Shown here one piece after another: positions 1-64,000 of a stretch of 64,000 nt of DNA. The stretch lies in assembly GCA_035529155.1 (NCBI GenBank), contig DATKXF010000077.1:9131-73130 (forward strand), in the 5' to 3' direction. The position numbers and the translations under genes were made by a program. Positions within the stretch are counted from its first letter, which is position 1. Each line of letters opens with the position of its first letter. The stretch comes from Methanomassiliicoccales archaeon. GTDB taxonomy: Archaea > Thermoplasmatota > Thermoplasmata > Methanomassiliicoccales > JAAEEP01. A model generated the notes under the pieces. That model was not told the origin of the DNA. It saw only the letters and a list, made by a program, of their open reading frames with translations, and made no database searches.

Positions 1-42
1 GCCGCGGACCCTACCACTCTTGCCCTTCATTCATCTCCCCTA

Positions 43-1056
43 ATGAAAAGTGTCTTTCCATCCTATATATATAGCCGCATGTCCCCAATCTTTTTATTTC
101 CAGAGCTTGATTTGGGCCTGGGTGCACCTTTGACCTCCTTAAAGAGAGTTATCTCCGAGATACTTTTTTCCAGAGATTTTGAGGTCTGGGAGGAGGACGA
201 TGACATCTTCGGAACGAAGGGGGACGTCAATGTTGTGTTCTGCATTCTACCCGAGTACGACAGGGAGTTGGCGGGACGTTTTCTGAAGAGACATGAGGGG
301 TTCGAGGGCACCAAGATAATCGCCACCCTGGACAACACGCCCTCAAGGGAGGCAGAGGAAGGGGTCTTCCTCTGGGACAGGGAAGCGATCGAGCACGAGA
401 TCGGCCGGACCAGGGTGGAGAAGATACTAGGTGAGGAGGATCACGGCCTCCTTGACGAGATTTCCGCCGACGATTATCCTCAGATGGTCTCCCAAGAAGA
501 GCTCGAGATGATGGATGTCGCGGAGGTGGGGGAGAGGATCATTCGCCCGGTCATCGGTATTGACGATATCAAGGAGATCTCACGTCAGACCGTTGGAGGT
601 TTCAGACACAGGCTGGAGCTGGTCCCTCACTATGTCTTCGAGTACCGATGCAGGCTGGATGTCAATGGTGAGGAGATGGTCTCGAAGAGCGGCACGCTGG
701 CCGTGAACGCGCTGACCCGTAAGGTCGAGGTCTGGAAGGAGGACTTTGATACGGTGTACGCCATCGAATTGAACCACCGGCGCCTAGAGCCGATGATCGA
801 TATCGACGAAGCCCGGGCGGCTGTCCAGGAGGAGGTAATCCATCTCCATACCTACGAGAAGGAGCTCATCAAGGACGATGGAAAGGTCACGGTCATGGAG
901 AAGAAGGTGCTCTCTCCCAGTCCGGAGGACGTTGTTCTTGCTGGAAAGGGTTTATTCTACCTTCCCGTATGGTGCATCGAGGGTGTCCACGGGGTCATGA
1001 TCATCAATGCCGGGACAGGGAAGATAATCAGCGAGGATTACTACAGAGGCGTATGA
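43..1056 (+). CDS. hypothetical protein; N-terminal part resembles a restriction-endonuclease-like fold, C-terminal part is a duplicated beta-rich module
   Basis: 337-codon ORF with no better competing frame. The motif '...LVPHYVFEY...' / '...LFYLPVWCIEGVHGVMIINAGTGKI' occurs twice. Fold assignment is from memory only. Confidence 0.45.
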   Translation: MKSVFPSYIYSRMSPIFLFPELDLGLGAPLTSLKRVISEILFSRDFEVWEEDDDIFGTKGDVNVVFCILPEYDRELAGRFLKRHEGFEGTKIIATLDNTPSREAEEGVFLWDREAIEHEIGRTRVEKILGEEDHGLLDEISADDYPQMVSQEELEMMDVAEVGERIIRPVIGIDDIKEISRQTVGGFRHRLELVPHYVFEYRCRLDVNGEEMVSKSGTLAVNALTRKVEVWKEDFDTVYAIELNHRRLEPMIDIDEARAAVQEEVIHLHTYEKELIKDDGKVTVMEKKVLSPSPEDVVLAGKGLFYLPVWCIEGVHGVMIINAGTGKIISEDYYRGV

Positions 1057-1529
1057 TCCTTAGCATCCACCCGATCAACCAATTCTAGACGAGCCCTAAT
1101 GTCGAGCCAGTGAGAGCCCTTCCAGTATACCTTACCGCATCCCACACAACGATAGAACTCATCATTATTCTTAAGCGCACCTTCTGGGACTAGTTCCTTT
1201 GCTTCATGGAGGGGGATCGTCTCGAGCTCCCCATTGCACATTGTGCACCTGGTCAGGGATTCATCGAGGGTCAGCCCTAGCACCTTCGATACCTGCTTGA
1301 GCTGCCCAATGACCTCGTCATCCTCGATGAACAGCCCTGCGTCACCCGCCCTGAAGGTCAGCTCCTTGTCCCGGGTGAGGAGAAAGCGCCCCTCCTCTAA
1401 GGCGGTGTTCACGATCTCGGTATCGCTCTGATCCCTGTGATAGATGGTGTCGTACCCCATGATGCGCAGCCATCTGGCCAAGGATCCAAGCATCTCATCG
1501 ACTGAGAACTTGGGTCTATCAGTCATCAT
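1041..1529 (-). CDS. Mut7-C RNase domain (DUF82-type, PIN-like + zinc ribbon) protein
   Basis: N-terminal 'DEMLGSLARWLRIMGYDT' and C-terminal 'CTMCNGEL...YRCVGCGKVYWKGSHW' match the Mut7-C signature. Start moved to the internal Met (MMTDRPKF), which overlaps the upstream gene's stop by about 10 nt. Confidence 0.7.
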   Translation of the reverse strand: MMTDRPKFSVDEMLGSLARWLRIMGYDTIYHRDQSDTEIVNTALEEGRFLLTRDKELTFRAGDAGLFIEDDEVIGQLKQVSKVLGLTLDESLTRCTMCNGELETIPLHEAKELVPEGALKNNDEFYRCVGCGKVYWKGSHWLDIRARLELVDRVDAKDHTPL

Positions 1530-2154
1530 TGCAGACCTCATATTCGAGTAAGACCCCGTCCCCCAGCCACTCACACCCAACGAGTTTCAGATTCAATATT
1601 TCTTGATCGTCGAACCCCTCTCCATCCACCGGGGTGGGCGCGGTTCTCCCTCCTATGATCTTGCTGCCCACGAACACGGAGTAATGATCCACGAAGCCTT
1701 CCTTGAAGAATGACCAGAGTACCTCTCCCCCACCCTCGACCAGCATGGTCCTCACGCCCATCTCATGCAACCTTGTGAGCAAGAGGTCAAGATCTACCCG
1801 GTCCTTCCCTATGCGCAGGACCTCCGCGTTTCTCCAGACCTTGTCGCAACCCTCGACGGTGGCAATTATGGTTCTTGCCCGTGCATTCAGTACCCGGGCG
1901 TCGTCGGGTGTCCGTCCCCTGGAGTCAAGAACGACCCGGATGGGGTTCTCCTCAATGGGTGCACCCTTCACTGTCAGATGCGGGTCGTCAGAGAGAACGG
2001 TGCCTATCCCGACCAGGATGGCATCGACCCCAATCTTGAGTTCCTTCACCCGGGCAAGATCCTCGGGCGAGGAGATGGTGACCTGCTTCCTTCTCCTTCC
2101 TGCCAGTTTCCCGTCGGCTGTCATTGCACAGTTGACCGTGACGTGGGGTCTCAT
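1519..2154 (-). CDS. 2,5-diamino-6-ribosylamino-pyrimidinone 5'-phosphate reductase (RibD C-terminal domain family, riboflavin pathway)
   Basis: 'RPHVTVNCAMTADGKLA...ILVGIGTVLSDDPHLTV...MLVEGGGEVLWSF' is typical of archaeal RibD_C reductases. Start placed at the internal Met (MRPHVTV). Confidence 0.75.
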   Translation of the reverse strand: MRPHVTVNCAMTADGKLAGRRRKQVTISSPEDLARVKELKIGVDAILVGIGTVLSDDPHLTVKGAPIEENPIRVVLDSRGRTPDDARVLNARARTIIATVEGCDKVWRNAEVLRIGKDRVDLDLLLTRLHEMGVRTMLVEGGGEVLWSFFKEGFVDHYSVFVGSKIIGGRTAPTPVDGEGFDDQEILNLKLVGCEWLGDGVLLEYEVCNDD

Positions 2155-2238
2155 CGCCAGAAAGATGCGGACGAGGTGAGATAAACGTTTGGAAGGATAT
2201 ACCAATGGTTAAGTAATCTAGATTGAGATTAGGCTGCG

Positions 2239-3006
2239 ATGCAAGGCATTGATATCATCCCAATCAAGCAGATGGACGTCAGGGGAGCATATGTCATCGA
2301 TGGCTTTCCAAGCGTCGGGCTCGTGGGGTCGATCGCCGCGAATTATTTGGTGAGCTTCCTTGACCTGGAACTCATCGGCGTCCTAGATTCCATGACCTTT
2401 CCCGCTATGTCCCTGATCCGCGATGGCATTCCCTACAGTCCAGTGCGCATTTACGGAGGAAAAATGGGAGAAGGAGGAGAGGACAAGATAGTGGTCTTCG
2501 TCTCTGAGTTCCAGCCCCCACCCGAGATCATAAAGCCGCTTGCTACCACCCTCATGGATTGGGTCGAGCTGAACAAGTGCAAAATGGTGATATCCCCTGA
2601 GGGAATGATCATACCCCCGGGCAAGAGCGAGGATCCAGATTCAATCTTCGATAATATCTTCGGAGTTGGCTCGACTCCACAGATGACCGATCTGCTCAAG
2701 GAGAACAACATCCCCCTTTTCGAGACGGGCATCATAATGGGTCTGGCAGGAGTGCTCCTGAATGAGGGTGTCAACAGGGACATCGGTGTGGTGACCATCT
2801 TGTCATGGTCTCATGTGGAGTACCCTGACGCCAGGGCCGCGGCCGCCTGCATATCGGCAATCGACAAGATGCTGCTCCAGGTCGAGCTGGACATAAAACC
2901 GCTGATAACCGAGGCGGAGGTCATCGAGAATCACCTGAAGCAACTCTACAAGACTGCCGGGAAGGAACAGGAGATCCCCAAGAGCAAGTCCATCATGTAT
3001 AGCTAG
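2239..3006 (+). CDS. PAC2-family proteasome assembly chaperone-like protein
   Basis: 'AYVIDGFPSVGLVGSIAANYLV' N-terminal motif and about 255 aa length fit archaeal PAC2 (PF09754-like) proteins. Recognised from memory. Confidence 0.55.
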   Translation: MQGIDIIPIKQMDVRGAYVIDGFPSVGLVGSIAANYLVSFLDLELIGVLDSMTFPAMSLIRDGIPYSPVRIYGGKMGEGGEDKIVVFVSEFQPPPEIIKPLATTLMDWVELNKCKMVISPEGMIIPPGKSEDPDSIFDNIFGVGSTPQMTDLLKENNIPLFETGIIMGLAGVLLNEGVNRDIGVVTILSWSHVEYPDARAAAACISAIDKMLLQVELDIKPLITEAEVIENHLKQLYKTAGKEQEIPKSKSIMYS

Positions 3007-4021
3007 GCTCAACGATCACCTCGAAGTCCTCATTTCTCTTTCGGATGCGGACTTCGATATCAATGAATTCTGGAAGGAGGGCAGCCACGCTACGAAGATG
3101 CTGGCTTGCTTCTCTGATCCGGAACCTTGAAGGTCCCTCTGCCAAGGCCATGTATGGAAGAAGCTGATCGGCCGCGTGGACATCCAAGGTTCCGGCCCCC
3201 TCCATCTCGAGAGTGAGGCCCCGTGAAGCCTGCTCCCCAACCTTCTCTGAGGACAATCCTTTCTCTCCCAGGCAATCTGCTCCCAGGATGGTTTTTTCGT
3301 ACCTTGCAAAGAGGCATATCCCGGTCCCAGTGGAGGGGCCTTCTCTCAGGTCATAGGAGATCTTTAGATCCTTGTCCAACATCAATTTCTTGGCCGTATG
3401 AGACATCCTCTTGCAGATGTGGTCCGGAAGGTTCTGTGAGAAGCAAACACCTTCCACCGTGATCAGCTCTCCCCTCACATCGAGATCAAGAGGCGCAAGC
3501 CTTTCTGGAGCAGTAACCTGGACGGTGACCGATCCCCCACCCTGGGGGTAGAACCCCCTTCTGAGGATATCGATGCTCATCCTCACTCCCATCCTCTCCA
3601 GCATGGGTAAGAGAAGTCTCTCGAGATAATCCACAGGAGGGGACCATTTGACGTTCGTTCCCCCGTTGATCGTTAGACGCGATTCATGGCCCGAGCCTAT
3701 CACGGGGAGGAGACAGGCCTGCATGACCAGGGTGATGCTCCCGGCAGTTCCCACATCAAGTCTAAGATCACCGGACCGGATCTTACCCGGTTTGAACACG
3801 ATCTCCGCGGAACCTATCTTGTCCCCAGATAGTTCCGCATTGCAGAGGTGGGCCACCCCCCTTATTCCAGCGATATGCTGTGCTGCCAGGCCAGGTTTGG
3901 GTCTTCCCGCCCTGATATTGGAAACCCTGCATTCCTTTCCTGTGAGGGCCGAGAGCGCGACGGCCATCCTGAGAATCTGACCACCCCCCTCGCCCGTAGA
4001 GCCATCGACATCGATCATCAT
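2993..4021 (-). CDS. rtcA: RNA 3'-terminal phosphate cyclase
   Basis: 'DGSTGEGGGQILRMAVALSALTGK...IRAGRPKPGL...GTAGSITLVMQACLLP' are hallmark RtcA motifs. Length is 342 aa. Confidence 0.85.
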   Translation of the reverse strand: MMIDVDGSTGEGGGQILRMAVALSALTGKECRVSNIRAGRPKPGLAAQHIAGIRGVAHLCNAELSGDKIGSAEIVFKPGKIRSGDLRLDVGTAGSITLVMQACLLPVIGSGHESRLTINGGTNVKWSPPVDYLERLLLPMLERMGVRMSIDILRRGFYPQGGGSVTVQVTAPERLAPLDLDVRGELITVEGVCFSQNLPDHICKRMSHTAKKLMLDKDLKISYDLREGPSTGTGICLFARYEKTILGADCLGEKGLSSEKVGEQASRGLTLEMEGAGTLDVHAADQLLPYMALAEGPSRFRIREASQHLRSVAALLPEFIDIEVRIRKRNEDFEVIVEPSYT

Positions 4022-4044
4022 TCCACCTTAGAGCAGGAACGCTC

Positions 4045-6813
4045 TCATGACGGTTCCGCCCTCGCCGCCCTCCTCTTTGCCATCTTCCATATTTCGTTGA
4101 TGATGAAGGCGCTGAGGGCGATCGGTATCGTAATCAACCACTCTGTCAACCCTATTGGTTCCGTCCTGAACACCTCGTTCAGGAATGGTAGGTAGACCAC
4201 CATAAGCTGCAGTGCGACGGATGCAATCACCGCATAGACCAGCTTAATGTTCGAACTGATCCCCAGATCGAAGAGTGTCCTCCTTTCGGAACGGGCGGAG
4301 AACACGTAGAACAGCTGGAACAGCACGAGGGTGCAGAAGGCCACCGTACGTGCTTTGGCGATGTTTCCCGTATCGCTGTATTCTATCCAGAATGCGGCGA
4401 GGGTGCCGATGGCCATTATCAATCCCATGATCACTATACGGTAGGCCATTGCCCTGGTTACAGGAGGCTCGTCGGGGTTTCTGGGAGATCTTTCCATGAC
4501 GTCTGGATCGGTGGGCTCGACCCCTAGGGCAAGGGCCGGAAGACCGTCGGTCACCAGGTTGATCCACAAGATCTGGATGGGAAGCAGGAACGGAAGCATC
4601 TCAGGGTCAACGAAGATCAGTGTGGCTATGAACATGGTCGCCACCTCGCCCGCGTTGCAGGAGAGAAGGAAGGACACGAACTTCTTGATGTTGTCGTAGA
4701 TGCCCCTCCCCTCCTCGGTGGCGCTGACGATAGAGGCGAAGTTGTCATCCACGAGTACCATCTCCGACGCCTCCTTGGACACGTCGGTTCCAGTGATCCC
4801 CATGGCGATCCCAATGTCCGCCTTCTTGAGCGCCGGTGCATCGTTCACGCCGTCACCGGTCATGGCGACGATCTCCCCGTTGTGCTTGAGAGCGTCGACG
4901 ATCTTCACCTTGTGCTCCGGCGCTACACGGGCGTACACGTTGACTTCTTTCACCCTTTCTGATAGTTCCTCCAAGCTGATCTCTTCCAGCTCTCTGCCGG
5001 TCATCACCGGAGCATCTTTCCTGGGATCGATGCCCATCTCCATGGCGATCGCTTTTGCCGTGAGGGCATGATCTCCAGTAATCATCTTGACCTGGATGCC
5101 AGCCTTTTTGCTGATTCTGATGGCTTCGATGGCCTCGGTACGGGGCGAATCGATCATTCCCACCAGGCCCAGGAACACGAGCTCCTTCTCCAGCGAATCC
5201 TCGGAAAGATCGTCATCATCAACTTCTCTCATGGCCAGGGCTAGTACTCTGAGGGCTCTGGACGCCATCTCAGAATCCTTGTTCTTGATGGCCGTACGCC
5301 CGGCCTCATTCAATGGAAAGACCTGCCCGTCCATGCAGATGCGGTTGCACAGCGATAGAACGCTCTCGGCGGCTCCCTTGCAGAATGCGTATTTTTTCTC
5401 ACCGAACCGGTTGATGGTGATCATTCTCTTCTTCGTCGAATCGAAAGGTATCTCGAATATTCTAGGATGGTCGTCTATGAACTGGTCTTCATCGATTCCA
5501 GCCTTTCTGGCGGTGACTATCAGCGTTCCCTCGGTGGTATCGCCGCCGATTCGCCATTTTCCATTGTCATCTATGAGTGTCGCGTCGTTGCAGAGGATGC
5601 CCGCGTTCAGCAGCCATTTGAGCCTGCCGTTGTCCAGCGGATTGATTCTCTTTTTATCAATGGTGAACTCACCTACCGGCTCGAACCCTTCTCCGCTGAC
5701 CAAGATGGTCTCTCCGACGAATATCTCCCTAATATTCATCTCGCCCTTTGTCAGGGTGCCAGTCTTGTCGGTGCATATCACAGTGGTGCTTCCCAGAGAC
5801 TCGACTGCTGGGAGTCTCCGTATGACGGCATTCTTCTTGACCATCCTCTGAAGCCCGAGCGCAAGTGAGATGGTTACCACTGCGGGTAAGCCCTCTGGAA
5901 TGGCCGCTACAGCGAGGCTGACCGATGTCAGGAACATGCTGACGATGTCAACCTTTTGGATAAGTCCCACGATGAAGATGAACACTGAGATCAGAAGGAC
6001 GGCGATCCCGAGCTGCTTTCCCAGAACCTTCAGCTTCTTCTGCAGTGGGGTCTGCTCCGAATCGGCCTGGATCAGTCCTGCGATCTTTCCCAAGGCCGTA
6101 TTCATGCCCGTGTTGGTGACCACTGCTCGCCCCCTACCATACTCGATGATGCAGCCAGAGAACACCATGTTGGTCTTCTCGCCTAGGTACACATCCTTCT
6201 CCAGTACCGCTTCTGCGTTCTTGCGTATGGCAATCGATTCACCTGTGAGCGAAGCTTCGTTCACCTTCAGGTTGACTGACTCAAGGAGCCTGGCGTCAGA
6301 GGAGATCTTGTCACCGGTGGCCAGCATGATTATGTCTCCGGGAACCAGATCCCTCGAGGGTATCTCAATTTCGATGCCGTTCCTTATCACCTTGGCCCTT
6401 GGAGCCGCAAGCTCCTTCAGAGCCTGCATGGTCTTTTCAGCCTTGTATTCCTGAACGAAACCTAGTATGGCATTCAGGAAGACGATGATCATGATCACCG
6501 TTGCGTCGAACCACTCTTCCAACGTCCCCTGCACGATGGCTATGCCCGCTGAGATCAATGCGGCGATGATAAGAATGATGACCAACACTTCTTTGAACTG
6601 CTGGAGGAATAGCTTTAGGGGGGATGTTCCCTTAGTCTCCACTAACTCATTGGGACCGTATTCATCCAGCCGTTGTCTGGCCGTTTCATCCGAGAGTCCT
6701 TTCCCAGATGTCCCCAATAGCTTGAGGGTTTCCTCCTTGGAAGACGAGTGCCATTCCTTGTCCATTGATGAGTAGACATAGCTGAGTCGTTGAAAAATCT
6801 TTTCCAAGTTCAT
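4045..6813 (-). CDS. P-type cation-transporting ATPase (type II, Ca2+/cation pump-like)
   Basis: Phosphorylation motif 'ICTDKTGTLT', 'PEGLP', 'MITGDH' and hinge 'TGDGVNDAPALKKADIGIAMG', plus 10 predicted TM segments. Start placed at the internal Met (MNLEKIF). Confidence 0.9.
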   Translation of the reverse strand: MNLEKIFQRLSYVYSSMDKEWHSSSKEETLKLLGTSGKGLSDETARQRLDEYGPNELVETKGTSPLKLFLQQFKEVLVIILIIAALISAGIAIVQGTLEEWFDATVIMIIVFLNAILGFVQEYKAEKTMQALKELAAPRAKVIRNGIEIEIPSRDLVPGDIIMLATGDKISSDARLLESVNLKVNEASLTGESIAIRKNAEAVLEKDVYLGEKTNMVFSGCIIEYGRGRAVVTNTGMNTALGKIAGLIQADSEQTPLQKKLKVLGKQLGIAVLLISVFIFIVGLIQKVDIVSMFLTSVSLAVAAIPEGLPAVVTISLALGLQRMVKKNAVIRRLPAVESLGSTTVICTDKTGTLTKGEMNIREIFVGETILVSGEGFEPVGEFTIDKKRINPLDNGRLKWLLNAGILCNDATLIDDNGKWRIGGDTTEGTLIVTARKAGIDEDQFIDDHPRIFEIPFDSTKKRMITINRFGEKKYAFCKGAAESVLSLCNRICMDGQVFPLNEAGRTAIKNKDSEMASRALRVLALAMREVDDDDLSEDSLEKELVFLGLVGMIDSPRTEAIEAIRISKKAGIQVKMITGDHALTAKAIAMEMGIDPRKDAPVMTGRELEEISLEELSERVKEVNVYARVAPEHKVKIVDALKHNGEIVAMTGDGVNDAPALKKADIGIAMGITGTDVSKEASEMVLVDDNFASIVSATEEGRGIYDNIKKFVSFLLSCNAGEVATMFIATLIFVDPEMLPFLLPIQILWINLVTDGLPALALGVEPTDPDVMERSPRNPDEPPVTRAMAYRIVIMGLIMAIGTLAAFWIEYSDTGNIAKARTVAFCTLVLFQLFYVFSARSERRTLFDLGISSNIKLVYAVIASVALQLMVVYLPFLNEVFRTEPIGLTEWLITIPIALSAFIINEIWKMAKRRAARAEPS

Positions 6814-7139
6814 CACTAATCCCTGTCTTGTCTCAGACCAAATGCACGTTCTCCATGGTGATTTCGATATCTTTCCCCCTAGCTTTCCCCAGTTGTGCAA
6901 TTCTCGAGAAAAGCTTTTTGTATAGTCTGGAAATCACAACGTCTGCGGGATGCACCAGGCCACCATGCTTGCGGATGGGATGTGATAAAGCTCTCGACAG
7001 GCTGGGCCATCGACAGTCCTTATGAAGACTACCCGGGTGAATTCATCCAAACAATAGGGGCATAGATGACTGCAGCTCAACCCCGAGTCCTAAGAGCTCG
7101 GCTTCCCACAACATCCCCGTCCAGTGACGAGAGGAGAAC

Positions 7140-8903
7140 ATGCTTACCGGCGACAATGTGATGTTCCAAGTAGGAGTGATAATGCTCATTGCCTTCATCG
7201 GGGCAGGTCTAGCCCGGCGAAGCAGGCAGAGCGTGATCCTCGGGTACATTCTGGCCGGGATCCTCATTGGGCCCAACATGCATTTCGAGTTGGGCGGGAT
7301 CGTCTACGACGGCTTGCTTGAGGACACGAGTTTCATCGAGGCAATGTCCGAGCTTGGTCTGATCCTGCTGCTGTTCTTTGTTGGCCTTGAGTTCTCATTC
7401 AGCAAGCTCAAGAAGACCAAAGCTCCGGCCACGATTCTCGCTGTCATCAACCTGGGCATCAACATGTTCGCAGGGATCATACTGGGTACGCTTTTGGGAT
7501 GGCCAATTATCGATACCATCTTTCTCGCCGGCATCATCGCAATGAGCAGCTGCGCCATAACCGCCAAGTCTCTGATAGAGCTCGAGCGCCTTGCCAACCC
7601 CGAGACCGAGTTCCTCTTAGGAATGGTCATCGTCGAGAATTTCCTGGCCATGGTGCTTCTCACGATCGTAGGTGGTCTGGTGATCAAGTCCGGCGCAACG
7701 CCTCTTTCACTTTCCACTCTAGCCTTGGGAATCCTGGTATTCTATGTCTTCTTCATCATACTGGCAATATGGATAATACCCCGTACTGTTAAGCAGCTCA
7801 AGAAGATTAAAAGCGATGAGATGTTCGTCCTCTTCGCCCTCGGCATCGTGTTCCTCTCCGCCGCGCTGGCCGAGATCTCAAATGTTCCAGCGATCATTGG
7901 GGCGTTCTTCATAGGCATGGTCTTCGCCGAGACTCAGATATCGGAGCGCTTCGAGCAGAAGATATCACCATTCAGGGATGCCTTCGTGGCGGTATTCTTC
8001 GTCTCGTTTGGGATGCTCATAGATCCCGCCATGTTCTCCAGCGTGATATGGATAGTCGTCATAGCAGTACCGCTTGTCATAATCAACGATGTCTTCATAA
8101 CCGCAGCGCTTGCCTACTTCCTTGGTTTCTCGGCAAAGGGAGCGGTTTCAATGGGGACCTCTCTCTGCGGAAGGGGTGCAGAATCAGTCATGTACGCGAG
8201 CGTGGGAAGCAGGGCAGTGGGCACCACGAAGGGAGCAGAGTTTTTCCCCTTTGCTGGAGCCTTTTGCTTTGTCATGAGTGTCATCACTCCCCTTCTCATG
8301 AGAAACAGTGTGACTATCACCGAGGGTCTTGCCAGGAGATTGCCCAACTATATGAAGTACAGCGGGGCGGTCATCGCCCGCACCCTCAGTAAGTTGGTGA
8401 TGCCAGCCAATCTCCGTCTTTATCAGAGGCCAAGACATCTAGGATTCGCCCTGATACTCTACTTCCTTGTGCTGACTGTGCTCATAGCGACCACTGGCAC
8501 CCTTCATTTAGTGGTCTTTGGCTTGGGTCTTGGCCTCACACTGTTGATCTGGGGTGTAATCGATAGGGAGCTGTTTCCCGTGGTCCAGCACACCAATTAC
8601 ACCAATCTGGGCGTGGGTCCAGGGTCCAGGGCAAAGGTCGCCCACTTCGTCTCAACATTCGTCTTCATCAGCCTCCTAACCATCATTTGCATGGCCTTAC
8701 TCTTCATCTACAATCCCTTCCTTGCCTCGATAGTGGTCCTTCTGTATCTGGGGGGAGTGATCCGATTGATGAAACAGCATTATCTTTGGACCAGTAGACC
8801 CATCCAATCTCCGGGAAAGGTGGTTCCAGAACCTCAATTTCCCTGGGAAAAACCGGTCGCTCCTTCCAGAATCAGGAGAAAGGATCGTGGAAAGTGGATG
8901 TGA
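7140..8903 (+). CDS. cation:proton antiporter (CPA2/Kef-type Na+/H+ exchanger family) with extra C-terminal TM segments
   Basis: Polytopic membrane protein. N-terminus 'ILGYILAGILIGP' and 'LLFFVGLEFS' are typical of the Na_H_Exchanger family. An AGGAG-like SD lies 6 nt upstream of the ATG. Confidence 0.75.
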   Translation: MLTGDNVMFQVGVIMLIAFIGAGLARRSRQSVILGYILAGILIGPNMHFELGGIVYDGLLEDTSFIEAMSELGLILLLFFVGLEFSFSKLKKTKAPATILAVINLGINMFAGIILGTLLGWPIIDTIFLAGIIAMSSCAITAKSLIELERLANPETEFLLGMVIVENFLAMVLLTIVGGLVIKSGATPLSLSTLALGILVFYVFFIILAIWIIPRTVKQLKKIKSDEMFVLFALGIVFLSAALAEISNVPAIIGAFFIGMVFAETQISERFEQKISPFRDAFVAVFFVSFGMLIDPAMFSSVIWIVVIAVPLVIINDVFITAALAYFLGFSAKGAVSMGTSLCGRGAESVMYASVGSRAVGTTKGAEFFPFAGAFCFVMSVITPLLMRNSVTITEGLARRLPNYMKYSGAVIARTLSKLVMPANLRLYQRPRHLGFALILYFLVLTVLIATTGTLHLVVFGLGLGLTLLIWGVIDRELFPVVQHTNYTNLGVGPGSRAKVAHFVSTFVFISLLTIICMALLFIYNPFLASIVVLLYLGGVIRLMKQHYLWTSRPIQSPGKVVPEPQFPWEKPVAPSRIRRKDRGKWM

Positions 8904-9447
8904 GATGCTCGCGAACACTTTCTTCACTTTTTAGAAAACATGTATTAAAGGATGATAGATTGACATGTCCTGTGTTTGACCTATTTAGGTAATAATTTTA
9001 AAACCCAATTCTCGCTGCATATTCGTAAGATAAAAAGGTCAGGAAACAACCTACATAATATTGTATTAACACAGTTCAATATGATTTTCTTATTGTTGTT
9101 CAAATAGAACGATTGTTACATATAATCGATTATTAATAATCTTAACAAATTATATAACGTCCTAATAATTAATATTTGTTAATTTTATGAACTAATCAAA
9201 TATGTATTAACATCGTATAATTTAAGGCCGTTGACCATTTGTTGACTAAAGGATAGCGCCTTAGTGCCCCTGTTTCCACTTCAGAATATAAGCAAGAAAT
9301 TTCAATCAAATGTAACGAACATAACACAATTACATAAAGAACGAAAATAATCACAACATATTAACGGTGTTAATACTATGCAATGCAACGTTGTTGCGGA
9401 AACAATCGTTATATACGCGATAGGCTCTTCAACACATAGGGATTCAA
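8904..9447. other. about 540-bp strongly AT-rich intergenic island with repeated GTATTAAC motifs, an inverted repeat and an ORB-like element
   Basis: Composition contrasts sharply with the flanking sequence. TGTATTAAC occurs at 9062-9070 and 9203-9211, with variants at 8941 and 9357. Perfect inverted repeat TATTAAC-ggt-GTTAATA at 9359-9375. CCCCTGTTTCCACTTCAGAA at 9267-9286. Confidence 0.6.
9409..9416 (+). promoter_or_regulatory. TATA-box-like element (TTATATAC) upstream of the methyltransferase gene
   Basis: AT-rich octamer ending 32 nt upstream of the ATG at 9448. This spacing fits an archaeal promoter with a very short leader. Confidence 0.35.
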
Positions 9448-10566
9448 ATGGGATATGAAGACTTATTCCCTGGAATTGACGAAAAGTGGCATGGAAATGC
9501 TGCTAAGCGATTTGCAAGTCCCTTCGTCGACGTCCCTCATGATAGGATAGACGTCGATCCCATCATACTATCGCACGCGGCGGTAGCATGTGGTTATACG
9601 ATAAGGGATTTCTACGAGAAACCCGAGTTAGGCATACACTGCGTGGGGTATATCTCTCAGCTATACGATCTGCTGCCTGTTACCCACTGGTTCTTCTCCC
9701 TACCCTGGGTTACCGAACTGGGACTCACATTAGAGTATAAGGAGACTTTACCTCCGATACCTACTGGTCCCATCATCTCGGATCCAGGTGAGGTAGACAG
9801 CATTGAAGTCGTGGGAACAGAGGATCTGAAGAAGGGTTGGACCCTTCCAATGTTCTACAACATCTACGATTACGTAGCTAAGAACCTCCCCCAGACGCTT
9901 GTACCTATCTCCTACGGTTTCGACCTGGTCGGTGCGGCCGCAGAAATCTGCGGTGTTGAGAACTTCATCATGTGGACGTTCACCGATCCTGAACAAGCGG
10001 AGAAGCTGGTGAAGACCTATACGGACACCTCAGTGAATGGTGCCATTGGACTGGCGGAGAGGTACGGAATGGCGATGTTGATCATCGGTTCCGTTCTCGC
10101 CAACAACGACATCTTCTCTGATGAGTACGTGGAGAAGTACTCTGCGAACTACATGAGGTACTACGTGGACAAGTGCTTCAGAGGCGGAGCTGGACCACAG
10201 CTGTTCTACCACCTCTGCGGAAACCACCAGACCGACTACAAGGTCTTCAAGGACAAGCTCATCTGGTCGCCCTTCACAGTATTCCACGTTGGATACAAGG
10301 GCAAGGATGTGTTCCCCTCAGATTTCCTGAGAGAGGAGTTCGGCAAATACTGTACAATCATGGGGTCAGTTGACACCAAGATTATGATCAATCCGAACCC
10401 GAAAGCAGTCTACGAGCAGTCAAAGGCACAGATTATCGGTGGCCGCGACTCTCCCAAGGGCTACATCCTTGGCAACGCTTGCGAATGCCCGCCCTACACC
10501 ATACCTGGTAACCTCTTGGCGATGGTCAAGGCCGCCCGAGATGTCGGGACCTATGGTACGTGGTGA
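9448..10566 (+). CDS. uroporphyrinogen-decarboxylase-family (MtaA/CmuA-like) methyltransferase
   Basis: 372 aa. 'DRIDVDPIILSHAAVACGYTIRDFYEKPE' N-terminal pattern. Candidate Zn ligands H-x-C ('YHLCGNH') and a distal Cys ('NACECPP'), as in MT2-type methylcobamide:CoM methyltransferases. Confidence 0.65.
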   Translation: MGYEDLFPGIDEKWHGNAAKRFASPFVDVPHDRIDVDPIILSHAAVACGYTIRDFYEKPELGIHCVGYISQLYDLLPVTHWFFSLPWVTELGLTLEYKETLPPIPTGPIISDPGEVDSIEVVGTEDLKKGWTLPMFYNIYDYVAKNLPQTLVPISYGFDLVGAAAEICGVENFIMWTFTDPEQAEKLVKTYTDTSVNGAIGLAERYGMAMLIIGSVLANNDIFSDEYVEKYSANYMRYYVDKCFRGGAGPQLFYHLCGNHQTDYKVFKDKLIWSPFTVFHVGYKGKDVFPSDFLREEFGKYCTIMGSVDTKIMINPNPKAVYEQSKAQIIGGRDSPKGYILGNACECPPYTIPGNLLAMVKAARDVGTYGTW

Positions 10567-10570
10567 TAAC

Positions 10571-11080
10571 ATGGGATGGTTTAGCAAGAAGAAGGAAACG
10601 AAGGCGCCAGAGAAAGGGGTTGGAAAGATGAACGTCATCATCCCGGACGACATAAAGGAGAAGATTGCGCAAAGGGGAATCAAGCCGGAGGATGTAACGG
10701 CAATCATTGAAACGGCAGAAGCTACCAAGAGGAAGCTCGCCTCCAAGGATGGATCTCGATACATCGCCAAGAAGATAGTCGGCGAGGTCACAGTATATGC
10801 TGACTACAGCATGACTGGGGGCAGTGCAACCTTGAACTCCGCCTACTCCCACAGGATGGCGATGGGCAAGGTCATGAACGCAACCCATGATTCGGATTGG
10901 ACCTGTGCGGACTGTGGAGGCATAGCTAAACAGGGCCATGTTCAGATGACCTACATGACCGTGGAAAGACTAGGTCCCGCGATCATTTGCCCACACTGCA
11001 CCGATGCTTGGGCTGAAGAATATCTTGCAGCCCTAACTCTCGCAGCAGTTGAGGGACTCTTCGAAAAGAAGAGAGCCTGA
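10571..11080 (+). CDS. small zinc-ribbon protein of unknown function, translationally adjacent to the methyltransferase
   Basis: The ATG at 10571 lies 5 nt after the upstream stop. 'WTCADCGG...ICPHCTD' gives a CxxC...CxxC ribbon. The part of the track ORF 5' of 10571 overlaps the methyltransferase out of frame. Confidence 0.5.
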   Translation: MGWFSKKKETKAPEKGVGKMNVIIPDDIKEKIAQRGIKPEDVTAIIETAEATKRKLASKDGSRYIAKKIVGEVTVYADYSMTGGSATLNSAYSHRMAMGKVMNATHDSDWTCADCGGIAKQGHVQMTYMTVERLGPAIICPHCTDAWAEEYLAALTLAAVEGLFEKKRA

Positions 11081-11087
11081 TAGCCCA

Positions 11088-11128
11088 ATGGCCGCTTATG
11101 CGGCCATCCCCACTTTTTTCTTTTTTTT
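11088..11128 (+). terminator. hairpin plus T-tract terminator
   Basis: Perfect 8-bp stem ATGGCCGC-ttat-GCGGCCAT (11088-11107), followed by TTTTTTcTTTTTTTT (11114-11128). Confidence 0.55.
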
Positions 11129-11210
11129 CAATATATTATAGAATTCTACGTACAGAATCTGACATAATTTAAATATAGTCTCTAGAATGCTTTTCAATGG
11201 GGAAGTTGTC

Positions 11211-11561
11211 ATGGCCTACTGCCCAAAGTGTGGGGAGAGTCTAGATGAGGGTTGGGAGTACTGTTCGTCCTGTGGACATCAGCTCCCTTTAAAGTGCCCT
11301 CATTGCCAGGCTGAGCTTTCCCCCGGCTCAAGGTTCTGCTCCAAGTGCCGCAATCCGGTGAGCACGCCCGACTCGTTCGAAACCTCGCCTCCTTTAGAGA
11401 CTTACCAGGAAAGCAAGAGGGACGACATGTGGATCCTTCTCATTCTGGGCGTCATCTTCATTATTGTTGGATTGATCGTGGGAATATGCTTCTTCGTGGG
11501 AATAATCATGATAGTGGTGTACGTCATCATCGAGTTCTCGAGGAAACCCACTAAGAAATAA
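11211..11561 (+). CDS. double zinc-ribbon membrane protein
   Basis: 'MAYCPKCGESL...CSSCGHQL...CPHCQAEL...CSKCRNPV' gives four CxxC pairs. C-terminal hydrophobic helix 'WILLILGVIFIIVGLIVGICFFVGIIMIVVYVII'. Confidence 0.6.
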   Translation: MAYCPKCGESLDEGWEYCSSCGHQLPLKCPHCQAELSPGSRFCSKCRNPVSTPDSFETSPPLETYQESKRDDMWILLILGVIFIIVGLIVGICFFVGIIMIVVYVIIEFSRKPTKK

Positions 11562-11566
11562 TTAGA

Positions 11567-11638
11567 TGCGGCCGCCGGGATTTGAACCCGGGTTTGAGGC
11601 TTGGGAAGCCTCAGTCCTAACCACTAGACTACGGCCGC
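11567..11638 (-). tRNA. tRNA-Gly (anticodon CCC)
   Basis: The reverse complement GCGGCCGTAGTCTAGTGGTTAGGACTGAGGCTTCCCAAGCCTCAAACCCGGGTTCAAATCCCGGCGGCCGCA folds as a cloverleaf. It has a 7-bp acceptor, anticodon loop TTCCCAA and T-loop GGTTCAAATCC. CCA is not encoded. Confidence 0.9.
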
Positions 11639-11718
11639 TTCTGCTCTAGATTCACGAGCTCAATCTTAATCCTTTTTACCAAGCCACTTGGCTATAAGTC
11701 TCTGTGAAAATAGCAGAA

Positions 11719-11973
11719 TCAGCGAACCGTCTCCAATTGGCTGATGATGTTCCATATGAGCGTGCGACCATGCAGAGGTATGTTGGGATCATTCGCCAGC
11801 TCATCAAGGATGAATATTGCGCTTGCTGCCCGAACATCAAGTGCTTCATTCTCCTGTAGTATCCTATCCTTTGCCTCTGTGGCACCCCTACGAATGTTCC
11901 TGGGGACCGACGTGTCCTCAGCGAGCTGGTCCAAGACCTCTATGATCTGCTTGAGCTTAACTTCTGTTTCCAT
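11719..11973 (-). CDS. UPF0147-family small conserved archaeal protein
   Basis: 84 aa. 'LDQLAEDTSVPRNIRRGA...LANDPNIPLHGRTLIWNIISQLE' resembles the UPF0147 family. Recognised from memory. Confidence 0.55.
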   Translation of the reverse strand: METEVKLKQIIEVLDQLAEDTSVPRNIRRGATEAKDRILQENEALDVRAASAIFILDELANDPNIPLHGRTLIWNIISQLETVR

Positions 11974-12003
11974 ATTACCACCTCCAATCGATGGTATCCT
12001 CGA

Positions 12004-12351
12004 TTATTCATTCTCCTCATTATCCATGGGTTCGAACCGCTTTTCACCCCTCTCCTTGAAGGTAGCCACCACCATCAGGGTCTTAATGTCCTTTATTCCC
12101 TGGATGTTTGAGATCTTCGTGATGAGGAACTTCTTCAGCTGATCATAGGTCTGGAACTTGACCTTGGCAATAATATCCGTATCCCCCGTCACTAGGAAGA
12201 CGTCCTCCACCACCTGATACTCTGAAACCTTCTCGGCAATGGTATCCACCTCTTTGGTATCCACCTTGAGAGTAACGATCGCAGAAACTGCATCGTCCCC
12301 ATAGTACGTGGACATAACTGAATCGTATTCCGATTTGTTTTGAGTCTGCAT
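12004..12351 (-). CDS. stand-alone Lrp/AsnC ligand-binding (RAM) domain protein
   Basis: 'AIVTLKVD...VSEYQVVEDVFLVTGDTDIIAKVKFQTYDQLKKFL..KISNIQGIKDIKTLMV' is an AsnC_trans_reg-type pattern. Start placed at the internal Met, which follows a GGGAGGGG SD. Confidence 0.6.
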   Translation of the reverse strand: MQTQNKSEYDSVMSTYYGDDAVSAIVTLKVDTKEVDTIAEKVSEYQVVEDVFLVTGDTDIIAKVKFQTYDQLKKFLITKISNIQGIKDIKTLMVVATFKERGEKRFEPMDNEENE

Positions 12352-12443
12352 GCCAACCCCTCCCTTGACTTCGCGCGGTAGCAAGAGGTAGTTCAAGATG
12401 CAATTGGTCAAAGAAGCTTTAACCCACGGGGTTTGGAAGCCAT

Positions 12444-12611
12444 TTAGATAGCAGTCTCGAATTCCTCTTGGAGGTCCATTATCACTTGTTCCAGGACCTC
12501 TTCCAGGCTTGCGCTTCGGTATTCTCTGAGGCCCCCAAGGTCGCTTTGAACTCTTGCGATATAGGAGGCATTATCTTTCAGGAACTCAACATTGCAAAGC
12601 GTCTCTTCCAT
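12444..12611 (-). CDS. possible 55-aa small ORF (HicB/UPF0150-like tail), below the track cutoff
   Basis: Hand translation: MEETLCNVEFLKDNASYIARVQSDLGGLREYRSASLEEVLEQVIMDLQEEFETAI. GGTGA lies 6 nt upstream of the ATG and an AT-rich promoter-like region lies upstream. Confidence 0.3.
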   Translation of the reverse strand: MEETLCNVEFLKDNASYIARVQSDLGGLREYRSASLEEVLEQVIMDLQEEFETAI

Positions 12612-12784
12612 CTTCCTTCACCTCTAGCCAACATTCCGCGAGAGTTGACGATATTCGGGGGATGCCCGATTTCATATTTAATGATTTTTCTTCACAGACC
12701 ATAATATTCAAAGTTGATTAGAAAACGACGTCGAGTAATCCGTATATATATTAACCCATAATCTCAGGAAGATTGGGTTGGTCA

Positions 12785-13927
12785 TCATCTACTGAACATT
12801 TGGCGAGCAATCACCATCCTTTGAACATCGGAAGTTCCCTCATAGATCTCGGTTATCTTCGCATCCCTGTACAACTTCTCCACCCTGGATCCCTTCAGAT
12901 ACCCCCTTCCTCCTAGGATGGTGAGTGCTTTGCCGCTCACATTTATGGCAGCCTGAGATGCAAGTAACTTGGCCATTGCCGGATCCGAGGGAGACGCTGA
13001 TCCATTACCCGTCCGCCAGGCCGCCCTCATGACCATCGACCTGGCCGCCTCTATCTCAGTTCCCATATCCGCTAGTCGGAACTGAATGGCTTGAAAATCA
13101 GACAAGGGCTTTCCGAATTGTTCTCTCCTCGAGGCGTAATCGAGGGCATCTTCCAGAGCCGCCTCAGCTATCCCAAGAGCCTGGGCGGCTATGCCCAATC
13201 TGCCCATATTGAGGGACCAAAGCGCGATCTTGAACCCCTCCCCCTCGTTGCCCAGCATGTTCCGGATCGAGACTTTCAGATCCTTCATTTGAAAGGACAT
13301 CTGCTGGGATCCCCTCATCCCCATACCTTCCAGGACATCCTCCGTGACAAGGGCATCGTCGGGGGCTCTCACCAGGAAAGCGCTGATCCCCTTCGCCCCC
13401 TTATCAGGAGAGGTTTTTGCGAAGACCAGGATGACCGAACTCTTGCCCATGTTGGTTATGAACATCTTGTGACCGTTGAGTATGTATGAATCGTCCTCCC
13501 GACTTGCGGTGGTCGACAGCGCCCCCGCGTCCGTACCGGCACCCGGTTCGGTCAGGGCGAAAGATCCCAACCACTCTCCTCTGGCAAGCTTGGGAAGGTA
13601 TTCCTTCTTCTGTTCTTCGCTGCCAAACTGAACGATGGGGGAACATACCAGGGAATTATTCACGGATATGGTGAGAGCGACCGAGGGGGACGCCCTGGAT
13701 ATCTCCTCAATAGCCAGCATATACGATATGAGGTCTTTTCCCATCCCACCATATTCTTCGGGGGTGATGATGCCCATCAAACCCATCGCCCCTGCCTTGG
13801 TTATGACATCATCTGGAAACAGATCCTTCTCATCAATTTCCCGCGCAACCGGTAATATCTGCTCTTCCGAGAAGAGTCTCACCTCATCTCTAAAAATCCG
13901 ATGCCCTTCGGTCAGATCGAGGTCCAT
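12785..13927 (-). CDS. acyl-CoA dehydrogenase
   Basis: 'GSFALTEPGAGTDAGAL', 'KMFITN' and 'GGRGYLKGSRVEKLYRDAKITEIYEGTSDVQ' are ACAD hallmarks. Start placed at the internal Met (MDLDLTEGH). Confidence 0.9.
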   Translation of the reverse strand: MDLDLTEGHRIFRDEVRLFSEEQILPVAREIDEKDLFPDDVITKAGAMGLMGIITPEEYGGMGKDLISYMLAIEEISRASPSVALTISVNNSLVCSPIVQFGSEEQKKEYLPKLARGEWLGSFALTEPGAGTDAGALSTTASREDDSYILNGHKMFITNMGKSSVILVFAKTSPDKGAKGISAFLVRAPDDALVTEDVLEGMGMRGSQQMSFQMKDLKVSIRNMLGNEGEGFKIALWSLNMGRLGIAAQALGIAEAALEDALDYASRREQFGKPLSDFQAIQFRLADMGTEIEAARSMVMRAAWRTGNGSASPSDPAMAKLLASQAAINVSGKALTILGGRGYLKGSRVEKLYRDAKITEIYEGTSDVQRMVIARQMFSR

Positions 13928-13979
13928 TAGTACACCAAGACCGACAGTGACCGCAGGAATAGATAAACTCTGTGGGGCC

Positions 13980-14444
13980 TCATTCCCCGGAATCCACATC
14001 CAGAATCATGAACAGGGCATCCTCTGGTCCGCATCTGCCCTTGCTGTAATAGTCCTTTAGCATCCCCTTTATCTTGAACCCCTCGCTCAGGTAGAGATTG
14101 ATGGCTTGAACATTGGATATCCGCACCTCCAGGACGATCTTGTCTCCTTTACCTTCCCTTACATGTCTTTTCACCACATCCATAAGGGATCTTCCCACTC
14201 CCAGATTCCTACTTTCTGGGATCACTGCTATCGAGATGAGTCTGGCGCTGCCCCTGTCCTGATTCATTATTGAAATGTATCCCAATACCTCATCATCTTC
14301 CTCCGCTACCCAGGTATGGAATATTTCCTCGGTCAGTAGTACCATCAGGACTCCCCTCTCGAACCGGTTGGACTCGAAGCTTGCCATCTCCACCTCATCT
14401 ATTCCCCCGAGATCGGCAGGTCCGGCCTTCCTGATGAGTACCAT
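13980..14444 (-). CDS. rimI: GNAT-family N-acetyltransferase (RimI-like)
   Basis: 'LISIAVIPESRNLGVGRSLM' matches the acetyl-CoA binding motif (Q/RxxGxG/A). Length is 154 aa. Confidence 0.7.
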   Translation of the reverse strand: MVLIRKAGPADLGGIDEVEMASFESNRFERGVLMVLLTEEIFHTWVAEEDDEVLGYISIMNQDRGSARLISIAVIPESRNLGVGRSLMDVVKRHVREGKGDKIVLEVRISNVQAINLYLSEGFKIKGMLKDYYSKGRCGPEDALFMILDVDSGE

Positions 14445-14540
14445 ATTTCAGGATATCCGGCCCGCGCTATATCTTACTGCCTTCAAATTGGAAGATTGCC
14501 GGTTTTGGGGCCGGGAGAACCGAAAGGAAAAGATATTAGA

Positions 14541-15854
14541 ATGTTGATGATGAGCGCGATGTCCGGTCCAGTTAGGATTTCGGAATTGGTCGATCATGAA
14601 CCGGGTACTGAAGCCACCGTTAGGGGATGGATATTCAGGACCAGGAGCAGTGGCAAGATCACCTTTATCACCCTCCGAGATCAGACCGGCATAATTCAGA
14701 TAACGATCAAGAAGGGCGGTCTTCCAGATGATGAGTTCGAGGCAGCTAGGGCCGCTTCCATAGAATCCTCGGCGATCATCAAAGGCATCATGTCCGTAGA
14801 TGAAAGGGCCCCAGGCGGAAAGGAGATGCGTGCATCCTCCTTCAGAACGGTGGGAACGGCGCTTCCTTTCCCCATCACCGAGTACCAGAGTGAGGAGCTA
14901 CTCCTGGACAACAGACACCTCTGGGTGAGATCCAGGGAGCAGAACGCCATAATGAAGGTCAAGGCGAGCATCCTAGAGGGTGCAAGGGAGTGGCTGAAGG
15001 AGAACGATTTCGTAGAGGTCACCCCCCCCATATTCACTACCAATGCTTGTGAGGGAGGGACCACTCTTTTCAAACTTGACTACTTCGGCAGGGATGCTTA
15101 TCTCAGCCAGAGTGCTCAGATGTATCTCGAGGCTCTCTGCTTCTCACTGGGGAGGGTTTACTCACTCACCCCTTCATTCCGGGCGGAGAAATCCCGGACT
15201 CCCAGACATCTTGCGGAGTACTGGCATCTGGAGCTTGAAGAGGCTTGGGTTGACAACGAGGGCAACATGGAGATCCAGGAACAGCTCGTCATGGCCATGC
15301 TTGAGAAGGTGTTGCAGGATCGGAGAGATGAGCTACAGCTCCTCGGGAGGGATGTCGAGCCCCTCGAAGCCGTCGAATCTCCTTTCAAGAGGGTCACCTA
15401 CTCCCAGGCGGTGGAAAGTCTAAGAGGGAATGGAATGGACATCTGCCATGGTGATGACCTGGGCACTCTCGAAGAAAGAGCCCTTACCCAAGGGAAGAGG
15501 CAACCGGTCTTCATCACCTCCTTCCCCAAGAAGTGCAAGGCGTTCTACATGAAGGAGGATCCAGACGATTCCTCCCTTTACAAGTGTGCCGATCTCCTGG
15601 CTCCGGATGGATACGGCGAGATCATAGGAGGAAGCGAGAGGGAGACCGATCACGATTTGCTAGTGAGGAGGATGCAGGAGGAAGACATCCTCATAGAGCC
15701 TTATCAGTGGTATCTGGATCTGAGAAAGTACGGGTCGGTCCCGCATTCCGGCTTCGGTCTGGGTGTGGAAAGGGCGGTACGCTGGATCTGCGGGCTGGAG
15801 CACATTCGTGATGCCATTCCATTCCCCAGGACCATCACCAGGGTCTATCCTTGA
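14541..15854 (+). CDS. asnS: class IIb aminoacyl-tRNA synthetase, most likely asparagine--tRNA ligase (AspRS not excluded)
   Basis: OB-fold N-terminus 'VRGWIFRTRSSGKITFITLRD'. Motif 2 'FRAEKSRTPRHLAEYWHLELE'. Motif 3 'GFGLGVERAVRWI'. Start codon is ambiguous (14496 TTG, 14541 or 14559 ATG). Confidence 0.7.
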   Translation: MLMMSAMSGPVRISELVDHEPGTEATVRGWIFRTRSSGKITFITLRDQTGIIQITIKKGGLPDDEFEAARAASIESSAIIKGIMSVDERAPGGKEMRASSFRTVGTALPFPITEYQSEELLLDNRHLWVRSREQNAIMKVKASILEGAREWLKENDFVEVTPPIFTTNACEGGTTLFKLDYFGRDAYLSQSAQMYLEALCFSLGRVYSLTPSFRAEKSRTPRHLAEYWHLELEEAWVDNEGNMEIQEQLVMAMLEKVLQDRRDELQLLGRDVEPLEAVESPFKRVTYSQAVESLRGNGMDICHGDDLGTLEERALTQGKRQPVFITSFPKKCKAFYMKEDPDDSSLYKCADLLAPDGYGEIIGGSERETDHDLLVRRMQEEDILIEPYQWYLDLRKYGSVPHSGFGLGVERAVRWICGLEHIRDAIPFPRTITRVYP

Positions 15855-16903
15855 GATGAGAACCTGGCAATGTGGATGACGAAGTCGCGGTACCTCTTCA
15901 GATCGACCTTGCTCACCCACTCGTCAACGATGTGGCAGGTACCTGGCTTTCCCGGTCCGCATATGACGATCTCCTGGTTGTGAACAGAGAACCTTGATGC
16001 CTCCGTGGCGAAGGCAGCGGAGTACATTTCGGTATCCAGGAGATCAATTGCCTCCCTTATCAAGCTCGATGATTCCGGGGCTTCGAACGAGTCAAGCTCC
16101 GCGATCGTCTCGATTTTGTAGTCCTGGTCAGCAAGCCTCTCTTCTATTGATGTTCTGACCAATTCAACCGATTCCCAGGGCGGGAACCTAATATCGATCT
16201 CTGCCCTGCAACTCTCCGGGATCACGTTGTTCTTTGTTCCCCCATCCATGGTGGTGACCGAGGCGGTTCGCTCTTCAGTGAACTCTTCGGGAGATTCCAA
16301 CATGTCACCCAGTCTTGAGATAATGCGGTGCATCTTCATGATGGCGTTCTCGCCAAGCCAGGGCTGGCTTGAGTGTCCCGCTCTTCCCTTGGTGGTTATC
16401 CTGAACCTATAGACCCCCTTCTCCCGGGCAACGATCTTCATGCCTGTGGGCTCCCCAATAAGGATCCCCCTGGCCTTTTTCAAGACATCGAGATCACTCA
16501 GCTCCAAGGCTCCGATCATTCCTTCTTCCTCATCGGTCGTCAGAAAGATCGAGAACGGAACACCCTTCCTCACCAGGGTCTCGGCCGCATCCAGGTTGGC
16601 GGCTACCGCTCCCTTCATATCAGAAGTCCCTCTCCCGAAGATCCTATCGCCCTGGATCTCCCCTTGTCCCCTGGACCAACCCTCTCCCACCGGAACGGTA
16701 TCCAGGTGTCCGGAGAGTATGATCCCTCCTTCGCCGAACGATGCCCACAAGGCAGGAGTATCCTCCGGACCGGTGATCGAGGCCTGCAATCCAAGTTCCT
16801 TCAATCTTTGCACGGCATAGTCAATGATCGAGCCCTTGTTCGACTGATTGTCGCTTCCTATCTCCATCAGTTCCAGCAGGGTATCGACTAGATTGTCCCT
16901 CAT
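15845..16903 (-). CDS. M20-family metallopeptidase (ArgE/DapE-like deacylase)
   Basis: 'LSGHLDTVPVG', 'GRGTSDMKG' and 'TTDEEEG' are metal-binding motifs of the M20 family. Confidence 0.75.
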   Translation of the reverse strand: MRDNLVDTLLELMEIGSDNQSNKGSIIDYAVQRLKELGLQASITGPEDTPALWASFGEGGIILSGHLDTVPVGEGWSRGQGEIQGDRIFGRGTSDMKGAVAANLDAAETLVRKGVPFSIFLTTDEEEGMIGALELSDLDVLKKARGILIGEPTGMKIVAREKGVYRFRITTKGRAGHSSQPWLGENAIMKMHRIISRLGDMLESPEEFTEERTASVTTMDGGTKNNVIPESCRAEIDIRFPPWESVELVRTSIEERLADQDYKIETIAELDSFEAPESSSLIREAIDLLDTEMYSAAFATEASRFSVHNQEIVICGPGKPGTCHIVDEWVSKVDLKRYRDFVIHIARFSSQG

Positions 16904-16987
16904 ATCTCTCCACCCTCAAATCTCAAATCCAAATTGGAAACGCCGACGGCCGATAATAGGCTCGAGCGCCCACTAATTAGTTTGTAC

Positions 16988-18157
16988 TCATAACATGATG
17001 CTCTCTAGCCTCTCTCTGAGAATCTTCGAAGGGATGTCAGGAAGCGATATGTATGTGGTCCTCCCGCCCGAGGCATCTCCCGTGACCTTGGTTTCTATCA
17101 GACCCTGGTTGGAGAGGTCCTTGAGGTAGGACCAGAACTGCGTGTGCCCCCGAGCCTTCTCACCGAACTCCTCGGCCGCGATGTGGTAGTTCTCCTCGAC
17201 CTCCCCAGTGGTAACATATGCGCGGTCCTTCATGGTTCGGGCTATGGCCAGCAGGACCACCTTTCTCTGAGTATCTAGCTCTTCTATCCTGGATTCCGTG
17301 ACCACACTGTAGGTCAGGGCCTTGGCCGCCCTTACGTGCTCGGGGTTGACCAGATCGACTCCTTCCTCCTCCGCCAGCATGCCCGCTTTTTCCAGAAGTT
17401 CTATGGCGAAACGCGCGTCTCCCCATTCAGAGGCAATATCCGCTATCAGGTCCATGGAATCCTCCCTCACAGTATCCTGGAAGAAGGCTAGCTCCACCCT
17501 GTCCGAGATTATGTCCTTGAGCTCATCGCTGTTGTAGCGATCGAAACTGATGGTGTTGGCCCTCCTGAAGGTCGATAGGGATGCCGGATCTAGCATGTCG
17601 AGCACGTATCTCTGGGACACAAGTATGAGTGAGATGGATCCTTTTCCCCCCACGGTCTCTTCGTCGAACCTCGAGAGGTTGTAAATCAGATCTCCAGATC
17701 CTTTCTTGAGCAGGACATCGGCCTCGTCCAGGACAACTATCAGATGGAGCCTCTTCTTGTTCACATGTCTCCTGATTGCCCTGAGCATCTCGGCGGATGA
17801 GAAGCCCCTGTCAGGGTATCCCTCGTCGAAGTGGGTGACCAGACGAAGCAGCACGGCGTTCTCCGAGTTCCGCTGCCGACAGTTCACCACCAGAAAATCA
17901 ACAGCCCCTCCCCGCTTCCGGTATTCATCGGCGAAGTCGATGCAGAATCGCTTGGACATCGCTGTCTTTCCGGTCCCGACGTTGCCGATGAGGAAGGCCG
18001 TCTGGGAGGCTCCGCCCTCGAGCACTGGCCTGAACAGCATCCACAGTCTCTCCCACTGTCCCTCTCGGTGGACAAGCCTCTCGGGAACGTAATCGAACGA
18101 GAGCTTTGACAGGTCCATGAACAATCTGGATTTCTGGCCGGGGTATTCGTTCATCAA
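16988..18157 (-). CDS. cdc6: Orc1/Cdc6 replication initiator
   Basis: Walker A 'GNVGTGKTA', Walker B 'VVLDEAD', and a C-terminal winged-helix region. The start overlaps the upstream gene's stop by 4 nt. Confidence 0.9.
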   Translation of the reverse strand: MMNEYPGQKSRLFMDLSKLSFDYVPERLVHREGQWERLWMLFRPVLEGGASQTAFLIGNVGTGKTAMSKRFCIDFADEYRKRGGAVDFLVVNCRQRNSENAVLLRLVTHFDEGYPDRGFSSAEMLRAIRRHVNKKRLHLIVVLDEADVLLKKGSGDLIYNLSRFDEETVGGKGSISLILVSQRYVLDMLDPASLSTFRRANTISFDRYNSDELKDIISDRVELAFFQDTVREDSMDLIADIASEWGDARFAIELLEKAGMLAEEEGVDLVNPEHVRAAKALTYSVVTESRIEELDTQRKVVLLAIARTMKDRAYVTTGEVEENYHIAAEEFGEKARGHTQFWSYLKDLSNQGLIETKVTGDASGGRTTYISLPDIPSKILRERLESIML

Positions 18158-19122
18158 TTCCTCTTCACCCTGATGAAACCTGAGCAGGGGACTATTGATA
18201 CGCCCTTCTCTTCAATCTTATCCATGATGAGATTCATGCCCAGCGAATCCGAGGCCATGTGCCCCGATACTACCACGTTGATGTGGTGCTTCTTCGCCTC
18301 TTCGATGTGGTCGTCAGGTATGTGCATGCATACCACGGTGCCCACACCGGCCTGGGACATCTTCTCGTAGACCTCCTTGGGGCCGGAGGTGCCTCCCGTC
18401 ATCTTGACTACAACCTTTCCAGCGCTTCGCTCCTTGTCCCCGACGAATGCCTTGGGTCCAGCGTTCTCCCTGATGGCCAGGTCGAACTCGGGGGTCTCTC
18501 CCAGCAGGTCGAGTACGTCCTTCACCTTCTCGGGCTCACGTTCGTCGAACAACTTCTCAAGGTAGCTCTGGACATGGTTGTCACACGGGCTGTGAAGGCA
18601 CATGAAAGGTATCTCTAGCAGACGGCATGCGTCCACGGCCTGGTTGTAGTTGCGGGGATGGACGCGCCTCATGACTTCGTTGATCCTGGGTGCGAATATA
18701 CCCTCAGCTACCGTGATGCCTATGCCCAGCTGTTCGAGCATATTCTCCTGCATGTGCATCACCTCCCAGAAGTTGGGTGCTGCCCTGCCTATTGGATGAT
18801 GTCCTATTATCGCCTCGATCCCCCTGCCCTTCTCTCGAAGGCGATCGGCCAAAACGACCTCTCCCGGGGTGATGTCAATTCCGATCATGACGGTGTCGAT
18901 ATCCTCATCGCCCTTACCCACCAGGAGCCTGCTGTCGGCATAGGGATTGAAGAAAGCATCGGTGTCGAAGTACTCCTTCTCCTTTCCCTCCAGCTTATCG
19001 TACCTCTCCCTGGCTTGGGCGAGCAGTTTCTCGATCTCATCCCTGGAGCGAGGATCGGCCTCGATCCCCATCTCGATCGCGGTCCTGTAGATATCCTCCA
19101 ATCTCATGCCAATCGAGCGCAT
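18154..19122 (-). CDS. NIF3-like (DUF34) metal-binding protein, tentative
   Basis: 'IEAIIGHHPIG' and 'VVSGHMASDSLG' resemble NIF3 metal-ligand motifs. Assignment is from memory only. Confidence 0.4.
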   Translation of the reverse strand: MRSIGMRLEDIYRTAIEMGIEADPRSRDEIEKLLAQARERYDKLEGKEKEYFDTDAFFNPYADSRLLVGKGDEDIDTVMIGIDITPGEVVLADRLREKGRGIEAIIGHHPIGRAAPNFWEVMHMQENMLEQLGIGITVAEGIFAPRINEVMRRVHPRNYNQAVDACRLLEIPFMCLHSPCDNHVQSYLEKLFDEREPEKVKDVLDLLGETPEFDLAIRENAGPKAFVGDKERSAGKVVVKMTGGTSGPKEVYEKMSQAGVGTVVCMHIPDDHIEEAKKHHINVVVSGHMASDSLGMNLIMDKIEEKGVSIVPCSGFIRVKRN

Positions 19123-19208
19123 ACCTTCGTGAGATTATATAATGGTTGTTTACGCACCTGAGAGGAAAATGAGTTATACGCGAGGGAACGTTGATAGGTC
19201 TGGTAGTG

Positions 19209-19547
19209 ATGAACGGAATCGACATCGAATCACTTCTAAAATCCACCCTATCGATCCATACCGAGGATCTTCTAGTCGAAGCGATGAAGGATCTCGTGAA
19301 GGATGAGATAAAGAGGTATGTGAGACAGAAGCTCGAGGGGAACCCTCGTCTCAAGGCGGAGGCCAAACAGGTCATCAAGGACCTCATCGAAGCCAAAATG
19401 AAGGAGACCTACGCGCTCATGCGCCTCGGAAAGGTGACCGCCGAACTCGGAGTCTCCATGGTCCCAGAGGAGATGAGGGAGCAGATGGAGAAGGACATCG
19501 CTGCGCTCCTGGAGAAAGAGGTCTCGCGGGTAATAGAGAAGATGTGA
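19209..19547 (+). CDS. hypothetical coiled-coil protein
   Basis: Charged, heptad-like sequence with no recognisable family. It is the only substantial ORF in this gap. Confidence 0.4.
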   Translation: MNGIDIESLLKSTLSIHTEDLLVEAMKDLVKDEIKRYVRQKLEGNPRLKAEAKQVIKDLIEAKMKETYALMRLGKVTAELGVSMVPEEMREQMEKDIAALLEKEVSRVIEKM

Positions 19548-19722
19548 AGCCACCAACGTCTTGACTTTTTAGATCTCATCGATCTCAGAGGAATGGAACT
19601 CAACGTGAATCAGAGACGGAGTTACATCGAATCCTCTCACGGCATCTAAAATCAGAGAATGGGGAAGGGTTTTGTGGGCAGGGGAGTGATCCCCTGCGGA
19701 AGGTTTGGAGGGACAAGCCCGA

Positions 19723-20043
19723 TCAGCCGAACAATGCGCTGAGACCAGCGGCGGCTTCCTCTTCGCTTACCTCTTCTTCCTCCTCTTCTTCTTTTTTCTC
19801 TTCCTTTGGCTTCTCGCCAGCAGCGGGTGCCCCGCCAGCAGCCGCGGCCGCAGCCGGAGCTGCAGCGAACGCGGTGGTGGCGATGGCCTCATCGATGTCG
19901 ATACCCTCCAGGGAGGCGGTGAGCGCCTTCACCTTAGCGGTGTCGGCCTCTATACCAGCGCTCCCCAGAATATTGTTGATCGCATCATCGGTGATGTCCT
20001 TCCCAGCGGCGTGGAGAACCAAAGCGCTATAGATATACTCCAT
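19723..20043 (-). CDS. rpl12: 50S ribosomal stalk protein P1 (L12e)
   Basis: '[15 protein letters not shown]' N-terminus, Ala/Glu-rich hinge, and conserved tail '[13 protein letters not shown]'. Confidence 0.9.
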
Positions 20044-20060
20044 ATCTTAACCTCCTTAAT

Positions 20061-21068
20061 TCATCCGAACAGGGCGCTGAGACCAGCAGCGGCCTCCTCC
20101 TCGCTGACCTCTTCCTCCTCGTCTTCCTCATCCTTGGGTTCCTCATCCTCATCCTTATCCTTGGGCTCTTTCGGTGCGGGCGGTACGGCGCATAATCTTG
20201 CGCTCAATTTCTCGTCCGCGAACTCAGGGATCTTGGAGGCGAGGGCCAGCATATGGGAGTCCGCCTTGGTCAATAGTATCTTTATGCTGTTCCCAATGGG
20301 TATCGTTGCTTCCACAGCGAGGTTAATCGCCTCGCGGTAGGCTTTCGATATCAGTATCGGCATGGTCTTGGCGGTTGGGTAAACTATCCCAACACCCAGG
20401 CTCAGCGCGTTACTGGCAGCACTTGCCAACATTGACGGGTAGTAGTCAGGCGGAATGTCGAGGACCTTTCTGTCATAGACGATTCCATCTTCGAAAGCGG
20501 CCAATAGGTCAAGCCCCACTGTCATCGGCATGATGTCCAGACGGGGAAGTATCTTGGCTATTTCCTCTGGAATCGGCTCGCCCTTCTCCACAAGCTTCTT
20601 GTCTTTCTTTATGACGATCTTTCCGCCATCGATAGCGGCGGGAATGCCCACCTTCTGCAGCTCGCCCACTATGGGGCCTGGGGGGAACGAGGTGGGACCA
20701 GCCTTGGCCACGATGTCGTCGGGGGCTATGTCCCCGGGCTTCGCGGCAGCTGATGCCTTGGTTCCCTCCATTTGGTTGAAAAGCTTGAAAGGGTTCATTC
20801 CTGTAGCTACGACGGCGCACTGACCATCGACCATCTCCTTCAGGCCATCCAAACCGTCCTTTTCCTTGGCAGCTTCATCGAGGGCTATCCTGATCAGCTT
20901 GTTCCTGGTCATCAGGAACTTTGCCGTTCCTCTGAGATCAGCCCTCATCTTTTGAATCTGCGGCCCAGGGATTCCATGGACGTTAACAATGGCCACGACG
21001 GGGTTCTCGGTCATGATCGTTTTGAGATCACTTACTATCTCTTTCTTCCAAGCAGCCACATGCGCCAT
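20061..21068 (-). CDS. rpl10: 50S ribosomal protein uL10 (P0)
   Basis: 'VAAWKKEIVSDLK' N-terminus, 335 aa, and the same acidic tail '[13 protein letters not shown]' as P1. Confidence 0.9.
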   Translation of the reverse strand: MAHVAAWKKEIVSDLKTIMTENPVVAIVNVHGIPGPQIQKMRADLRGTAKFLMTRNKLIRIALDEAAKEKDGLDGLKEMVDGQCAVVATGMNPFKLFNQMEGTKASAAAKPGDIAPDDIVAKAGPTSFPPGPIVGELQKVGIPAAIDGGKIVIKKDKKLVEKGEPIPEEIAKILPRLDIMPMTVGLDLLAAFEDGIVYDRKVLDIPPDYYPSMLASAASNALSLGVGIVYPTAKTMPILISKAYREAINLAVEATIPIGNSIKILLTKADSHMLALASKIPEFADEKLSARLCAVPPAPKEPKDKDEDEEPKDEEDEEEEVSEEEAAAGLSALFG

Positions 21069-21078
21069 ATCGACCCTC

Positions 21079-21717
21079 CTACATCACCTTCTCCGCTGGT
21101 CCCATTGTCGTCTTCACGTAAGCGGAAGCGATGTTCATAGTACCTCTCTCCAGCCTGGAGGCGACCCTCTTGATCACGGAGTCGATGTTATCTGCAATCA
21201 ACTCAGGATCCATCTCAGCGTTCCCAACGGGAGCGTGGAAGGTCATCTTGTCCTTGCTTCGGATGGAGATGCTTCTGGTCAGGTTGTCGATAATGGGCTT
21301 GGGGTCTGCGCCCGGTGGTATTGGCTTGGGCATCTTTCCTCTGGGACCAAGGACGATACCAAGCCGCTTACCTATGGTGGGCATCAAGGGAGCTTCGGCA
21401 ATGAAGTAGTCAAACTCGTTTGCTATCTTCTTCGCCTCCTTCTTGTCGTCGGCGATGGTGCCAAGCTCCTCAGGTGTAATCACACGGTTCGCGACGTTCT
21501 TGGCTTTCGTTACCAGCTCGTCGCTACCGAAAACACATATCTTGACCGATCTGCCCCTACCGTGAGGGAGAATGATGTCTTCCTGTATCCTGTTCTTGGG
21601 AACGGAAAGGTCAACATCCTTCAGGTTGATGGCCAAATCGACCGATTCAAGAAAACCACGCTTCTTTCTGCTATCTAGAGCCTTCTTGACGGCTTTTATG
21701 GTCTCTTTGTCAGCCAA
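21079..21717 (-). CDS. rpl1: 50S ribosomal protein uL1
   Basis: 'FLESVDLAINLKDVDL...', 'GKRLGIVLGPRGKMP' and 'TFHAPVG'. TTG start with a GGAGGG SD 6-7 nt upstream. Confidence 0.9.
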   Translation of the reverse strand: MADKETIKAVKKALDSRKKRGFLESVDLAINLKDVDLSVPKNRIQEDIILPHGRGRSVKICVFGSDELVTKAKNVANRVITPEELGTIADDKKEAKKIANEFDYFIAEAPLMPTIGKRLGIVLGPRGKMPKPIPPGADPKPIIDNLTRSISIRSKDKMTFHAPVGNAEMDPELIADNIDSVIKRVASRLERGTMNIASAYVKTTMGPAEKVM

Positions 21718-21728
21718 CGTTATCCCTC

Positions 21729-21798
21729 CTGTAGTGCATTCGAGCCAATGGCTCTCCTACAGCGGTGGGTTTCCAATAATAAAACTCCCGTTTATAAG
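21729..21798 (-). promoter_or_regulatory. rpl1 promoter (TATA 'CTTATAAA', 21791-21798) and structured leader hairpin (21729-21762)
   Basis: Minus-strand leader CTGTAG-GA-GAGCC-ATT-GGCTC-GAATGCA-CTACAG lies immediately 5' of the GGAGGG SD. The TATA-like element is about 30 nt upstream of the hairpin. Confidence 0.35.
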
Positions 21799-22037
21799 CT
21801 TTGTGTATAAGGAGCTATGTAGAAACCCTCCAATAAAGAATAGAAGATCCTCGACCCTCCCACATCATATGCCAGGGCACGAAATATAAGCTCCTTGTTC
21901 TTCGTCCCTATGCCCCGGGACAGCACATTTGACTCCATTGTCCTCTTGAGATCATGGTTCGAGAAGTCCACGCCGATCCGTGACCCAAGCCCCTTCAGAA
22001 TATAGTCCATCGCCGTCTTTTTGTAGGGATGGAGCAT
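21792..22037 (-). pseudogene. tyrosine-recombinase (integrase) C-terminal remnant, tentative
   Basis: The 81-aa ORF carries a 'SNHDLKRT' box-II-like motif and a distal '...GGSRIFY' candidate catalytic Tyr. It lacks the N-terminal two thirds of an integrase. The direct repeat at 21872-21885 lies inside it. Confidence 0.3.
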
Positions 22038-22408
22038 CTGTCGCGAAGGGCCACCAGGAGCATGGACGTCCTGCTACTGGTCTCCGACCCCACCAAGGTG
22101 GGCGTCGAGACCGCGGCCAGGTTGCTTACCTCGACCAAGGAAATGGAGCTGGATGTTGGGATGTCCGTTCTCGTCATTTATGGCATGAGGTCGGTCCCGA
22201 ACCCAGCTGTATAAGAGGTGCTAGAAAGACTCCGGCGGGCAGGGTCGTGCACATCCCCTTCAGTGAGGAGGTCCTCAACTTCTCCCTGGAGGTGATGAGC
22301 TTCTGGGCGCCGATCCAAGAGGACCGTGATCATGCTGCCGTGAGAATGTCCTTGGGAAGCTTGCTCCGAGCCTCGGTCCATTTGGCAGGGACGACGAACG
22401 ACCCCTGA
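22029..22408 (+). pseudogene. CooC/MinD-ParA-type ATPase remnant (frameshifted, P-loop missing)
   Basis: 'GMEHLSRRATRSMDVLLLVSDPTKVGVETAARLL..TKEMEL' matches the CooC-type 'AGxEHLxRGTxxxxDxLLxVxxP' region. A likely continuation 'GRVVHIPFSEEVLNFSLE' sits in another frame from about 22235. No Walker A region is present. Confidence 0.4.
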
Positions 22409-22538
22409 CATGGAGTATCCACTCACGCAACCGTATCAGTTGAAAAAAGAAAATATCTCATCGGGGCCGTCCAACAGGCACCCCCGATGATTGCTACCAC
22501 CTCAATGGTAGTCTTACCGTTTGTTCTCACGGAAGCGC

Positions 22539-23984
22539 TTATTTGCCATACTTTGCCCAGTACTCCGAGAAGAGTTCCTCGTCGGTCGGTGGTTTCTTTG
22601 GGTTCGGGACAACGCGCGATACCCACGTGAGGTTCACGAAATGCCGGCAGTTGACGTTCTCGGTGGTGATGTTTCCGCCCCAGGTTCCGCACGAGAGTGA
22701 GAGCGTGAAAGGCAGGCCGTTGCGGGGGCTACCGGCGCCCTCGTTCATGTTCTGGTTCACCATCACGCGGCCCGTGCGCGTGCCGAATGCGAGCGCGTCC
22801 ACGTGCTTGTTGTTCTTGGTGTGGATGCCGCAGGAGTGGCCGAGTCCCTGGTACTCGGTGATTCTGTTCACGAGGTCCACTGCCTCATCGATACTGTTAT
22901 TGTAGCGGTAGAGGGTGAGGACGACCGAGAGCTTCTCCCCCGAGAACGGGTATTCGGGGCCAGTGCCGGTCTCTTCGACAACCAAGAATGTGCGCCCTTC
23001 TGGGAGGGATATGTCGGCGAGCTTCGCGATGTGCTCGGGGGGCTTGGCGATGACGTCGAGGCTCGGGAGGGGGCCGCCCTTGGGCCACATAACCTTCTGT
23101 AGGCGTGCCTTCTCCTCAGCGTTGCAGATGTAAGCACCCTGCTGAACGAGCTTCTCTACCAGGGACGCGTAGATCGCCTCGTGGGCGACGACGGAGTTGT
23201 CGGCCAGGCAGCTTGTCGCGTAGTCGAATGTTTTCGCCTTCGCTATCGTGAACGCGGCGTCGTCGAGGTCCGCCGTTTCGTCTATGACGTGAACCGTGTT
23301 ACCGACGCCAACGCCGTAGGCTGGTGTGCCCGAGCTGTACGCGGACTTGACCATTTCGGCACCGCCGGTAGCCACTATCAGGTCAGACTGGCTCATGAGC
23401 TCCTTGGTCTTGGCAATGGATGGTTGCTCAATGATCTGGATGAGGTCCTCTGGCACTCCCATCGCTTTGCATCCCTTCCGCATGAGATCAACCGCGAGTT
23501 TCGAGGATTTCTGCGTCTTTGGGTGGGCAGCAACGATGATGGCGTTCTTGCCCTTTACTGCGCAGAGCCCTTTCATGGGCGGAGTCGCGTCGGGGCCAGT
23601 GGACGGGATAATCGCAGCCACAACACCCACCGGCTTAGCGATCTTCACGAGGGCTTTGTCGGAGTCCTCCTCCACGATGCCCACTGTTTTCGTGTCCTGC
23701 ATGTCCCGGATCGTGCCGGTGACACGCAGGCGGATCTTTGAGATCTTGTCATTATAGTTACCGAATCCGCCTTCTTCGACGGCGAGCTCCGCGAGGGCTT
23801 CGCATTCCTTGACAACGTGCCAGCCGATCGCCATGACGAGTTCGTCGGTCTCGGCCTGCGTGTAGTGCTCAATGGCCTTCATTGCGTTGCGAGCGCGTTC
23901 GATTAGTTCGGTGATTTCAGGCTTGGGATCTGGCCTATCATCTGTCGCAGGAGCGACAGCACCAGTAGTGGATGGGGCTTTCAT
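22539..23984 (-). CDS. CoA-acylating aldehyde dehydrogenase (AdhE N-terminal / SucD / EutE-like)
   Basis: 481 aa. 'KPVGVVAAIIPSTGPDATP', catalytic-Cys region 'FDYATSCLADNS', and 'GHSCGIHT...RVMVNQ...LSCGTWGGN' match acylating ALDHs. By eye it is richer in GCG/CGC codons than its neighbours. Confidence 0.8.
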   Translation of the reverse strand: MKAPSTTGAVAPATDDRPDPKPEITELIERARNAMKAIEHYTQAETDELVMAIGWHVVKECEALAELAVEEGGFGNYNDKISKIRLRVTGTIRDMQDTKTVGIVEEDSDKALVKIAKPVGVVAAIIPSTGPDATPPMKGLCAVKGKNAIIVAAHPKTQKSSKLAVDLMRKGCKAMGVPEDLIQIIEQPSIAKTKELMSQSDLIVATGGAEMVKSAYSSGTPAYGVGVGNTVHVIDETADLDDAAFTIAKAKTFDYATSCLADNSVVAHEAIYASLVEKLVQQGAYICNAEEKARLQKVMWPKGGPLPSLDVIAKPPEHIAKLADISLPEGRTFLVVEETGTGPEYPFSGEKLSVVLTLYRYNNSIDEAVDLVNRITEYQGLGHSCGIHTKNNKHVDALAFGTRTGRVMVNQNMNEGAGSPRNGLPFTLSLSCGTWGGNITTENVNCRHFVNLTWVSRVVPNPKKPPTDEELFSEYWAKYGK

Positions 23985-24468
23985 GGGGGAGCGGAAGAGA
24001 ACACATCTTACTTAACGCTTACTTTCACGTCACACACCAGGGCACGAAATCAGAGTACCTTCCGCTGTGTCCAGTGCTCCGGGATGGTAAATCTAGCATC
24101 ATCGTCCTCCTGAGGGCGGTGAAGGCCTCCGTCAATACCCCTAACACTAACCCTCGAATAGATCAGTAGCCTCTCCCTCATCTTCCGTGGATCCCCACAC
24201 CGGGGCGGGGCCACAGCGACTCGCATGACTGCCTCGAACTCAGGACTCCGTGGCGGTACATCCGCTCGCCTCCGCATCGAGGCTCTCACAAGTCACCAGC
24301 CCCTCTATTACCCTGATCATGTAGCGTACGATGGCCAATTCCAACGCTCATCACGAGGTGATCCCATCCTGGTCCAGTTGTCCTTACGCAGACCCTGATT
24401 GGTCCCGGGATAGTCCCAGATCATGCTGACGTATACTCTTTTCTTTCGTGTTGATCGATGAAGGGTTT

Positions 24469-24960
24469 CTACAGGGCCGCGTCAGAGGTAAGCACCTCAT
24501 CGTACTCACCATCTCGTATCAGCTTCTGCATCTCCTTGGCCGTTTTTCCCTCGATGTTGATTCCCATGGATACACAGGTGCCGGTGATTTCAAGGACTCT
24601 TTCCTTGGCGGTCTTTCCGAGCAACGAGTCCTTCTTCATCTCAGCGATCTTCTTGGCCTGATCCATGGTGAGGTTCCCGACCTTGTCCACCCTTGTACTC
24701 CCAGAACCCTTGGCGATTCCAAGTTCCTTGATAATCAGTGCGGTGGTGGGGGGTGTTCCAACCTTGATCTCGAACTTCTTGGTAGCTGGGTCAACGATCA
24801 CCTTAACTGGCACCTTCATTCCGGCGAAGGCCTTGGTCTTGTCGTTAATCGCCCCGATGACCTCCCCTATATTGATTCCAAGGGGCCCGAGTGCCGGGCC
24901 GAGTGGGGGGCCAGCGGTTGCCTTACCACCATCAACAAGAGCCTCGATAGTCTCTGGCAT
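24469..24960 (-). CDS. rpl11: 50S ribosomal protein uL11
   Basis: 'GGKATAGPPLGPALGPLGINIGEV' is the uL11 signature. Length is 163 aa. Confidence 0.9.
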   Translation of the reverse strand: MPETIEALVDGGKATAGPPLGPALGPLGINIGEVIGAINDKTKAFAGMKVPVKVIVDPATKKFEIKVGTPPTTALIIKELGIAKGSGSTRVDKVGNLTMDQAKKIAEMKKDSLLGKTAKERVLEITGTCVSMGINIEGKTAKEMQKLIRDGEYDEVLTSDAAL

Positions 24961-24964
24961 TTCT

Positions 24965-25837
24965 TCATCTCTCCTTTTCTAGAACCCTGACGTGATCTCC
25001 CCTTACGGTAACGGGGATGGGTACCATGGCTTCGAACAGCTCGACGGTAATCTCTTCCTTGTTCTCGTCGATCTGATGTACCCTTGCCTTCTCACCCTTG
25101 AACGGGCCCGCAACAAGCTCTACTACGTCGCCTTCCATGATGCCCGAAACCAATGGCTTGGGGGTCAGGAAGTGGTTGATCTCTTCGAAGGTCGTTTCGC
25201 CTTCGACCAGGCCTCTGGCCTTTCGGACACCCTTGACCGTTTCCTTGAGCTGATCGGTGTTCATGCCCTCGATGAGCACATAGCCTCTGAGATTCGTCGG
25301 GGAAAGAATGGAGAAGATTCCGCTCTTTCCCGTCTTTGCTTTACTGTAAACGCTGTCCGCCACATTCTTCTCGTGACCGATGGAAGTCTTGAGCGCGAGC
25401 ACGGATTGCCTAGCCCTGGCGGAGAACGTGATTTTGCTTCTGTCCATAGGGTTTCCCTCGGGCCAGCTCTCGATGGTGACAGTCAAATAATCACCGAACG
25501 CCGCCCCTTTGGGAGCCTCAACATTGAGCTCCAGTTCCATAGGTCTCCCCTCGAGTCGGACCTCGATCTGGTCCTTGCTCACATCATCGGTCCAGATGTC
25601 ACCCATGGCGTTGCTCAGGCTGACCGACCACTCAGCGGCGCCCTCGACCTCAGAAGTAACATCGACGCCAATTGACAGGACCGCCTTCAATCGCTTCCCC
25701 TCCCGCTCCTGGAGTTGGAAGTTCCAACTCGCCTTGCCCGCGGCAGGGACCAGTTGTTGGGCGGCATCACCCGTGAATCCCACCGAGCCGGTCATGTGGC
25801 TCTCTGGGAACGAGTTTTCCTTCTCATCATCGAACAT
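24965..25837 (-). CDS. spt5: transcription elongation factor Spt5 (NusG) with an unusual N-terminal extension of about 145 aa
   Basis: The C-terminal 146 aa ('VLALKTSIGHEKNVA...GDVVELVAGPFKGEKARV...') form a complete NGN+KOW Spt5. The same frame stays open for 164 more codons upstream. The ORF could start at 25894, 25837 or 25795. Confidence 0.8.
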   Translation of the reverse strand: MFDDEKENSFPESHMTGSVGFTGDAAQQLVPAAGKASWNFQLQEREGKRLKAVLSIGVDVTSEVEGAAEWSVSLSNAMGDIWTDDVSKDQIEVRLEGRPMELELNVEAPKGAAFGDYLTVTIESWPEGNPMDRSKITFSARARQSVLALKTSIGHEKNVADSVYSKAKTGKSGIFSILSPTNLRGYVLIEGMNTDQLKETVKGVRKARGLVEGETTFEEINHFLTPKPLVSGIMEGDVVELVAGPFKGEKARVHQIDENKEEITVELFEAMVPIPVTVRGDHVRVLEKER

Positions 25838-25863
25838 ATGATCAATCCTCAGAGTGAGCAGTG

Positions 25864-26088
25864 TTAGCTGAACAACCCGGGAATTGAAGACCAAATCAGA
25901 TAGATGAGGAACCCGAGTCCGCCTATCAATATCAGTCCCAGACCAGTGACCTCGATGACCCTGATGAACTCCTCGTTGGTGGGCTTGCGGGCCATCTTCA
26001 GTACCCTTCCGTACTTGCCCTTGCCCAGACGCCTAGTCCGATCCTCGATGTCCTTCTGGACTTCCCAGGACTTATCCACGATGTCCAT
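25864..26088 (-). CDS. secE: preprotein translocase subunit SecE (Sec61-gamma)
   Basis: 74 aa. 'KMARKPTNEEFIRV' is followed by a single TM helix. The position upstream of spt5 is conserved. Confidence 0.8.
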   Translation of the reverse strand: MDIVDKSWEVQKDIEDRTRRLGKGKYGRVLKMARKPTNEEFIRVIEVTGLGLILIGGLGFLIYLIWSSIPGLFS

Positions 26089-26190
26089 GGTAACAGCTCT
26101 CTATAGGTTCAAAGCCAATTCTTTCCAATATTAAATACTTTGTCAGCTAGCATATATAGTTCTTCATCTCCGAAGCCTTCGCTAGCCTCT

Positions 26191-27291
26191 TCAACGGATG
26201 AAATCGACATCGACGTCTCCGGCGGTCCTCATTTCCCTTGGACCCAGTATGTACTTGGACTTGACCCCGGTGATAACTACCATCACCCTTACCTTGTCCT
26301 CCAAAGTGGGATCGACAGTGGCACCCCAGATGATCCTGGCGTTGGGGGCGATTCTGGATTGGATGACCTCAGCCACCCTCTCGGCCTCAGACACGGTCAT
26401 GTCCGCTCCACCGATGACATTCACAAGTGCCCCGGAAGCGGTGCTGATGTCCACATCGATGAGCGGGGAGTTGATCGCCTCGTCTACCGCTTCATCTATG
26501 CGGTCCTCGTCCGAACCTTCTCCAAGACCGATCATCGCCACACCGCCTCCTCTCATGATCGTCCTGAGATCGTTGAAGTCAAGGTTGACCAGTCCGGGCT
26601 TGGTAATGAGCTCTGTGATTCCCTTGATCCCTCGCATAAGGATCTCGTCGGCCACCTTGAAAGCAGCGTTCAGTGAGAGTCTTGGAACAAGCTCAATAAG
26701 TTTGTCGTTGGGTATGACGATCACGGTATCGGCGACATTCCTAAGTCGCTCCAGGCCCCATTCGGCGTTCTCCATCCTGATGGTGCCCTCTGCCTTAAAG
26801 GGGGATGTGCAGATCGCGACCGTGAGAGCACCAAGTTCCTTGGCCAGCTGCGCCACGAATGGTGCCGCTCCCGTTCCGGTGCCACCACCAAGACCTGCGG
26901 TGATGAAAACAATATCTGCACCGGTGAGCACCTTCCTGAGGTCCTCCTCTGCCTCCCTGGCGGCCTCCTCGCCGACCTGGGGAAGCGCTCCAGCGCCGAG
27001 CCCACGTGTGCTCCTCCTGCCCAGGAGTATCTTGTTGGGAGCCTTCACAATAAGGAGATGTTGCGCGTCGGTATTCGCCGCAAATAGATCCGCTCCAATT
27101 ATTCCCGCCTCTACCAGGCGGTCGATGGTGTTTGACCCGCCGCCGCCACAGCCGATGATCTTGATGTTGGTCTTCAGGCTCGAGAGGATCCTCTCAAGCT
27201 CCTCATCGGCAGCGGAGTATTCCTTGTAGGGTGACATCTCCTCAGTCATCTCACCCATACGGGACAGTGTATCACTGACCAAAGACTTCAT
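26191..27291 (-). CDS. ftsZ: cell division GTPase FtsZ (tandem copy A)
   Basis: '[11 protein letters not shown]', '[12 protein letters not shown]' (tubulin signature) and 'NTDAQHL'. Start placed at the conserved 'MKSLV', which follows a GGAGGT SD. Confidence 0.9.
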
Positions 27292-27456
27292 TCTAAATAC
27301 CTCCTGGGCCCCTATCTTTCCTCTAAAAACTGGACTCATAGCCCAGTTACAGAGGGCTTACGTGCATTGCCACTTTAATAGGTTTCGGTAACCCTATCTA
27401 AAGGTGGACTGGCTATACCATCTTAACGGGGATTAAGATGTTGAAGGTGAAAGGAA

Positions 27457-27478
27457 GGGGCAAGGTTCCGCTTGCCCC
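27457..27478 (-). terminator. GC-rich hairpin between the two ftsZ copies
   Basis: GGGGCAAG-gttccg-CTTGCCCC is a perfect 8-bp stem, 19-40 nt downstream of the copy-B stop. No clear T-tract follows, so terminator function is uncertain. Confidence 0.3.
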
Positions 27479-27496
27479 CATTAGATTGATTCGATA

Positions 27497-28615
27497 CTAT
27501 CGAACTAGGTCGACCTCTGCACCCTTCAGGTGAGTTGGTGCGGTGCTCCTCCCCATTATCTGCTGGCTCTGTACACCGGTCATGACTACCATCACCCTCA
27601 TCTTATGTTCCAGCGCGGGGTCGATAGCGGCTCCCCAGATGATCCTGGCGTTGGGAGATACCCTCTGCTGTATCTCCTCGGCCACCTTTTCCGCCTCGGA
27701 GACGGTCATGTCAGGACCACCTAGCACGTTTACAAGAACTCCAGTCGCGGTACTGATGTCCACCTCCAGGAGCGGTGAATTTATGGCTTCCTCTATGGCC
27801 TCCATCGCCCTGTCCTCGGCGTGACCGTCGGCCTCTCCAAGGCCGATCATCGCGACGCCTCCTCCCTTCATGATCGTCCTGAGATCGTTGAAGTCAAGGT
27901 TGACCAGTCCGGGCTTGGTAATTAGCTCTGTGATTCCTTTTATGGCGCGCATCAACAGCTCGTCAGCCACCTTGAACGCGGCAGTGAGCGAGAGTCTTGG
28001 AACAAGCTCAATAAGTTTGTCGTTGGGTATGACGATCACGGTATCGGCGACATTCCTAAGTCGCTCCAGGCCCCATTCGGCGTTCTCCATCCTGTAGCGT
28101 CCCTCTCCTTTGAATGGTGTTGTTGTAATGGCCACGGTTAGAGCACCCAACTCCTTTGCTATGCCGGCAACTACCGATGCCCCACCAGTGCCAGTACCAC
28201 CGCCCATTCCTGCGGTGATGAAAACGATATGCTTGTCATGCAGACTCTTCCTGAGGTCCTCCTCTGCCTCCCTGGCGGCCTCCTCGCCGATCTGTGGAAG
28301 CGCTCCGGCGCCTAGCCCGCGTGTGCTCCTCCTTCCAAGTAGTATCTTCTTTGGCACGTTGATTGCGAGCAGGTGCTGGGCATCGGTATTGGCTGCGATG
28401 ACCTCTGCTCCGGCCACGCCTTCATCCCAGATCCTGGCGGCCGTGTTACTGCCACCGCCACCTACACCAATGATGGCGATATTGGTCTTGAGCTTCTGCA
28501 GTACCTCGATGAGTTCTGCCTCGATTGAACTGTTCTGTGAGTATGGACCCTGCTGTTCCCCATGAATCTGATTCCCGCCCTCTCTGGCCAGGGCTTCCTC
28601 AACCAGTGATTTCAT
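27497..28615 (-). CDS. ftsZ: cell division GTPase FtsZ (tandem copy B)
   Basis: '[11 protein letters not shown]', '[12 protein letters not shown]' and 'NTDAQHL'. Roughly 75-80% aa identity to copy A by eye. Start placed at the ATG of 'MKSLV', 5 nt after GGTGA. Confidence 0.9.
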
Positions 28616-28783
28616 TCCCTTCACCTTTTTAAGATTAAAACGCGCGCTCTATATGGAGAGACGTGCATCCCATTCACTCTGTTGATTGAGGATTCCGATA
28701 TTTATATTTTCGTTAAGCAATGGAGTTTCCGGCAATAGTCTGGGCAAAACTTCTTTCACGGATTAAAGATATGATGCAATGAC

Positions 28784-29068
28784 ATGAAGAAGAGGGCTGA
28801 TGCAAGGTTCACGGGCAAGGTTCAGGGAGTCTACTTCCGAGACTTCACCTGCAGATACTCGAATGAGCTGGGAGTCAGGGGGTGGGTGATGAACTGTCCT
28901 GACGGGACCGTCAGGGCGGTCTTTGAGGGTGAGGAGTCGAACATACTCGAGGTCATCAGGCGCCTCAGAGAGGAGCATCCAATGGCTCGAGTGGATGGAT
29001 TCGATCTCAAGTGGTCTGAGTTCATCGGCGATTTTCAGAAGTTTGAAACCAGGTATTTCGACCTATAG
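28784..29068 (+). CDS. acyP: acylphosphatase
   Basis: 'GKVQGVYFRDFT...GVRGWVMNCPDGTV' is the acylphosphatase signature. Length is 94 aa. Confidence 0.85.
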   Translation: MKKRADARFTGKVQGVYFRDFTCRYSNELGVRGWVMNCPDGTVRAVFEGEESNILEVIRRLREEHPMARVDGFDLKWSEFIGDFQKFETRYFDL

Positions 29069-29905
29069 TCCAAATTCCACGCCATATACCCTCTCGGGAT
29101 TGTCCTTGTGAATTTTCCAAGCGTCTTCCTCAGACAGAACGCCGGATTCGATCAGCCCCTTCGTCCTCCTCGGAACGGTCTTGATGTCCATCACTGCTCC
29201 AGGTCTCTTGGGGTCATCGAGAAAGTCGGTCTCCATTAGGAACCGTGTGCCCTTCTCGAGTGCCTCATTAATGGCTGGCCTGCTTGATAGGACCGAGGGG
29301 AAGAGCCCATGATTCTCTTCCTTCAGGACCAATGGTGGAGAGTAGTGCTTGACCACCCGATCTCTCTTCAATCCCACAGAATCTGCCATGAGGGCGAACT
29401 CCAACATCTGTTCCGGTTCTGAGTGTTCGGTATGAAGCACAACGGCACAGTCCACCTCACGCGCCAGCTTCATCCCGTAGAGCATTATCTCATTTGAAGC
29501 GTCCAAGATCTCTTTCGAGACTGGGAAGTGAGGTCTGCCGATCTCTCCAAGTGCTAATGCTTTACCCTCCATAACGAACTGTTGGGCGATTTCCATCCCC
29601 TTCATCATTATGCCCTTTGCCTTTTCCAGACCGTGTCGCTTGGAAAGGCTGAGAAGGAGAACTGGATATGGGCCGAGCGTGACATGCAATCTCACTTCGG
29701 TTTCCTGATTGCATCTCTCTGCGATGCCAGTTGTGATGAGGTAAGAATCCCGGAAGTCCTCGGCATTCCTTATGGGCACTTCACCGTAGGGGAGATGGGA
29801 AAGTATGGCATGGGTTCCACCCACGCGCTGAAAATCTTTGATTGCCTCTATGTTCCTTCCCTTGGGTTGCAGGTGGATGTGATTGTCCAGTATGGGAAAT
29901 CTCAT
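29063..29905 (-). CDS. TatD-related metal-dependent hydrolase
   Basis: The N-terminal 'ILDNHIHL' metal-binding motif, an internal 'VVLHTEH', and the 280 aa length fit the archaeal TatD-related family. Confidence 0.65.
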   Translation of the reverse strand: MRFPILDNHIHLQPKGRNIEAIKDFQRVGGTHAILSHLPYGEVPIRNAEDFRDSYLITTGIAERCNQETEVRLHVTLGPYPVLLLSLSKRHGLEKAKGIMMKGMEIAQQFVMEGKALALGEIGRPHFPVSKEILDASNEIMLYGMKLAREVDCAVVLHTEHSEPEQMLEFALMADSVGLKRDRVVKHYSPPLVLKEENHGLFPSVLSSRPAINEALEKGTRFLMETDFLDDPKRPGAVMDIKTVPRRTKGLIESGVLSEEDAWKIHKDNPERVYGVEFGL

Positions 29906-29907
29906 GC

Positions 29908-30456
29908 CTACCTGAGCAGACCGGCAGCCCTGAGCTCCTCGGTGATCTTGGCCACCGCGGCTTCAACATCCTGGGGCTTCCTGGCACCTGTGCACACAAG
30001 CTTTCCGGATCCGAAGAGTAGGACAACGACTTTGGGCACATCGATCCTGTATACGAGGCCCGGAAATTGCTCGGGCTCGTATTCTACCTTCTCCAAACCC
30101 AGTGAGATAGCAATGGCATTGAGATTGATCTCCTGCTCAAGGTCTGAGGATGCCACGATGTTCTGGACCTCAATAACCGGTTCGATGGTAAGCTTGACAC
30201 CAGCATCCTTGACCTGCTTAGCCACCTTGCTGATAGCGACCTTGACGTCATCGAGGCTCTTTGCACCTGTACAAACGACCTTTCCGCTCCTGAAGAGTAG
30301 TGTAGCTGTCTTTGGCTCTTTGAGCCGGTAAATGAGTCCAGGGAATTGCTCGGGCTCGTACTCGGCGCCGTCCAAGGCGAGGGCTATTGATTGGAGGTCA
30401 AGCTCCTCACCGAGGGATGTCGACGCCACGACGTTCTCGATCTTGATCTTGGCCAT
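29908..30456 (-). CDS. tbp: TATA-box binding protein
   Basis: Two direct repeats 'IENVVAS...EYEPEQFPGLIYR...LLFRSGKVVCTGAKS' and 'VQNIVAS...EYEPEQFPGLVYR...LLFGSGKLVCTGARK'. Confidence 0.95.
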   Translation of the reverse strand: MAKIKIENVVASTSLGEELDLQSIALALDGAEYEPEQFPGLIYRLKEPKTATLLFRSGKVVCTGAKSLDDVKVAISKVAKQVKDAGVKLTIEPVIEVQNIVASSDLEQEINLNAIAISLGLEKVEYEPEQFPGLVYRIDVPKVVVLLFGSGKLVCTGARKPQDVEAAVAKITEELRAAGLLR

Positions 30457-30470
30457 TAGGTCACCGGGGC

Positions 30471-30486
30471 GGGTATTTAAATACCC
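30471..30486. promoter_or_regulatory. perfect 16-bp palindrome GGGTATTTAAATACCC containing a TATA-like core, 15-30 nt upstream of the tbp ATG
   Basis: Read directly from the sequence. A second TATA-like 'GTTTATATAC' follows at 30487-30496, and a 6-bp inverted repeat ATGGCA-gccg-TGCCAT lies at 30509-30524. Confidence 0.4.
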
Positions 30487-30804
30487 GTTTATATACCTTT
30501 TGTGTTATGGCAGCCGTGCCATAAGTAATAGATTAACATTCTTAAAATCAGTATTTAATCAAATATTCACTTTTTTAAGGCATGGTTATTTGAATATACT
30601 TTTTTGGAAAGATGATTTCTCAGGCAATATTGGGAATTCTTCTTGAGGATCCCAAGTAGGGGATCAATTCAACTCTGTCGTGCCTCCTTTCGAAGGAAGG
30701 AACGGCCATACTTGCGAGAAGATTATATACATATACTAACATAATGACAGATGTCCGACGGTGTGTGTGATAGCGTCGGACAAACGCGCGCGAAGAGTTG
30801 TATC

Positions 30805-31116
30805 ATGACCGATACAGAGAGGATTACTGTTAGGGTTCCTTCAGACAAGCTACTAGCATTGCAGACTCTTGTGAAGACAGGAGCTTATCCTACAGTCTCT
30901 GATGCCATCAGATCGGCCATCGAGAGCTTCGTCGACAAGCACTTCACCCCCGACTATATCGAGAGGGTAACGGTGGAGCTGCCCAAAGGTAACGTCGTGG
31001 AGCTGGAGGGGCTGGTCAAGGATGGCGATTCTATATCGATCGATGATGCAATAAGAAACGCGGTCAGAGAGTATATCCGCAAGCGGATAACCCGCGCCAT
31101 GGAAGAGATGAAGTGA
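30805..31116 (+). CDS. tandem ribbon-helix-helix (CopG-family) protein, CdrS-like by position upstream of ftsZ
   Basis: Two RHH modules sit in one chain: 'ERITVRVPSDKLLALQTLVKTGAYPTVSDAIRSAIESFVDKH' and 'ERVTVELPKGNVVELEGLVKDGDSISIDDAIRNAVREYIRKR'. The stop is 13 nt before the ftsZ-like ORF. Confidence 0.65.
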   Translation: MTDTERITVRVPSDKLLALQTLVKTGAYPTVSDAIRSAIESFVDKHFTPDYIERVTVELPKGNVVELEGLVKDGDSISIDDAIRNAVREYIRKRITRAMEEMK

Positions 31117-31129
31117 CCCCCCGTTTGGG

Positions 31130-32182
31130 ATGCACGGGGTGATGGCATTGCAATGGGACCAATACGGTGACGAATACCTAGAGGAAGAGCTTCACCCGTT
31201 AAAGATACTCGTCATAGGTTGCGGTGGAGGAGGATGCAACAGCATCAACCGCCTCAACCGGATCGGTATCGAAGGAGCTGAGACTATCGCCATCAATACC
31301 GACAAGAGACATCTCAGGACGATCAATGCCGATAAGAGGCTCCTAATAGGGATGGAGGTCACCCGAGGTCTGGGAGCGGGCGGCAATCCCGACATCGGGA
31401 TGCACTGCGTTTTGAACGCAGGGGGAGCCTTGAATCAAGTCCTTCAGGGAGCAGATCTCACCTTCATAACGGTGGGAATGGGCGGAGGCACCGGTACCGG
31501 CACCGCCCCGGTGGTAGCCGAGATGGCCAAGCGTCACGGGTCGCTGGTGATCTCGATAGCCACGACTCCTTTTGGCTTCGAGGGAAACAGAACCGATATA
31601 GCATCCAGGGGGCTGAGGCGTTTGGACACAAACTCCGATACGCTTCTGATTCTGGACAATAACCGTCTGTTGGAAATGGTCCCCAATCTACCCATGGAGC
31701 AAGCCCTGGGAGTAATGGACCTTCTTATCTCCGAGATCATAAGAGGCCTCATCGAGGCAATCACCGAGCCGTCCCTCATCAACCTGGACTTCGCTGACCT
31801 CTGCAGCGTTCTCAGCCAGGGCGGCATCTCCACCCTGCTATATGGTGAGAGCTCGGACCCGGAGGGCGTGGTGGTGGACGCTTTCAACAATCCTCTTCTG
31901 GACATCGACCTCAGCGGGGCCACTGGAGCCCTCATCCATATCACAGGCGGGAACAACCTGACCCTGAGAAGGGTCGAAAAGATCATCAAAGGAATCTCTC
32001 AGTACCTAGATCCAAGAGCCAATCTCATCTGTGGAACCAGGATTGACGAGGCATATGAGGGGCAGATAAGGGTAATGGCCGTGATCACGGGAATTGCAGA
32101 TATTGCTGAGGATTCGGCCTATGAGGATGAGATTGAGGTCGATCAGGGGATCGAAGGCGCTTTGGTCCGATATGATCCTTGA
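31130..32182 (+). CDS. ftsZ: FtsZ-family tubulin-like GTPase (divergent third paralog, FtsZ2-like)
   Basis: 'VIGCGGGGCNS', '[12 protein letters not shown]' and 'NTDKRHL'. Clearly more divergent from copies A and B than they are from each other. Confidence 0.85.
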   Translation: MHGVMALQWDQYGDEYLEEELHPLKILVIGCGGGGCNSINRLNRIGIEGAETIAINTDKRHLRTINADKRLLIGMEVTRGLGAGGNPDIGMHCVLNAGGALNQVLQGADLTFITVGMGGGTGTGTAPVVAEMAKRHGSLVISIATTPFGFEGNRTDIASRGLRRLDTNSDTLLILDNNRLLEMVPNLPMEQALGVMDLLISEIIRGLIEAITEPSLINLDFADLCSVLSQGGISTLLYGESSDPEGVVVDAFNNPLLDIDLSGATGALIHITGGNNLTLRRVEKIIKGISQYLDPRANLICGTRIDEAYEGQIRVMAVITGIADIAEDSAYEDEIEVDQGIEGALVRYDP

Positions 32183-32227
32183 GTTCCTGCAACGACGGTC
32201 GACAAGTGAAATCACGATCCGAGAAGA

Positions 32228-32941
32228 TCATCGATTTTCCTTTTCCTCTCTAATGAGGTCCGCCGCATCTGCAAGCACCCCCATGATCGTGTAGAACTCC
32301 CACTTTGTGGGCACCGCCCTCCCCATCAATCTCCTGAACATGACCTCCGTCTTCTCCCGCCGAAAATCAGGGTAGTCTATAGCGTCCAAAAGGTCCGCGA
32401 AGAACTCGAACAGCTTCTCCCTCTCGATATCTGAGGCCTCGGGCGGGGAGGGAACATCGCCCCCCAGCAGGCTCAGCTCGTAAAGGATGACCGCTACCGC
32501 ATGGGAGAGGTTCAGAACGGGGTACGCCTCGGTCGTAGGGATGTGCACCAGGAGATCGCAGCGGAGCAGCTCCTCCTGGAAGAGGCCCAGGTCCTCTCTC
32601 CCGAAGAGCAGGGCCACCGTGCCCTCGTGACCCCCCATCTTGCTGGCGAACTCTCTTGCCGTGATCGGAATCCGAATGAAATGCTTCTCTCCGGGAGACA
32701 CTATCCCCGATGTGCCAACGGCCATCGATACCGAATCCAAAGCATCGTCCAGAGAACTCACCACCTTCGCATCATCAAGTATGTAGTTGGCGTGTTTTGC
32801 CCTTTTACGAGCCTCGTCAGTTATCTCACAGGGGTCAACCAGCCAGAGATCCTTGAATCCGAAGTTGCCCATGACCCTGGCGACCGCCCCCACGTTTCCA
32901 TCGATCTTGGGGTTGACCAGGACCACCCTGAACCTTGGCAT
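32228..32941 (-). CDS. SpoU/TrmH-family RNA 2'-O-methyltransferase (TrmJ-like)
   Basis: 'VVLVNPKIDGNVGAVARVMGNFG' and 'LLFGREDLGL...IPT....VLNLSHAVAVILYEL' are SPOUT motifs. Confidence 0.75.
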   Translation of the reverse strand: MPRFRVVLVNPKIDGNVGAVARVMGNFGFKDLWLVDPCEITDEARKRAKHANYILDDAKVVSSLDDALDSVSMAVGTSGIVSPGEKHFIRIPITAREFASKMGGHEGTVALLFGREDLGLFQEELLRCDLLVHIPTTEAYPVLNLSHAVAVILYELSLLGGDVPSPPEASDIEREKLFEFFADLLDAIDYPDFRREKTEVMFRRLMGRAVPTKWEFYTIMGVLADAADLIREEKENR

Positions 32942-32986
32942 ATTCTCCTCGGAAGTCTTATAGTGATTTCATACTTTCTAAGGAGC

Positions 32987-33790
32987 ATGGTTTGGAGGGC
33001 AGCAGTCAAGATCGCCTACGACGGCCATAGTTTCATGGGGTCTCAGAGGCAGCCGGATAAGTATACGGTCGAGGGAGAAATGATCAGGTCCCTCCAGAAG
33101 ATCGGTGCCATAGAGTCCCTGCCACACGCCAGGTTCAAGGTCGCCTCGAGGACCGACCGGGGGGTTAGCGCTCTTGGAAATGTGGTGGCCTTCGATACCG
33201 ATTTCGACGAGGATCAGCTCATCAGGGCTCTCAACGCGGTCTCAAGTGAGGTGTTCTACTATGCAATGGCCAAGGTGCCAACGATCTTCTCGCCCAGGCG
33301 GGCTAGTGAAAGGTGGTACAGGTTCGTCCTTCCTTCAGCAGGAATCGATGTGGACACGGTGTGCACGGCAGCCTCGATACTCAAGGGAAAGCACGATTTC
33401 AGGAGATTCTGCAAGAACGACGACCGGAATACAGTGAGGATACTGAAGGAGGTGAGGGTACTTCCGCTGGGCAACTGGTTGGTGATCGATTTCAAAGCCA
33501 GGGAGTTCCTCAGGAACATGGTCCGTAGGATGGTGGCAGCACTGGAATCGGTGGGAAGGGGTACGGCCACCATCAAGGAATTGGAGAAAGCTCTGGAAGG
33601 GGAGGACAAATCCTTTGGGCTGGCGAGTCCAGAGAACCTGTGCCTCATGGACATCAAGTACCATTTCGATTTTGAGATCCAATGCCCCAAGACGCTCAAG
33701 AGGAAGATTAGCGACAGAGAGGAGGACGCATTCCTCAGGTTGGATTTCTACAGAGAACTGACCAATAAGTGTCTACCCGCCGATCGATAG
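32987..33790 (+). CDS. truA: tRNA pseudouridine synthase A
   Basis: 'KIAYDGHSFMGSQRQP' and 'ASRTDRGVSALGNVV' (catalytic Asp). Start set at the ATG at 32987, because the upstream 162 codons of the track ORF are antisense to the methyltransferase gene. Confidence 0.85.
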   Translation: MVWRAAVKIAYDGHSFMGSQRQPDKYTVEGEMIRSLQKIGAIESLPHARFKVASRTDRGVSALGNVVAFDTDFDEDQLIRALNAVSSEVFYYAMAKVPTIFSPRRASERWYRFVLPSAGIDVDTVCTAASILKGKHDFRRFCKNDDRNTVRILKEVRVLPLGNWLVIDFKAREFLRNMVRRMVAALESVGRGTATIKELEKALEGEDKSFGLASPENLCLMDIKYHFDFEIQCPKTLKRKISDREEDAFLRLDFYRELTNKCLPADR

Positions 33791-33903
33791 ACGACCGCGA
33801 GTTATTATCATATTTAAAAATAACTGTAGCATGCTCAAACAGTCTTTTTATAAACCGATTCAGTTGATTTTCATACTCCAAACAATGGAGTAGATGGAGA
33901 AAG

Positions 33904-33962
33904 GCCCGCGGGGCAACGTTCGCAGGGTTCGATCCTGCGAACAACTATTTTTCCCCGCAGGC
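33904..33962 (+). other. nested stem-loop with a T-loop-like GTTCGAT hairpin, 13 nt upstream of the Fap7-like start
   Basis: Outer stem GCCCGCGGGG (33904-13) pairs with CCCCGCAGGC (33953-62), 9/10 bp. Inner perfect 9-bp stem GTTCGCAGG-GTTCGAT-CCTGCGAAC (33918-42). 'TATTTTT' follows the inner hairpin. Confidence 0.3.
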
Positions 33963-33974
33963 TCATTCAGTGAT

Positions 33975-34502
33975 GTGCTGATCGCGTTAACAGGTACTCC
34001 AGGTGTGGGCAAGAGTACGGTCGCTTCGATGCTCTCCAAGAGAGGATATGAGGTAATGGAGCTCTCCCGAATAATCAAAGACAAAGATCTTCTGGGCGAT
34101 TTCGACGAAGCCAGGGAGACCTACGAGGTGGACGTTGAAAAGCTGGACATGGAGATCTTGGAGCTTCCCCAGGATCGTCCTCTTATCCTTGTGGGGCACC
34201 TTTCACACCTTCTTTCCGTCCATCTAGTAATCATCCTGAGATGTAGTCCCTCAGTTCTTCGAAAGAGGCTTTCTGGCAGAGGATGGAGCGAGTCAAAGGT
34301 CCAGGAGAACCTGGAGGCCGAGGCTTGCGACGTCATCCTAATAGAGGCGCTCGACTCGGGTCTGGATGTGTGTGAGATAGACACCACCAAGCTCTCACCA
34401 GATTCAGTCGTTGACGGGGTGGAGGATATCATCCAGGGGGAAAGGGAGAAGTATGCACCAGGGAATATCGACTGGAGCGAGGAGGTGCTTGACTGGTTCT
34501 AG
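33975..34502 (+). CDS. Fap7/adenylate kinase isoenzyme-6-like nucleoside kinase
   Basis: A GTG start gives 'MLIALTGTPGVGKSTVA' (P-loop at the extreme N-terminus, as in Fap7). 'VGHLSH' is present. Length is about 175 aa. Confidence 0.7.
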   Translation: MLIALTGTPGVGKSTVASMLSKRGYEVMELSRIIKDKDLLGDFDEARETYEVDVEKLDMEILELPQDRPLILVGHLSHLLSVHLVIILRCSPSVLRKRLSGRGWSESKVQENLEAEACDVILIEALDSGLDVCEIDTTKLSPDSVVDGVEDIIQGEREKYAPGNIDWSEEVLDWF

Positions 34503-34561
34503 ACTCGAAGAGGGAGAGTGCCGATCCATTCCTTGAACCCATTGCCAGGAAGCTCATAAGG

Positions 34562-35140
34562 GTGGATCCAAACGCCATCTCGGCGGTCGCCATAATTCTC
34601 GCGTTCTTGTCGGGAGCGGCCTTCTACTTCAGCTTCGAGAACTGGGAGCTGCTTCTTCCCCTGGCAGCAATTCTGGTTATAGTCAGCGGTTTTTTCGATG
34701 CAATTGACGGAAAGATTGCCAGGCTCGCCGGCAAGGCATCTAAGAAGGGTGATTTCGTCGATCACGTACTGGACCGATACGCCGACGTGTTCATGATCGG
34801 CGGTGTGGCTATAAGTGCATGGTGCAGTCCCTTCGTGGGCATTCTCGCCATAGTCGGTGTGCTGCTGACCAGCTATATGGGAACCCAGGCTCAGGCTCTG
34901 GGAGCAGGCCGCCTTTATGCAGGTCTCCTAGGGAGGGCGGACAGGGTGGTGCTTCTCACCGTGGTCCCACTGATCCAGTGGGCCGTCATGTTCTATACGA
35001 CAGGCTGGTTCACAATCGGCTCGTACACCTTCTCAATAATGGAACTCATGATGGTCTACTTCGCCGTAGTTGGGAACTTCACCGCGGTGCAGCGCGGCGT
35101 CACAGTATGGAAGAGGCTGGGCGAGCAGGATCAATCCTGA
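34562..35140 (+). CDS. CDP-alcohol phosphatidyltransferase (archaeal phospholipid synthase family)
   Basis: 'DAIDGKIARLAGKASKKGDFVDHVLDRYAD' is the D-x2-D-G-x2-A-R...G-x3-D-x3-D motif. Start shown is the first canonical codon (GTG), but homology seems to extend upstream (see findings). Confidence 0.8.
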   Translation: MDPNAISAVAIILAFLSGAAFYFSFENWELLLPLAAILVIVSGFFDAIDGKIARLAGKASKKGDFVDHVLDRYADVFMIGGVAISAWCSPFVGILAIVGVLLTSYMGTQAQALGAGRLYAGLLGRADRVVLLTVVPLIQWAVMFYTTGWFTIGSYTFSIMELMMVYFAVVGNFTAVQRGVTVWKRLGEQDQS

Positions 35141-36201
35141 GTTTCATCCTTCTCTTCAGCCTTGTTCTCCTGCGCATCCTCGGCATCCTGCCTCTTTCTG
35201 GTTTTTATCCTGTAGTAGGTCAGGGGGTGGTTCACCTTGGGATGTCGGCACAGGGAGTCGGCATCAAAGCAGATGCCGTAGCTCTTCATGGTGGAGCACT
35301 CGGGCGGCGTGTACTCGGTGCCAGAGATCTCTCCCGTGATGTGCTCTATCTGGTACCTGCTCTTGGACGGGTCGAAGTCCGGGGATTCGGAGAAGAGTTT
35401 CATGATGTCCTCCGAGGAGAGGCCTATGAAGTTAAGAAAAGAGGTTAGGGCGAATCTTCCGGTGTGCGGTAGGTTCTCGCCGGCCTGGGTCATTGCTACC
35501 AGTCGCTTCATGCAAGGGGGAAACTTGACTATGCTGGCCTTGCCAAAATCCTCCGCCTTGATACGCTCCCGCCAGGTTTCCACCATGACCTTCAGCTTCC
35601 TCCAATACTCCTGGAGAGAGGTCAGGATCTGGTCGTTGACCTCCATGGGGAGCTCTTCCTCCAGCCTATCTTGGAGTGCCTGCTGGAGCACCCTGCAGAA
35701 CTTGGACTTGGAGAGGAAGACGAAACCCTTGAAAAGTTCGTTGTTCACCAGTTTCCACTCCTTGCTTCGTATCCTGGAGGTGAAGCGGAGGTAGTCCGTG
35801 AACCTTATCATGAGGGATCCATCCACGACAACCGCCCTGACATCGAGTTGTTCGGCCACCTGCACGATGAACTCCAGACTCTCCTCCTTGAGGCGACCAT
35901 TCATGGTCACTGCTTCCGCGAGGGCGTATCTTCTGATCAGGAAGGGGTCGGGAACACTTGACACCAGCATCCTTGCGATGGGGTATGAGAGTATTTCCTG
36001 CACCCTCTCGAGTTCCGTGGCCATTGATCTATTCGGGACCTCCCCCGTCTCCAGCGCGTTAAGTACTCTACCCATGCCTCTCTCCCTGGCCTCCTCACAT
36101 GCTCTTCCCTCTAGAAGCTCTTGGATGGACACACCATAAGACCTCACGAACGCGGAAGCCTCCTTCAGGAACGGAAATCTGGCCAGGTTGCGGGCATCCA
36201 T
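35131..36201 (-). CDS. priL: DNA primase large subunit PriL
   Basis: 'FPPCMKRL...NLPHTGRFALTSFL..IG' plus C-terminal Cys residues ('PPECSTMKSYGICF...SLCRHP') for the 4Fe-4S cluster. Confidence 0.85.
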   Translation of the reverse strand: MDARNLARFPFLKEASAFVRSYGVSIQELLEGRACEEARERGMGRVLNALETGEVPNRSMATELERVQEILSYPIARMLVSSVPDPFLIRRYALAEAVTMNGRLKEESLEFIVQVAEQLDVRAVVVDGSLMIRFTDYLRFTSRIRSKEWKLVNNELFKGFVFLSKSKFCRVLQQALQDRLEEELPMEVNDQILTSLQEYWRKLKVMVETWRERIKAEDFGKASIVKFPPCMKRLVAMTQAGENLPHTGRFALTSFLNFIGLSSEDIMKLFSESPDFDPSKSRYQIEHITGEISGTEYTPPECSTMKSYGICFDADSLCRHPKVNHPLTYYRIKTRKRQDAEDAQENKAEEKDETQD

Positions 36202-36227
36202 TAGTCGAAGAATGGTGGCCTAGAATA

Positions 36228-37844
36228 TTAAGCTTCACCGCTGTCGAACCGGAAGCTCAGCATGCTCTCCAGCTCCTCCACCAGGCTCTTGTCCCCTAGA
36301 GCCAGCATAAGATCCTCTTCTCCCTTCAGGGGTCTAGCCCTTACCAATCGCGCGGCTCTCTTCTTTCCTATCCCGGGAAGCGAGTTAAGTGCGGACATGG
36401 GGCAGCTGTTCACCGAAAGCGGATGCTCCACGGCGGTGATTGACCTGTAGCCCCAGCCGACTACGGCCGCATCGAGGAACCCCTCGGTGGCAAGTGGATA
36501 CTCGAAGCCGACCAAAATGGGGTAGGTCCCCACTTGCCTGCCGAAGCTCCGGTTGCCCTCTCTTCTCTCAATGTACACATCCTTGAGAACGGTCCCGATG
36601 GGAACCAGGTGTTCCAGGATGGGGCGGTCCACCTCGTCCCGAACCTTCTCCTTGAACCTGATGAATTGCGACCGCTTTACTCCAGGTCGAAAGCCCCTTC
36701 GTATGCACATCACCTGCCTGATGTTAATTCTCCGAAGAAGGTGACCCCGTTTCAGGACATCCTTCAGGAAATCCAAATTGAGATCTAGCGTTTTAGCGCG
36801 CTCACCATCCAGACCGATGATGAAGTTCAGTCCCGGAAGAAGTCTGGGCAGGCCATTCTCTCCCCTTTCTCCTCCAAGCTCATTCATCATGGCGATAGCG
36901 AACATGACCTGTTCGGGGGTGGCGTTGAGGTTGTTCGCCTCGATAACGGATGGATCTGCACTCTCCATCCCGAATGCAAGTACATTGCCGCTCGAGCAGT
37001 GCCTGACCACGCTCCTCAGCACCTCTCTTGATTCCTCAGGTCTGGTGGCGATGACCGCGGGGTTGGCGTTGTCCAGGTGGAGCACTCGAGGCTTGAGTGA
37101 AGCTATCCTGGAGAGTAGTGAATCCACCGCCTCAGGATTGGGAACGATCTCCCCTCTGGACCGGGAAGCAAGGTAGGACACGAAGCAGGTCTGGCCGCCA
37201 AGTCTGAAGTTGGTAACGCCCAGCTCTCTTAACCTGGCCGCCTCATTAACTATGTCATCCACATCTCTGAACACGGGCTTTCCCTTCAACGGCTCGACGC
37301 AGAATGAGCACCCTCCGCTATCGTAACGCATGCATCCACGGTACGTCTCCACCTCAACGATCAAAGGTTCCGGGAAGTCCGGATGCTGCCTGACAACGCT
37401 TGCACCGAGCAGCAGCCACCTGTTCCACTCGTTCAGGGTTCTCCACCTGTCCGTGATCTCTCCTCTAAGAAGAAGGTCGTGGAGGGCGGCCGCAGCATCC
37501 CTTCTGGCCAGAATTACATCATCACGCATCTCATAGTTCAGGGCTGCGGGCCCTCCGACCATTGCCTGGCCTGCAATACCGTTCAAGATGGAGTTCAGTT
37601 CCTTCTCCGAAGCGGGCATGGATCTCAGGTATCTACCAGGCACTGCGGTGCCCATGTGGAACGCGTACACGTGGGCTCTAGGGATATCAAACCCTTTCCG
37701 GATGTGGTCTATCGAAAGGTAAGTCACTCTGGCTCCTGCGTCCAGGGCAGCCCCGTACATCGCCCTCACCACGGGATGAAGGAAAGGACGAACTCCCAGG
37801 GCAGCTGGTTCGTCCACATATCCATCGATGACCACGACATCCAT
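36228..37844 (-). CDS. radical SAM protein with C-terminal helix-hairpin-helix (COG1031-like)
   Basis: 'ETYRGCMRYDSGGCSFCVEP' cluster region, TIM-barrel-like middle, and C-terminal 'LNSLPGIGKKRAARLVRARP' HhH. Confidence 0.7.
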   Translation of the reverse strand: MDVVVIDGYVDEPAALGVRPFLHPVVRAMYGAALDAGARVTYLSIDHIRKGFDIPRAHVYAFHMGTAVPGRYLRSMPASEKELNSILNGIAGQAMVGGPAALNYEMRDDVILARRDAAAALHDLLLRGEITDRWRTLNEWNRWLLLGASVVRQHPDFPEPLIVEVETYRGCMRYDSGGCSFCVEPLKGKPVFRDVDDIVNEAARLRELGVTNFRLGGQTCFVSYLASRSRGEIVPNPEAVDSLLSRIASLKPRVLHLDNANPAVIATRPEESREVLRSVVRHCSSGNVLAFGMESADPSVIEANNLNATPEQVMFAIAMMNELGGERGENGLPRLLPGLNFIIGLDGERAKTLDLNLDFLKDVLKRGHLLRRINIRQVMCIRRGFRPGVKRSQFIRFKEKVRDEVDRPILEHLVPIGTVLKDVYIERREGNRSFGRQVGTYPILVGFEYPLATEGFLDAAVVGWGYRSITAVEHPLSVNSCPMSALNSLPGIGKKRAARLVRARPLKGEEDLMLALGDKSLVEELESMLSFRFDSGEA

Positions 37845-37991
37845 CTAATCTGACCCATCGAGCTAATGTACCTGGTCATAGAAAAGGGTCTCTCGTCAAT
37901 TATTTATTGTAGGTCGTTCATTAAGTGGAACTACTCATTGGCCGTTGGTCAATATTTATCGTCTCGAAACGACAAAAGGTTTGGTGCATTT

Positions 37992-39338
37992 ATGAGCGCA
38001 GAGAAGCAGAATGTAGATGAATTGCTGAAGAAGGCTTACGAGCCAGCAAGGCTGGCCATGAAGTATCATCCATATTACGGGGGCAAGATCGAGGTCGTCC
38101 CCAAGGCGCCCATACACAGTTTTGACGATTTCGCCATTTGGTACACCCCAGGGGTTGCTGATCCGTGCAAGGCCATCAAGAAGAACATTGAAGAGGTCTA
38201 CAATCACACCTGCAAGTGGAATACCGTAGCGGTCGTAACTGATGGAACCAGGGTCCTGGGCCTCGGAGATATCGGACCGGAGGCCAGCCTCCCGGTTATG
38301 GAAGGGAAGTGCATGCTCTTCAAGTACTTGGGAGGGGTGGACGCCGTTCCGATCTGTCTGGACACCAAAGATCCTGACAAGATCATTGAGACGGTCAAGC
38401 TGCTTCAGCCAGCCTTTGGTGGCATAAACCTGGAGGACATCTCCCATCCCAAGTGCTTCAGGATCTTGGACACTCTCAGGGAAGAGGCGAGGATACCCGT
38501 ATGGCATGATGACCAGCAGGGCACCGCGACCATCATGTTGGCCGGGCTCATAAACGCCCTCAAGATCGTCGGAAAGAAACTGGACGAGGCTACCTTCGCC
38601 ATGCTCGGGGCCGGAGCGGCAGGGATCGCCATCTCCAGGGTCATGCACGCCGCGGGCGTTCCCTACAAGAACATCTTCATGTGCGACTCCACGGGCCTAC
38701 TCCACCCTGGCCGGGAGGAGCTTCGAGAGAAGTACCCCCAGAAGTGGTTCATGGCCCAGAACTCCAACGGAGAGGGCAGGGAGGGCGGTTCTGCCGAAGC
38801 CATGAAGGGCGTGGATGTGGTCATCGCCGCCTCGAAGCCTGGGCCAGACACCATCAAGAAGGAGTGGATCACCAATATGGCCGACGATTCGATCGTGTTT
38901 GCAACGGCGAACCCCATCCCAGAAATATGGCCTTGGGACGCCAAGGAAGCGGGCGCGAGGATCGTAGCTACGGGAAGGTCGGACTTCCCCAACCAGGTCA
39001 ACAATTCTGTGGGATTCCCCGGCATATTCCGTGGCACCCTTGACGTGAGGGCAAAGACCATCACCGATGAGATGTGCATTGCCGCAGCCCACGAGATCGC
39101 CCAGACCGCTGAGGACAACGGCCTGAGGGATGATTACATCGTACCTGATATGGGTGAGTGGGAGGTCTTCCCGAGGGAGGCCACCGCCGTCGGCATGAAG
39201 GCGATCGAACAGGGCATCGCCCTCAAGACGATGAGCCGTGACGAGCTCTACGAGACCTCGGAGGCCATCATCAGGAGGGCAAGGCAGCAGACGGCGCTTG
39301 CCATGAAGAAGGGTTGCATCAAGCCCTTCCCCAAGTAA
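37992..39338 (+). CDS. NAD(P)-dependent malic enzyme
   Basis: 'YTPGVADPC', 'VVTDGTRVLGLGDIG', 'FGGINLEDI' and 'GAGAAGIA' are malic-enzyme motifs. Start placed at the internal Met (MSAEKQN). Confidence 0.85.
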   Translation: MSAEKQNVDELLKKAYEPARLAMKYHPYYGGKIEVVPKAPIHSFDDFAIWYTPGVADPCKAIKKNIEEVYNHTCKWNTVAVVTDGTRVLGLGDIGPEASLPVMEGKCMLFKYLGGVDAVPICLDTKDPDKIIETVKLLQPAFGGINLEDISHPKCFRILDTLREEARIPVWHDDQQGTATIMLAGLINALKIVGKKLDEATFAMLGAGAAGIAISRVMHAAGVPYKNIFMCDSTGLLHPGREELREKYPQKWFMAQNSNGEGREGGSAEAMKGVDVVIAASKPGPDTIKKEWITNMADDSIVFATANPIPEIWPWDAKEAGARIVATGRSDFPNQVNNSVGFPGIFRGTLDVRAKTITDEMCIAAAHEIAQTAEDNGLRDDYIVPDMGEWEVFPREATAVGMKAIEQGIALKTMSRDELYETSEAIIRRARQQTALAMKKGCIKPFPK

Positions 39339-39354
39339 ACCCCTTCCCACAACC

Positions 39355-39378
39355 CACCTTTTTTTTATTTTTCTCAAT
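39355..39378 (+). terminator. oligo-T terminator after the malic enzyme gene
   Basis: 'CCACCTTTTTTTTTATTTTTCTC' starts 17 nt after the stop codon. Confidence 0.5.
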
Positions 39379-39593
39379 GCAGCCTTGGCTATCTCCACCT
39401 AAGGATTAAATACCAATATTTCAATATGCTTATTATAGCATATCGCTACAAAAGCCAGGTCCCAGGGAGACCACACTATCCCTGATTCCTCCTACGCGTG
39501 TTCCGGGCCCCCTTCCCGGACTCGCCACCATATTTTTTCCAGGGGTCGACCTGGTCTTTAGGCAATCATAAAAAATCTCTGGGTGAGCTCAGA

Positions 39594-39860
39594 TCAGATT
39601 AGCGTAAGAGATAGGGTCTCTACGTTCTGGACGCCCGGTACCTTGCCAAGCGATTCCTCGAGCCTGTCAATGATTCCTTCGGTATCGTCCATTATGAACG
39701 TGACCTCGATCACTTTCAGGCCAAAGGCCAGCGGCTTCACCTCAAGCCCGCTAAGGGTAGCACCATCTGGAACCGCCTTTGGTATAGCGTCCGTGATATT
39801 CTCTATCGGGTATTCCGGATCCTCCGGCATCAGGTTATACGCTGCCGCTACCTTTCCCAT
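39594..39860 (-). CDS. translation elongation factor aEF-1 beta
   Basis: 'MGKVAAAYNLMPEDPE...LAFGLKVIEVTFIMDD..G..D..EE.L..V.GVQ' is typical of aEF-1beta. Length is about 88 aa. Confidence 0.85.
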   Translation of the reverse strand: MGKVAAAYNLMPEDPEYPIENITDAIPKAVPDGATLSGLEVKPLAFGLKVIEVTFIMDDTEGIIDRLEESLGKVPGVQNVETLSLTLI

Positions 39861-39869
39861 TTGAATCAC

Positions 39870-40067
39870 CTATGGTCCTTCGAAACCGCATTCCGGGCAG
39901 AGATAGCTTACACTCTGGTCCCGGCAGTTAGCGCACCTGCCGATCTCCGTATTCCCGCACATTGGGCAGGGGAAGAACGATATGCCTGTGCCGATAAGTC
40001 TAATACCGCATGAACTGCAGATCTTCTCCTTGTCCATGATCTCGCCTGTGGGCGGATACATATTCAT
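39870..40067 (-). CDS. small zinc-ribbon protein (DUF1610/COG2888-like), conserved partner upstream of aEF-1beta
   Basis: Four CxxC pairs: 'CSSCG', 'CPMCG', 'CANCR' and 'CPECG'. The gene abuts the EF-1beta gene. Confidence 0.65.
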   Translation of the reverse strand: MNMYPPTGEIMDKEKICSSCGIRLIGTGISFFPCPMCGNTEIGRCANCRDQSVSYLCPECGFEGP

Positions 40068-40114
40068 GTATATATAACTGCATGGTTTTGACCAGTTTAG
40101 CCATTCTTCACCAT

Positions 40115-40834
40115 CTATGTCTGGAGCACCATCTTCGACTGGCCGTTGGCGACATTGATTTCGTCTATTCTCACCCGACCCTCAGTTATTTCCAGGACAT
40201 TGAACGAAGGGTGCGACCTCCCCTTCAGCCTCCTGGAAGTCGAGGTTCCCGCGGTGACGAAATAAGTGTTCTCCAGCTTCCACACCCACGGAAGGTGCTT
40301 ATGTCCAGAAAGGACGATGTCCAGATCCAACTCTTTGATAAGCTTGAGTACGTCCCCCGAGTCCACGGGTATCTGCCTCTCCCTTCCCGTCCCCGGGATG
40401 GGGATGAGGTGGTGGTGAAGTACGAGCATCCGCCACTTCGCATCCGAGGACAGCCTTTCCCGTATGATCTCGTAGTACTCCCTCCCCACATGTCCATCGT
40501 CGATATCCGGGACGGTGGAATCGACCCCGAAGATCGCAACCTCGCCGTCCTCGTAGAAGGGATACCTGGTGCCGAACACCTCCTCGAAGATTTCGTAGCC
40601 TAGATTCCTGGCGTCGTGATTTCCCGGGACGATGATCTTCTCGTCAACATCGATTCTGTCGACGTAGCGCTTTGCGATGTCCATCTCGTGAAGATGGCCA
40701 TCGTGGGTCAGGTCCCCGGTTATGATCAACAACTCCGGGGAGATATCGTTCACCTTTTCGATCACGATATCGCCCCATTCCTTCACATAGTAGGGGCTGG
40801 TCACATGGAGATCAGAAACATGTACAATTCTCAC
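40115..40834 (-). CDS. calcineurin-like metallophosphoesterase
   Basis: 'VHVSDLH', 'GDLTHDG', 'GNHD' and 'LHHHL' motifs. Confidence 0.8.
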   Translation of the reverse strand: MRIVHVSDLHVTSPYYVKEWGDIVIEKVNDISPELLIITGDLTHDGHLHEMDIAKRYVDRIDVDEKIIVPGNHDARNLGYEIFEEVFGTRYPFYEDGEVAIFGVDSTVPDIDDGHVGREYYEIIRERLSSDAKWRMLVLHHHLIPIPGTGRERQIPVDSGDVLKLIKELDLDIVLSGHKHLPWVWKLENTYFVTAGTSTSRRLKGRSHPSFNVLEITEGRVRIDEINVANGQSKMVLQT

Positions 40835-41067
40835 TCAATCACTTCCATTCCCTCATCGACCTAATGAAAACCAATCTCTTTGTATAGATATTCTATACAT
40901 AGAATTGATTCAGAATGTACTCTAGTCCCGAGTCATTCAAACGAATCGCCCGTTGTAATGATCTGTATAAAATGAAATGCCGTTTTGAGGTTGACGTTGG
41001 CGTCCCGAGCCTATTATTCCCGATTTGACAGTCTCCGTTAGCTTTTCAGGGGGCGGCATGGGCAAAG

Positions 41068-41076
41068 TTTATATAA
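41068..41076 (+). promoter_or_regulatory. TATA-box-like element upstream of tRNA-Lys
   Basis: 'AAAGTTTATATAACAACACTAG' lies 47 nt upstream of the tRNA 5' end. It shares TATAACA..CTAG with the rpoH promoter candidate. Confidence 0.4.
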
Positions 41077-41122
41077 CAACACTAGTTTCCCGTTCTTCCG
41101 CATGCCGACATCAACTTCCAAT

Positions 41123-41258
41123 GGGCCCGTAGCTCAGCTAGGTAGGATGCTTGCTAGCAGGTGTCCCTAGAAAGAGCATCTGGCTTTTAACCAGGTGGTC
41201 CGGGGTTCGAAAAACTCACGAAAGGGCATCGTGTGTATCGGAAATCCCCGCGGGCCCG
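41123..41258 (+). tRNA. tRNA-Lys (anticodon UUU) interrupted by two non-canonical introns (D-loop about 29 nt, T-loop about 33 nt)
   Basis: The exons rebuild a perfect 74-nt cloverleaf: acceptor GGGCCCG/CGGGCCC, D stem GCTC (41132-35)/GAGC (41174-77), anticodon arm TCTGG-CTTTTAA-CCAGG, variable loop TGGTC, and T stem CGGGG (41201-05)/CCCCG (41246-50). Splice-site positions are ambiguous by 1-2 nt. Confidence 0.75.
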
Positions 41259-41316
41259 CTTGGAAAGGCGAGGGAAACGATGGAGCACAACCTTCAAATC
41301 GGTAACAGTCGATGTA

Positions 41317-41325
41317 TTTTTATAA
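41317..41325 (+). promoter_or_regulatory. TATA-box-like element upstream of the rpoH operon
   Basis: 'GTATTTTTATAACACTAGCAC' lies about 65 nt upstream of the rpoH GTG. Confidence 0.4.
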
Positions 41326-41388
41326 CACTAGCACTTAGTAGTCCAGAAGGGCTATTGGTAGGTTGGAAGGGTCCATTCAGCCGGCGAG

Positions 41389-41658
41389 GTGGTATCTGTG
41401 TCTGATATAGGTTTTAATGTCTTAGAGCACGAACTCGTGCCCGAACACTATCTGCTCTCCGAGGAGGAAGCCGGAGAGGTCTTGAGTAGAATGAATTTGA
41501 GCCGGGATCAGCTTCCCAAGATTCGGCATAACGATGCTTGCATCAAGATTCTAGAAAACATTTACGGTCCCATATCGGAAGGCCGAGTAATCAAGGTTGT
41601 AAGGAAGAGCCTGACCGCGGAGCAATTCGTGGCCTACCGTCTGGTCATCAGAGGGTGA
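41389..41658 (+). CDS. rpoH: DNA-directed RNA polymerase subunit H (Rpo5)
   Basis: '[18 protein letters not shown]...LPKI...D...K......G.VIKVVRKS' is typical of RpoH. GTG start (41389 or 41398). Confidence 0.85.
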
Positions 41659-44600
41659 AAGAATTGCGAGATCTCGTAGAACTGTATTTTAAAGAGCGGA
41701 GCATAGTGAATCACCATATCGCTAGCTTCAACGACTTCCTGTCCACGCTCGATAACCCGAATTCGAGAATGCAGAAGATCGTGGACAACCTCCGTGTCTC
41801 TGCGGAGGATATCGACAGAGGAATAATCCGGCTGGACCCAGACCGCACCGATGGAAGGATCATCGAGATCCGGGTCGGTCGCAGGAGGGACGAGAAGGCA
41901 GGTTTGATCGATCCCCAGTCCCGCCCCACGGTGAATATCGACCTCCCGGTGGTCAGGGAGGCGAACGGATACACCCACAAGCTTACACCCATGGAAGCGA
42001 GGCTGAGGAATCTCAACTACCTGGCCCCCATCTATGTCGATTTCACAGTGATCGAGGATGGCATCGAGAAGGAGCCTGAACGCGTGCACGTGGGTGATCT
42101 CCCCATCATGTCCAGGTCAAAGAAATGCAACCTCTACAAGGAGAGCCTGGAGGAGGAGAGGGAACTCACCCAGGAGGAGTACGAGCGGAAGCTCATAGAG
42201 GAGGGAGAGGATCCCAGTGACCCTGGCGGCTACTTCATCATAGGTGGCACGGAGAGGGTCCTGATATCATTGGAGGACCTCGCTCCCAACCGTGTCATGG
42301 TGGAGTTCAACGAGCGCTACGGCACCAGGCTCGAGGTGGCCAAGGTCTTCTCCCAGAGGGAGGGGTACAGAGCCCTTACTCTGGTAGAGAAGAAGAAGGA
42401 CGGCATGCTGATGGTCACCGTTCCCGCCGCTTCAGGTCAGATTCCCCTTGTCGCGCTCATGAAGGCATTGGGGATGGACAGCGACGAAGAGATCTATCAG
42501 GCAATAGTGGGCGTACCTGAGATGGCCAACATAGTGTACGCCAACATTGAGGAGTGCCAGGACAGCAAGATGTTCCCGCCCAACGGCATTTTCACCACAG
42601 ACGATGCGCTGCTGTACCTGGAGAGGAAGTTCGCGACCGGCCAGGCCAAGGAGTACAGGGTGAAGAAAGTGGAGTCGATCATCGACCGCTCCCTGCTCCC
42701 CCACCTGGGCGACACTCAGGAGGACCGCCTCAAGAAGGCCATATTCCTGGGAAGGATCGCGCGATCAGTTCTGGAGCTTTCACTGGGCCTCAGGAAGGAG
42801 GATGACAAGGACCACTACGCCAACAAGAGACTCAAGCTATCCGGCGACCTCATGGAAGACCTCTTCCGCGTAGCCTACACCAACCTCATGAAGGACCTCA
42901 AATATCAGCTTGAGAGGAACTACGCCCGCAAGAAGGACCTGAGGATAGCCTCCGCAATCCGGCCCGACCTTCTCACCCACAGGCTACTCCATGCCCTGGC
43001 CACGGGAAACTGGGTCGGGGGAAGGGCAGGTGTTAGCCAGCTCTTGGACCGCACCTCCAACATGAGCACCATATCCCACCTGAGAAGGATCACATCATCA
43101 CTAACGAGATCGCAGCCGCACTTCGAGGCTCGAGATCTGCACCCCACTCAGTGGGGGCGGCTGTGCCCCAACGAGACCCCTGAGGGTCAGAACTGCGGTC
43201 TGGTTAAGAATGCGGCCCTCATCATCGATGTTTCCGAGGGCTTCAGGGAAGAGGACGTACACTGGTTGCTTCGTGACCTGGGAGTCAAGGAGGTCAAAGG
43301 ACAGCAACAGACCGGTACCCGTGTCTACGTCAACGGGGACCTGGTGGGCGTCCATGACAAATCAAAGGAACTCGTCAACGAGATCAGGCAGAGGAGGCGC
43401 TGCGGCCTTCTCTCCCATGAGATCAATGTTCGGCATGACGAGGAGATGGACGAGATTATCATCAACTGCGATGAGGGAAGGCTGCGCCGCCCACTTCTGG
43501 TTATTGCCAACGGAAAGACTGTCCTGACCAGGAGGCACCTGGAGAACATCCAGGATGGCAGGGCCAGATGGTCCGATCTTCTCCGGGACGGGGTCCTTGA
43601 ATGGCTGGACGCCGAGGAGGAAGAGGACTGTTTCATTGCCGTGGAGCCTTTCCACGTACCCGAACGATGCCCCAACTGCGCTACCGCACTATCACCGTCC
43701 GACGTGGATTGGATCAACCCTGGTGGCGAAGAGGGAAGCATCGTGCTTCAGTGCCTGCACTGCAATGGCCAGATCACAGTTCCGACCCTGATCGGCAAGG
43801 AGCACACCCACATGGAACTTGATCCCATGTGTATCCTTGGCGCCTGTGCAGGTTTGGTTCCATATCCAGAGCACAACTCCTCGCCAAGGGTGACCATGGG
43901 AGCGGGAATGGCCAAACAGTCTTTGGGTCTGGCCACATCCAATTACAGGCGCAGGCCTGACACCAGGGGTCATCTTCTACATTACCCCCAAAAGCCCATG
44001 GCCCAGACCAACACCATGGAGTTCGTGCATTTCAACGAGCGTCCGGCTGGACAGAACTTCGTCGTGGCTGTTCTGTCATACCACGGTTACAACATGGAGG
44101 ATGCGCTGGTCCTGAACGAGGCAAGCGTGCAGAGAGGCCTGGGACGGTCCTCCTTCATGAGGACCTACCGTGCCGAAGAGCGCCGATATCCCGGTGGTCA
44201 GGAGGACCACTTCGAGATACCCTCCCCCGATGTCAGGGGTGCGAGGGCGGACATGGCCTACACCAACCTCAGCGAGGACGGCCTGATATCGCCCGAGACG
44301 GCGGTGAGCGGCGGTGATGTTCTCATCGGGAAGACGTCGCCACCCAGGTTCCTTGAGGAGGATACCGATTTCCTGACTCCCCAGAAGAGGAGGGAGACCT
44401 CCATAACAGTTAGACCCGGCGAATCTGGCTGGGTTGACAGCGTGATGCTTACCGAATCCGAGAACGGGAGCCGACTGGTCAAGGTTAAGGTTAGAGATCA
44501 GAGGATACCGGAGCTTGGAGATAAGTTCGCATCCAGGCACGGCCAGAAGGGCGTGATAGGTCTGCTGGCACCTCAGGAGGACATGCCTTTCACCTCGCAA

Positions 44601-45253
44601 GGCGTGATTCCCGACCTGGTCATCAACCCCCACGCCATCCCGTCGCGTATGACCGTGGCCCATGTCCTCGAGATGATCGGTGGAAAGGTTGGGTCCATGG
44701 AAGCTCGCCTGGTCGATGGTACCCCATTCTCCGGAGAGACGGAGCAGGCTCTGAGGGAAGCCCTAGTGCGCAACGGATACAAGCACTCAGGGAAGGAGGT
44801 CATGTACGATGGACGTACAGGCCGCATGATTCCGGCAGATATCTTCATCGGTGTGATCTATTACCAGAAACTTCATCACATGGTCTCAGGTAAGTTGCAT
44901 GTTCGATCCCGTGGACCTGTTCAGATACTCACCAGGCAACCCACCGAAGGCCGGTCGAGACAGGGTGGCCTAAGGTTCGGAGAGATGGAGAGGGACTGCC
45001 TCATAGGCCATGGAGCGGCCATGGTCATAAAGGACCGTCTGCTCGACGAGTCGGACGGGACCATGCAGTATGTCTGCGGTAACCCCGACTGCGGGCACGT
45101 GGCCATGATGGACCGCAGGGGCGCACTGCGCTGCTCAGTATGTGGCAACAACACCAATGTCCACCTGGTGCAGACTTCGTATGCATTCAAACTGCTGCTT
45201 GATGAACTGCTGTCGCTTGGCGTTGCCATGCGACTTCAACTGGAGGATTTGCG

Positions 45254-45257
<4 letters not shown>
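41655..45257 (+). CDS. rpoB: DNA-directed RNA polymerase subunit B (Rpo2), unsplit
   Basis: 1,200 aa covering both B''-type and B'-type regions ('[18 protein letters not shown]', 'GRHGQKG'-like '[11 protein letters not shown]', C-terminal Zn motif 'CGNPDCGH...CSVCGN'). The GTG start overlaps the rpoH stop (GTGA). Confidence 0.95.
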
Positions 45258-49461
<4,204 letters not shown>

Positions 49462-49462
49462 T

Positions 49463-49744
49463 ATGATAGATATAGGAAGGGCTTTGAAGATAGCTGACTC
49501 CACCGGCAGGGTGGTATTCGGAGAGAGGGAGACTGAGAAAGCTGTAAGGTCTGGAGAGGCCCAGCTGGTCATCATTGCCAGCAATTACAAGAACGATTTC
49601 CTCACATCCGGTGAGCACGAAGTGAAGATGCACAGTTTCAAGGGCAACAACATGGAGCTGGGCGCCCTTTGCGGGAAACCCTTCTCCGTGTCGGCACTTG
49701 CTGTTGTTGACAAGGGTTCTTCCAACATTCTTTCCTTGGGATAA
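49463..49744 (+). CDS. rpl30e: 50S ribosomal protein L30e
   Basis: 'TGRVVFGERETEKAVRSGEAQLVIIASN' and 'LGALCGKPFSVSALAV'. Length is 93 aa. Confidence 0.85.
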   Translation: MIDIGRALKIADSTGRVVFGERETEKAVRSGEAQLVIIASNYKNDFLTSGEHEVKMHSFKGNNMELGALCGKPFSVSALAVVDKGSSNILSLG

Positions 49745-49745
49745 T

Positions 49746-50171
49746 ATGCCAGACATTACTTTCACCGCGGAAACCTTGAGGTACATCACGTTGTTCGAGA
49801 ACGTTACCAAGACCAGGGTCAAGGATTGTTTGGAAGCCGAGGACAAGCTGGTGTTCGTGGTTGAGCCGGGACAGGCCAACCGGGCCGTAGGAAAGGCCGG
49901 TGAGAACGTTATCCGGCTGAAGAATACCACCGGAAAGAACATCCAGGTAATCGAGTATTCCGACGAGCCAGAGAAGTTCATCAGGAACGTGTTCTACTCC
50001 TATGGAGTGCAGAAGGTGGAGATCGAGAGCCGGGGCAACATCGTCCATGCCACAGTAACGGTCGATCCCAAGGTGAAGGGGCGGGCCATCGGCAAGAACG
50101 GTCGCAATCTCAAGATCGCAAGGGACGTGGTCAACAGACACCACGACATCCAGAGCATCAGCGTGGCTTAG
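49746..50171 (+). CDS. nusA: archaeal NusA-like protein (two KH domains)
   Basis: 'RAVGKAGENVIRLK' and 'RAIGKNGRNLKIAR' are GxxG KH motifs. The ATG lies 2 nt after the rpl30e stop. Confidence 0.85.
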   Translation: MPDITFTAETLRYITLFENVTKTRVKDCLEAEDKLVFVVEPGQANRAVGKAGENVIRLKNTTGKNIQVIEYSDEPEKFIRNVFYSYGVQKVEIESRGNIVHATVTVDPKVKGRAIGKNGRNLKIARDVVNRHHDIQSISVA

Positions 50172-51243
50172 GACGAGCAGGATCGTTCAAGGGCTCCCTT
50201 TCCACCTCTAATCTATCGGCAGTGGGATATTCCTCCACAAGGAAAGCTGGCAGCTTCAGTTCTTGAGCTATCTCCTCGAGGACCCAGGGAGCCACTTCTA
50301 CCCTTCCCTTTTCAGGATCGATCCTCAAGAGGTCATCTGGCACATCATACTCTTCGACCAGCAGGTTGATCACCCCTTCCAGATCCTGGGACTCGATGAC
50401 CCCCTTGTACAGCGTTCCATCGTCCGTTATCACGTCGAGGGGAAGGGCTACGTTCTCTGCCCGCCTCATTATCCTTTTTCTGAGCTGGACCCTATCCTTG
50501 AAGCTGGAGGAGCAGTAATGCCTCGGGATATCCAGGTCTAGGTGTAGCATCTTTATGCCCAGCCCCTCGCTGCCCTCTACCGCGCTGGATATGTCATCCT
50601 TCACCTCGAAACCCCTCTCCAGGAGCGCGTCGCAGTTGGTCTCCGAGAATTCGAGCTCGTTGAGATTGACAAAGTCCAGGCCGATCCCATCAGCGTATCT
50701 CATCAGCGATGTCAGCCTTCCTTCCTCACCCGGTATCACGGGGACCTCCAGGCCGATGTCCATATCGATGGACCGGCGGAAGCTTCCGAGTTCGGAGGTC
50801 TCCATTCTATCCCAGAGGGCCAGCGGTGGATGTACCCTCATCTCGTCCAGGCCTGCCTCTTCGAGCCTCAGGTACGAATCCGCGTCTATGATCGAGGTGT
50901 AGAGATGGATGTGGTGGGAATCGCCGAACGCGTTCTTCAAGAGCCTGATGATCTCGACGGTCCTTTCAAGTTCCCAAAGGGGGTCGCCGCCAGTTATACC
51001 GGTCCCCTCCGCCTCGATGAGCCCGGCTTCCTCCAGGATGTCACTCTCATCCTTGACAAGAAGCTCGTTGGCGAACACGACATCCTTCCCCTTCTTCCTC
51101 ATGGAAAGAGGGCAGTAGAAGCACCCTGTCAGGCACCTTCCCGTGATTAGAAGGACCATTTTCGACCCTCGCTGGCAGAGCTCACATCCTTTTGGAAGGA
51201 GACCCACGAATGCGGAATCGGCCTCCATGTATTCTATAGCCAC
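50158..51243 (-). CDS. radical SAM protein related to pyruvate formate-lyase activase (COG2108-like)
   Basis: Canonical 'CLTGCFYC' (Cx3Cx2C) near the N-terminus, and a 'GGDPL' SAM-binding motif. Confidence 0.7.
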   Translation of the reverse strand: MAIEYMEADSAFVGLLPKGCELCQRGSKMVLLITGRCLTGCFYCPLSMRKKGKDVVFANELLVKDESDILEEAGLIEAEGTGITGGDPLWELERTVEIIRLLKNAFGDSHHIHLYTSIIDADSYLRLEEAGLDEMRVHPPLALWDRMETSELGSFRRSIDMDIGLEVPVIPGEEGRLTSLMRYADGIGLDFVNLNELEFSETNCDALLERGFEVKDDISSAVEGSEGLGIKMLHLDLDIPRHYCSSSFKDRVQLRKRIMRRAENVALPLDVITDDGTLYKGVIESQDLEGVINLLVEEYDVPDDLLRIDPEKGRVEVAPWVLEEIAQELKLPAFLVEEYPTADRLEVEREPLNDPARPKPR

Positions 51244-51356
51244 GGCTGAAAGAAAGCCGGGGCACTATTTATGATATCTCCTCCCACGCGGTGGCCTCTT
51301 TATAGTGGAAACTCCTACCCATCTTAGACCCTGAGCGGTCAAAGGGAGGACACTTC

Positions 51357-52016
51357 TTGAAAGAGGAATCCAGGTTAATTCTCGCCCTTGATGAGACCAG
51401 GAAGGGTAAGGCCCTTGAGGTGGCAGAGGAGGTCGCTGACCTCGTGGCGGCCATCAAGATCAACTGGCCACTCGTGCTCTCCTCCTCACCAGAGATCATC
51501 GATGAGCTCTCGCTCCTTTCAGATATCATATGCGACTTCAAGGTCGCCGACATACCCAACACCAACCGACTCATCGTGGAGCAGGCGGTAGCAAGAGGTG
51601 CCAAGGGCGTCATCGTTCACGGCTTTACCGGCAGCGATTCCGTGAGGGCTGCGGTCGAAGCAGCTGGGGATGCCGAGGTCTTCGTCGTCGTGGAGATGAG
51701 CCACCCGGGTGGGAAGGAATTCACCCAGGGCGCTTCGGAGAGGATCGCCAGGATCGCGAAGGAATCAGGCGCTGCGGGGGTGATAGCCCCCGCCACACGC
51801 CCCAACAGGATCAGGGAGATTCGTTCCATGGTCGGGGATCTCAAGATACTCTCGCCGGGCGTTGGTGCCCAGGGAGGGAGCGCCGCCGACGCCATTTCCA
51901 TGGGCGCGGACTTCGTCATCGTGGGAAGGGCGATATACCAGGCCGACTCCCCCAGAGCCGTAGCCGAGGACATATGCGAGGAGTCAAGGAGAGCTTGGGC
52001 AAACCGCCCCGATTGA
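51357..52016 (+). CDS. pyrF: orotidine 5'-phosphate decarboxylase
   Basis: 'LILALDE', 'DFKVADIPNT' and 'ILSPGVGAQGG'. TTG start 7 nt after a GGAGG SD. Confidence 0.85.
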   Translation: MKEESRLILALDETRKGKALEVAEEVADLVAAIKINWPLVLSSSPEIIDELSLLSDIICDFKVADIPNTNRLIVEQAVARGAKGVIVHGFTGSDSVRAAVEAAGDAEVFVVVEMSHPGGKEFTQGASERIARIAKESGAAGVIAPATRPNRIREIRSMVGDLKILSPGVGAQGGSAADAISMGADFVIVGRAIYQADSPRAVAEDICEESRRAWANRPD

Positions 52017-52118
52017 GGAAGTGTCCAGGCATGCACTCGAGGGGCATTCAGAATCCGGTAATCTATTTATATCGGGTCATTAATCAGATGGCACGATTTC
52101 CAGTAGGGAGACTGCACC

Positions 52119-55100
52119 ATGGCTAGGAATAGAGGGGCCAGAGAAAGGCCCCCGTCCACAAATAGACAGTCGATGAAAGCGGGCTTCAAGCCCCGCTTCC
52201 AGCGTTCATGGTTCGGCAAGAACTGGCACATCATTGCCATTCTGGCCACCATCTTGTTCATAGCGTTCTTCGTCAGGACATACTTCGGGTACTCGATCTC
52301 CGTGGATAACGGATACCTCGTATCCGGAGGATCGGACTCCTATTATCATGAGAGGGTAATCGATCATGTCATGAACACGGGCCAGCACCTGGTCCAAGAT
52401 CCCATGCTGAATTATCCAGGTGGGATGAGGAATGCGAGACCTCCACTCTATGACTGGTCCGTTGCCGTAACGGGGTCATTACTGAATGCCTTCGGTTTGG
52501 ATTCGTTCGATGCTATGGGCTTCGCTCTGGTGATGTCAACGGCATTCTGGGGAACTCTTACTATAATACCCGTCTTCCTGATGGGCAGGGCCGCCTTTGG
52601 CAACAAGGCGGGACTGGTAGCCGCACTGCTGTTCGCTATCATGTCAGGTCACATCCAGAGGAGCGTGATGTCCAACGCCGATCACGATGCAATGGTGCTT
52701 TTCTTCGCAGTCTGCTCCTTCTACTTCCTGATGCTCGCCCTGATGAATGTCAAGGGCAACAAGTGGGTCTCTAAATGGGGAGACACAAGCTCCATACGGA
52801 GCGGTATCCGAAGTTATCTGGGTCAGAACAAGATCTCCCTGCTTTACGCAGTTCTATCGGGAACCATGCTGGCGGCAGTGGCCATGATATGGACCGGTTT
52901 CGCCTACTTGGTGGTAATCGTTCTTGTCTACCTGCTCGTGCAGGTTCTGGTCAATCGCTTCAGGGACATAGACTCCATGGGCGTGGTCTTCACGGTGGGA
53001 TTGATGCTGCTGATGGGCTTTGCCATCATGGCTCCGGTCTACTACCAGATGAACTACTGGGACACCTGGTTCGACATTCCATTCTACATGTTCATGGCGG
53101 GTATGATCTTCGGTGGATACTTCGTGATCACCAGGGATTACCCCTGGACACTGACGATTCCGGTATTCATGATAGTGGGTGGAGGCGCCCTTTTCGTGCT
53201 GTCGTTCACCATGCCCAGCCTGTTCGAGGCATTGATAACTGGGCAGGGATACTTCGTCCAGAGCAAGCTGTACTCCACAATCTCGGAGGCACAGCCACCG
53301 GATTTCTCCAACCTGGTACTATCATTCGGAATCCTGACATTCTGGCTTTCATTTGCCGGCGTGATCTATGCGGCGATGAAGGTAGCGAAGGATACCAGCC
53401 CATACCTCATCTTCATAGTGGTGTGGAGTGGTGTCTCGATGTTCATGGCCATCTCAGCCGGGAGGTTCATGTTCAATGCGGCTCCGGCTTTCGCCATCAC
53501 GGCAGGTTGGATAGCCGCTATAATGATCGACTGGATCAACTTCCAGGACATTCCCAAGACCCTATCTGGCACGACGGGAAATCCCATCCAGGCCCTGAGA
53601 AAAGCGGTCAAATTGAGGCATGTACTGGGAGCGTTGTTCCTGGCATTCCTGATCATCGTACCCAATGTCTGGTTCGCGATGGACGCGGGAATACCATCGA
53701 ATTCCAAGGAGGAGTACTCGCAGCAGGTCTACGATGTCATGCCTAATTTCCTGAAACCACCCGATTACGATGTGGTCAACGGGACATCATGGTACTTCGG
53801 TGCATTCTCCTACAATATACCTCTTCCAACCAGCTACTGGCCATCGGCTTGGAGTTGGTTCAGTGAACGTGATAGTGACATCGTTCCAGAAGCGGCAAAA
53901 CCGGCATTCCTGTCATGGTGGGACTACGGTTTCGAGGCGGTGAGGGAAGGCAAGCATCCAACCGTGGCAGACAACTTCCAGAACGCCTACCAGTTCGCTG
54001 GACAGTTCATCACATGTCAGAACGAGGACTACGCCATCGCCATGCTGATCACAAGGACTCTTGAGGAAACAGGCGTTTCCGACAATCAGACCATCGTGGC
54101 AATCCTTGAGAGTTACGATGTCGATGTGGACAAGGTCAACGACATCATGACCAATCCATCAAAATACGTCAAGGTGGTCTTGGATCATCCCGATATCTAC
54201 GGACCATATGACAGCGATCTGAGCGCCAAGAACGCCGAGTACTCGGCGATGCAGGTGGAGCTGGCCGTTATCGGATCTGACAATCTGATCGACCTTTACC
54301 ACGACCTGAGGGAACAGACAGGCATCGATATAGGCTATTTCGCCATCGACGGCCGCCTGTTCCCCTTCACCGCTTTCGGATACAACATCTTCTACGCTCC
54401 GGCCTCGCTTTCCGATCACAGGACCGATCAGTTCAATCAGCCCTACGACTTCTACCAGATACTTGCAGTCGATCAGTACGGTGAGACGCACACATTCGAG
54501 AATGTCACCGCCGACATGGTCATCGTGGACTACACCATCGAGTACAAGGAGATGTTCTATGAATCCATGCTTTACCGCACGTTCATGGGCTACGGTCCCT
54601 ACGACATAGGATACACGAGCCAGGGAATCCCGGGTATCTCGGGATCCCTCGTCAACCTGCCGCCCATGCAGGGCTGGAACCTCACGCACTTCAGGATGGT
54701 TTACCGCACCGCGTACTACAACCCCTATCCTACGGCGCTGGTCCCTGATCACCCAGAGGCCTGGAGGGCTGTCTCATGGGAAGAGGCGGTCGAGCTTAAG
54801 GAGAAGATCGACGCCGGCGAGATAGACGGCATGGTGGACATGTCCGCCCCGACACTCGCCAGCGGCGTGGTCTTCGTTCAGTATTACGAAGGAGCGATAA
54901 TCGAGGGTACGGCCACCACTGAATCGGGCAAGCCTTTCGCCAATGCATGGGTGACCGTGCTTGACGACTATGGAGTGCCACATCACACGGTCAAGACCGA
55001 TGAGAACGGTCACTACAGCGCGATCATGCCTTTCGGTAACGTCACAATCGTATACTCGTACGGTGACCTCGATCTCAGGACCCAGGTCGCGGGAGAGCTG

Positions 55101-58100
55101 CTGATGGTCAACCACAACATCAGCTACTCTCAGGCCATGAGGGCGGAGGTCGATGCCGACAATGATGGTGTGTGGGATTACCACATCAACGGAGATGTGC
55201 AGATACCTTCCAGCAGCATTGACGGCACGGTGTTCTGGGACATAGACGGCGACGGGAAGTTCAACCCAACGGTCGACGAGCCAATGACCGACGCCCAGGT
55301 AATACTCAACGGCACCTCGATCGACTTCTACGAGGAGCAGGAGGTCGATAGCTCAGGCAAGTACCTGTTCTACTCGATACCTCCAATGACCGCTGACCTG
55401 TACGCGTACAACAAGGACCGCGAGCTTGGTCTGACAGTCCAGGAGATATTCCCGCTGGCAGATCGTACCGTCGACATCCCGGTCCGGCCCAACGCCATCA
55501 ACGGTACGCTGGTCTACGAGACTGGAGAACCCGCTTCCGGCGTTGTGGTGGAGATGGTGGACCTGATCAGCGGAGAGGTGACCAACAGGACGACCTCGGA
55601 GGACGGGGAGTTCCAGTTCGCCAAGCTGCTTCCAGGCAACTACTCGCTGAGACTTCGGAATCAGGCTGTCTCCATCGGGCAGCAGGTGTTCAATCTCGAG
55701 AACGGACGCAATGTAGACAAGACCTTCACGATCTACGACTCTATGCATATATCCGGTACGGTCAGGCTTGAGGGAACCATCACCACCAACGTGCTTGTGG
55801 GAGCGATATCCCCCACCACAGAGGTGTGGACCACCTCCGACTCCACCGGAAAATACTCCCTTCTTGTTCCAGAAGGCACCTACACCATCTACTCCATAGC
55901 GGTTAAGGCCGGTATCGAGTATGCCTGGATCGGTGCGACATCGGGCACAGGCGAGGTAACCGTGAATCCCAACCTGGTCAAGGGCAAGGTGATTACCGGG
56001 ACCGTCTACGAGGGAGGAGTGCCCTCGGCGGATACGGAGATCGTGTTCGAGGAAAGGACCAGCGGCGCCAGTCTCGCCCTGATAACCAATTCCAGCGGCG
56101 GGTTCAGAACGGTGCTGCCCACGGGAACCTACTTCATGTACTCTCACACGGACTCCCACGCAATCTGGCAAGATGTCTACATCTCTTCCACGAAGAGAAT
56201 GGATGTCTACCTCACCGAGGCCGTGCACCTCTCTGGAGTGGTATGGACCGACTCCAATGGGAACGAACTCATGGGAGACCAGGAGGGAATGGAAGGAGCC
56301 ACTATAACAGTGAATGATCCCGACGGCAGGGAGATCACATCGACCTCCGATCCCGACGGACAGTACCTGGTCACCCTGGTACCGGGGAACACCTACCAGG
56401 TGAGCTTCTCTTTCGATGGTTATCAGACGGTCGAAAGGGAGTACAAGCCACTGATGAAATCCGTGGATGAGGACATCGAGCTTGTTCCCGAGAACAGGAC
56501 CATCCAGGGAAGCGCCTTCTTCGATACCACGGCTCTGGATGACATCGAGGTTCGCTTCTACGCGGTCGGCGGAGGGGCGGTCAACGCATCCGTGATGACC
56601 GATGCTCACGGGCTATTCAGCATATCTCTTGCTCCCGGCCAGTACCTCGTACAGGTTGACCAGAACGTCACTCTGGGAAGCAACGCCACGCGCTGGCAGA
56701 ACTACACTACTCTGACAGTGGTCATCGGGGAGAACCCAGAACCACTTGACTTGGATGTGGTGAAGCGCGCTCGGGTCTACGGCGAGATCGTACCCGACAG
56801 GGACGTGATGACCTCCATAACCTTCGATGGACCGGAGACGAAGGAGATCAATGTTGACGGGACATTCGACATCTACCTCATTCCAGGAGTATACGACATC
56901 TATGCCTACTCTGAGAAGTTCAACGCCCGCTACGCCTCCCTGGAGAGAATGACGCTCGACCAGACATCATCACCCATCGTGATAATCACTGACAGAGCAT
57001 ATCCACTCGATGGCAGTCTGGTCTTCGGGGACGGACCTTTCCTGAAAGCGACACCGGTTTCCATATCCGATACAAGCGGAGCTACGCTCAGCATCAAGAC
57101 CAACAACATTGGCATGTTCACTACCTACCTGCTGCCGGGCATGTACGCGATCGAGGTCAACTACAGTGCTGTAGAAAGAATAGGCCTTGAACAGAGATAC
57201 CTCAGATACACGGGTTACAAGGAGGTCGACATGCTCTCTGGAACAGAGATCGACATCGAGCTCGACAGGGACTACGACAACTCCACCGTCAGCGGAATGC
57301 TGCTAGGAACGGATGGCAACCCAGTGGCGGGTTCCTTGACCTTCACAGCAAGATCGGAGACTTCGATGAACGCCTCCGCAACGGCGACCATGGCCGGTTT
57401 CGACCTGGAGATGGCGCCGGGCGAGTACAGCGTCTACGCCAAGCAGTTCGATGGGCCAGGTGCTTACCTGGGCGTGATCGAGATCGAGCCATACGAACCG
57501 AATCTCATAACGATCCAGCTTGAGTCCGGCCTGAGGTTCAGCGGAAAGACGATCTACAGCGGGGCCCAGGGTCCAGCAAGCATTCAGATCTCTGGCGATG
57601 GAACCGTTCACCTGGAAAGCGGACCCGACGGATCCTATGAGATATTCCTTCCCGGAGGAAGTTACAGCGTCACCTGTTCCGCCGAAGCTGTCGAACGTGA
57701 GATGGACGTCGAGTACCTCTCCTCCTTCGAGCTGGAGCTGGAGAGCAGTACCAGCAAGACCATAGAGTTGGAGAAGCAGGTGCGCCTCGGAGTGACGGTC
57801 CAATGGAATGAGCAGGAAAAGGCCACCATCCTGCCTGGCGAGAAGGCGGTCTACACCATCACGCTGGTGAACAACGGCAATGTGAAGGACACCTACGAGC
57901 TTTCCACGCTCTTCACCTCGTGGGACGTGGAGTTCTCCCAGGAAAAGGTCACAGTGGACTTCGGCAGCCAGAACTCGGCCGTGGTCACCGCTACGATCCT
58001 GACCCCTGCCGATGCCAAGGTAGAACACGCTAAGGTCAGGATATTGGCACAGTCGACCACGCAATCCAGTAAGTCCGGAAGCGTGGACGTGGATGTGAAC

Positions 58101-58616
58101 ATCATAGCGGTAAGGTCACTGAACCTCATATTCGACAAGGGCTTCCCAACATCGGGTGAGAGCTATTCCTATTCGGTGAAGCTCGACAACCTGGGCAACA
58201 TCGAGGACACCTATCACATCACTGTGGCCAACGCCGAGCAGCTGGCTTCCCTGGGATGGACATACAGCTTCGCCAACACCACTGAACGTTGGATTGAGGT
58301 CACCGTGGATGCGGGCAAGCCGGCCTACTTCACAATGTCACTCACGCCCATCAGGAGCAATCCAGATCCCGATGTTGAGCTTGTCCTGTTCGCCAGGTCT
58401 AACTCGGAGGGCACGGTTCAGAAAGCTCTTCCAGTGATACTGAATCTGCCCCATGTGACCGTACCAGATCTCTCTGTCACCGGAACATCCGTGCACGACA
58501 GCGCGCCCACCATTCCACTGGGGACAATTGCCCTGGGAGGCGCGGCGCTTGTGCTGTTCGTGATAGTTGTGCTTCTCGGATATCAGAAGGGGGTATTCAG
58601 ACGAAGAAAACGCTGA
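52119..58616 (+). CDS. aglB: giant AglB/STT3 oligosaccharyltransferase fused to Ig-like repeat array and C-terminal membrane anchor
   Basis: N-terminal polytopic region has 'GGSDSYYHER', and WWDYG is at residues 600-604 (nt 53916-53930). Residues from about 905 hold at least 11 CarboxypepD_reg-like repeats and 2 CARDB-like modules. The terminal TM is 'IALGGAALVLFVIVVLLGY' followed by 'RRRKR'. A single uninterrupted 2,165-codon ORF. Confidence 0.85.
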   Translation: MARNRGARERPPSTNRQSMKAGFKPRFQRSWFGKNWHIIAILATILFIAFFVRTYFGYSISVDNGYLVSGGSDSYYHERVIDHVMNTGQHLVQDPMLNYPGGMRNARPPLYDWSVAVTGSLLNAFGLDSFDAMGFALVMSTAFWGTLTIIPVFLMGRAAFGNKAGLVAALLFAIMSGHIQRSVMSNADHDAMVLFFAVCSFYFLMLALMNVKGNKWVSKWGDTSSIRSGIRSYLGQNKISLLYAVLSGTMLAAVAMIWTGFAYLVVIVLVYLLVQVLVNRFRDIDSMGVVFTVGLMLLMGFAIMAPVYYQMNYWDTWFDIPFYMFMAGMIFGGYFVITRDYPWTLTIPVFMIVGGGALFVLSFTMPSLFEALITGQGYFVQSKLYSTISEAQPPDFSNLVLSFGILTFWLSFAGVIYAAMKVAKDTSPYLIFIVVWSGVSMFMAISAGRFMFNAAPAFAITAGWIAAIMIDWINFQDIPKTLSGTTGNPIQALRKAVKLRHVLGALFLAFLIIVPNVWFAMDAGIPSNSKEEYSQQVYDVMPNFLKPPDYDVVNGTSWYFGAFSYNIPLPTSYWPSAWSWFSERDSDIVPEAAKPAFLSWWDYGFEAVREGKHPTVADNFQNAYQFAGQFITCQNEDYAIAMLITRTLEETGVSDNQTIVAILESYDVDVDKVNDIMTNPSKYVKVVLDHPDIYGPYDSDLSAKNAEYSAMQVELAVIGSDNLIDLYHDLREQTGIDIGYFAIDGRLFPFTAFGYNIFYAPASLSDHRTDQFNQPYDFYQILAVDQYGETHTFENVTADMVIVDYTIEYKEMFYESMLYRTFMGYGPYDIGYTSQGIPGISGSLVNLPPMQGWNLTHFRMVYRTAYYNPYPTALVPDHPEAWRAVSWEEAVELKEKIDAGEIDGMVDMSAPTLASGVVFVQYYEGAIIEGTATTESGKPFANAWVTVLDDYGVPHHTVKTDENGHYSAIMPFGNVTIVYSYGDLDLRTQVAGELLMVNHNISYSQAMRAEVDADNDGVWDYHINGDVQIPSSSIDGTVFWDIDGDGKFNPTVDEPMTDAQVILNGTSIDFYEEQEVDSSGKYLFYSIPPMTADLYAYNKDRELGLTVQEIFPLADRTVDIPVRPNAINGTLVYETGEPASGVVVEMVDLISGEVTNRTTSEDGEFQFAKLLPGNYSLRLRNQAVSIGQQVFNLENGRNVDKTFTIYDSMHISGTVRLEGTITTNVLVGAISPTTEVWTTSDSTGKYSLLVPEGTYTIYSIAVKAGIEYAWIGATSGTGEVTVNPNLVKGKVITGTVYEGGVPSADTEIVFEERTSGASLALITNSSGGFRTVLPTGTYFMYSHTDSHAIWQDVYISSTKRMDVYLTEAVHLSGVVWTDSNGNELMGDQEGMEGATITVNDPDGREITSTSDPDGQYLVTLVPGNTYQVSFSFDGYQTVEREYKPLMKSVDEDIELVPENRTIQGSAFFDTTALDDIEVRFYAVGGGAVNASVMTDAHGLFSISLAPGQYLVQVDQNVTLGSNATRWQNYTTLTVVIGENPEPLDLDVVKRARVYGEIVPDRDVMTSITFDGPETKEINVDGTFDIYLIPGVYDIYAYSEKFNARYASLERMTLDQTSSPIVIITDRAYPLDGSLVFGDGPFLKATPVSISDTSGATLSIKTNNIGMFTTYLLPGMYAIEVNYSAVERIGLEQRYLRYTGYKEVDMLSGTEIDIELDRDYDNSTVSGMLLGTDGNPVAGSLTFTARSETSMNASATATMAGFDLEMAPGEYSVYAKQFDGPGAYLGVIEIEPYEPNLITIQLESGLRFSGKTIYSGAQGPASIQISGDGTVHLESGPDGSYEIFLPGGSYSVTCSAEAVEREMDVEYLSSFELELESSTSKTIELEKQVRLGVTVQWNEQEKATILPGEKAVYTITLVNNGNVKDTYELSTLFTSWDVEFSQEKVTVDFGSQNSAVVTATILTPADAKVEHAKVRILAQSTTQSSKSGSVDVDVNIIAVRSLNLIFDKGFPTSGESYSYSVKLDNLGNIEDTYHITVANAEQLASLGWTYSFANTTERWIEVTVDAGKPAYFTMSLTPIRSNPDPDVELVLFARSNSEGTVQKALPVILNLPHVTVPDLSVTGTSVHDSAPTIPLGTIALGGAALVLFVIVVLLGYQKGVFRRRKR

Positions 58617-58636
58617 TTTCACTACTGGCAATATCC

Positions 58637-59362
58637 ATGATCCTGCTGGTAGCCCTGGCTCCACAGGTCCAGGCGGAGTACTCTCCCATGTACATCTCCA
58701 TCGATGGGCCCATAGTCATGGGCAAGGGCGAGACCAAGATGTACAGGGTGGATGTGGCCGGCGGACCTTCAGAAGGGAAGGGCAACTACACCTATACCAC
58801 GAGCATACTGGGAACCACGGGAGGAGACGCCCACGTTCTGCCGACCGATGGCACCTCCAACGGAACATTCTTCCTGAACGTCACCGCCAAAGGCGAGATG
58901 CCCAGAATAGTCCTCTGGGTGAACGTTACCTCGTACTTCGGAGGTGAGGAGGAGAGGAAGGTCAAGGAGTTCGCGATCGAGGTCATTGCCCCCATAGTGA
59001 TCGCCGCGAAAGTGGTGAACAACGGGAACATATCCGTCAACGGGGTGCCAATGACGATCTTGGCTGACGGGAAGTCCATCTACTCCACGAGTGTGAGCCT
59101 GGATCCCGGTGCTTCCACCACCATACGGTACAACTGGACAGATCCTTCGGTATCCAGTGGTGAGCATGTCGTTAAGCTGGTGCTCGATCCTGACCAGGAG
59201 TTCATCACATTCGTGGGAGGGGGAACGGTTTATACCACCACCATATGGGTTGGTGAGGAGGACTGGGGCCTCTGGAACATACTGTTCGTGGTCCTGGCCA
59301 TATTCCTGGCCTTCATGGCCTATACCTTCTACAGAAGGCCGTCAAGGCGCCGCAAGAAATGA
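58637..59362 (+). CDS. membrane-anchored surface protein with CARDB-like domain
   Basis: Short signal-like N-terminus 'MILLVALAPQVQA'. 'VIAAKVVNNGNISVNG...DPGASTTIRYNWTD' is a CARDB-like pattern. C-terminal TM 'WNILFVVLAIFLAFMAYTF' is followed by 'RRPSRRRKK'. Six N-x-S/T sequons. Confidence 0.5.
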   Translation: MILLVALAPQVQAEYSPMYISIDGPIVMGKGETKMYRVDVAGGPSEGKGNYTYTTSILGTTGGDAHVLPTDGTSNGTFFLNVTAKGEMPRIVLWVNVTSYFGGEEERKVKEFAIEVIAPIVIAAKVVNNGNISVNGVPMTILADGKSIYSTSVSLDPGASTTIRYNWTDPSVSSGEHVVKLVLDPDQEFITFVGGGTVYTTTIWVGEEDWGLWNILFVVLAIFLAFMAYTFYRRPSRRRKK

Positions 59363-59376
59363 GAAACCTCTTCACG

Positions 59377-59407
59377 GGCGGGGTTCCCGCCAGTTTTGTT
59401 CCTTTTG
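59377..59407 (+). terminator. hairpin plus T-rich terminator
   Basis: GGCGGG-gtt-CCCGCC (6 bp) is followed by 'AGTTTTGTTCCTTTT'. Confidence 0.4.
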
Positions 59408-59498
59408 ATATTTCAATAATGCGATGCAGATCGTATACGGATGTAATCGATCGGTCTAATTAATTAAATAGGAAGTTGTGAATTGACACCTTGATATC

Positions 59499-59822
59499 AT
59501 GCCGGAGAATCTTATTGAGGTGACCGACGATAACTTCGAGGAACTCAGAGCCAAGTACGACAAACTGGTGATCGATTGTTGGGCAGAGTGGTGTGGGCCC
59601 TGCAAGATGATCAAACCCGCCGTGGAGGAGCTAGCGGAGACCTATCAGGATTCAATAGCCTTCGGTACCTTAGATGTGGACATGAATCCCAACACATCCA
59701 ACGAAATGGACATCATGGCCATACCCACCATCCTCTACTTCAAGGACGGTAAATTGGTCGATGAGACCGTTGGTGTGGTGCCCAAGCAGGCCATCGAGGA
59801 CGTCATCAAGCAGAAGCTCTAG
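59499..59822 (+). CDS. trxA: thioredoxin
   Basis: 'WAEWCGPCKMIKP' active site. Length is 107 aa. Confidence 0.9.
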   Translation: MPENLIEVTDDNFEELRAKYDKLVIDCWAEWCGPCKMIKPAVEELAETYQDSIAFGTLDVDMNPNTSNEMDIMAIPTILYFKDGKLVDETVGVVPKQAIEDVIKQKL

Positions 59823-60436
59823 AGTCTCTTCTGCAGCTCTTCGATCTTGTTCTCCAGCCTGCGCGAGCTCACCGCGAGGGTTATTTCCCCCCTTGTCTTC
59901 TCTACCAGAGAGCGGGCTATGTCCTGCTTCCTCCTGATGGCCACCAGTGCTTGAGGGTAGTCGAACCTCATTATTACCAGAAACATCTCCTCCATCATGT
60001 CCAGGTAGTTCACTGCATCCTCCACATCACCTTTCCTTAGGGCGATGAGCACGAAGCGCCTGATCTCCCCGATGGAGTCGGCCAACCCCATAAGGTAAGG
60101 GGCTGGCGGAACGCCTAGCTCGTAAGGGGTGGGTAAGAGCTCTTCCTTGAAAATGGAATGAACGATAGCTGCCTCGGTCAACTCCTGCAGCGCGTCGGAT
60201 ACCAGTCCTGAGGTCCAGATATCTGGGTGGACTTCCAGCAGACTCTTTAGCCTCGCCGCCTCTTCGAGGGCGGTTGCCAGCAGGTCAGAGGCATCCTCTC
60301 CCTTGTGTATGGAATGGACCGCGCCTCCGGAGAGCCGGATGATCGCCCTGGAGGATTTGATCGCTATCTCCCTCACAGTGTCCTTCTCGTCCAGCTCATC
60401 CTGGATGCTGATGGCTATCTCGTCCAGGTTTCTCAT
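59819..60436 (-). CDS. translin-family protein (COG2178-like), tentative
   Basis: All-helical 205 aa protein. 'PYLMGLADSIGEIRRFVL' resembles the translin family motif. Recognised from memory. Confidence 0.5.
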   Translation of the reverse strand: MRNLDEIAISIQDELDEKDTVREIAIKSSRAIIRLSGGAVHSIHKGEDASDLLATALEEAARLKSLLEVHPDIWTSGLVSDALQELTEAAIVHSIFKEELLPTPYELGVPPAPYLMGLADSIGEIRRFVLIALRKGDVEDAVNYLDMMEEMFLVIMRFDYPQALVAIRRKQDIARSLVEKTRGEITLAVSSRRLENKIEELQKRL

Positions 60437-60473
60437 GTTCTGGGGAAGAGTGGTCGAGGAATAAAGGCTTTCC

Positions 60474-61805
60474 CTAACCCCTTATCTCCTTCATGTGATC
60501 GATGCGCCTCTGGATGAGGTCTGGCTTTCCGATATCGTGACGTATAGCTATCGCCTCGCCCTTGATATGGGAAAGCCCTCTCTCGCAGGCCTCCTCTGCA
60601 TCTTCGATCGAATCCTCTACCCCCACGATCGCCAGGGATCTCGATGTGGTGGTTAGGACGTGGCCCTTCTCCTCGTTGACCGAGGCGTAGTAGAGCCAGA
60701 CGTCTTCTTTGCCGATAGCCTTCTCATCGACGGTTATGGGAAGCCCGGCCATTGACTTGGTGCCGTAGCCCTCCGGAACGACATACTTGCACACTGTCGC
60801 CTTCTTGGCGAATGCCGCCTTTGATCGAGAGAGAGTACCGTCCACTATGTGGCCGCAGATGTCCACGAAGTTGGAAGTGAGTATGGGAAGTACATTCATC
60901 GCCTCCGGATCACCGAAACGCGCGTTGAACTCTATCACTCTAGGACCTTTCCTTGTCAGCATGAACTGGCCGTACAGAAATCCCACGTAGGGGCAGCCCT
61001 CATCCGCCATCGCGGTCACGGTCTTGGCCATGATGTCCATGGCTCCCTCGTAATCCTCCCGGGTCATGAAGGGAAGGCTGTGGTCCGCCATTGAGTAGGA
61101 ACCCATTCCTCCAGTGTTCGGGCCTCTATCTCCCTCGTAGGCTCGCTTGTGATCCTGCACCGCGGGCATGGCCACCACGCTCTTTCCGTCGCAGAAGGCC
61201 TGCAGGGTGATTTCCTCCCCTTTCGCTCGTTCCTCGAGCACCACCGCGCCACCGCCAATGGATTTATCCAGTATCTCCTTCACGTACTCGAGAACGGCCT
61301 CCTTGGTCAGGAGGTGCTCCCCTTGAATCTTGACGCCCTTTCCCCCGGTGAGGCCCACCGGTTTCACAGCCACCTCGCCTTCGTAACCCATCACGAATTC
61401 CTTTGTCTCTTTGTAGGAGTCGAAGACCTCGAAGTCCAGGTTCCCTGGTATTGAGTGGTTCTTCATCAGATTCCGCATGAAGCTCTTGGAGGTCTCTAAT
61501 CTTGCGGCATCCTTCTTCGGAGCCACGCATCCTATCCCTTCCGCCTCCAGGGAATCGGCCAGCCCCATCTCTAGAGGGGCCTCTGGACCAATGACCGCCA
61601 TCTCCACTCCCGATCTGATCGCGAAGTCGGTGACCTTCCGAACGTCCGTCTCCTTGATGAGCTCGAATTCCTTTGAAGCCCTGGCAATGCCAGGGTTCCT
61701 GTTCTTCATGGCGGCGTATATCTCGGCACCTCCATCGTACAGGGCCCGAACGATGGCGTGCTCTCTTCCGCCCCCTCCTACAGCTAGAACTCTCATGATC
61801 CGCAC
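60474..61805 (-). CDS. purD: phosphoribosylamine--glycine ligase
   Basis: 'VLAVGGGGREHAI', an ATP-grasp core, and 'GPRVIEFNARFGDPE'. Confidence 0.9.
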   Translation of the reverse strand: MRIMRVLAVGGGGREHAIVRALYDGGAEIYAAMKNRNPGIARASKEFELIKETDVRKVTDFAIRSGVEMAVIGPEAPLEMGLADSLEAEGIGCVAPKKDAARLETSKSFMRNLMKNHSIPGNLDFEVFDSYKETKEFVMGYEGEVAVKPVGLTGGKGVKIQGEHLLTKEAVLEYVKEILDKSIGGGAVVLEERAKGEEITLQAFCDGKSVVAMPAVQDHKRAYEGDRGPNTGGMGSYSMADHSLPFMTREDYEGAMDIMAKTVTAMADEGCPYVGFLYGQFMLTRKGPRVIEFNARFGDPEAMNVLPILTSNFVDICGHIVDGTLSRSKAAFAKKATVCKYVVPEGYGTKSMAGLPITVDEKAIGKEDVWLYYASVNEEKGHVLTTTSRSLAIVGVEDSIEDAEEACERGLSHIKGEAIAIRHDIGKPDLIQRRIDHMKEIRG

Positions 61806-61880
61806 CTATTGAGAGAAGAAAGACTTACCCTCTAATAAAAATTGATACGGCTGGTCAATCGCTTTCTCGCGGAATTGCCA

Positions 61881-62531
61881 TCAAAGACCGAGTGCCGACA
61901 TCAATTCCTCTAGGCCTTCTCCGCTCTTGGTGCTTACCCTGAAAAGCGTCTCGCCGGCCTTGATGGCCCGAAGATCCCTCTCGAGTCTTCCCGCATCCAC
62001 ATCAAGATGCGGCAGGAGATCGACCTTATTCAGGACGGCAACGTCCGCGTTCAGGAAGATGAAGGGATGTTTTCTAATCATATCATCTCCTTCGGTGACG
62101 GACACCACAACCATCCTCTTGTCGGTTCCAAGAGGGAAATCGGCAGGGCAGACCAGATTGCCGACATTCTCTATGAACAGGAATTCGATCGAGTCAAGAT
62201 CAAGCTTCTCCAACCCGTGCTTGACCAGGTGAGCATCCAGGTGGCACTCCTTACCGGTGTTCACATTAACCGAAGGAATCCCGGCCGACTCCAATCGCTC
62301 ATAATCGTCCTGGCCGCTCACATCTCCAGCGATCGCTGCAGGTCTGAACCCCCTCTCCTTCATGATTCTCGACATCTTGATTATGAGCTCGGTCTTCCCT
62401 GCCCCTATTGAGCCAAGTACGTCCAGAGATCTGATGCCCTTGGACCGGAGCAGATCCAAGTTCTCCTGAGAAAGTCTCCTGTTCTCTTCAAGAACATCTA
62501 TCTCCATGGAGATGTCGGTTATCTTGTGCAC
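61881..62531 (-). CDS. hypB: hydrogenase nickel incorporation GTPase HypB (UreG-type not excluded)
   Basis: P-loop 'GSIGAGKTE', 'ENVGNLVCPA' and 'LNKVDLL' (G-domain motifs of the SIMIBI HypB/UreG class). Confidence 0.7.
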   Translation of the reverse strand: MHKITDISMEIDVLEENRRLSQENLDLLRSKGIRSLDVLGSIGAGKTELIIKMSRIMKERGFRPAAIAGDVSGQDDYERLESAGIPSVNVNTGKECHLDAHLVKHGLEKLDLDSIEFLFIENVGNLVCPADFPLGTDKRMVVVSVTEGDDMIRKHPFIFLNADVAVLNKVDLLPHLDVDAGRLERDLRAIKAGETLFRVSTKSGEGLEELMSALGL

Positions 62532-62846
62532 GACCCCGGACTAGCATTCCTTTAGTTAACTCTTGCTGTTCTACCCCCTCATTCCATGGCGTTTCCATCC
62601 CACCTGTGGTGATTTGATCCTGTCATCAGACAGTACCTTGACAATAGGACATTGCCCATCCTTCTTCCTTGGTTGCTTACATTCTTAAATCCAGCTGAGA
62701 AATGAGATTCAAATGCCAAGATCGAGATGAAAGCCAGTTTACTATCTGTATTACAGAATTGTTAAGTAAACCCTACCCGATATTTGTCAGGGACCTATTA
62801 CAGGTCCGGAGGGTAAGTTTCCGATATTTGATGGGGGTAAATAATT

Positions 62847-64000
62847 ATGAGTCTGACCTCTTATTCTGAACCTGAGTTCTCAATAACAAGGGTTCTTGGA
62901 AGGAGGGCCATCGTCTATTTGGGTATCCTGTTATTGGCGCTCGTCCTGCTACTCGTGGTGAACGCAGGAGAGGCAAGCGCAGCGGGACCGACCTACGTGT
63001 ATGACGATATCACATCCGATACCAATTGGACTGCTGACGATAGCCCTTACATAGTGAATCAATCTATTTCGATCCGACCAGGCGCGACCCTGACGATCGA
63101 GCCGAACGTGACTGTGATGTTCGACGATGGCGTCGGGCTCACGATCGGTGGAACCCTGGATGCCCTAGGCACCGCCGATGAGGAGATATTCTTCACATCC
63201 AATGGCTCAACTTCTTGGGGCGCTTGGAGCGGTCTTCTATTCAACGAGACGAGCACTGGATCCATGCTGGACCATGTCTACATCCAGTACGCATATTCAC
63301 CAGTGTACATAACTGAATCCAGCGTGACATTGTCCAACATTCGTATCTCTGATTACAACGGAGGGGGAGCCTTCAGCCCGTCTGGCATCTACTGGGAATC
63401 AGCGACCGATTCCATCACGGCGTCGATATCAAATGTCCAGATATGGAATGGCTCATACACTGGGATCATACTGTGGTCTGGGGAAGGCGACGTTGATCTC
63501 ACTCTGACCGATGTGACTGTTAGAGACATCACCTTTGGGTCCGGACTGGGCATTTCCGCGAATAACACGCTCCAGGTGAGCGTCAGCAATTTCACCACCA
63601 TAAACATGGGCTGGAGAGGGGTGGTCCTCCTTTGCGAAGAAGGAGCGATAGATGCTGACTTTACTAGCGTGGCCATGGACGGCTTGGCATCTGATGGATT
63701 CATGATGCTTTCCATGGGAGCGACGGCTGCCTTCGACGATGTCAGCGTCAACGACAGCGGTGGGTCTGGAGTGTGGGCAAACCTCGATTCCAACGACACC
63801 GGTATCGACCTTGCCTTCACGGATGTCACCCTCACCAACATCTCGAATTACGGCGTGTACATGAACTCTCCATCGAATGACATCTCGCTGGAGATGGTCA
63901 ATGTCGTGATGGAGAATATTGGATCGTCAGCCATTGGTGCTCTCTGTCATGAGGGAGCCTTCTCGGGAATAATGGACGAGGTCTCCATTGTCACAGCTGA
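62847..64000 (+). CDS. secreted/anchored right-handed beta-helix repeat surface protein (5' part; runs off the window)
   Basis: Hand translation from the ATG at 62847 found no stop through the stretches translated, up to 64000: MSLTSYSEPEFSITRVLGRRAIVYLGILLLALVLLLVVNAGEASAAGPTYVYDDITSDTNWTADDSPYIV... It has a signal/anchor helix, then repeated 'V.V.N..I.N....GI' turns and many N-x-S/T sequons. The track does not list it, presumably because it has no stop. Confidence 0.6.
   Translation, partial: MSLTSYSEPEFSITRVLGRRAIVYLGILLLALVLLLVVNAGEASAAGPTYVYDDITSDTNWTADDSPYIVNQSISIRPGATLTIEPNVTVMFDDGVGLTIGGTLDALGTADEEIFFTSNGSTSWGAWSGLLFNETSTGSMLDHVYIQYAYSPVYITESSVTLSNIRISDYNGGGAFSPSGIYWESATDSITASISNVQIWNGSYTGIILWSGEGDVDLTLTDVTVRDITFGSGLGISANNTLQVSVSNFTTINMGWRGVVLLCEEGAIDADFTSVAMDGLASDGFMMLSMGATAAFDDVSVNDSGGSGVWANLDSNDTGIDLAFTDVTLTNISNYGVYMNSPSNDISLEMVNVVMENIGSSAIGALCHEGAFSGIMDEVSIVTA

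Follow-up and report, generated by a model that had tools for sequence, protein, structure and literature searches.

Two introns, in the D-loop and the T-loop, of a tRNA-Lys(UUU) gene upstream of rpoH in Methanomassiliicoccales

The stretch of DNA analysed here, 64,000 nt from a Methanomassiliicoccales archaeon (hereafter the window), carries a tRNA-Lys(UUU) gene of three exons and two introns, with the layout GGGCCCGUAGCUCAGCUAGGUA-(29 nt)-GAGCAUCUGGCUUUUAACCAGGUGGUCCGGGGUUCGAA-(33 nt)-UCCCCGCGGGCCCG at 41123-41258 on the + strand. The gene for RNA polymerase subunit H starts 130 nt downstream of it in the window and is followed by unsplit rpoB, rpoA′ and rpoA″. The boundary of exon 1 was placed by the bulge-helix-bulge (BHB) rule and the sequence of intron-less orthologues, CTAGGT↓AGAGC (the arrow marks a splice junction or cut site throughout). 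The gene, its exons and its surroundings are as follows.

41068-41075 (+): TATA-like box TTTATATA, candidate promoter, lying 48 nt 5′ of tRNA position 1
41116-41121 (+): 5′ leader segment UUCCAA, complementary to the trailer segment UUGGAA
41123-41258 (+): whole tRNA-Lys(UUU) gene, three exons and two introns, 136 nt, syntenic with the intron-less tRNA-Lys(UUU) located 5′ of rpoH
41123-41143 (+): exon 1, tRNA positions 1-20, comprising the acceptor 5′ strand, the D-stem 5′ strand and the D-loop to U20
41173-41211 (+): exon 2, tRNA positions 21-59
41245-41258 (+): exon 3, tRNA positions 60-73
41258 (+): discriminator G; the CCA end is not encoded in the gene
41260-41265 (+): 3′ trailer segment UUGGAA, pairing with the leader segment UUCCAA
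41389-41658 (+): rpoH (RNA polymerase subunit H/Rpb5; Pfam RNA_pol_Rpb5_C, E = 2.5e-25), the syntenic anchor, outside the tRNA gene

Exon 2 contains the D-stem 3′ strand, the anticodon arm (UUU), the variable loop, the T-stem 5′ strand and the T-loop to A59. A box reading TTTAAATA or TTAAATA is kept 47-52 nt upstream in all two-intron alleles described below, and the one at 41068-41075 is probably the promoter of the tRNA gene. Leader-trailer duplexes also occur in other alleles, with different sequences.

The unspliced locus received no call from ARAGORN and no match to the Rfam tRNA model, either at the gathering threshold or at E<=10. In-silico splicing, in which 41145-41173 and 41212-41244 were taken out as the earlier note had proposed, gave a 74-mer that ARAGORN called as tRNA-Lys(ttt). 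This product folds into a cloverleaf with a 7-bp acceptor stem, a 4-bp D-stem, a 5-bp anticodon stem and a 5-bp T-stem. The anticodon UUU sits in an uninterrupted 7-nt loop, CUUUUAA, and position 37/38 is without an intron, also in agreement with that note. The predicted mature D-loop (AGCUAGGUA) and T-loop (UUCGAAU) both match those of intron-less orthologues, and the whole 74-mer is identical at 68-71 of 74 positions to the intron-less tRNA-Lys(UUU) of six other Thermoplasmata genomes. The minimum free energy of the 136-nt RNA is -60.7 kcal/mol (z = -4.29 against 200 dinucleotide shuffles), and a helix-bulge-helix is visible at each junction in the corresponding fold.

Comparison among genomes was anchored on rpoH. 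When reference genomes were searched with RpoH, all matches were MAGs of Methanomassiliicoccales or of other Thermoplasmata, with 81% as the highest identity; the window is therefore assigned to an uncultured lineage within or near Methanomassiliicoccales. The tRNA-Lys(UUU) directly upstream of rpoH proved to be syntenic across Thermoplasmata. At eight of the compared loci (L003-L010), the gene at the syntenic site is intron-less and is called by ARAGORN. L001 and L002, the closest relatives, have exons identical to those of the window, interrupted at the same places by insertions of the same length and different sequence. A scan of metagenomes, requiring a T-loop insertion and leaving a D-loop insertion optional, yielded 20 more contigs and brought the total, over MAGs and metagenomes, to 16 distinct alleles with both introns, the first of 29-30 nt and the second of 30-33 nt. 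One further allele, L020, has a T-loop intron alone, of 27 nt, and retains three of the four central-helix pairs. Intron 1 is thus missing in L003-L010 and L020 and measures 29-30 nt in 16 alleles, and intron 2 is missing in L003-L010 and measures 27-33 nt in 17. Across the two-intron alleles, the exons are nearly invariant and the intron positions identical. The gap between the tRNA gene and rpoH is 130-144 nt in every two-intron contig long enough, and 70 nt in L020. The RpoH proteins of the allele carriers are 49-81% identical to that of the window and, therefore, the two-intron structure is old and spread over a deep clade.

The archaeal BHB rule reportedly originated with Marck and Grosjean in 2003. 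It specifies a central 4-bp helix (H), a 3-nt bulge 3′ of each of its strands, and cleavage between the second and third nucleotides of each bulge (PMC6379350). A BHB motif is formed at both junctions of the present gene. The elements of intron 1 are these.

41144-41172 (+): intron 1, 29 nt, at D-loop position 20/21, equally writable as 41145-41173
41138-41141 (+): exon strand of the central 4-bp BHB helix, CUAG (C16-G18), pairing with 41167-41170 and invariant in all alleles
41142-41144 (+): 5′ splice bulge, G19 U20↓A, a true bulge of 3 nt that separates H from h′
41145-41166 (+): intron 1 hairpin (helix h′), 9 bp (GGAUGCUUG/CAGGUGUCC) capped by a 4-nt loop, contiguous with the bulge
41167-41170 (+): intron strand of the central 4-bp BHB helix, CUAG
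41171-41173 (+): 3′ splice site, A A↓A21, opposite A14 G15 in a 3x2 internal loop beside the D-stem

Because A/G is repeated at the junctions, intron 1 has three equivalent placements, among which the cleavage rule (a cut two nucleotides into each bulge) selects 41144-41172. The earlier note's boundaries for intron 1 accordingly shift one base to the left with an unchanged mature sequence, and those for intron 2 (41212-41244) stand as given. The 3′ bulge reads A[A/G]↓A in all alleles. In the RNAalifold structure, the D-stem and H are separated by alignment columns 14-15 and 50-52, which stay unpaired, and the motif is classified as relaxed HBh′ because the 3′ splice site opposes the unpaired A14 G15, which separate the D-stem from H; intron 1 thereby departs from the strict hBHBh′ form, in which both outer helices have at least 2 bp and are contiguous with the bulges. 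In the hairpin, 97.9% of cells are paired and four of the nine pairs show compensatory changes, with one pair of columns (26/42) occupied by CG in eight alleles, UA in four, UG in two, AU in one and GC in one. Two other pairings were considered and set aside. The register drawn by the minimum-free-energy fold (H = UAGG/CCUA, bulge UA↓G) would yield a 76-nt product, and was rejected because the D-loop would then exceed that of every orthologue by two nucleotides. A 6-bp pairing of the 5′ end of intron 1 (GAUGCU) with exon 2 (AGCAUC) is unconserved, L001 having GAUUCU, and was taken as chance.

Intron 2 is built from the following elements.

41212-41244 (+): intron 2, 33 nt, at T-loop position 59/60
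41206-41209 (+): exon strand of the central 4-bp BHB helix, UUCG (U54-G57), pairing with 41239-41242
41210-41212 (+): 5′ splice bulge, A58 A59↓A in the window (AA↓N across alleles)
41214-41236 (+): intron 2 hairpin, ACUCACG/CGUGUGU, with one U.U mismatch
41239-41242 (+): intron strand of the central 4-bp BHB helix, CGGA
41243-41245 (+): 3′ splice bulge, A A↓U60, canonical at 3 nt, with H on one side and the intact 5-bp T-stem on the other

The central helix of intron 2 is unbroken in all 16 two-intron alleles, one of its pairs being U.G in ten of them and U-A in six (CGGA versus CGAA). Across the same alleles the 3′ bulge reads A[A/U]↓U, and the T-stem serves as the outer helix h. The helix h′ is contiguous in L022. 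Some alleles, the window among them, have it interrupted by a 1-nt bulge or a mismatch; in the window, a single base pair is followed by a 1-nt bulge. The motif is a near-canonical hBHBh′. The stem sequence differs wholly among alleles (AUCCUCGG/CCGAGGGU in L002, GUACGCGG/CCGUGUAU in L012). Four of the eight hairpin pairs are compensatory, and 82.8% of cells are paired, a figure that is too low, since MAFFT shifts the three 33-nt alleles out of register there.

The geometry is shared by all 16 two-intron alleles, with H = CUAG/CUAG at intron 1 and UUCG/CGRA at intron 2. Cutting at the predicted sites (GU↓A...AA↓A for intron 1, AA↓A...AA↓U for intron 2) restores the D- and T-loops of the orthologues exactly, and only registers with a 4-bp H reproduce the orthologous mature sequence. 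Unguided RNAalifold recovered the complete two-BHB architecture. When the structure was imposed explicitly, 96.6% of cells held standard pairs, as against 32-52% with slid partners. Cells changed on both sides numbered 30, compared with 11.6 ± 2.6 in column shuffles (0/500), and involved eight pairs; the covariation score was 0.154, compared with 0.087 in shuffles. Variation and covariation signal are confined to the two intron hairpins, the exon helices being uninformative on covariation because they never vary. Both BHB motifs fit in one precursor fold, and no order of splicing is therefore imposed. The earlier note's central claim, of a tRNA-Lys(UUU) gene with one intron in the D-loop and another in the T-loop, is thus borne out by synteny, exon invariance, BHB folds and compensatory changes in both hairpins.

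Self-splicing group I and group II introns have a catalytic core that spans hundreds of nucleotides of RNA; the inserts here are 29 and 33 nt, and an Rfam search was empty at E<=10. The three exons are collinear within 136 nt, which sets the gene apart from split or permuted tRNA genes. Outside the Lys loci, blastn-short against all DNA examined returned only chance matches of 10-11 nt to either intron. A permissive Rfam pass over the window returned no other tRNA fragments. Judged on the window, there is no sign of intron proliferation or transposition across the genome. No second Lys-like tRNA was detected in the 377 kb of DNA examined.

Because the spliced product matches the syntenic orthologues and the insertions recur in 16 alleles, the insertions are not chance events. 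We consider it very probable that the locus is a functional tRNA-Lys(UUU) gene, probably without a second copy in this Methanomassiliicoccales archaeon, and that its two introns are removed via BHB motifs. Under this reading, a precursor with two short introns would be transcribed from its own TATA-box promoter. The central helix of intron 1 would borrow C16-G18 from the D-loop, and that of intron 2 would borrow U54-G57 from the T-loop. The splicing endonuclease EndA would then cut two nucleotides into each bulge, an RtcB-type ligase would join the three exons into the 74-nt tRNA, and RNase P, tRNase Z and the CCA-adding enzyme would finish the ends.

Efficient cleavage of relaxed motifs has been ascribed only to (alpha-beta)2 and epsilon2 EndA (PMC6379350, PMC5829648), and Cluster II Euryarchaeota, including Thermoplasmata, are described as having alpha′2 EndA only (PMC6379350, PMC5829648, PMC4090602). 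A phmmer search with M. jannaschii EndA, a query confirmed to be identical to PDB 1A79, found no EndA gene in the window or in loci L001-L031. An EndA, P0186, was reached from the same query by two profile searches and a cluster look-up; the profile matches were labelled only ‘Thermoplasmata archaeon’, and the Methanomassiliicoccales names (Methanomassiliicoccales archaeon PtaU1.Bin030 and Methanomassiliicoccus sp.) came from the cluster look-up, which links P0186 to the genome of the window at the level of the order only. P0186 is a single chain of 351 aa with the Pfam domain order N-C-N-C, an alpha′2 architecture and not that of a heterotetramer or a three-unit enzyme. The catalytic triad is complete (Tyr/His/Lys) in the C-terminal repeat and reads Phe/His/Lys in the N-terminal repeat. 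The Crenarchaea-specific (L1) loop is absent in P0186: the insert of 3P1Y, which is A. fulgidus EndA with that loop inserted, aligns to gaps. Methanomassiliicoccales thus have an EndA of ordinary-looking alpha′2 type. The relaxed-specificity EndA predicted in the earlier note is not supported by this architecture, as far as the order-level link to P0186 allows it to be judged. The relaxed junction of intron 1, together with an order-level alpha′2 EndA without the loop, counts against simple removal by EndA, as does the bulged start of the intron 2 helix h′ in the window.

One alternative, a refinement of BHB-mediated removal more than a true rival to it, is that the introns are removed by something other than a standard alpha′2 EndA alone, whether an EndA whose specificity has broadened in this lineage, an additional endonuclease subunit or a mode of recognition dependent on the tRNA body. 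We regard this as rather unlikely, though it has arguments on its side: the intron 1 junction is relaxed, reviews call alpha′2 enzymes narrow (PMC6379350, PMC5829648, PMC4090602), and the loop-less Methanomassiliicoccales protein has as its best full-length PDB match the fused enzyme of M. kandleri (5X89), not the alpha′2 enzyme of A. fulgidus. M. kandleri EndA, which is also without the specificity loop, processes a D-arm HBh′ intron in vivo (PMC5829648). Against the need for such a departure, the alpha′2 enzyme of A. fulgidus cleaves a bulge-helix-loop substrate within full-length pre-tRNA (PMC6379350), and the alpha′2 lineages Methanosarcinales and Methanocellales also have some non-canonical introns (PMC8450103). 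The M. kandleri and A. fulgidus cases are both precedents for enzymes without the loop dealing with substrates of this sort.

Standard tRNA finders miss the locus, as they might a decaying tRNA pseudogene that had received two random insertions. Such decay is very improbable: the exons are essentially invariant in 16 alleles whose carriers span RpoH identities of 49-81% while the introns diverge, and compensatory changes preserve the insertions in length, position and BHB geometry. The promoter box is conserved as well, an intact tRNA-Lys(UUU) occupies the syntenic site in relatives, and nothing else Lys-like turned up in the DNA examined that could replace it. It is likewise highly improbable that the insertions are retained, giving a structural tRNA variant with enlarged D- and T-loops or a tRNA-like RNA with another role. 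G18, U54, U55 and C56 form the D-loop/T-loop elbow of every functional tRNA, and these nucleotides would be sequestered if the insertions stayed in place; moreover, the BHB cut sites regenerate the orthologous loops exactly, and selection acts on the helices rather than on their sequence, as expected of a processing signal. That the tRNA-like features are incidental to an 84-aa protein encoded by the ORF at 41151-41405 has a negligible likelihood, since the frame, open in the window and in the closest relative L001, is broken by stop codons in L002, L012, L022, L023 and L024, contains as its sole conserved peptide stretch the translated exon 2, and overruns the promoter and start of rpoH; the earlier note had rightly dismissed this ORF as spurious. 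A small ORF in the spacer between the tRNA gene and rpoH (ATG at 41281) was also discarded, its frame being unconserved and its conserved residues lying only over the rpoH TATA box.

Removal of both introns via BHB motifs would place the gene in a known class. Positions 20/21 and 59/60 are documented sites of non-canonical introns in archaeal tRNA genes (PMC4090602). Table S7 of the tRNAscan-SE 2.0 paper by Chan et al. (2021) lists 6 non-canonical introns beside 13 canonical ones for three Methanomassiliicoccales genomes, together with a single gene that has two introns, and the number of non-canonical introns per genome is the highest among Euryarchaeota, level with Methanopyrus (PMC8450103). 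That row concerns the same order, and its two-intron gene may belong to the present family; it consists of counts only and does not describe the gene, the positions, the conservation or the BHB types. Thus, the earlier note was fair in calling such a gene notable in a euryarchaeal context, but overstated the point insofar as Table S7 of PMC8450103 already counts such introns in Methanomassiliicoccales. Our search of the literature on tRNA introns or the splicing endonuclease of Methanomassiliicoccales found no dedicated description of the gene, its conservation or the enzyme problem.

Several systems invite comparison. The multi-intron tRNA genes of Thermoproteales and Thaumarchaeota, a context in which Sugahara et al. 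reportedly described such genes in 2008 and which Chan et al. (2021) also cover, likewise carry short BHB-flanked introns outside the anticodon loop, more than one per gene and including positions 20/21 and 59/60. Their introns are removed by EndA and ligase, and they are likewise invisible to finders without an intron model. Unlike those lineages, the host here belongs to Thermoplasmata, for which an alpha′2 EndA is expected and not an (alpha-beta)2 enzyme with the Crenarchaea-specific loop. The pre-tRNA-Glu(UUC) of M. kandleri is also euryarchaeal, and has a relaxed HBh′ D-arm intron together with an EndA without the specificity loop (PMC5829648). The two systems differ in the enzyme, an (alpha-beta)2 heterotetramer in M. 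kandleri as opposed to a single-chain, two-repeat alpha′2 protein in Methanomassiliicoccales, and in the isoacceptor, Glu(UUC) as opposed to Lys(UUU); the present locus also adds a second, T-loop intron. Canonical introns at 37/38, as in haloarchaeal tRNA-Trp and elongator tRNA-Met, are expected to share BHB recognition and EndA/RtcB chemistry with those described here. In the present gene, however, the anticodon loop is intact, each central helix takes its exon strand from the D-loop or the T-loop, and no contiguous outer helix flanks intron 1 on the exon side.

The same hidden structure could bear on an earlier puzzle. Borrel et al. (2014) found no tRNA-Lys in M. luminyensis with tRNAscan, ARAGORN, TFAM or BLASTN, and blamed missing sequence (PMC4153887). 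From the present analysis, interrupted Lys genes are a plausible alternative cause. Combining the two strands, we tentatively propose, at somewhat less than an even chance, that an alpha′2 EndA without any known specificity loop routinely removes both a relaxed HBh′ intron in the D-loop and an intron in the T-loop of a gene that may be the sole tRNA-Lys(UUU) of the clade, and that the same concealed gene structure explains the missing tRNA-Lys of M. luminyensis. If true, such removal by an alpha′2 enzyme would break with the accepted rule by which the architecture of EndA determines the tRNA introns that a lineage can carry.

The two-intron tRNA-Lys(UUU) is a well-supported case of a known kind of gene, unusual mainly by its lineage, and it does not reveal a new mechanism. 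Its practical consequence is that ARAGORN and the Rfam tRNA model miss such genes, so that Methanomassiliicoccales genomes can seem to be without an essential lysine tRNA. For the biology of the group, it would mean that a lineage of alpha′2 type depends on the removal of one relaxed and one near-canonical intron, both outside the anticodon loop, from an essential tRNA, and its conservation across the clade offers a natural test of the proposed co-evolution of EndA architecture and intron type.

A metagenome allele of the tRNA-Lys(UUU) locus, L020:2304-2404 (-), carries a T-loop intron of 27 nt as its sole interruption, with the D-loop intron absent. The RpoH encoded on L020 is 57% identical to that of the window, and 3 of the 4 pairs in the central helix of the bulge-helix-bulge (BHB) motif are formed by its T-loop intron (UUCG/AGAA). 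Since the T-loop intron occurs here alone, the D-loop and T-loop introns represent separable gain or loss events.

The sequences flanking the tRNA-Lys(UUU) gene showed features of their own. In the window, the 5′ leader (41116-41121) is complementary to the 3′ trailer (41260-41265; UUCCAA/UUGGAA), and complementary leaders and trailers also occur at the corresponding loci L012, L022, L023 and L027, as well as at L003 and L004, two Thermoplasmata loci with intron-less tRNA-Lys(UUU). The resulting helix prolongs the acceptor stem beyond a small internal loop, in which U-1 faces G73 and C+1. Its proximal part, CCAA/UUGG, is invariant among the two-intron alleles, and the distal part varies in sequence with pairing kept (for example, CUCACUAUCCAA/UUGGGUGGGUGAG in L023). 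Duplex energies were better than those of shuffled sequences in most alleles. The helix was not present in the distant Thermoplasmata loci L005-L008, and the leader-trailer pairing forms no BHB. The 5′ leader, a stretch of about 35 nt that separates the tRNA from the TATA-like box (window 41090-41122, with equivalents in L001-L031), is also conserved across distant alleles, including the blocks CCCGTTC...CGC and GCCGGCA, the latter of which reads GCCGACA in the window. This conservation exceeds what would be expected of a leader that is merely discarded.

An ATG located approximately 20-28 nt 3′ of tRNA-Lys(UUU) is kept in most alleles and begins a short frame that spans the tRNA-rpoH spacer (41281-41405 in the window). 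The frame itself is not conserved, and the residues that the alleles have in common lie solely over the TATA box of rpoH (41317-41325); it is therefore probably not a gene. Other features annotated in the window were as follows:

11567-11638, minus strand: tRNA-Gly(CCC), ordinary and intron-less (Rfam, 70.7 bits)
41538-45257, plus strand: rpoB, a single unsplit gene overlapping the end of rpoH (ORF as listed, 1239 aa)
52119-58616, plus strand: very large ORF of 2165 aa, lying 3′ of the RNA polymerase operon

Because tRNA-Gly(CCC), the sole tRNA in the window besides tRNA-Lys(UUU), is intron-less, interrupted tRNAs are not general in this genome segment. rpoB is split in methanogen and halophile lineages, unlike in Thermoplasmata, and the unsplit gene fits the latter rather than the former.

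In P0186, an alpha'2-type tRNA splicing endonuclease (EndA) of 351 aa whose cluster includes Methanomassiliicoccales-named members, the nominally structural N-terminal repeat is full-sized; of the catalytic triad, it retains His and Lys and has Phe in place of Tyr. The best full-length PDB match was the fused alpha-beta enzyme of M. kandleri (5X89, E = 3.8e-40), whereas the alpha'2 EndA of A. fulgidus matched more weakly (E = 3e-31). Among loci L032-L037, the EndA gene adjoins a TFB gene in every contig long enough to show its downstream neighbour (L032-L035).

A previous study reported that four tools detected no tRNA-Lys in Methanomassiliicoccus luminyensis, and attributed this to approximately 17 kb of unassembled sequence (Borrel et al. 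2014, PMC4153887). The real reason could instead be that its Lys tRNA genes are interrupted like that of the window, in which case tRNA-Lys(CUU) would also be interrupted in M. luminyensis.

What the first reader, a model, noticed from the sequence alone, without database searches (positions are those of the whole stretch)
52119..58616. 2,165-aa AglB: oligosaccharyltransferase fused to at least 11 Ig-like repeats, two CARDB-like modules and a second membrane anchor
The first roughly 900 residues form a complete archaeal STT3/AglB. They include a polytopic N-terminus, the 'GGSDSYYH' acidic-loop motif, and WWDYG at nt 53916-53930 followed by a globular domain. The same ORF then continues without interruption for about 1,250 more codons.

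The extension contains at least 11 units of roughly 85-100 aa. Each ends in a G-x-Y-x-hydrophobic strand: 'DENGHYSAIMPFGNVTIVYSY', 'DSSGKYLFYSIPPMTADLYAY', 'EDGEFQFAKLLPGNYSLRL', 'DSTGKYSLLVPEGTYTIYS', 'NSSGGFRTVLPTGTYFMYS', 'DPDGQYLVTLVPGNTYQVSF', 'DAHGLFSISLAPGQYLVQV', 'VDGTFDIYLIPGVYDIYAY', 'NNIGMFTTYLLPGMYAIEV', 'MAGFDLEMAPGEYSVYA' and 'GPDGSYEIFLPGGSYSVTC'. This pattern is typical of CarboxypepD_reg/PEGA-like beta-sandwiches.

Two CARDB-like modules follow ('ILPGEKAVYTITLVNNGNVKDTYEL' and 'YSYSVKLDNLGNIEDTYHITV'), then a terminal TM helix and an RRRKR tail. As far as I recall, characterised AglBs are about 600-1,000 aa, so more than half of this protein is unexplained. The extension also carries at least 16 N-x-S/T sequons.

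Hypothesis: the enzyme is tethered to its own sequon-rich, doubly anchored extracellular stalk. This could be a combined glycosylation and cell-surface scaffold module in a wall-less, Thermoplasmata-like cell.
Basis: partly seen in the sequence, partly recalled or inferred. Interest (0 to 1): 0.75.

Follow-up and report, generated by a model that had tools for sequence, protein, structure and literature searches.

The report
Giant two-anchor archaeal N-glycosylation enzyme
The gene really does encode a 2,165-residue archaeal N-glycosylation enzyme (AglB) fused to 13 beta-sandwich domains and a second membrane anchor; this architecture is conserved across a whole archaeal lineage (Methanomassiliicoccales and other Thermoplasmata), is tightly coupled to a small partner gene, and I found no paper that describes it.

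Summary
ORF 52119-58616 is uninterrupted. It encodes an AglB/STT3 core with invariant catalytic motifs, then 11 transthyretin-like (CarboxypepD_reg) domains, 2 DUF11/CARDB-like domains, a C-terminal TM helix and a basic tail. AF2 pLDDT is about 90.

It is not an assembly artefact. More than 100 protein clusters and 281 species genomes carry relatives, including cultured M. luminyensis. Wherever the gene is complete, 1,500-1,620 residues follow WWDYG, and some subclades are longer. The wider family reaches about 30% core identity and 2,040-2,775 aa, always ending in a TM helix plus basic tail.

The window comes from a Methanomassiliicoccales genome, and the gene sits in a conserved housekeeping neighbourhood.

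New here: a 241-aa CARDB single-pass membrane protein follows the gene in most of the 80 loci examined. Its start overlaps or abuts the AglB stop. A nucleotide-level conserved SD + 5 nt + ACG element lies inside the AglB tail.

Sequons are enriched 1.75-fold in all 109 homologues.

Catalysis is very likely. The role of the ectodomain is inferred only: a fixed-size glycosylated envelope scaffold or ruler, or a built-in OST accessory module.

Novelty: a new variant of a known enzyme, common in databases, with no description found in the literature.

The parts
52065..52072 (+). TATA-box-like TTTATATC, 47 nt upstream of the AglB ATG. A GGGAG SD-like motif lies about 10 nt before the ATG.
   Evidence: Read directly from the sequence. 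Inferred archaeal promoter, not tested.
52119..58616 (+). Giant AglB ORF, 2,165 aa.
   Evidence: It is 100% identical to P0001, an NCBI MAG protein from a Methanomassiliicoccales archaeon.
52230..53678 (+). Polytopic membrane domain, residues 38-520, with about 13 hydrophobic segments. The N-terminus is basic and therefore probably cytoplasmic.
   Evidence: Hydropathy scan; Pfam STT3 at residues 44-464.
52326..52349 (+). EL1 acidic motif GGSD73SYYH.
   Evidence: G70-Y75 are invariant in 109 homologues.
52677..52688 (+). Second acidic motif A-D188-H-D190.
   Evidence: Invariant in 109 of 109 homologues.
53277..53288 (+). TIXE motif T387-I-S-E390 in the loop between hydrophobic segments 9 and 10 (EL5).
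   Evidence: T, I and E are invariant in 109 of 109 homologues.
53916..53930 (+). WWDYG motif, residues 600-604.
   Evidence: WWDYGFE is invariant. It aligns to the WWDYG of A. fulgidus AglB-S C-terminal domains 3vu0 and 3vgp.
53679..54866 (+). Extracytoplasmic alpha/beta globular domain of AglB, residues 521-916.
   Evidence: AF2 model. Foldseek matches A. fulgidus AglB-L entries 7e9s, 5gmy and 3wak at E about 1e-9.
54867..55127 (+). D1, residues 917-1003. A transthyretin-like beta-sandwich, as conserved as the catalytic core.
   Evidence: Mean major-residue frequency is 0.65, against about 0.45 for D2-D11.
55176..55487 (+). D2, residues 1020-1123. SdrD_B-like sandwich with conserved Asp-rich DxDxDG-type loops (DADNDG, DIDGDG).
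   Evidence: Pfam SdrD_B; family consensus DxDxDG...WDxDGDG; AF2 model. Ca2+ binding is inferred.
55491..55757 (+). D3, residues 1125-1213. The best CarboxypepD_reg match.
   Evidence: Pfam E 5e-12, profile positions 2-80 of 82.
55758..55985 (+). D4, residues 1214-1289.
   Evidence: AF2 DSSP; profile cross-hits.
55986..56222 (+). D5, residues 1290-1368.
56223..56486 (+). D6, residues 1369-1456. CarboxypepD_reg / SdrD_B-like.
   Evidence: Pfam E 5e-11.
56490..56759 (+). D7, residues 1458-1547.
56760..56993 (+). D8, residues 1548-1625.
   Evidence: There is no Pfam hit for the approximately corresponding fragment (residues 1565-1654); D8 is detected only by family profiles.
56997..57278 (+). D9, residues 1627-1720.
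57279..57521 (+). D10, residues 1721-1801. It begins with the sequon N1721-S-T, which is 99% conserved.
57522..57782 (+). D11, residues 1802-1888.
57786..58103 (+). D12, residues 1890-1995. DUF11/CARDB-class sandwich with an NxGNxxDTY motif.
   Evidence: NCBIfam choice_anch_T and the DUF11 repeat; AF2 model; it detects only D13.
58110..58448 (+). D13, residues 1998-2110. Second DUF11/CARDB-class sandwich.
58518..58586 (+). C-terminal transmembrane helix, residues 2134-2156.
   Evidence: Hydropathy 2.69; AF2 helix. A hydrophobic C-terminal segment is present in every complete family member.
58587..58613 (+). Basic tail KGVFRRRKR, predicted to be cytoplasmic.
   Evidence: Conserved in the family. 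Synonymous sites are unusually constrained here.
58587..58595 (+). Shine-Dalgarno-like AAGGGGGTA inside the AglB tail codons. The family consensus is AAGGGGGTG.
   Evidence: In 29 loci, GGG is used in 100% and GTG in 96%. The mean major-codon frequency elsewhere is 0.52.
58601..58603 (+). Conserved ACG in the partner-gene frame, exactly 5 nt after the SD. Candidate non-canonical start of the partner gene.
   Evidence: Present in the window plus 35 loci. The same position holds a canonical ATG in L055 and L056 (at 5 nt) and nearly the same position in L073, L074 and L077 (at 4 nt). Inference, not shown.
58637..59362 (+). Partner gene. 241 aa from the first ATG, or 253 aa if translated from the ACG. 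It has a signal or anchor sequence, a CARDB domain, 6 sequons, a C-terminal TM helix and an RRPSRRRKK tail.
   Evidence: Pfam CARDB 34.8 bits against a cutoff of 22.7. It lies immediately downstream of AglB in most of the 80 loci. Its start overlaps or abuts the AglB stop in about 40 of 59 loci.
59377..59407 (+). GC hairpin (GGCGGG / CCCGCC) followed by a T-rich run. Terminator-like end of the two-gene unit.
   Evidence: Read directly from the sequence. Inferred.

Best explanation
This is most likely the housekeeping N-oligosaccharyltransferase (AglB) of a Methanomassiliicoccales archaeon, in a lineage-specific giant form.

Shown by computation here:
- A 13-segment STT3-type membrane domain carries all four catalytic motifs.
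- It is followed on the outside of the membrane by an AglB globular domain, 11 transthyretin-like domains and 2 DUF11/CARDB-class beta-sandwich domains.
- The chain then re-enters the membrane through a C-terminal helix with a basic tail.
- The domain count and order are fixed across a class-level clade.
- The gene forms a two-gene unit with a small CARDB single-pass membrane protein, and the two are translationally coupled.

Inferred:
- The enzyme transfers lipid-linked glycans to Asn in N-x-S/T sequons of exported proteins, like other AglBs.
- The acidic, sequon-rich ectodomain is itself N-glycosylated.
- With both ends in the cytoplasmic membrane, it forms a rigid arch or rod assembly of defined size. 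The contour length is roughly 45-55 nm, an estimate from typical Ig-like domain dimensions.
- Together with the partner protein, it serves as a fixed-dimension envelope or glycocalyx scaffold in cells that have no S-layer. This would couple the glycosylation machine to the surface structure it builds.

My confidence by step:
- A real full-length protein of this architecture: about 0.95.
- An active AglB: about 0.85.
- The partner is a physical subunit: about 0.5.
- The ectodomain's main role is structural (scaffold or ruler): about 0.4.
For: Identity:
- Pfam STT3 and NCBIfam archaeo_STT3 match residues 40-645.
- D73, D188-H-D190, T387-I-x-E390 and WWDYG are invariant in 109 homologues.
- Foldseek matches A. 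fulgidus AglB-L.

The fusion is real:
- More than 100 clusters are full length at 35-100% identity, including M. luminyensis WP_081579967.1.
- 281 species genomes carry relatives. The 80 best loci were examined: about 60 hold a complete open frame, and in these 1,500-1,620 residues follow WWDYG.
- Family members down to 30% core identity all keep the TM helix plus basic tail.

Fixed architecture:
- The extension is only 30-35% identical across the family but almost free of gaps.
- Each domain profile hits its own position at 1e-26 to 1e-43 and other domains no better than 1e-9. Domains are therefore individually orthologous, unlike variable-number adhesin repeats.
- AF2 pLDDT is about 90 and pTM is 0.71 and 0.53. 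Long strands run across domain borders.

Glycoprotein character:
- Sequons are enriched 1.75-fold in 109 of 109 homologues.
- N554, N854 and N1721 are conserved in 85-99%.
- The ectodomain pI is about 4.3.

Housekeeping context:
- The order nusA, radical-SAM, pyrF, AglB, partner, trx, purD is conserved in most loci. It lies next to the RNA polymerase genes.

Partner:
- Adjacent in most of the 80 loci, with start/stop overlap.
- A conserved SD element lies inside the AglB tail.

Cell biology:
- Methanomethylophilus alvi shows no cell wall or S-layer (PMC10673518).
- M. luminyensis was reported to have two membranes (PMC4243693).

Weak expression lead:
- Proteins containing CarboxypepD_reg make up 0.375% of proteome intensity in M. 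luminyensis and 0.357% in M. alvus (supplement of PMC7613761). That table does not show that this signal comes from AglB.
Against: - No experiment bears on the protein. Activity, glycosylation, surface abundance, partner binding and post-translational cleavage are all untested.
- I had no coordinates or PAE. The arch or rod geometry is inferred only from DSSP strings and pTM values.
- The DK/MI motif that lines the +2 Ser/Thr pocket in known OSTs is replaced by a family-specific (N/D)GYQFAG(S/N)F(I/L) stretch. Sequon recognition may therefore differ.
- I could not check whether these genomes also carry a second, short AglB.
- A structural role is the default guess for strings of Ig-like domains. 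Nothing here discriminates it from an enzymatic accessory role.
- An Aciduliprofundum sp. MAG also carries a family member. From my own recollection, not checked here, the cultured Aciduliprofundum boonei has an S-layer, which would mean the giant form is not strictly tied to wall-less cells.
Confidence: 0.5

Rival explanations
1. Built-in accessory module. The 13-domain ectodomain, its C-terminal helix and the coupled CARDB partner serve the enzyme rather than the envelope. They could position the active site relative to the Sec translocon, hold nascent unfolded substrates, or select substrates. This would be functionally analogous to the single-pass, beta-sandwich-rich non-catalytic subunits of the eukaryotic OST complex (ribophorin I/Ost1, OST48/Wbp1, ribophorin II/Swp1; my own knowledge of that complex).
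For: - D1 is as conserved as the catalytic core and carries conserved polar residues (H955, D949, D961).
- pTM is 0.71 for the globular domain plus D1-D5, which suggests a defined packing.
- The C-terminal helix and tail are always retained.
- The partner is strictly co-encoded and coupled.
- Domains keep their individual identities.
- Characterised long AglBs already carry one or two peripheral beta domains. There is a weak Pfam AglB_L1 hit and a Foldseek match to AfAglB-L.
Against: - There is no sequence or fold match to any eukaryotic OST accessory subunit.
- Thirteen domains are far more than are needed to reach a neighbouring translocon.
- D2-D11 conserve almost only structural Gly, Pro and Tyr residues, with no obvious binding site.
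- A sister group of 1,100-1,290-aa AglBs manages without the second anchor.
Confidence: 0.25
2. Inter-membrane tether or ruler. The STT3 domain sits in the cytoplasmic membrane and the C-terminal helix inserts into the reported outer membrane. The rigid 13-domain rod would then set the width of the pseudo-periplasm.
For: - Two membranes were reported for M. luminyensis (PMC4243693, PMC10673518).
- The domain number is fixed over a large clade.
- The domain connections look rigid and pLDDT is high.
Against: - M. alvi has a single membrane (PMC10673518), yet MAGs labelled Methanomethylophilaceae, the family to which M. alvi belongs, carry the same protein (L059; P0143 cluster).
- The strongly basic tail after the last helix follows the positive-inside rule for the cytoplasmic membrane.
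- The evidence for two membranes in M. luminyensis is described as poor (PMC4243693).
Confidence: 0.08
3. Adhesin. The repeats form a stalk that binds host surfaces, particles or partner cells, and the AglB domain serves merely as the membrane anchor.
For: - The best structural neighbours of the repeats are Gram-positive pilins, SdrD, a TIE protein and an ice-binding adhesin region.
- D2 has SdrD_B-like Asp-rich loops.
Against: - The repeat number is constant rather than variable.
- There is no distal ligand-binding head, and both ends are membrane-anchored.
- Catalytic motifs are invariant.
- The synteny is housekeeping.
- The protein occurs in free-living sediment, peat and digester MAGs as well as gut lineages.
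- No conserved Lys/Asn/Glu triads suggest pilin-type isopeptide bonds.
Confidence: 0.07
4. Artefact: a missed stop or frameshift has fused a normal AglB of about 900 aa to a separate surface-protein gene.
For: A few loci do show broken frames (L014, L038, L042, L060, L061, L067).
Against: - The single frame is intact in about 60 independent genome assemblies and >100 protein clusters from several sequencing sources, including the RefSeq protein of the cultured M. luminyensis.
- Several of the broken copies (L014, L038, L061, L067) come from assemblies with very long contigs or whole-chromosome records, which may be long-read assemblies where indel errors are expected. That cause is my inference.
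Confidence: 0.01

Closest known systems
Archaeoglobus fulgidus AglB-L (PDB 3WAK, 5GMY, 7E9S), the characterised 'long' archaeal oligosaccharyltransferase of about 868 aa
   Same: - A 13-TM STT3-type domain.
- An EL1 Asp, a second acidic motif, a TIXE motif and WWDYG.
- An alpha/beta C-terminal globular domain followed by beta-rich peripheral units.
- Foldseek E about 1e-9 to the model of residues 561-1380.
   Different: - AfAglB-L ends after one or two peripheral domains and has no second membrane anchor.
- Here 13 beta-sandwich domains (about 1,200 residues), a TM helix and a basic tail follow.
- The DK motif position is occupied by a different conserved sequence.
- Sequence similarity to the PDB AglBs is weak: E 1e-5, and only around WWDYG.
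Staphylococcal SdrD/SdrC B-repeat stalks and Gram-positive pilin CnaB/transthyretin-like domains
   Same: - Tandem transthyretin-like or prealbumin-like sandwiches.
- An SdrD_B Pfam hit (63 bits) and Asp-rich DxDxDG-type loops in D2.
- Top Foldseek neighbours.
- These known repeats are thought to act as rigid spacers.
   Different: - Those proteins are wall-anchored adhesins with variable repeat numbers and a ligand-binding head.
- Here the number is fixed, both ends are in the membrane, the N-terminal 'head' is an enzyme, and no isopeptide triads are conserved.
Eukaryotic NOMO (Nodal modulator): a string of about 12 transthyretin/Ig-like domains, one TM helix and a short cytosolic tail in the ER, associated with the translocon (my own knowledge)
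   Same: - The C-terminal half has the same layout: about a dozen CarboxypepD_reg-type domains, a single TM helix and a short tail.
- The Pfam NOMO_5th family scores 35.4 bits for the whole protein, against a cutoff of 27.
   Different: - No individual NOMO_5th stretch is significant.
- No NOMO chain appears among the PDB sequence or fold hits listed.
- NOMO is a separate polypeptide, not fused to an OST.
- Homology beyond the shared domain class is not shown.
Non-catalytic subunits of the eukaryotic OST complex (ribophorin I/Ost1, OST48/Wbp1, ribophorin II/Swp1)
   Same: Lumenal or extracytoplasmic beta-sandwich domains anchored by a single C-terminal TM helix with a short basic cytosolic tail, stoichiometrically associated with STT3 (my own knowledge). 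Here there is a cis-fused module plus a translationally coupled single-pass partner.
   Different: No detectable sequence or fold relationship. Association of the helix or the partner with the STT3 domain is not shown.
Sulfolobus S-layer anchor SlaB
   Same: A membrane-anchored string of beta-sandwich domains with a C-terminal TM helix that sets the envelope spacing. It is a weak Foldseek neighbour (8qox_B, E 1e-7).
   Different: SlaB has three sandwich domains plus a coiled coil, carries no enzyme, and supports a crystalline SlaA lattice. No lattice-forming partner is known here.

Membership tests
AglB / STT3 / PglB oligosaccharyltransferase (GT-C; Pfam PF02516) | Polytopic N-terminal domain of about 13 TM helices, N-terminus in, C-terminal domain out. 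| tested here: met
   Pfam STT3 at residues 44-464, 50.4 bits against a cutoff of 24.5. About 13 hydrophobic segments lie between residues 38 and 520, preceded by a basic N-terminus. Topology comes from hydropathy only; no dedicated predictor was used.
AglB / STT3 / PglB oligosaccharyltransferase | Catalytic acidic residues: an Asp in external loop 1 and a second DxD/DxH-type motif. | tested here: met
   GGSD73SYY and A-D188-H-D190 are invariant in 109 of 109 homologues.
AglB / STT3 / PglB oligosaccharyltransferase | TIXE/SVSE motif in external loop 5. | tested here: met
   T387-I-S-E390 lies between hydrophobic segments 9 and 10. T, I and E are invariant.
AglB / STT3 / PglB oligosaccharyltransferase | WWDXG motif at the start of the C-terminal globular domain. 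| tested here: met
   W600-W-D-Y-G is invariant. It aligns to the WWDYG of 3vu0 and 3vgp.
AglB / STT3 / PglB oligosaccharyltransferase | DK (DxxKxxx[MI]) or MI motif forming the +2 Ser/Thr pocket. | tested here: not met
   In the phmmer alignment to 3vu0 the DDAAKFF stretch aligns to YQFAGQF. The family consensus is (N/D)GYQFAG(S/N)F(I/L), with no conserved Asp or Lys. It is a family-specific variant, and its structural equivalence was not checked.
AglB / STT3 / PglB oligosaccharyltransferase | AglB-type alpha/beta globular domain fold. | tested here: met
   Foldseek against 7e9s_A, 5gmy_A and 3wak gives E 1e-9 to 2e-8, TM 0.24-0.25 over about 540 columns, using a model with pLDDT 89.5.
AglB / STT3 / PglB oligosaccharyltransferase | Transfer of a lipid-linked glycan to Asn of N-x-S/T. 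| not testable with these tools
   Requires an enzyme assay or genetics.
NCBIfam TIGR04154 archaeo_STT3 (archaeosortase A system-associated subfamily) | Score above the curated cutoff of 450 bits. | tested here: not met
   208.4 bits over residues 40-645. It is related to this subfamily but not a member.
CarboxypepD_reg / transthyretin-like beta-sandwich repeats (PF13620) | Pfam score above the gathering threshold, with repeated 7-strand sandwiches. | tested here: met
   160.5 bits against a cutoff of 32.3, with 5 stretches. AF2 shows 11 such sandwiches. All 11 cross-detect at profile level.
CARDB (PF07705) for domains D12-D13 of AglB | Pfam CARDB match. | tested here: not met
   No CARDB hit was found, even at E <= 1 on isolated fragments. 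The best matches are choice_anch_T at 58.1 bits (cutoff 70) and the DUF11 repeat at 24.9 bits (cutoff 24). The fold class is the same, but family membership is not shown.
CARDB (PF07705) for the downstream partner protein | Pfam CARDB match. | tested here: met
   34.8 bits against a cutoff of 22.7, residues 120-188.
Archaeosortase-type C-terminal sorting signals (PGF-CTERM and relatives) | Conserved signature motif immediately before the C-terminal TM helix, plus a match to a CTERM model. | tested here: not met
   The residues before the helix are not conserved across 120 homologues, whereas the cytoplasmic tail is. No NCBIfam CTERM model matches the last 65 residues at E <= 10.
NOMO-like translocon-associated Ig-string proteins | Homology to NOMO domains beyond the generic transthyretin-like fold. 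| tested here: inconclusive
   NOMO_5th scores 35.4 bits summed, but no single significant stretch is found. Fragments give only E 0.13-0.26.

The most novel reading that the evidence does not exclude
The giant AglB and its translationally coupled CARDB partner form a self-contained 'OST holo-complex plus envelope module'. In this reading, the catalytic STT3 domain is permanently built into a rigid, self-glycosylated, doubly anchored 13-domain arch. That arch is the principal fixed-dimension element of the cell envelope in S-layer-less Thermoplasmatota, either as a glycocalyx frame or as a spacer for the pseudo-periplasm. Protein glycosylation and surface architecture would then be physically coupled.

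A sub-reading concerns the partner. In Methanomassiliicoccales it may be expressed through a conserved non-AUG (ACG) start, or through a -1 frameshift inside the AglB tail that adds it to the same polypeptide.
Probability: 0.15. Interest if true: 0.8.

Novelty: new variant of a known kind. Interest (0 to 1): 0.6.

Why it matters
AglB is the one near-universal enzyme of archaeal N-glycosylation, and all characterised examples are single-anchor proteins of roughly 600-1,000 residues. Here an entire class-level lineage appears to use a form more than twice that size, and I could not test whether a shorter AglB coexists. The lineage includes cultured human-gut methanogens. The giant form has a fixed 13-domain ectodomain, a second anchor and a dedicated partner protein.

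If the extension is structural, it would identify a major envelope component of archaea that lack S-layers, for which the envelope proteins are largely unknown.

If the extension is an accessory module, it would be a prokaryotic parallel to the multi-subunit eukaryotic OST.

Either way it is directly testable, because M. luminyensis and M. alvi are in culture.

The conserved SD + ACG element is a candidate case of non-canonical initiation, or of recoding, in archaea.

Tried and rejected
1. Frameshift or misassembly: rejected on conservation of the full-length frame.
2. Archaeosortase-type processing of the C-terminus: no conserved pre-helix motif and no CTERM model hit.
3. Pilin-like isopeptide-stabilised domains, suggested by the Foldseek pilin/TIE hits: no conserved Lys/Asn-Asp/Glu triads.
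4. The partner as a duplicate of the D12-D13-TM module: BLASTP is not significant (E 0.35), and only the NNGN motif is shared.
5. Foldseek of the distal half against the PDB gave only generic multi-Ig strings (alpha-2-macroglobulin/complement family, TM about 0.1), with no specific analogue.
6. The afdb50 fold library was unavailable.
7. A PDB sequence search with the whole protein found only AglB fragments around WWDYG.
8. Literature searches for a description of the giant form returned nothing relevant (AglB + Methanomassiliicoccales, AglB + Thermoplasmata, oligosaccharyltransferase + Methanomassiliicoccus, and the RefSeq accession).
9. The proteomics supplement of PMC7613761 has Pfam-level abundances, but the STT3 row is cut off. 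The CarboxypepD_reg signal therefore cannot be assigned to this protein.
10. My first ad hoc slicing of the extension for Pfam mis-set several boundaries and left two fragments without hits. AF2 plus family profiles resolved them.
11. I could not obtain model coordinates or PAE, so no geometry was measured.

Full report
**1. The observation**

The window holds one uninterrupted ORF at 52119-58616 (+) of 2,165 codons.
- GGSDSYYH at residues 70-77.
- WWDYG at residues 600-604 (nt 53916-53930).
- A hydrophobic segment at 2134-2152 followed by GYQKGVFRRRKR.
- 16 N-x-S/T sequons in residues 901-2120.

Pfam gives STT3 (residues 44-464) and a strong CarboxypepD_reg signal (160 bits), plus SdrD_B, SpaA and NOMO_5th. 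NCBIfam gives archaeo_STT3 over residues 40-645. That score is 208 bits, below the subfamily cutoff of 450. NCBIfam also gives a choice-of-anchor-T/DUF11-type match at 1899-1995.

**2. Not an artefact, and the organism**

The identical protein is in NCBI, labelled as from a Methanomassiliicoccales MAG. More than 100 clusters at 35-100% identity cover the full length at 2,140-2,227 aa. They include the RefSeq protein of cultured Methanomassiliicoccus luminyensis.

A scan of one genome per GTDB species found 281 genomes that encode a relative. I examined the best 80 loci. About 60 of them hold a complete open frame, and in these 1,500-1,620 residues follow WWDYG. Six loci have broken frames (L014, L038, L042, L060, L061, L067). 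Several of these sit in assemblies with very long contigs or whole-chromosome records. That suggests long-read assemblies, where indel errors are expected, but this cause is my inference.

An exhaustive HMMER search with the 900-residue core found 325 representative clusters (50% identity clustering) at E<1e-30. Members down to 30% core identity are 2,040-2,775 aa, and every complete one ends in a hydrophobic helix plus a basic tail. Named members are labelled Thermoplasmata, Thermoplasmatota, Methanomethylophilaceae and Aciduliprofundum sp.. A sister group of 1,100-1,290 aa lacks the second anchor.

**3. Anatomy**

Hydropathy gives about 13 segments between residues 38 and 520, after a basic N-terminus. 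This is the STT3 topology. In an alignment of 109 full-length homologues, four motifs are invariant: GGSD73SYY, A-D188-H-D190, T387-I-x-E390 and W600WDYGFE. The DK/MI position is different: it carries a family-specific (N/D)GYQFAG(S/N)F(I/L) stretch.

AlphaFold2 with a 41-sequence alignment gave two models:
- Residues 561-1380: pLDDT 89.5, pTM 0.71.
- Residues 1340-2165: pLDDT 90.1, pTM 0.53.

DSSP delimits an alpha/beta globular domain up to about residue 916, then 13 beta-sandwiches:

| Domain | Residues |
|---|---|
| D1 | 917-1003 |
| D2 | 1020-1123 |
| D3 | 1125-1213 |
| D4 | 1214-1289 |
| D5 | 1290-1368 |
| D6 | 1369-1456 |
| D7 | 1458-1547 |
| D8 | 1548-1625 |
| D9 | 1627-1720 |
| D10 | 1721-1801 |
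| D11 | 1802-1888 |
| D12 | 1890-1995 |
| D13 | 1998-2110 |

A helix follows at 2134-2156.

Per-domain family profiles show that D1-D11 are one repeat family and that D12-D13 are a second family. Each profile hits its own position at 1e-26 to 1e-43 and the other domains no better than 1e-9. The domains are therefore individually orthologous across the clade.

Conservation differs along the chain. The core and D1 are 50-75% identical to the query. D2-D13 are only 30-35% identical but almost free of gaps. Outside D1, the conserved residues are almost all Gly, Pro and Tyr. D2 carries conserved Asp-rich DxDxDG-type loops. The ectodomain is acidic, with pI about 4.3.

**4. Sequons**

The extension has 16 sequons against 9.5 expected from composition. 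Across 109 homologues the mean is 22.5 against 12.9 in shuffles. Every homologue is enriched. Three positions are conserved in 85-99% of sequences: N554, N854 and N1721. This is what one expects of an archaeal surface glycoprotein. It does not show self-glycosylation.

**5. Context**

The gene lies in a housekeeping block:
- rpoB, rpoA' and rpoA''.
- A NusA-like KH protein.
- A radical-SAM gene on the minus strand.
- pyrF, then AglB.
- A 241-aa protein, then thioredoxin, a 205-aa ORF on the minus strand, and a gene I labelled purD from its translation.

The order from nusA to purD is conserved in most of the 80 loci. A TATA-like TTTATATC lies 47 nt upstream of the AglB ATG. A GC hairpin plus T-run follows the 241-aa gene. 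Together these suggest a two-gene unit. No other glycosylation genes are in the window.

**6. The partner gene**

The 241-aa product has the following parts:
- A hydrophobic N-terminus.
- A CARDB domain above the Pfam threshold.
- Six sequons.
- A C-terminal TM helix.
- An RRPSRRRKK tail.

It is found immediately downstream of AglB in most of the 80 loci. In about 40 of 59 complete loci its first canonical start overlaps or abuts the AglB stop. It is not a detectable duplicate of D12-D13.

**7. An embedded signal in the AglB tail**

The last ten AglB codons are conserved at the nucleotide level: AAGGGGGTG TTCNC ACG AAG AAA GCG CTGA. The evidence for constraint beyond the protein sequence is as follows:
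- Among 307 nearly invariant four- or six-fold degenerate columns, the mean major-codon frequency is 0.52. G2158 is GGG in 100% and V2159 is GTG in 96% of the 29 loci compared.
- The Arg codons at positions -4 and -3 are CGA and AGA in 20 of 23 loci. Elsewhere in these ORFs, CGA makes up 3% and AGA 9% of Arg codons.

AGGGGGUG is a near-perfect Shine-Dalgarno sequence. In the window and in 35 loci, exactly 5 nt after it comes ACG in the partner's frame. That ACG is followed by K/Q/P-K-(K), a hydrophobic stretch and an AxA-like site. If translated from the ACG, this would be a textbook signal peptide.

Three further observations bear on where translation starts:
- The distance from the ACG to the first ATG, GTG or TTG varies from 3 to 18 codons.
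- In six loci, a stop closes the partner frame 5-7 codons upstream of the ACG.
- In deeper lineages the SD is followed by a canonical ATG that overlaps the AglB stop: at the same 5-nt spacing in L055 and L056, and at 4 nt in L073, L074 and L077.

I considered three readings:
- Most likely, the partner initiates at ACG in Methanomassiliicoccales (window 58601-58603).
- Alternatively, it initiates at the downstream ATG (58637).
- Alternatively, a -1 frameshift at A_AGA_AAG, about 11 nt after the SD, joins the two proteins. That fusion would be topologically consistent.

None of these was tested.

**8. What it most likely is and does**

*Shown computationally:*
- A complete AglB with intact catalytic motifs is fused to a fixed 13-domain extracytoplasmic module with a second anchor.
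- The protein is co-encoded and translationally coupled with a CARDB single-pass protein.
- The arrangement is universal in a class-level clade.

*Inferred from established OST knowledge:*
- It transfers lipid-linked glycans to N-x-S/T sequons on the outer face of the membrane.

*Inferred from topology, sequon enrichment, acidity, fixed domain number, domain individuality, and high pLDDT and pTM:*
- The ectodomain is a rigid glycosylated structure of defined size, with both ends in the cytoplasmic membrane.

*Function:* I favour an envelope or glycocalyx scaffold or ruler in cells without an S-layer. The basis is that M. alvi shows no wall or S-layer (PMC10673518), and that M. luminyensis was reported to have two membranes (PMC4243693). 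The main rival is a built-in enzymatic accessory module, analogous to the eukaryotic OST subunits. An inter-membrane tether and an adhesin are less likely, for the reasons given under the rival explanations.

*Expression:* the only lead is weak. Proteins containing CarboxypepD_reg make up about 0.36-0.38% of proteome intensity in M. luminyensis and M. alvus (PMC7613761 supplement). The row that would tie this signal to STT3 is cut off.

**9. Comparison with what is known, and novelty**

Membership in the AglB/STT3 family is met on every sequence and fold criterion I could test, except the DK/MI motif, which is a variant. The protein is not a member of the archaeosortase-A-associated STT3 subfamily. 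It shows no archaeosortase-type sorting signal.

The closest characterised enzyme is A. fulgidus AglB-L at 868 aa. AfAglB-L stops after one or two peripheral beta domains and has no second anchor.

The C-terminal half has the same layout as eukaryotic NOMO: a dozen transthyretin-like domains, a TM helix and a short tail. Homology beyond the domain class is not shown.

The protein family is abundant in databases under generic names such as 'carboxypeptidase regulatory-like domain-containing protein', 'STT3 domain-containing protein' and 'glycosyltransferase family 39 protein'. I found no paper that describes the giant architecture, its conservation or its partner.

I rate it a new variant of a known kind, with interest 0.6.

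Noticed in passing
window 58587-58640; loci L001-L059 at the AglB stop: The last about 10 codons of AglB are conserved at the nucleotide level. They contain a near-perfect Shine-Dalgarno (AGGGGGTG) followed after exactly 5 nt by ACG in the downstream gene's frame. The AglB tail uses the rare Arg codons CGA and AGA in 20 of 23 loci, against 3% and 9% elsewhere in these ORFs. Deeper lineages have a canonical ATG after the SD, at the same 5-nt spacing in L055 and L056 and at 4 nt in L073, L074 and L077. This suggests ACG initiation of the partner gene, or less likely a -1 frameshift that fuses it to AglB.
   Followed up: partly
window 58637-59362 (+): A 241-aa CARDB-domain protein with a hydrophobic N-terminus, six sequons, a C-terminal TM helix and a basic tail. 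It lies directly downstream of the giant AglB in most of the 80 related loci, usually with start/stop overlap. It is a likely dedicated partner or subunit.
   Followed up: partly
window 26191-27339 (-), 27497-28624 (-), 31130-32182 (+): Three FtsZ/tubulin-family paralogues (Tubulin + FtsZ_C) lie within 6 kb.
   Followed up: no
residues 622-631 of the AglB (window 53982-54011): The DK/MI motif position of known oligosaccharyltransferases is replaced by a family-specific conserved (N/D)GYQFAG(S/N)F(I/L). Separately, the fourth WWDXG residue is an invariant Tyr. A 2024 review (PMC11407970) describes Tyr at that position as typical of TACK/Asgard AglB and eukaryal Stt3, and the position as variable in Euryarchaeota.
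   Followed up: partly
proteins P0215, P0221, P0223, P0228, P0233, P0239, P0244, P0250, P0251, P0254, P0255, P0257, P0260, P0264: A sister group of AglBs of 1,100-1,290 aa, 33-38% identical in the core. They have only about 550-700 residues after WWDYG and no C-terminal TM helix. They may be an intermediate or an alternative architecture. Their taxonomy is unknown.
   Followed up: no
loci L014 and L034 (both from MAG CAVYIY01, MFD01299.bin.2.50): One MAG carries two giant-AglB copies. One is in the conserved syntenic context but frameshifted. The other is intact in a different context and lacks the SD element and the partner gene.
   Followed up: no
proteins P0159-P0214 (for example P0190 at 2,767 aa, P0214 at 2,775 aa, P0172 at 2,667 aa): Some subclades of Thermoplasmata have even longer versions, with 1,730-2,080 residues after WWDYG. 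That corresponds to roughly 2-5 extra domains. They still end in a TM helix plus basic tail.
   Followed up: no
window 16988-18157 (-) and 9448-10566 (+): A Cdc6/Orc1 gene, which may mark a nearby replication origin. Also a URO-D-family protein of the kind used as methylcobamide:CoM methyltransferase in methylotrophic methanogens. Both are consistent with the Methanomassiliicoccales assignment.
   Followed up: no
window 43-1056 (+): A 337-aa ORF with no Pfam match at E <= 1e-3.
   Followed up: no
PMC7613761 supplementary file 10: Whole-cell proteomics lists Pfam CarboxypepD_reg at 0.375% of intensity in M. luminyensis and 0.357% in M. alvus. CarbopepD_reg_2 has the identical value of 0.375% in M. 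luminyensis. The stored file is cut before the STT3 row, so attribution to the giant AglB is open.
   Followed up: partly
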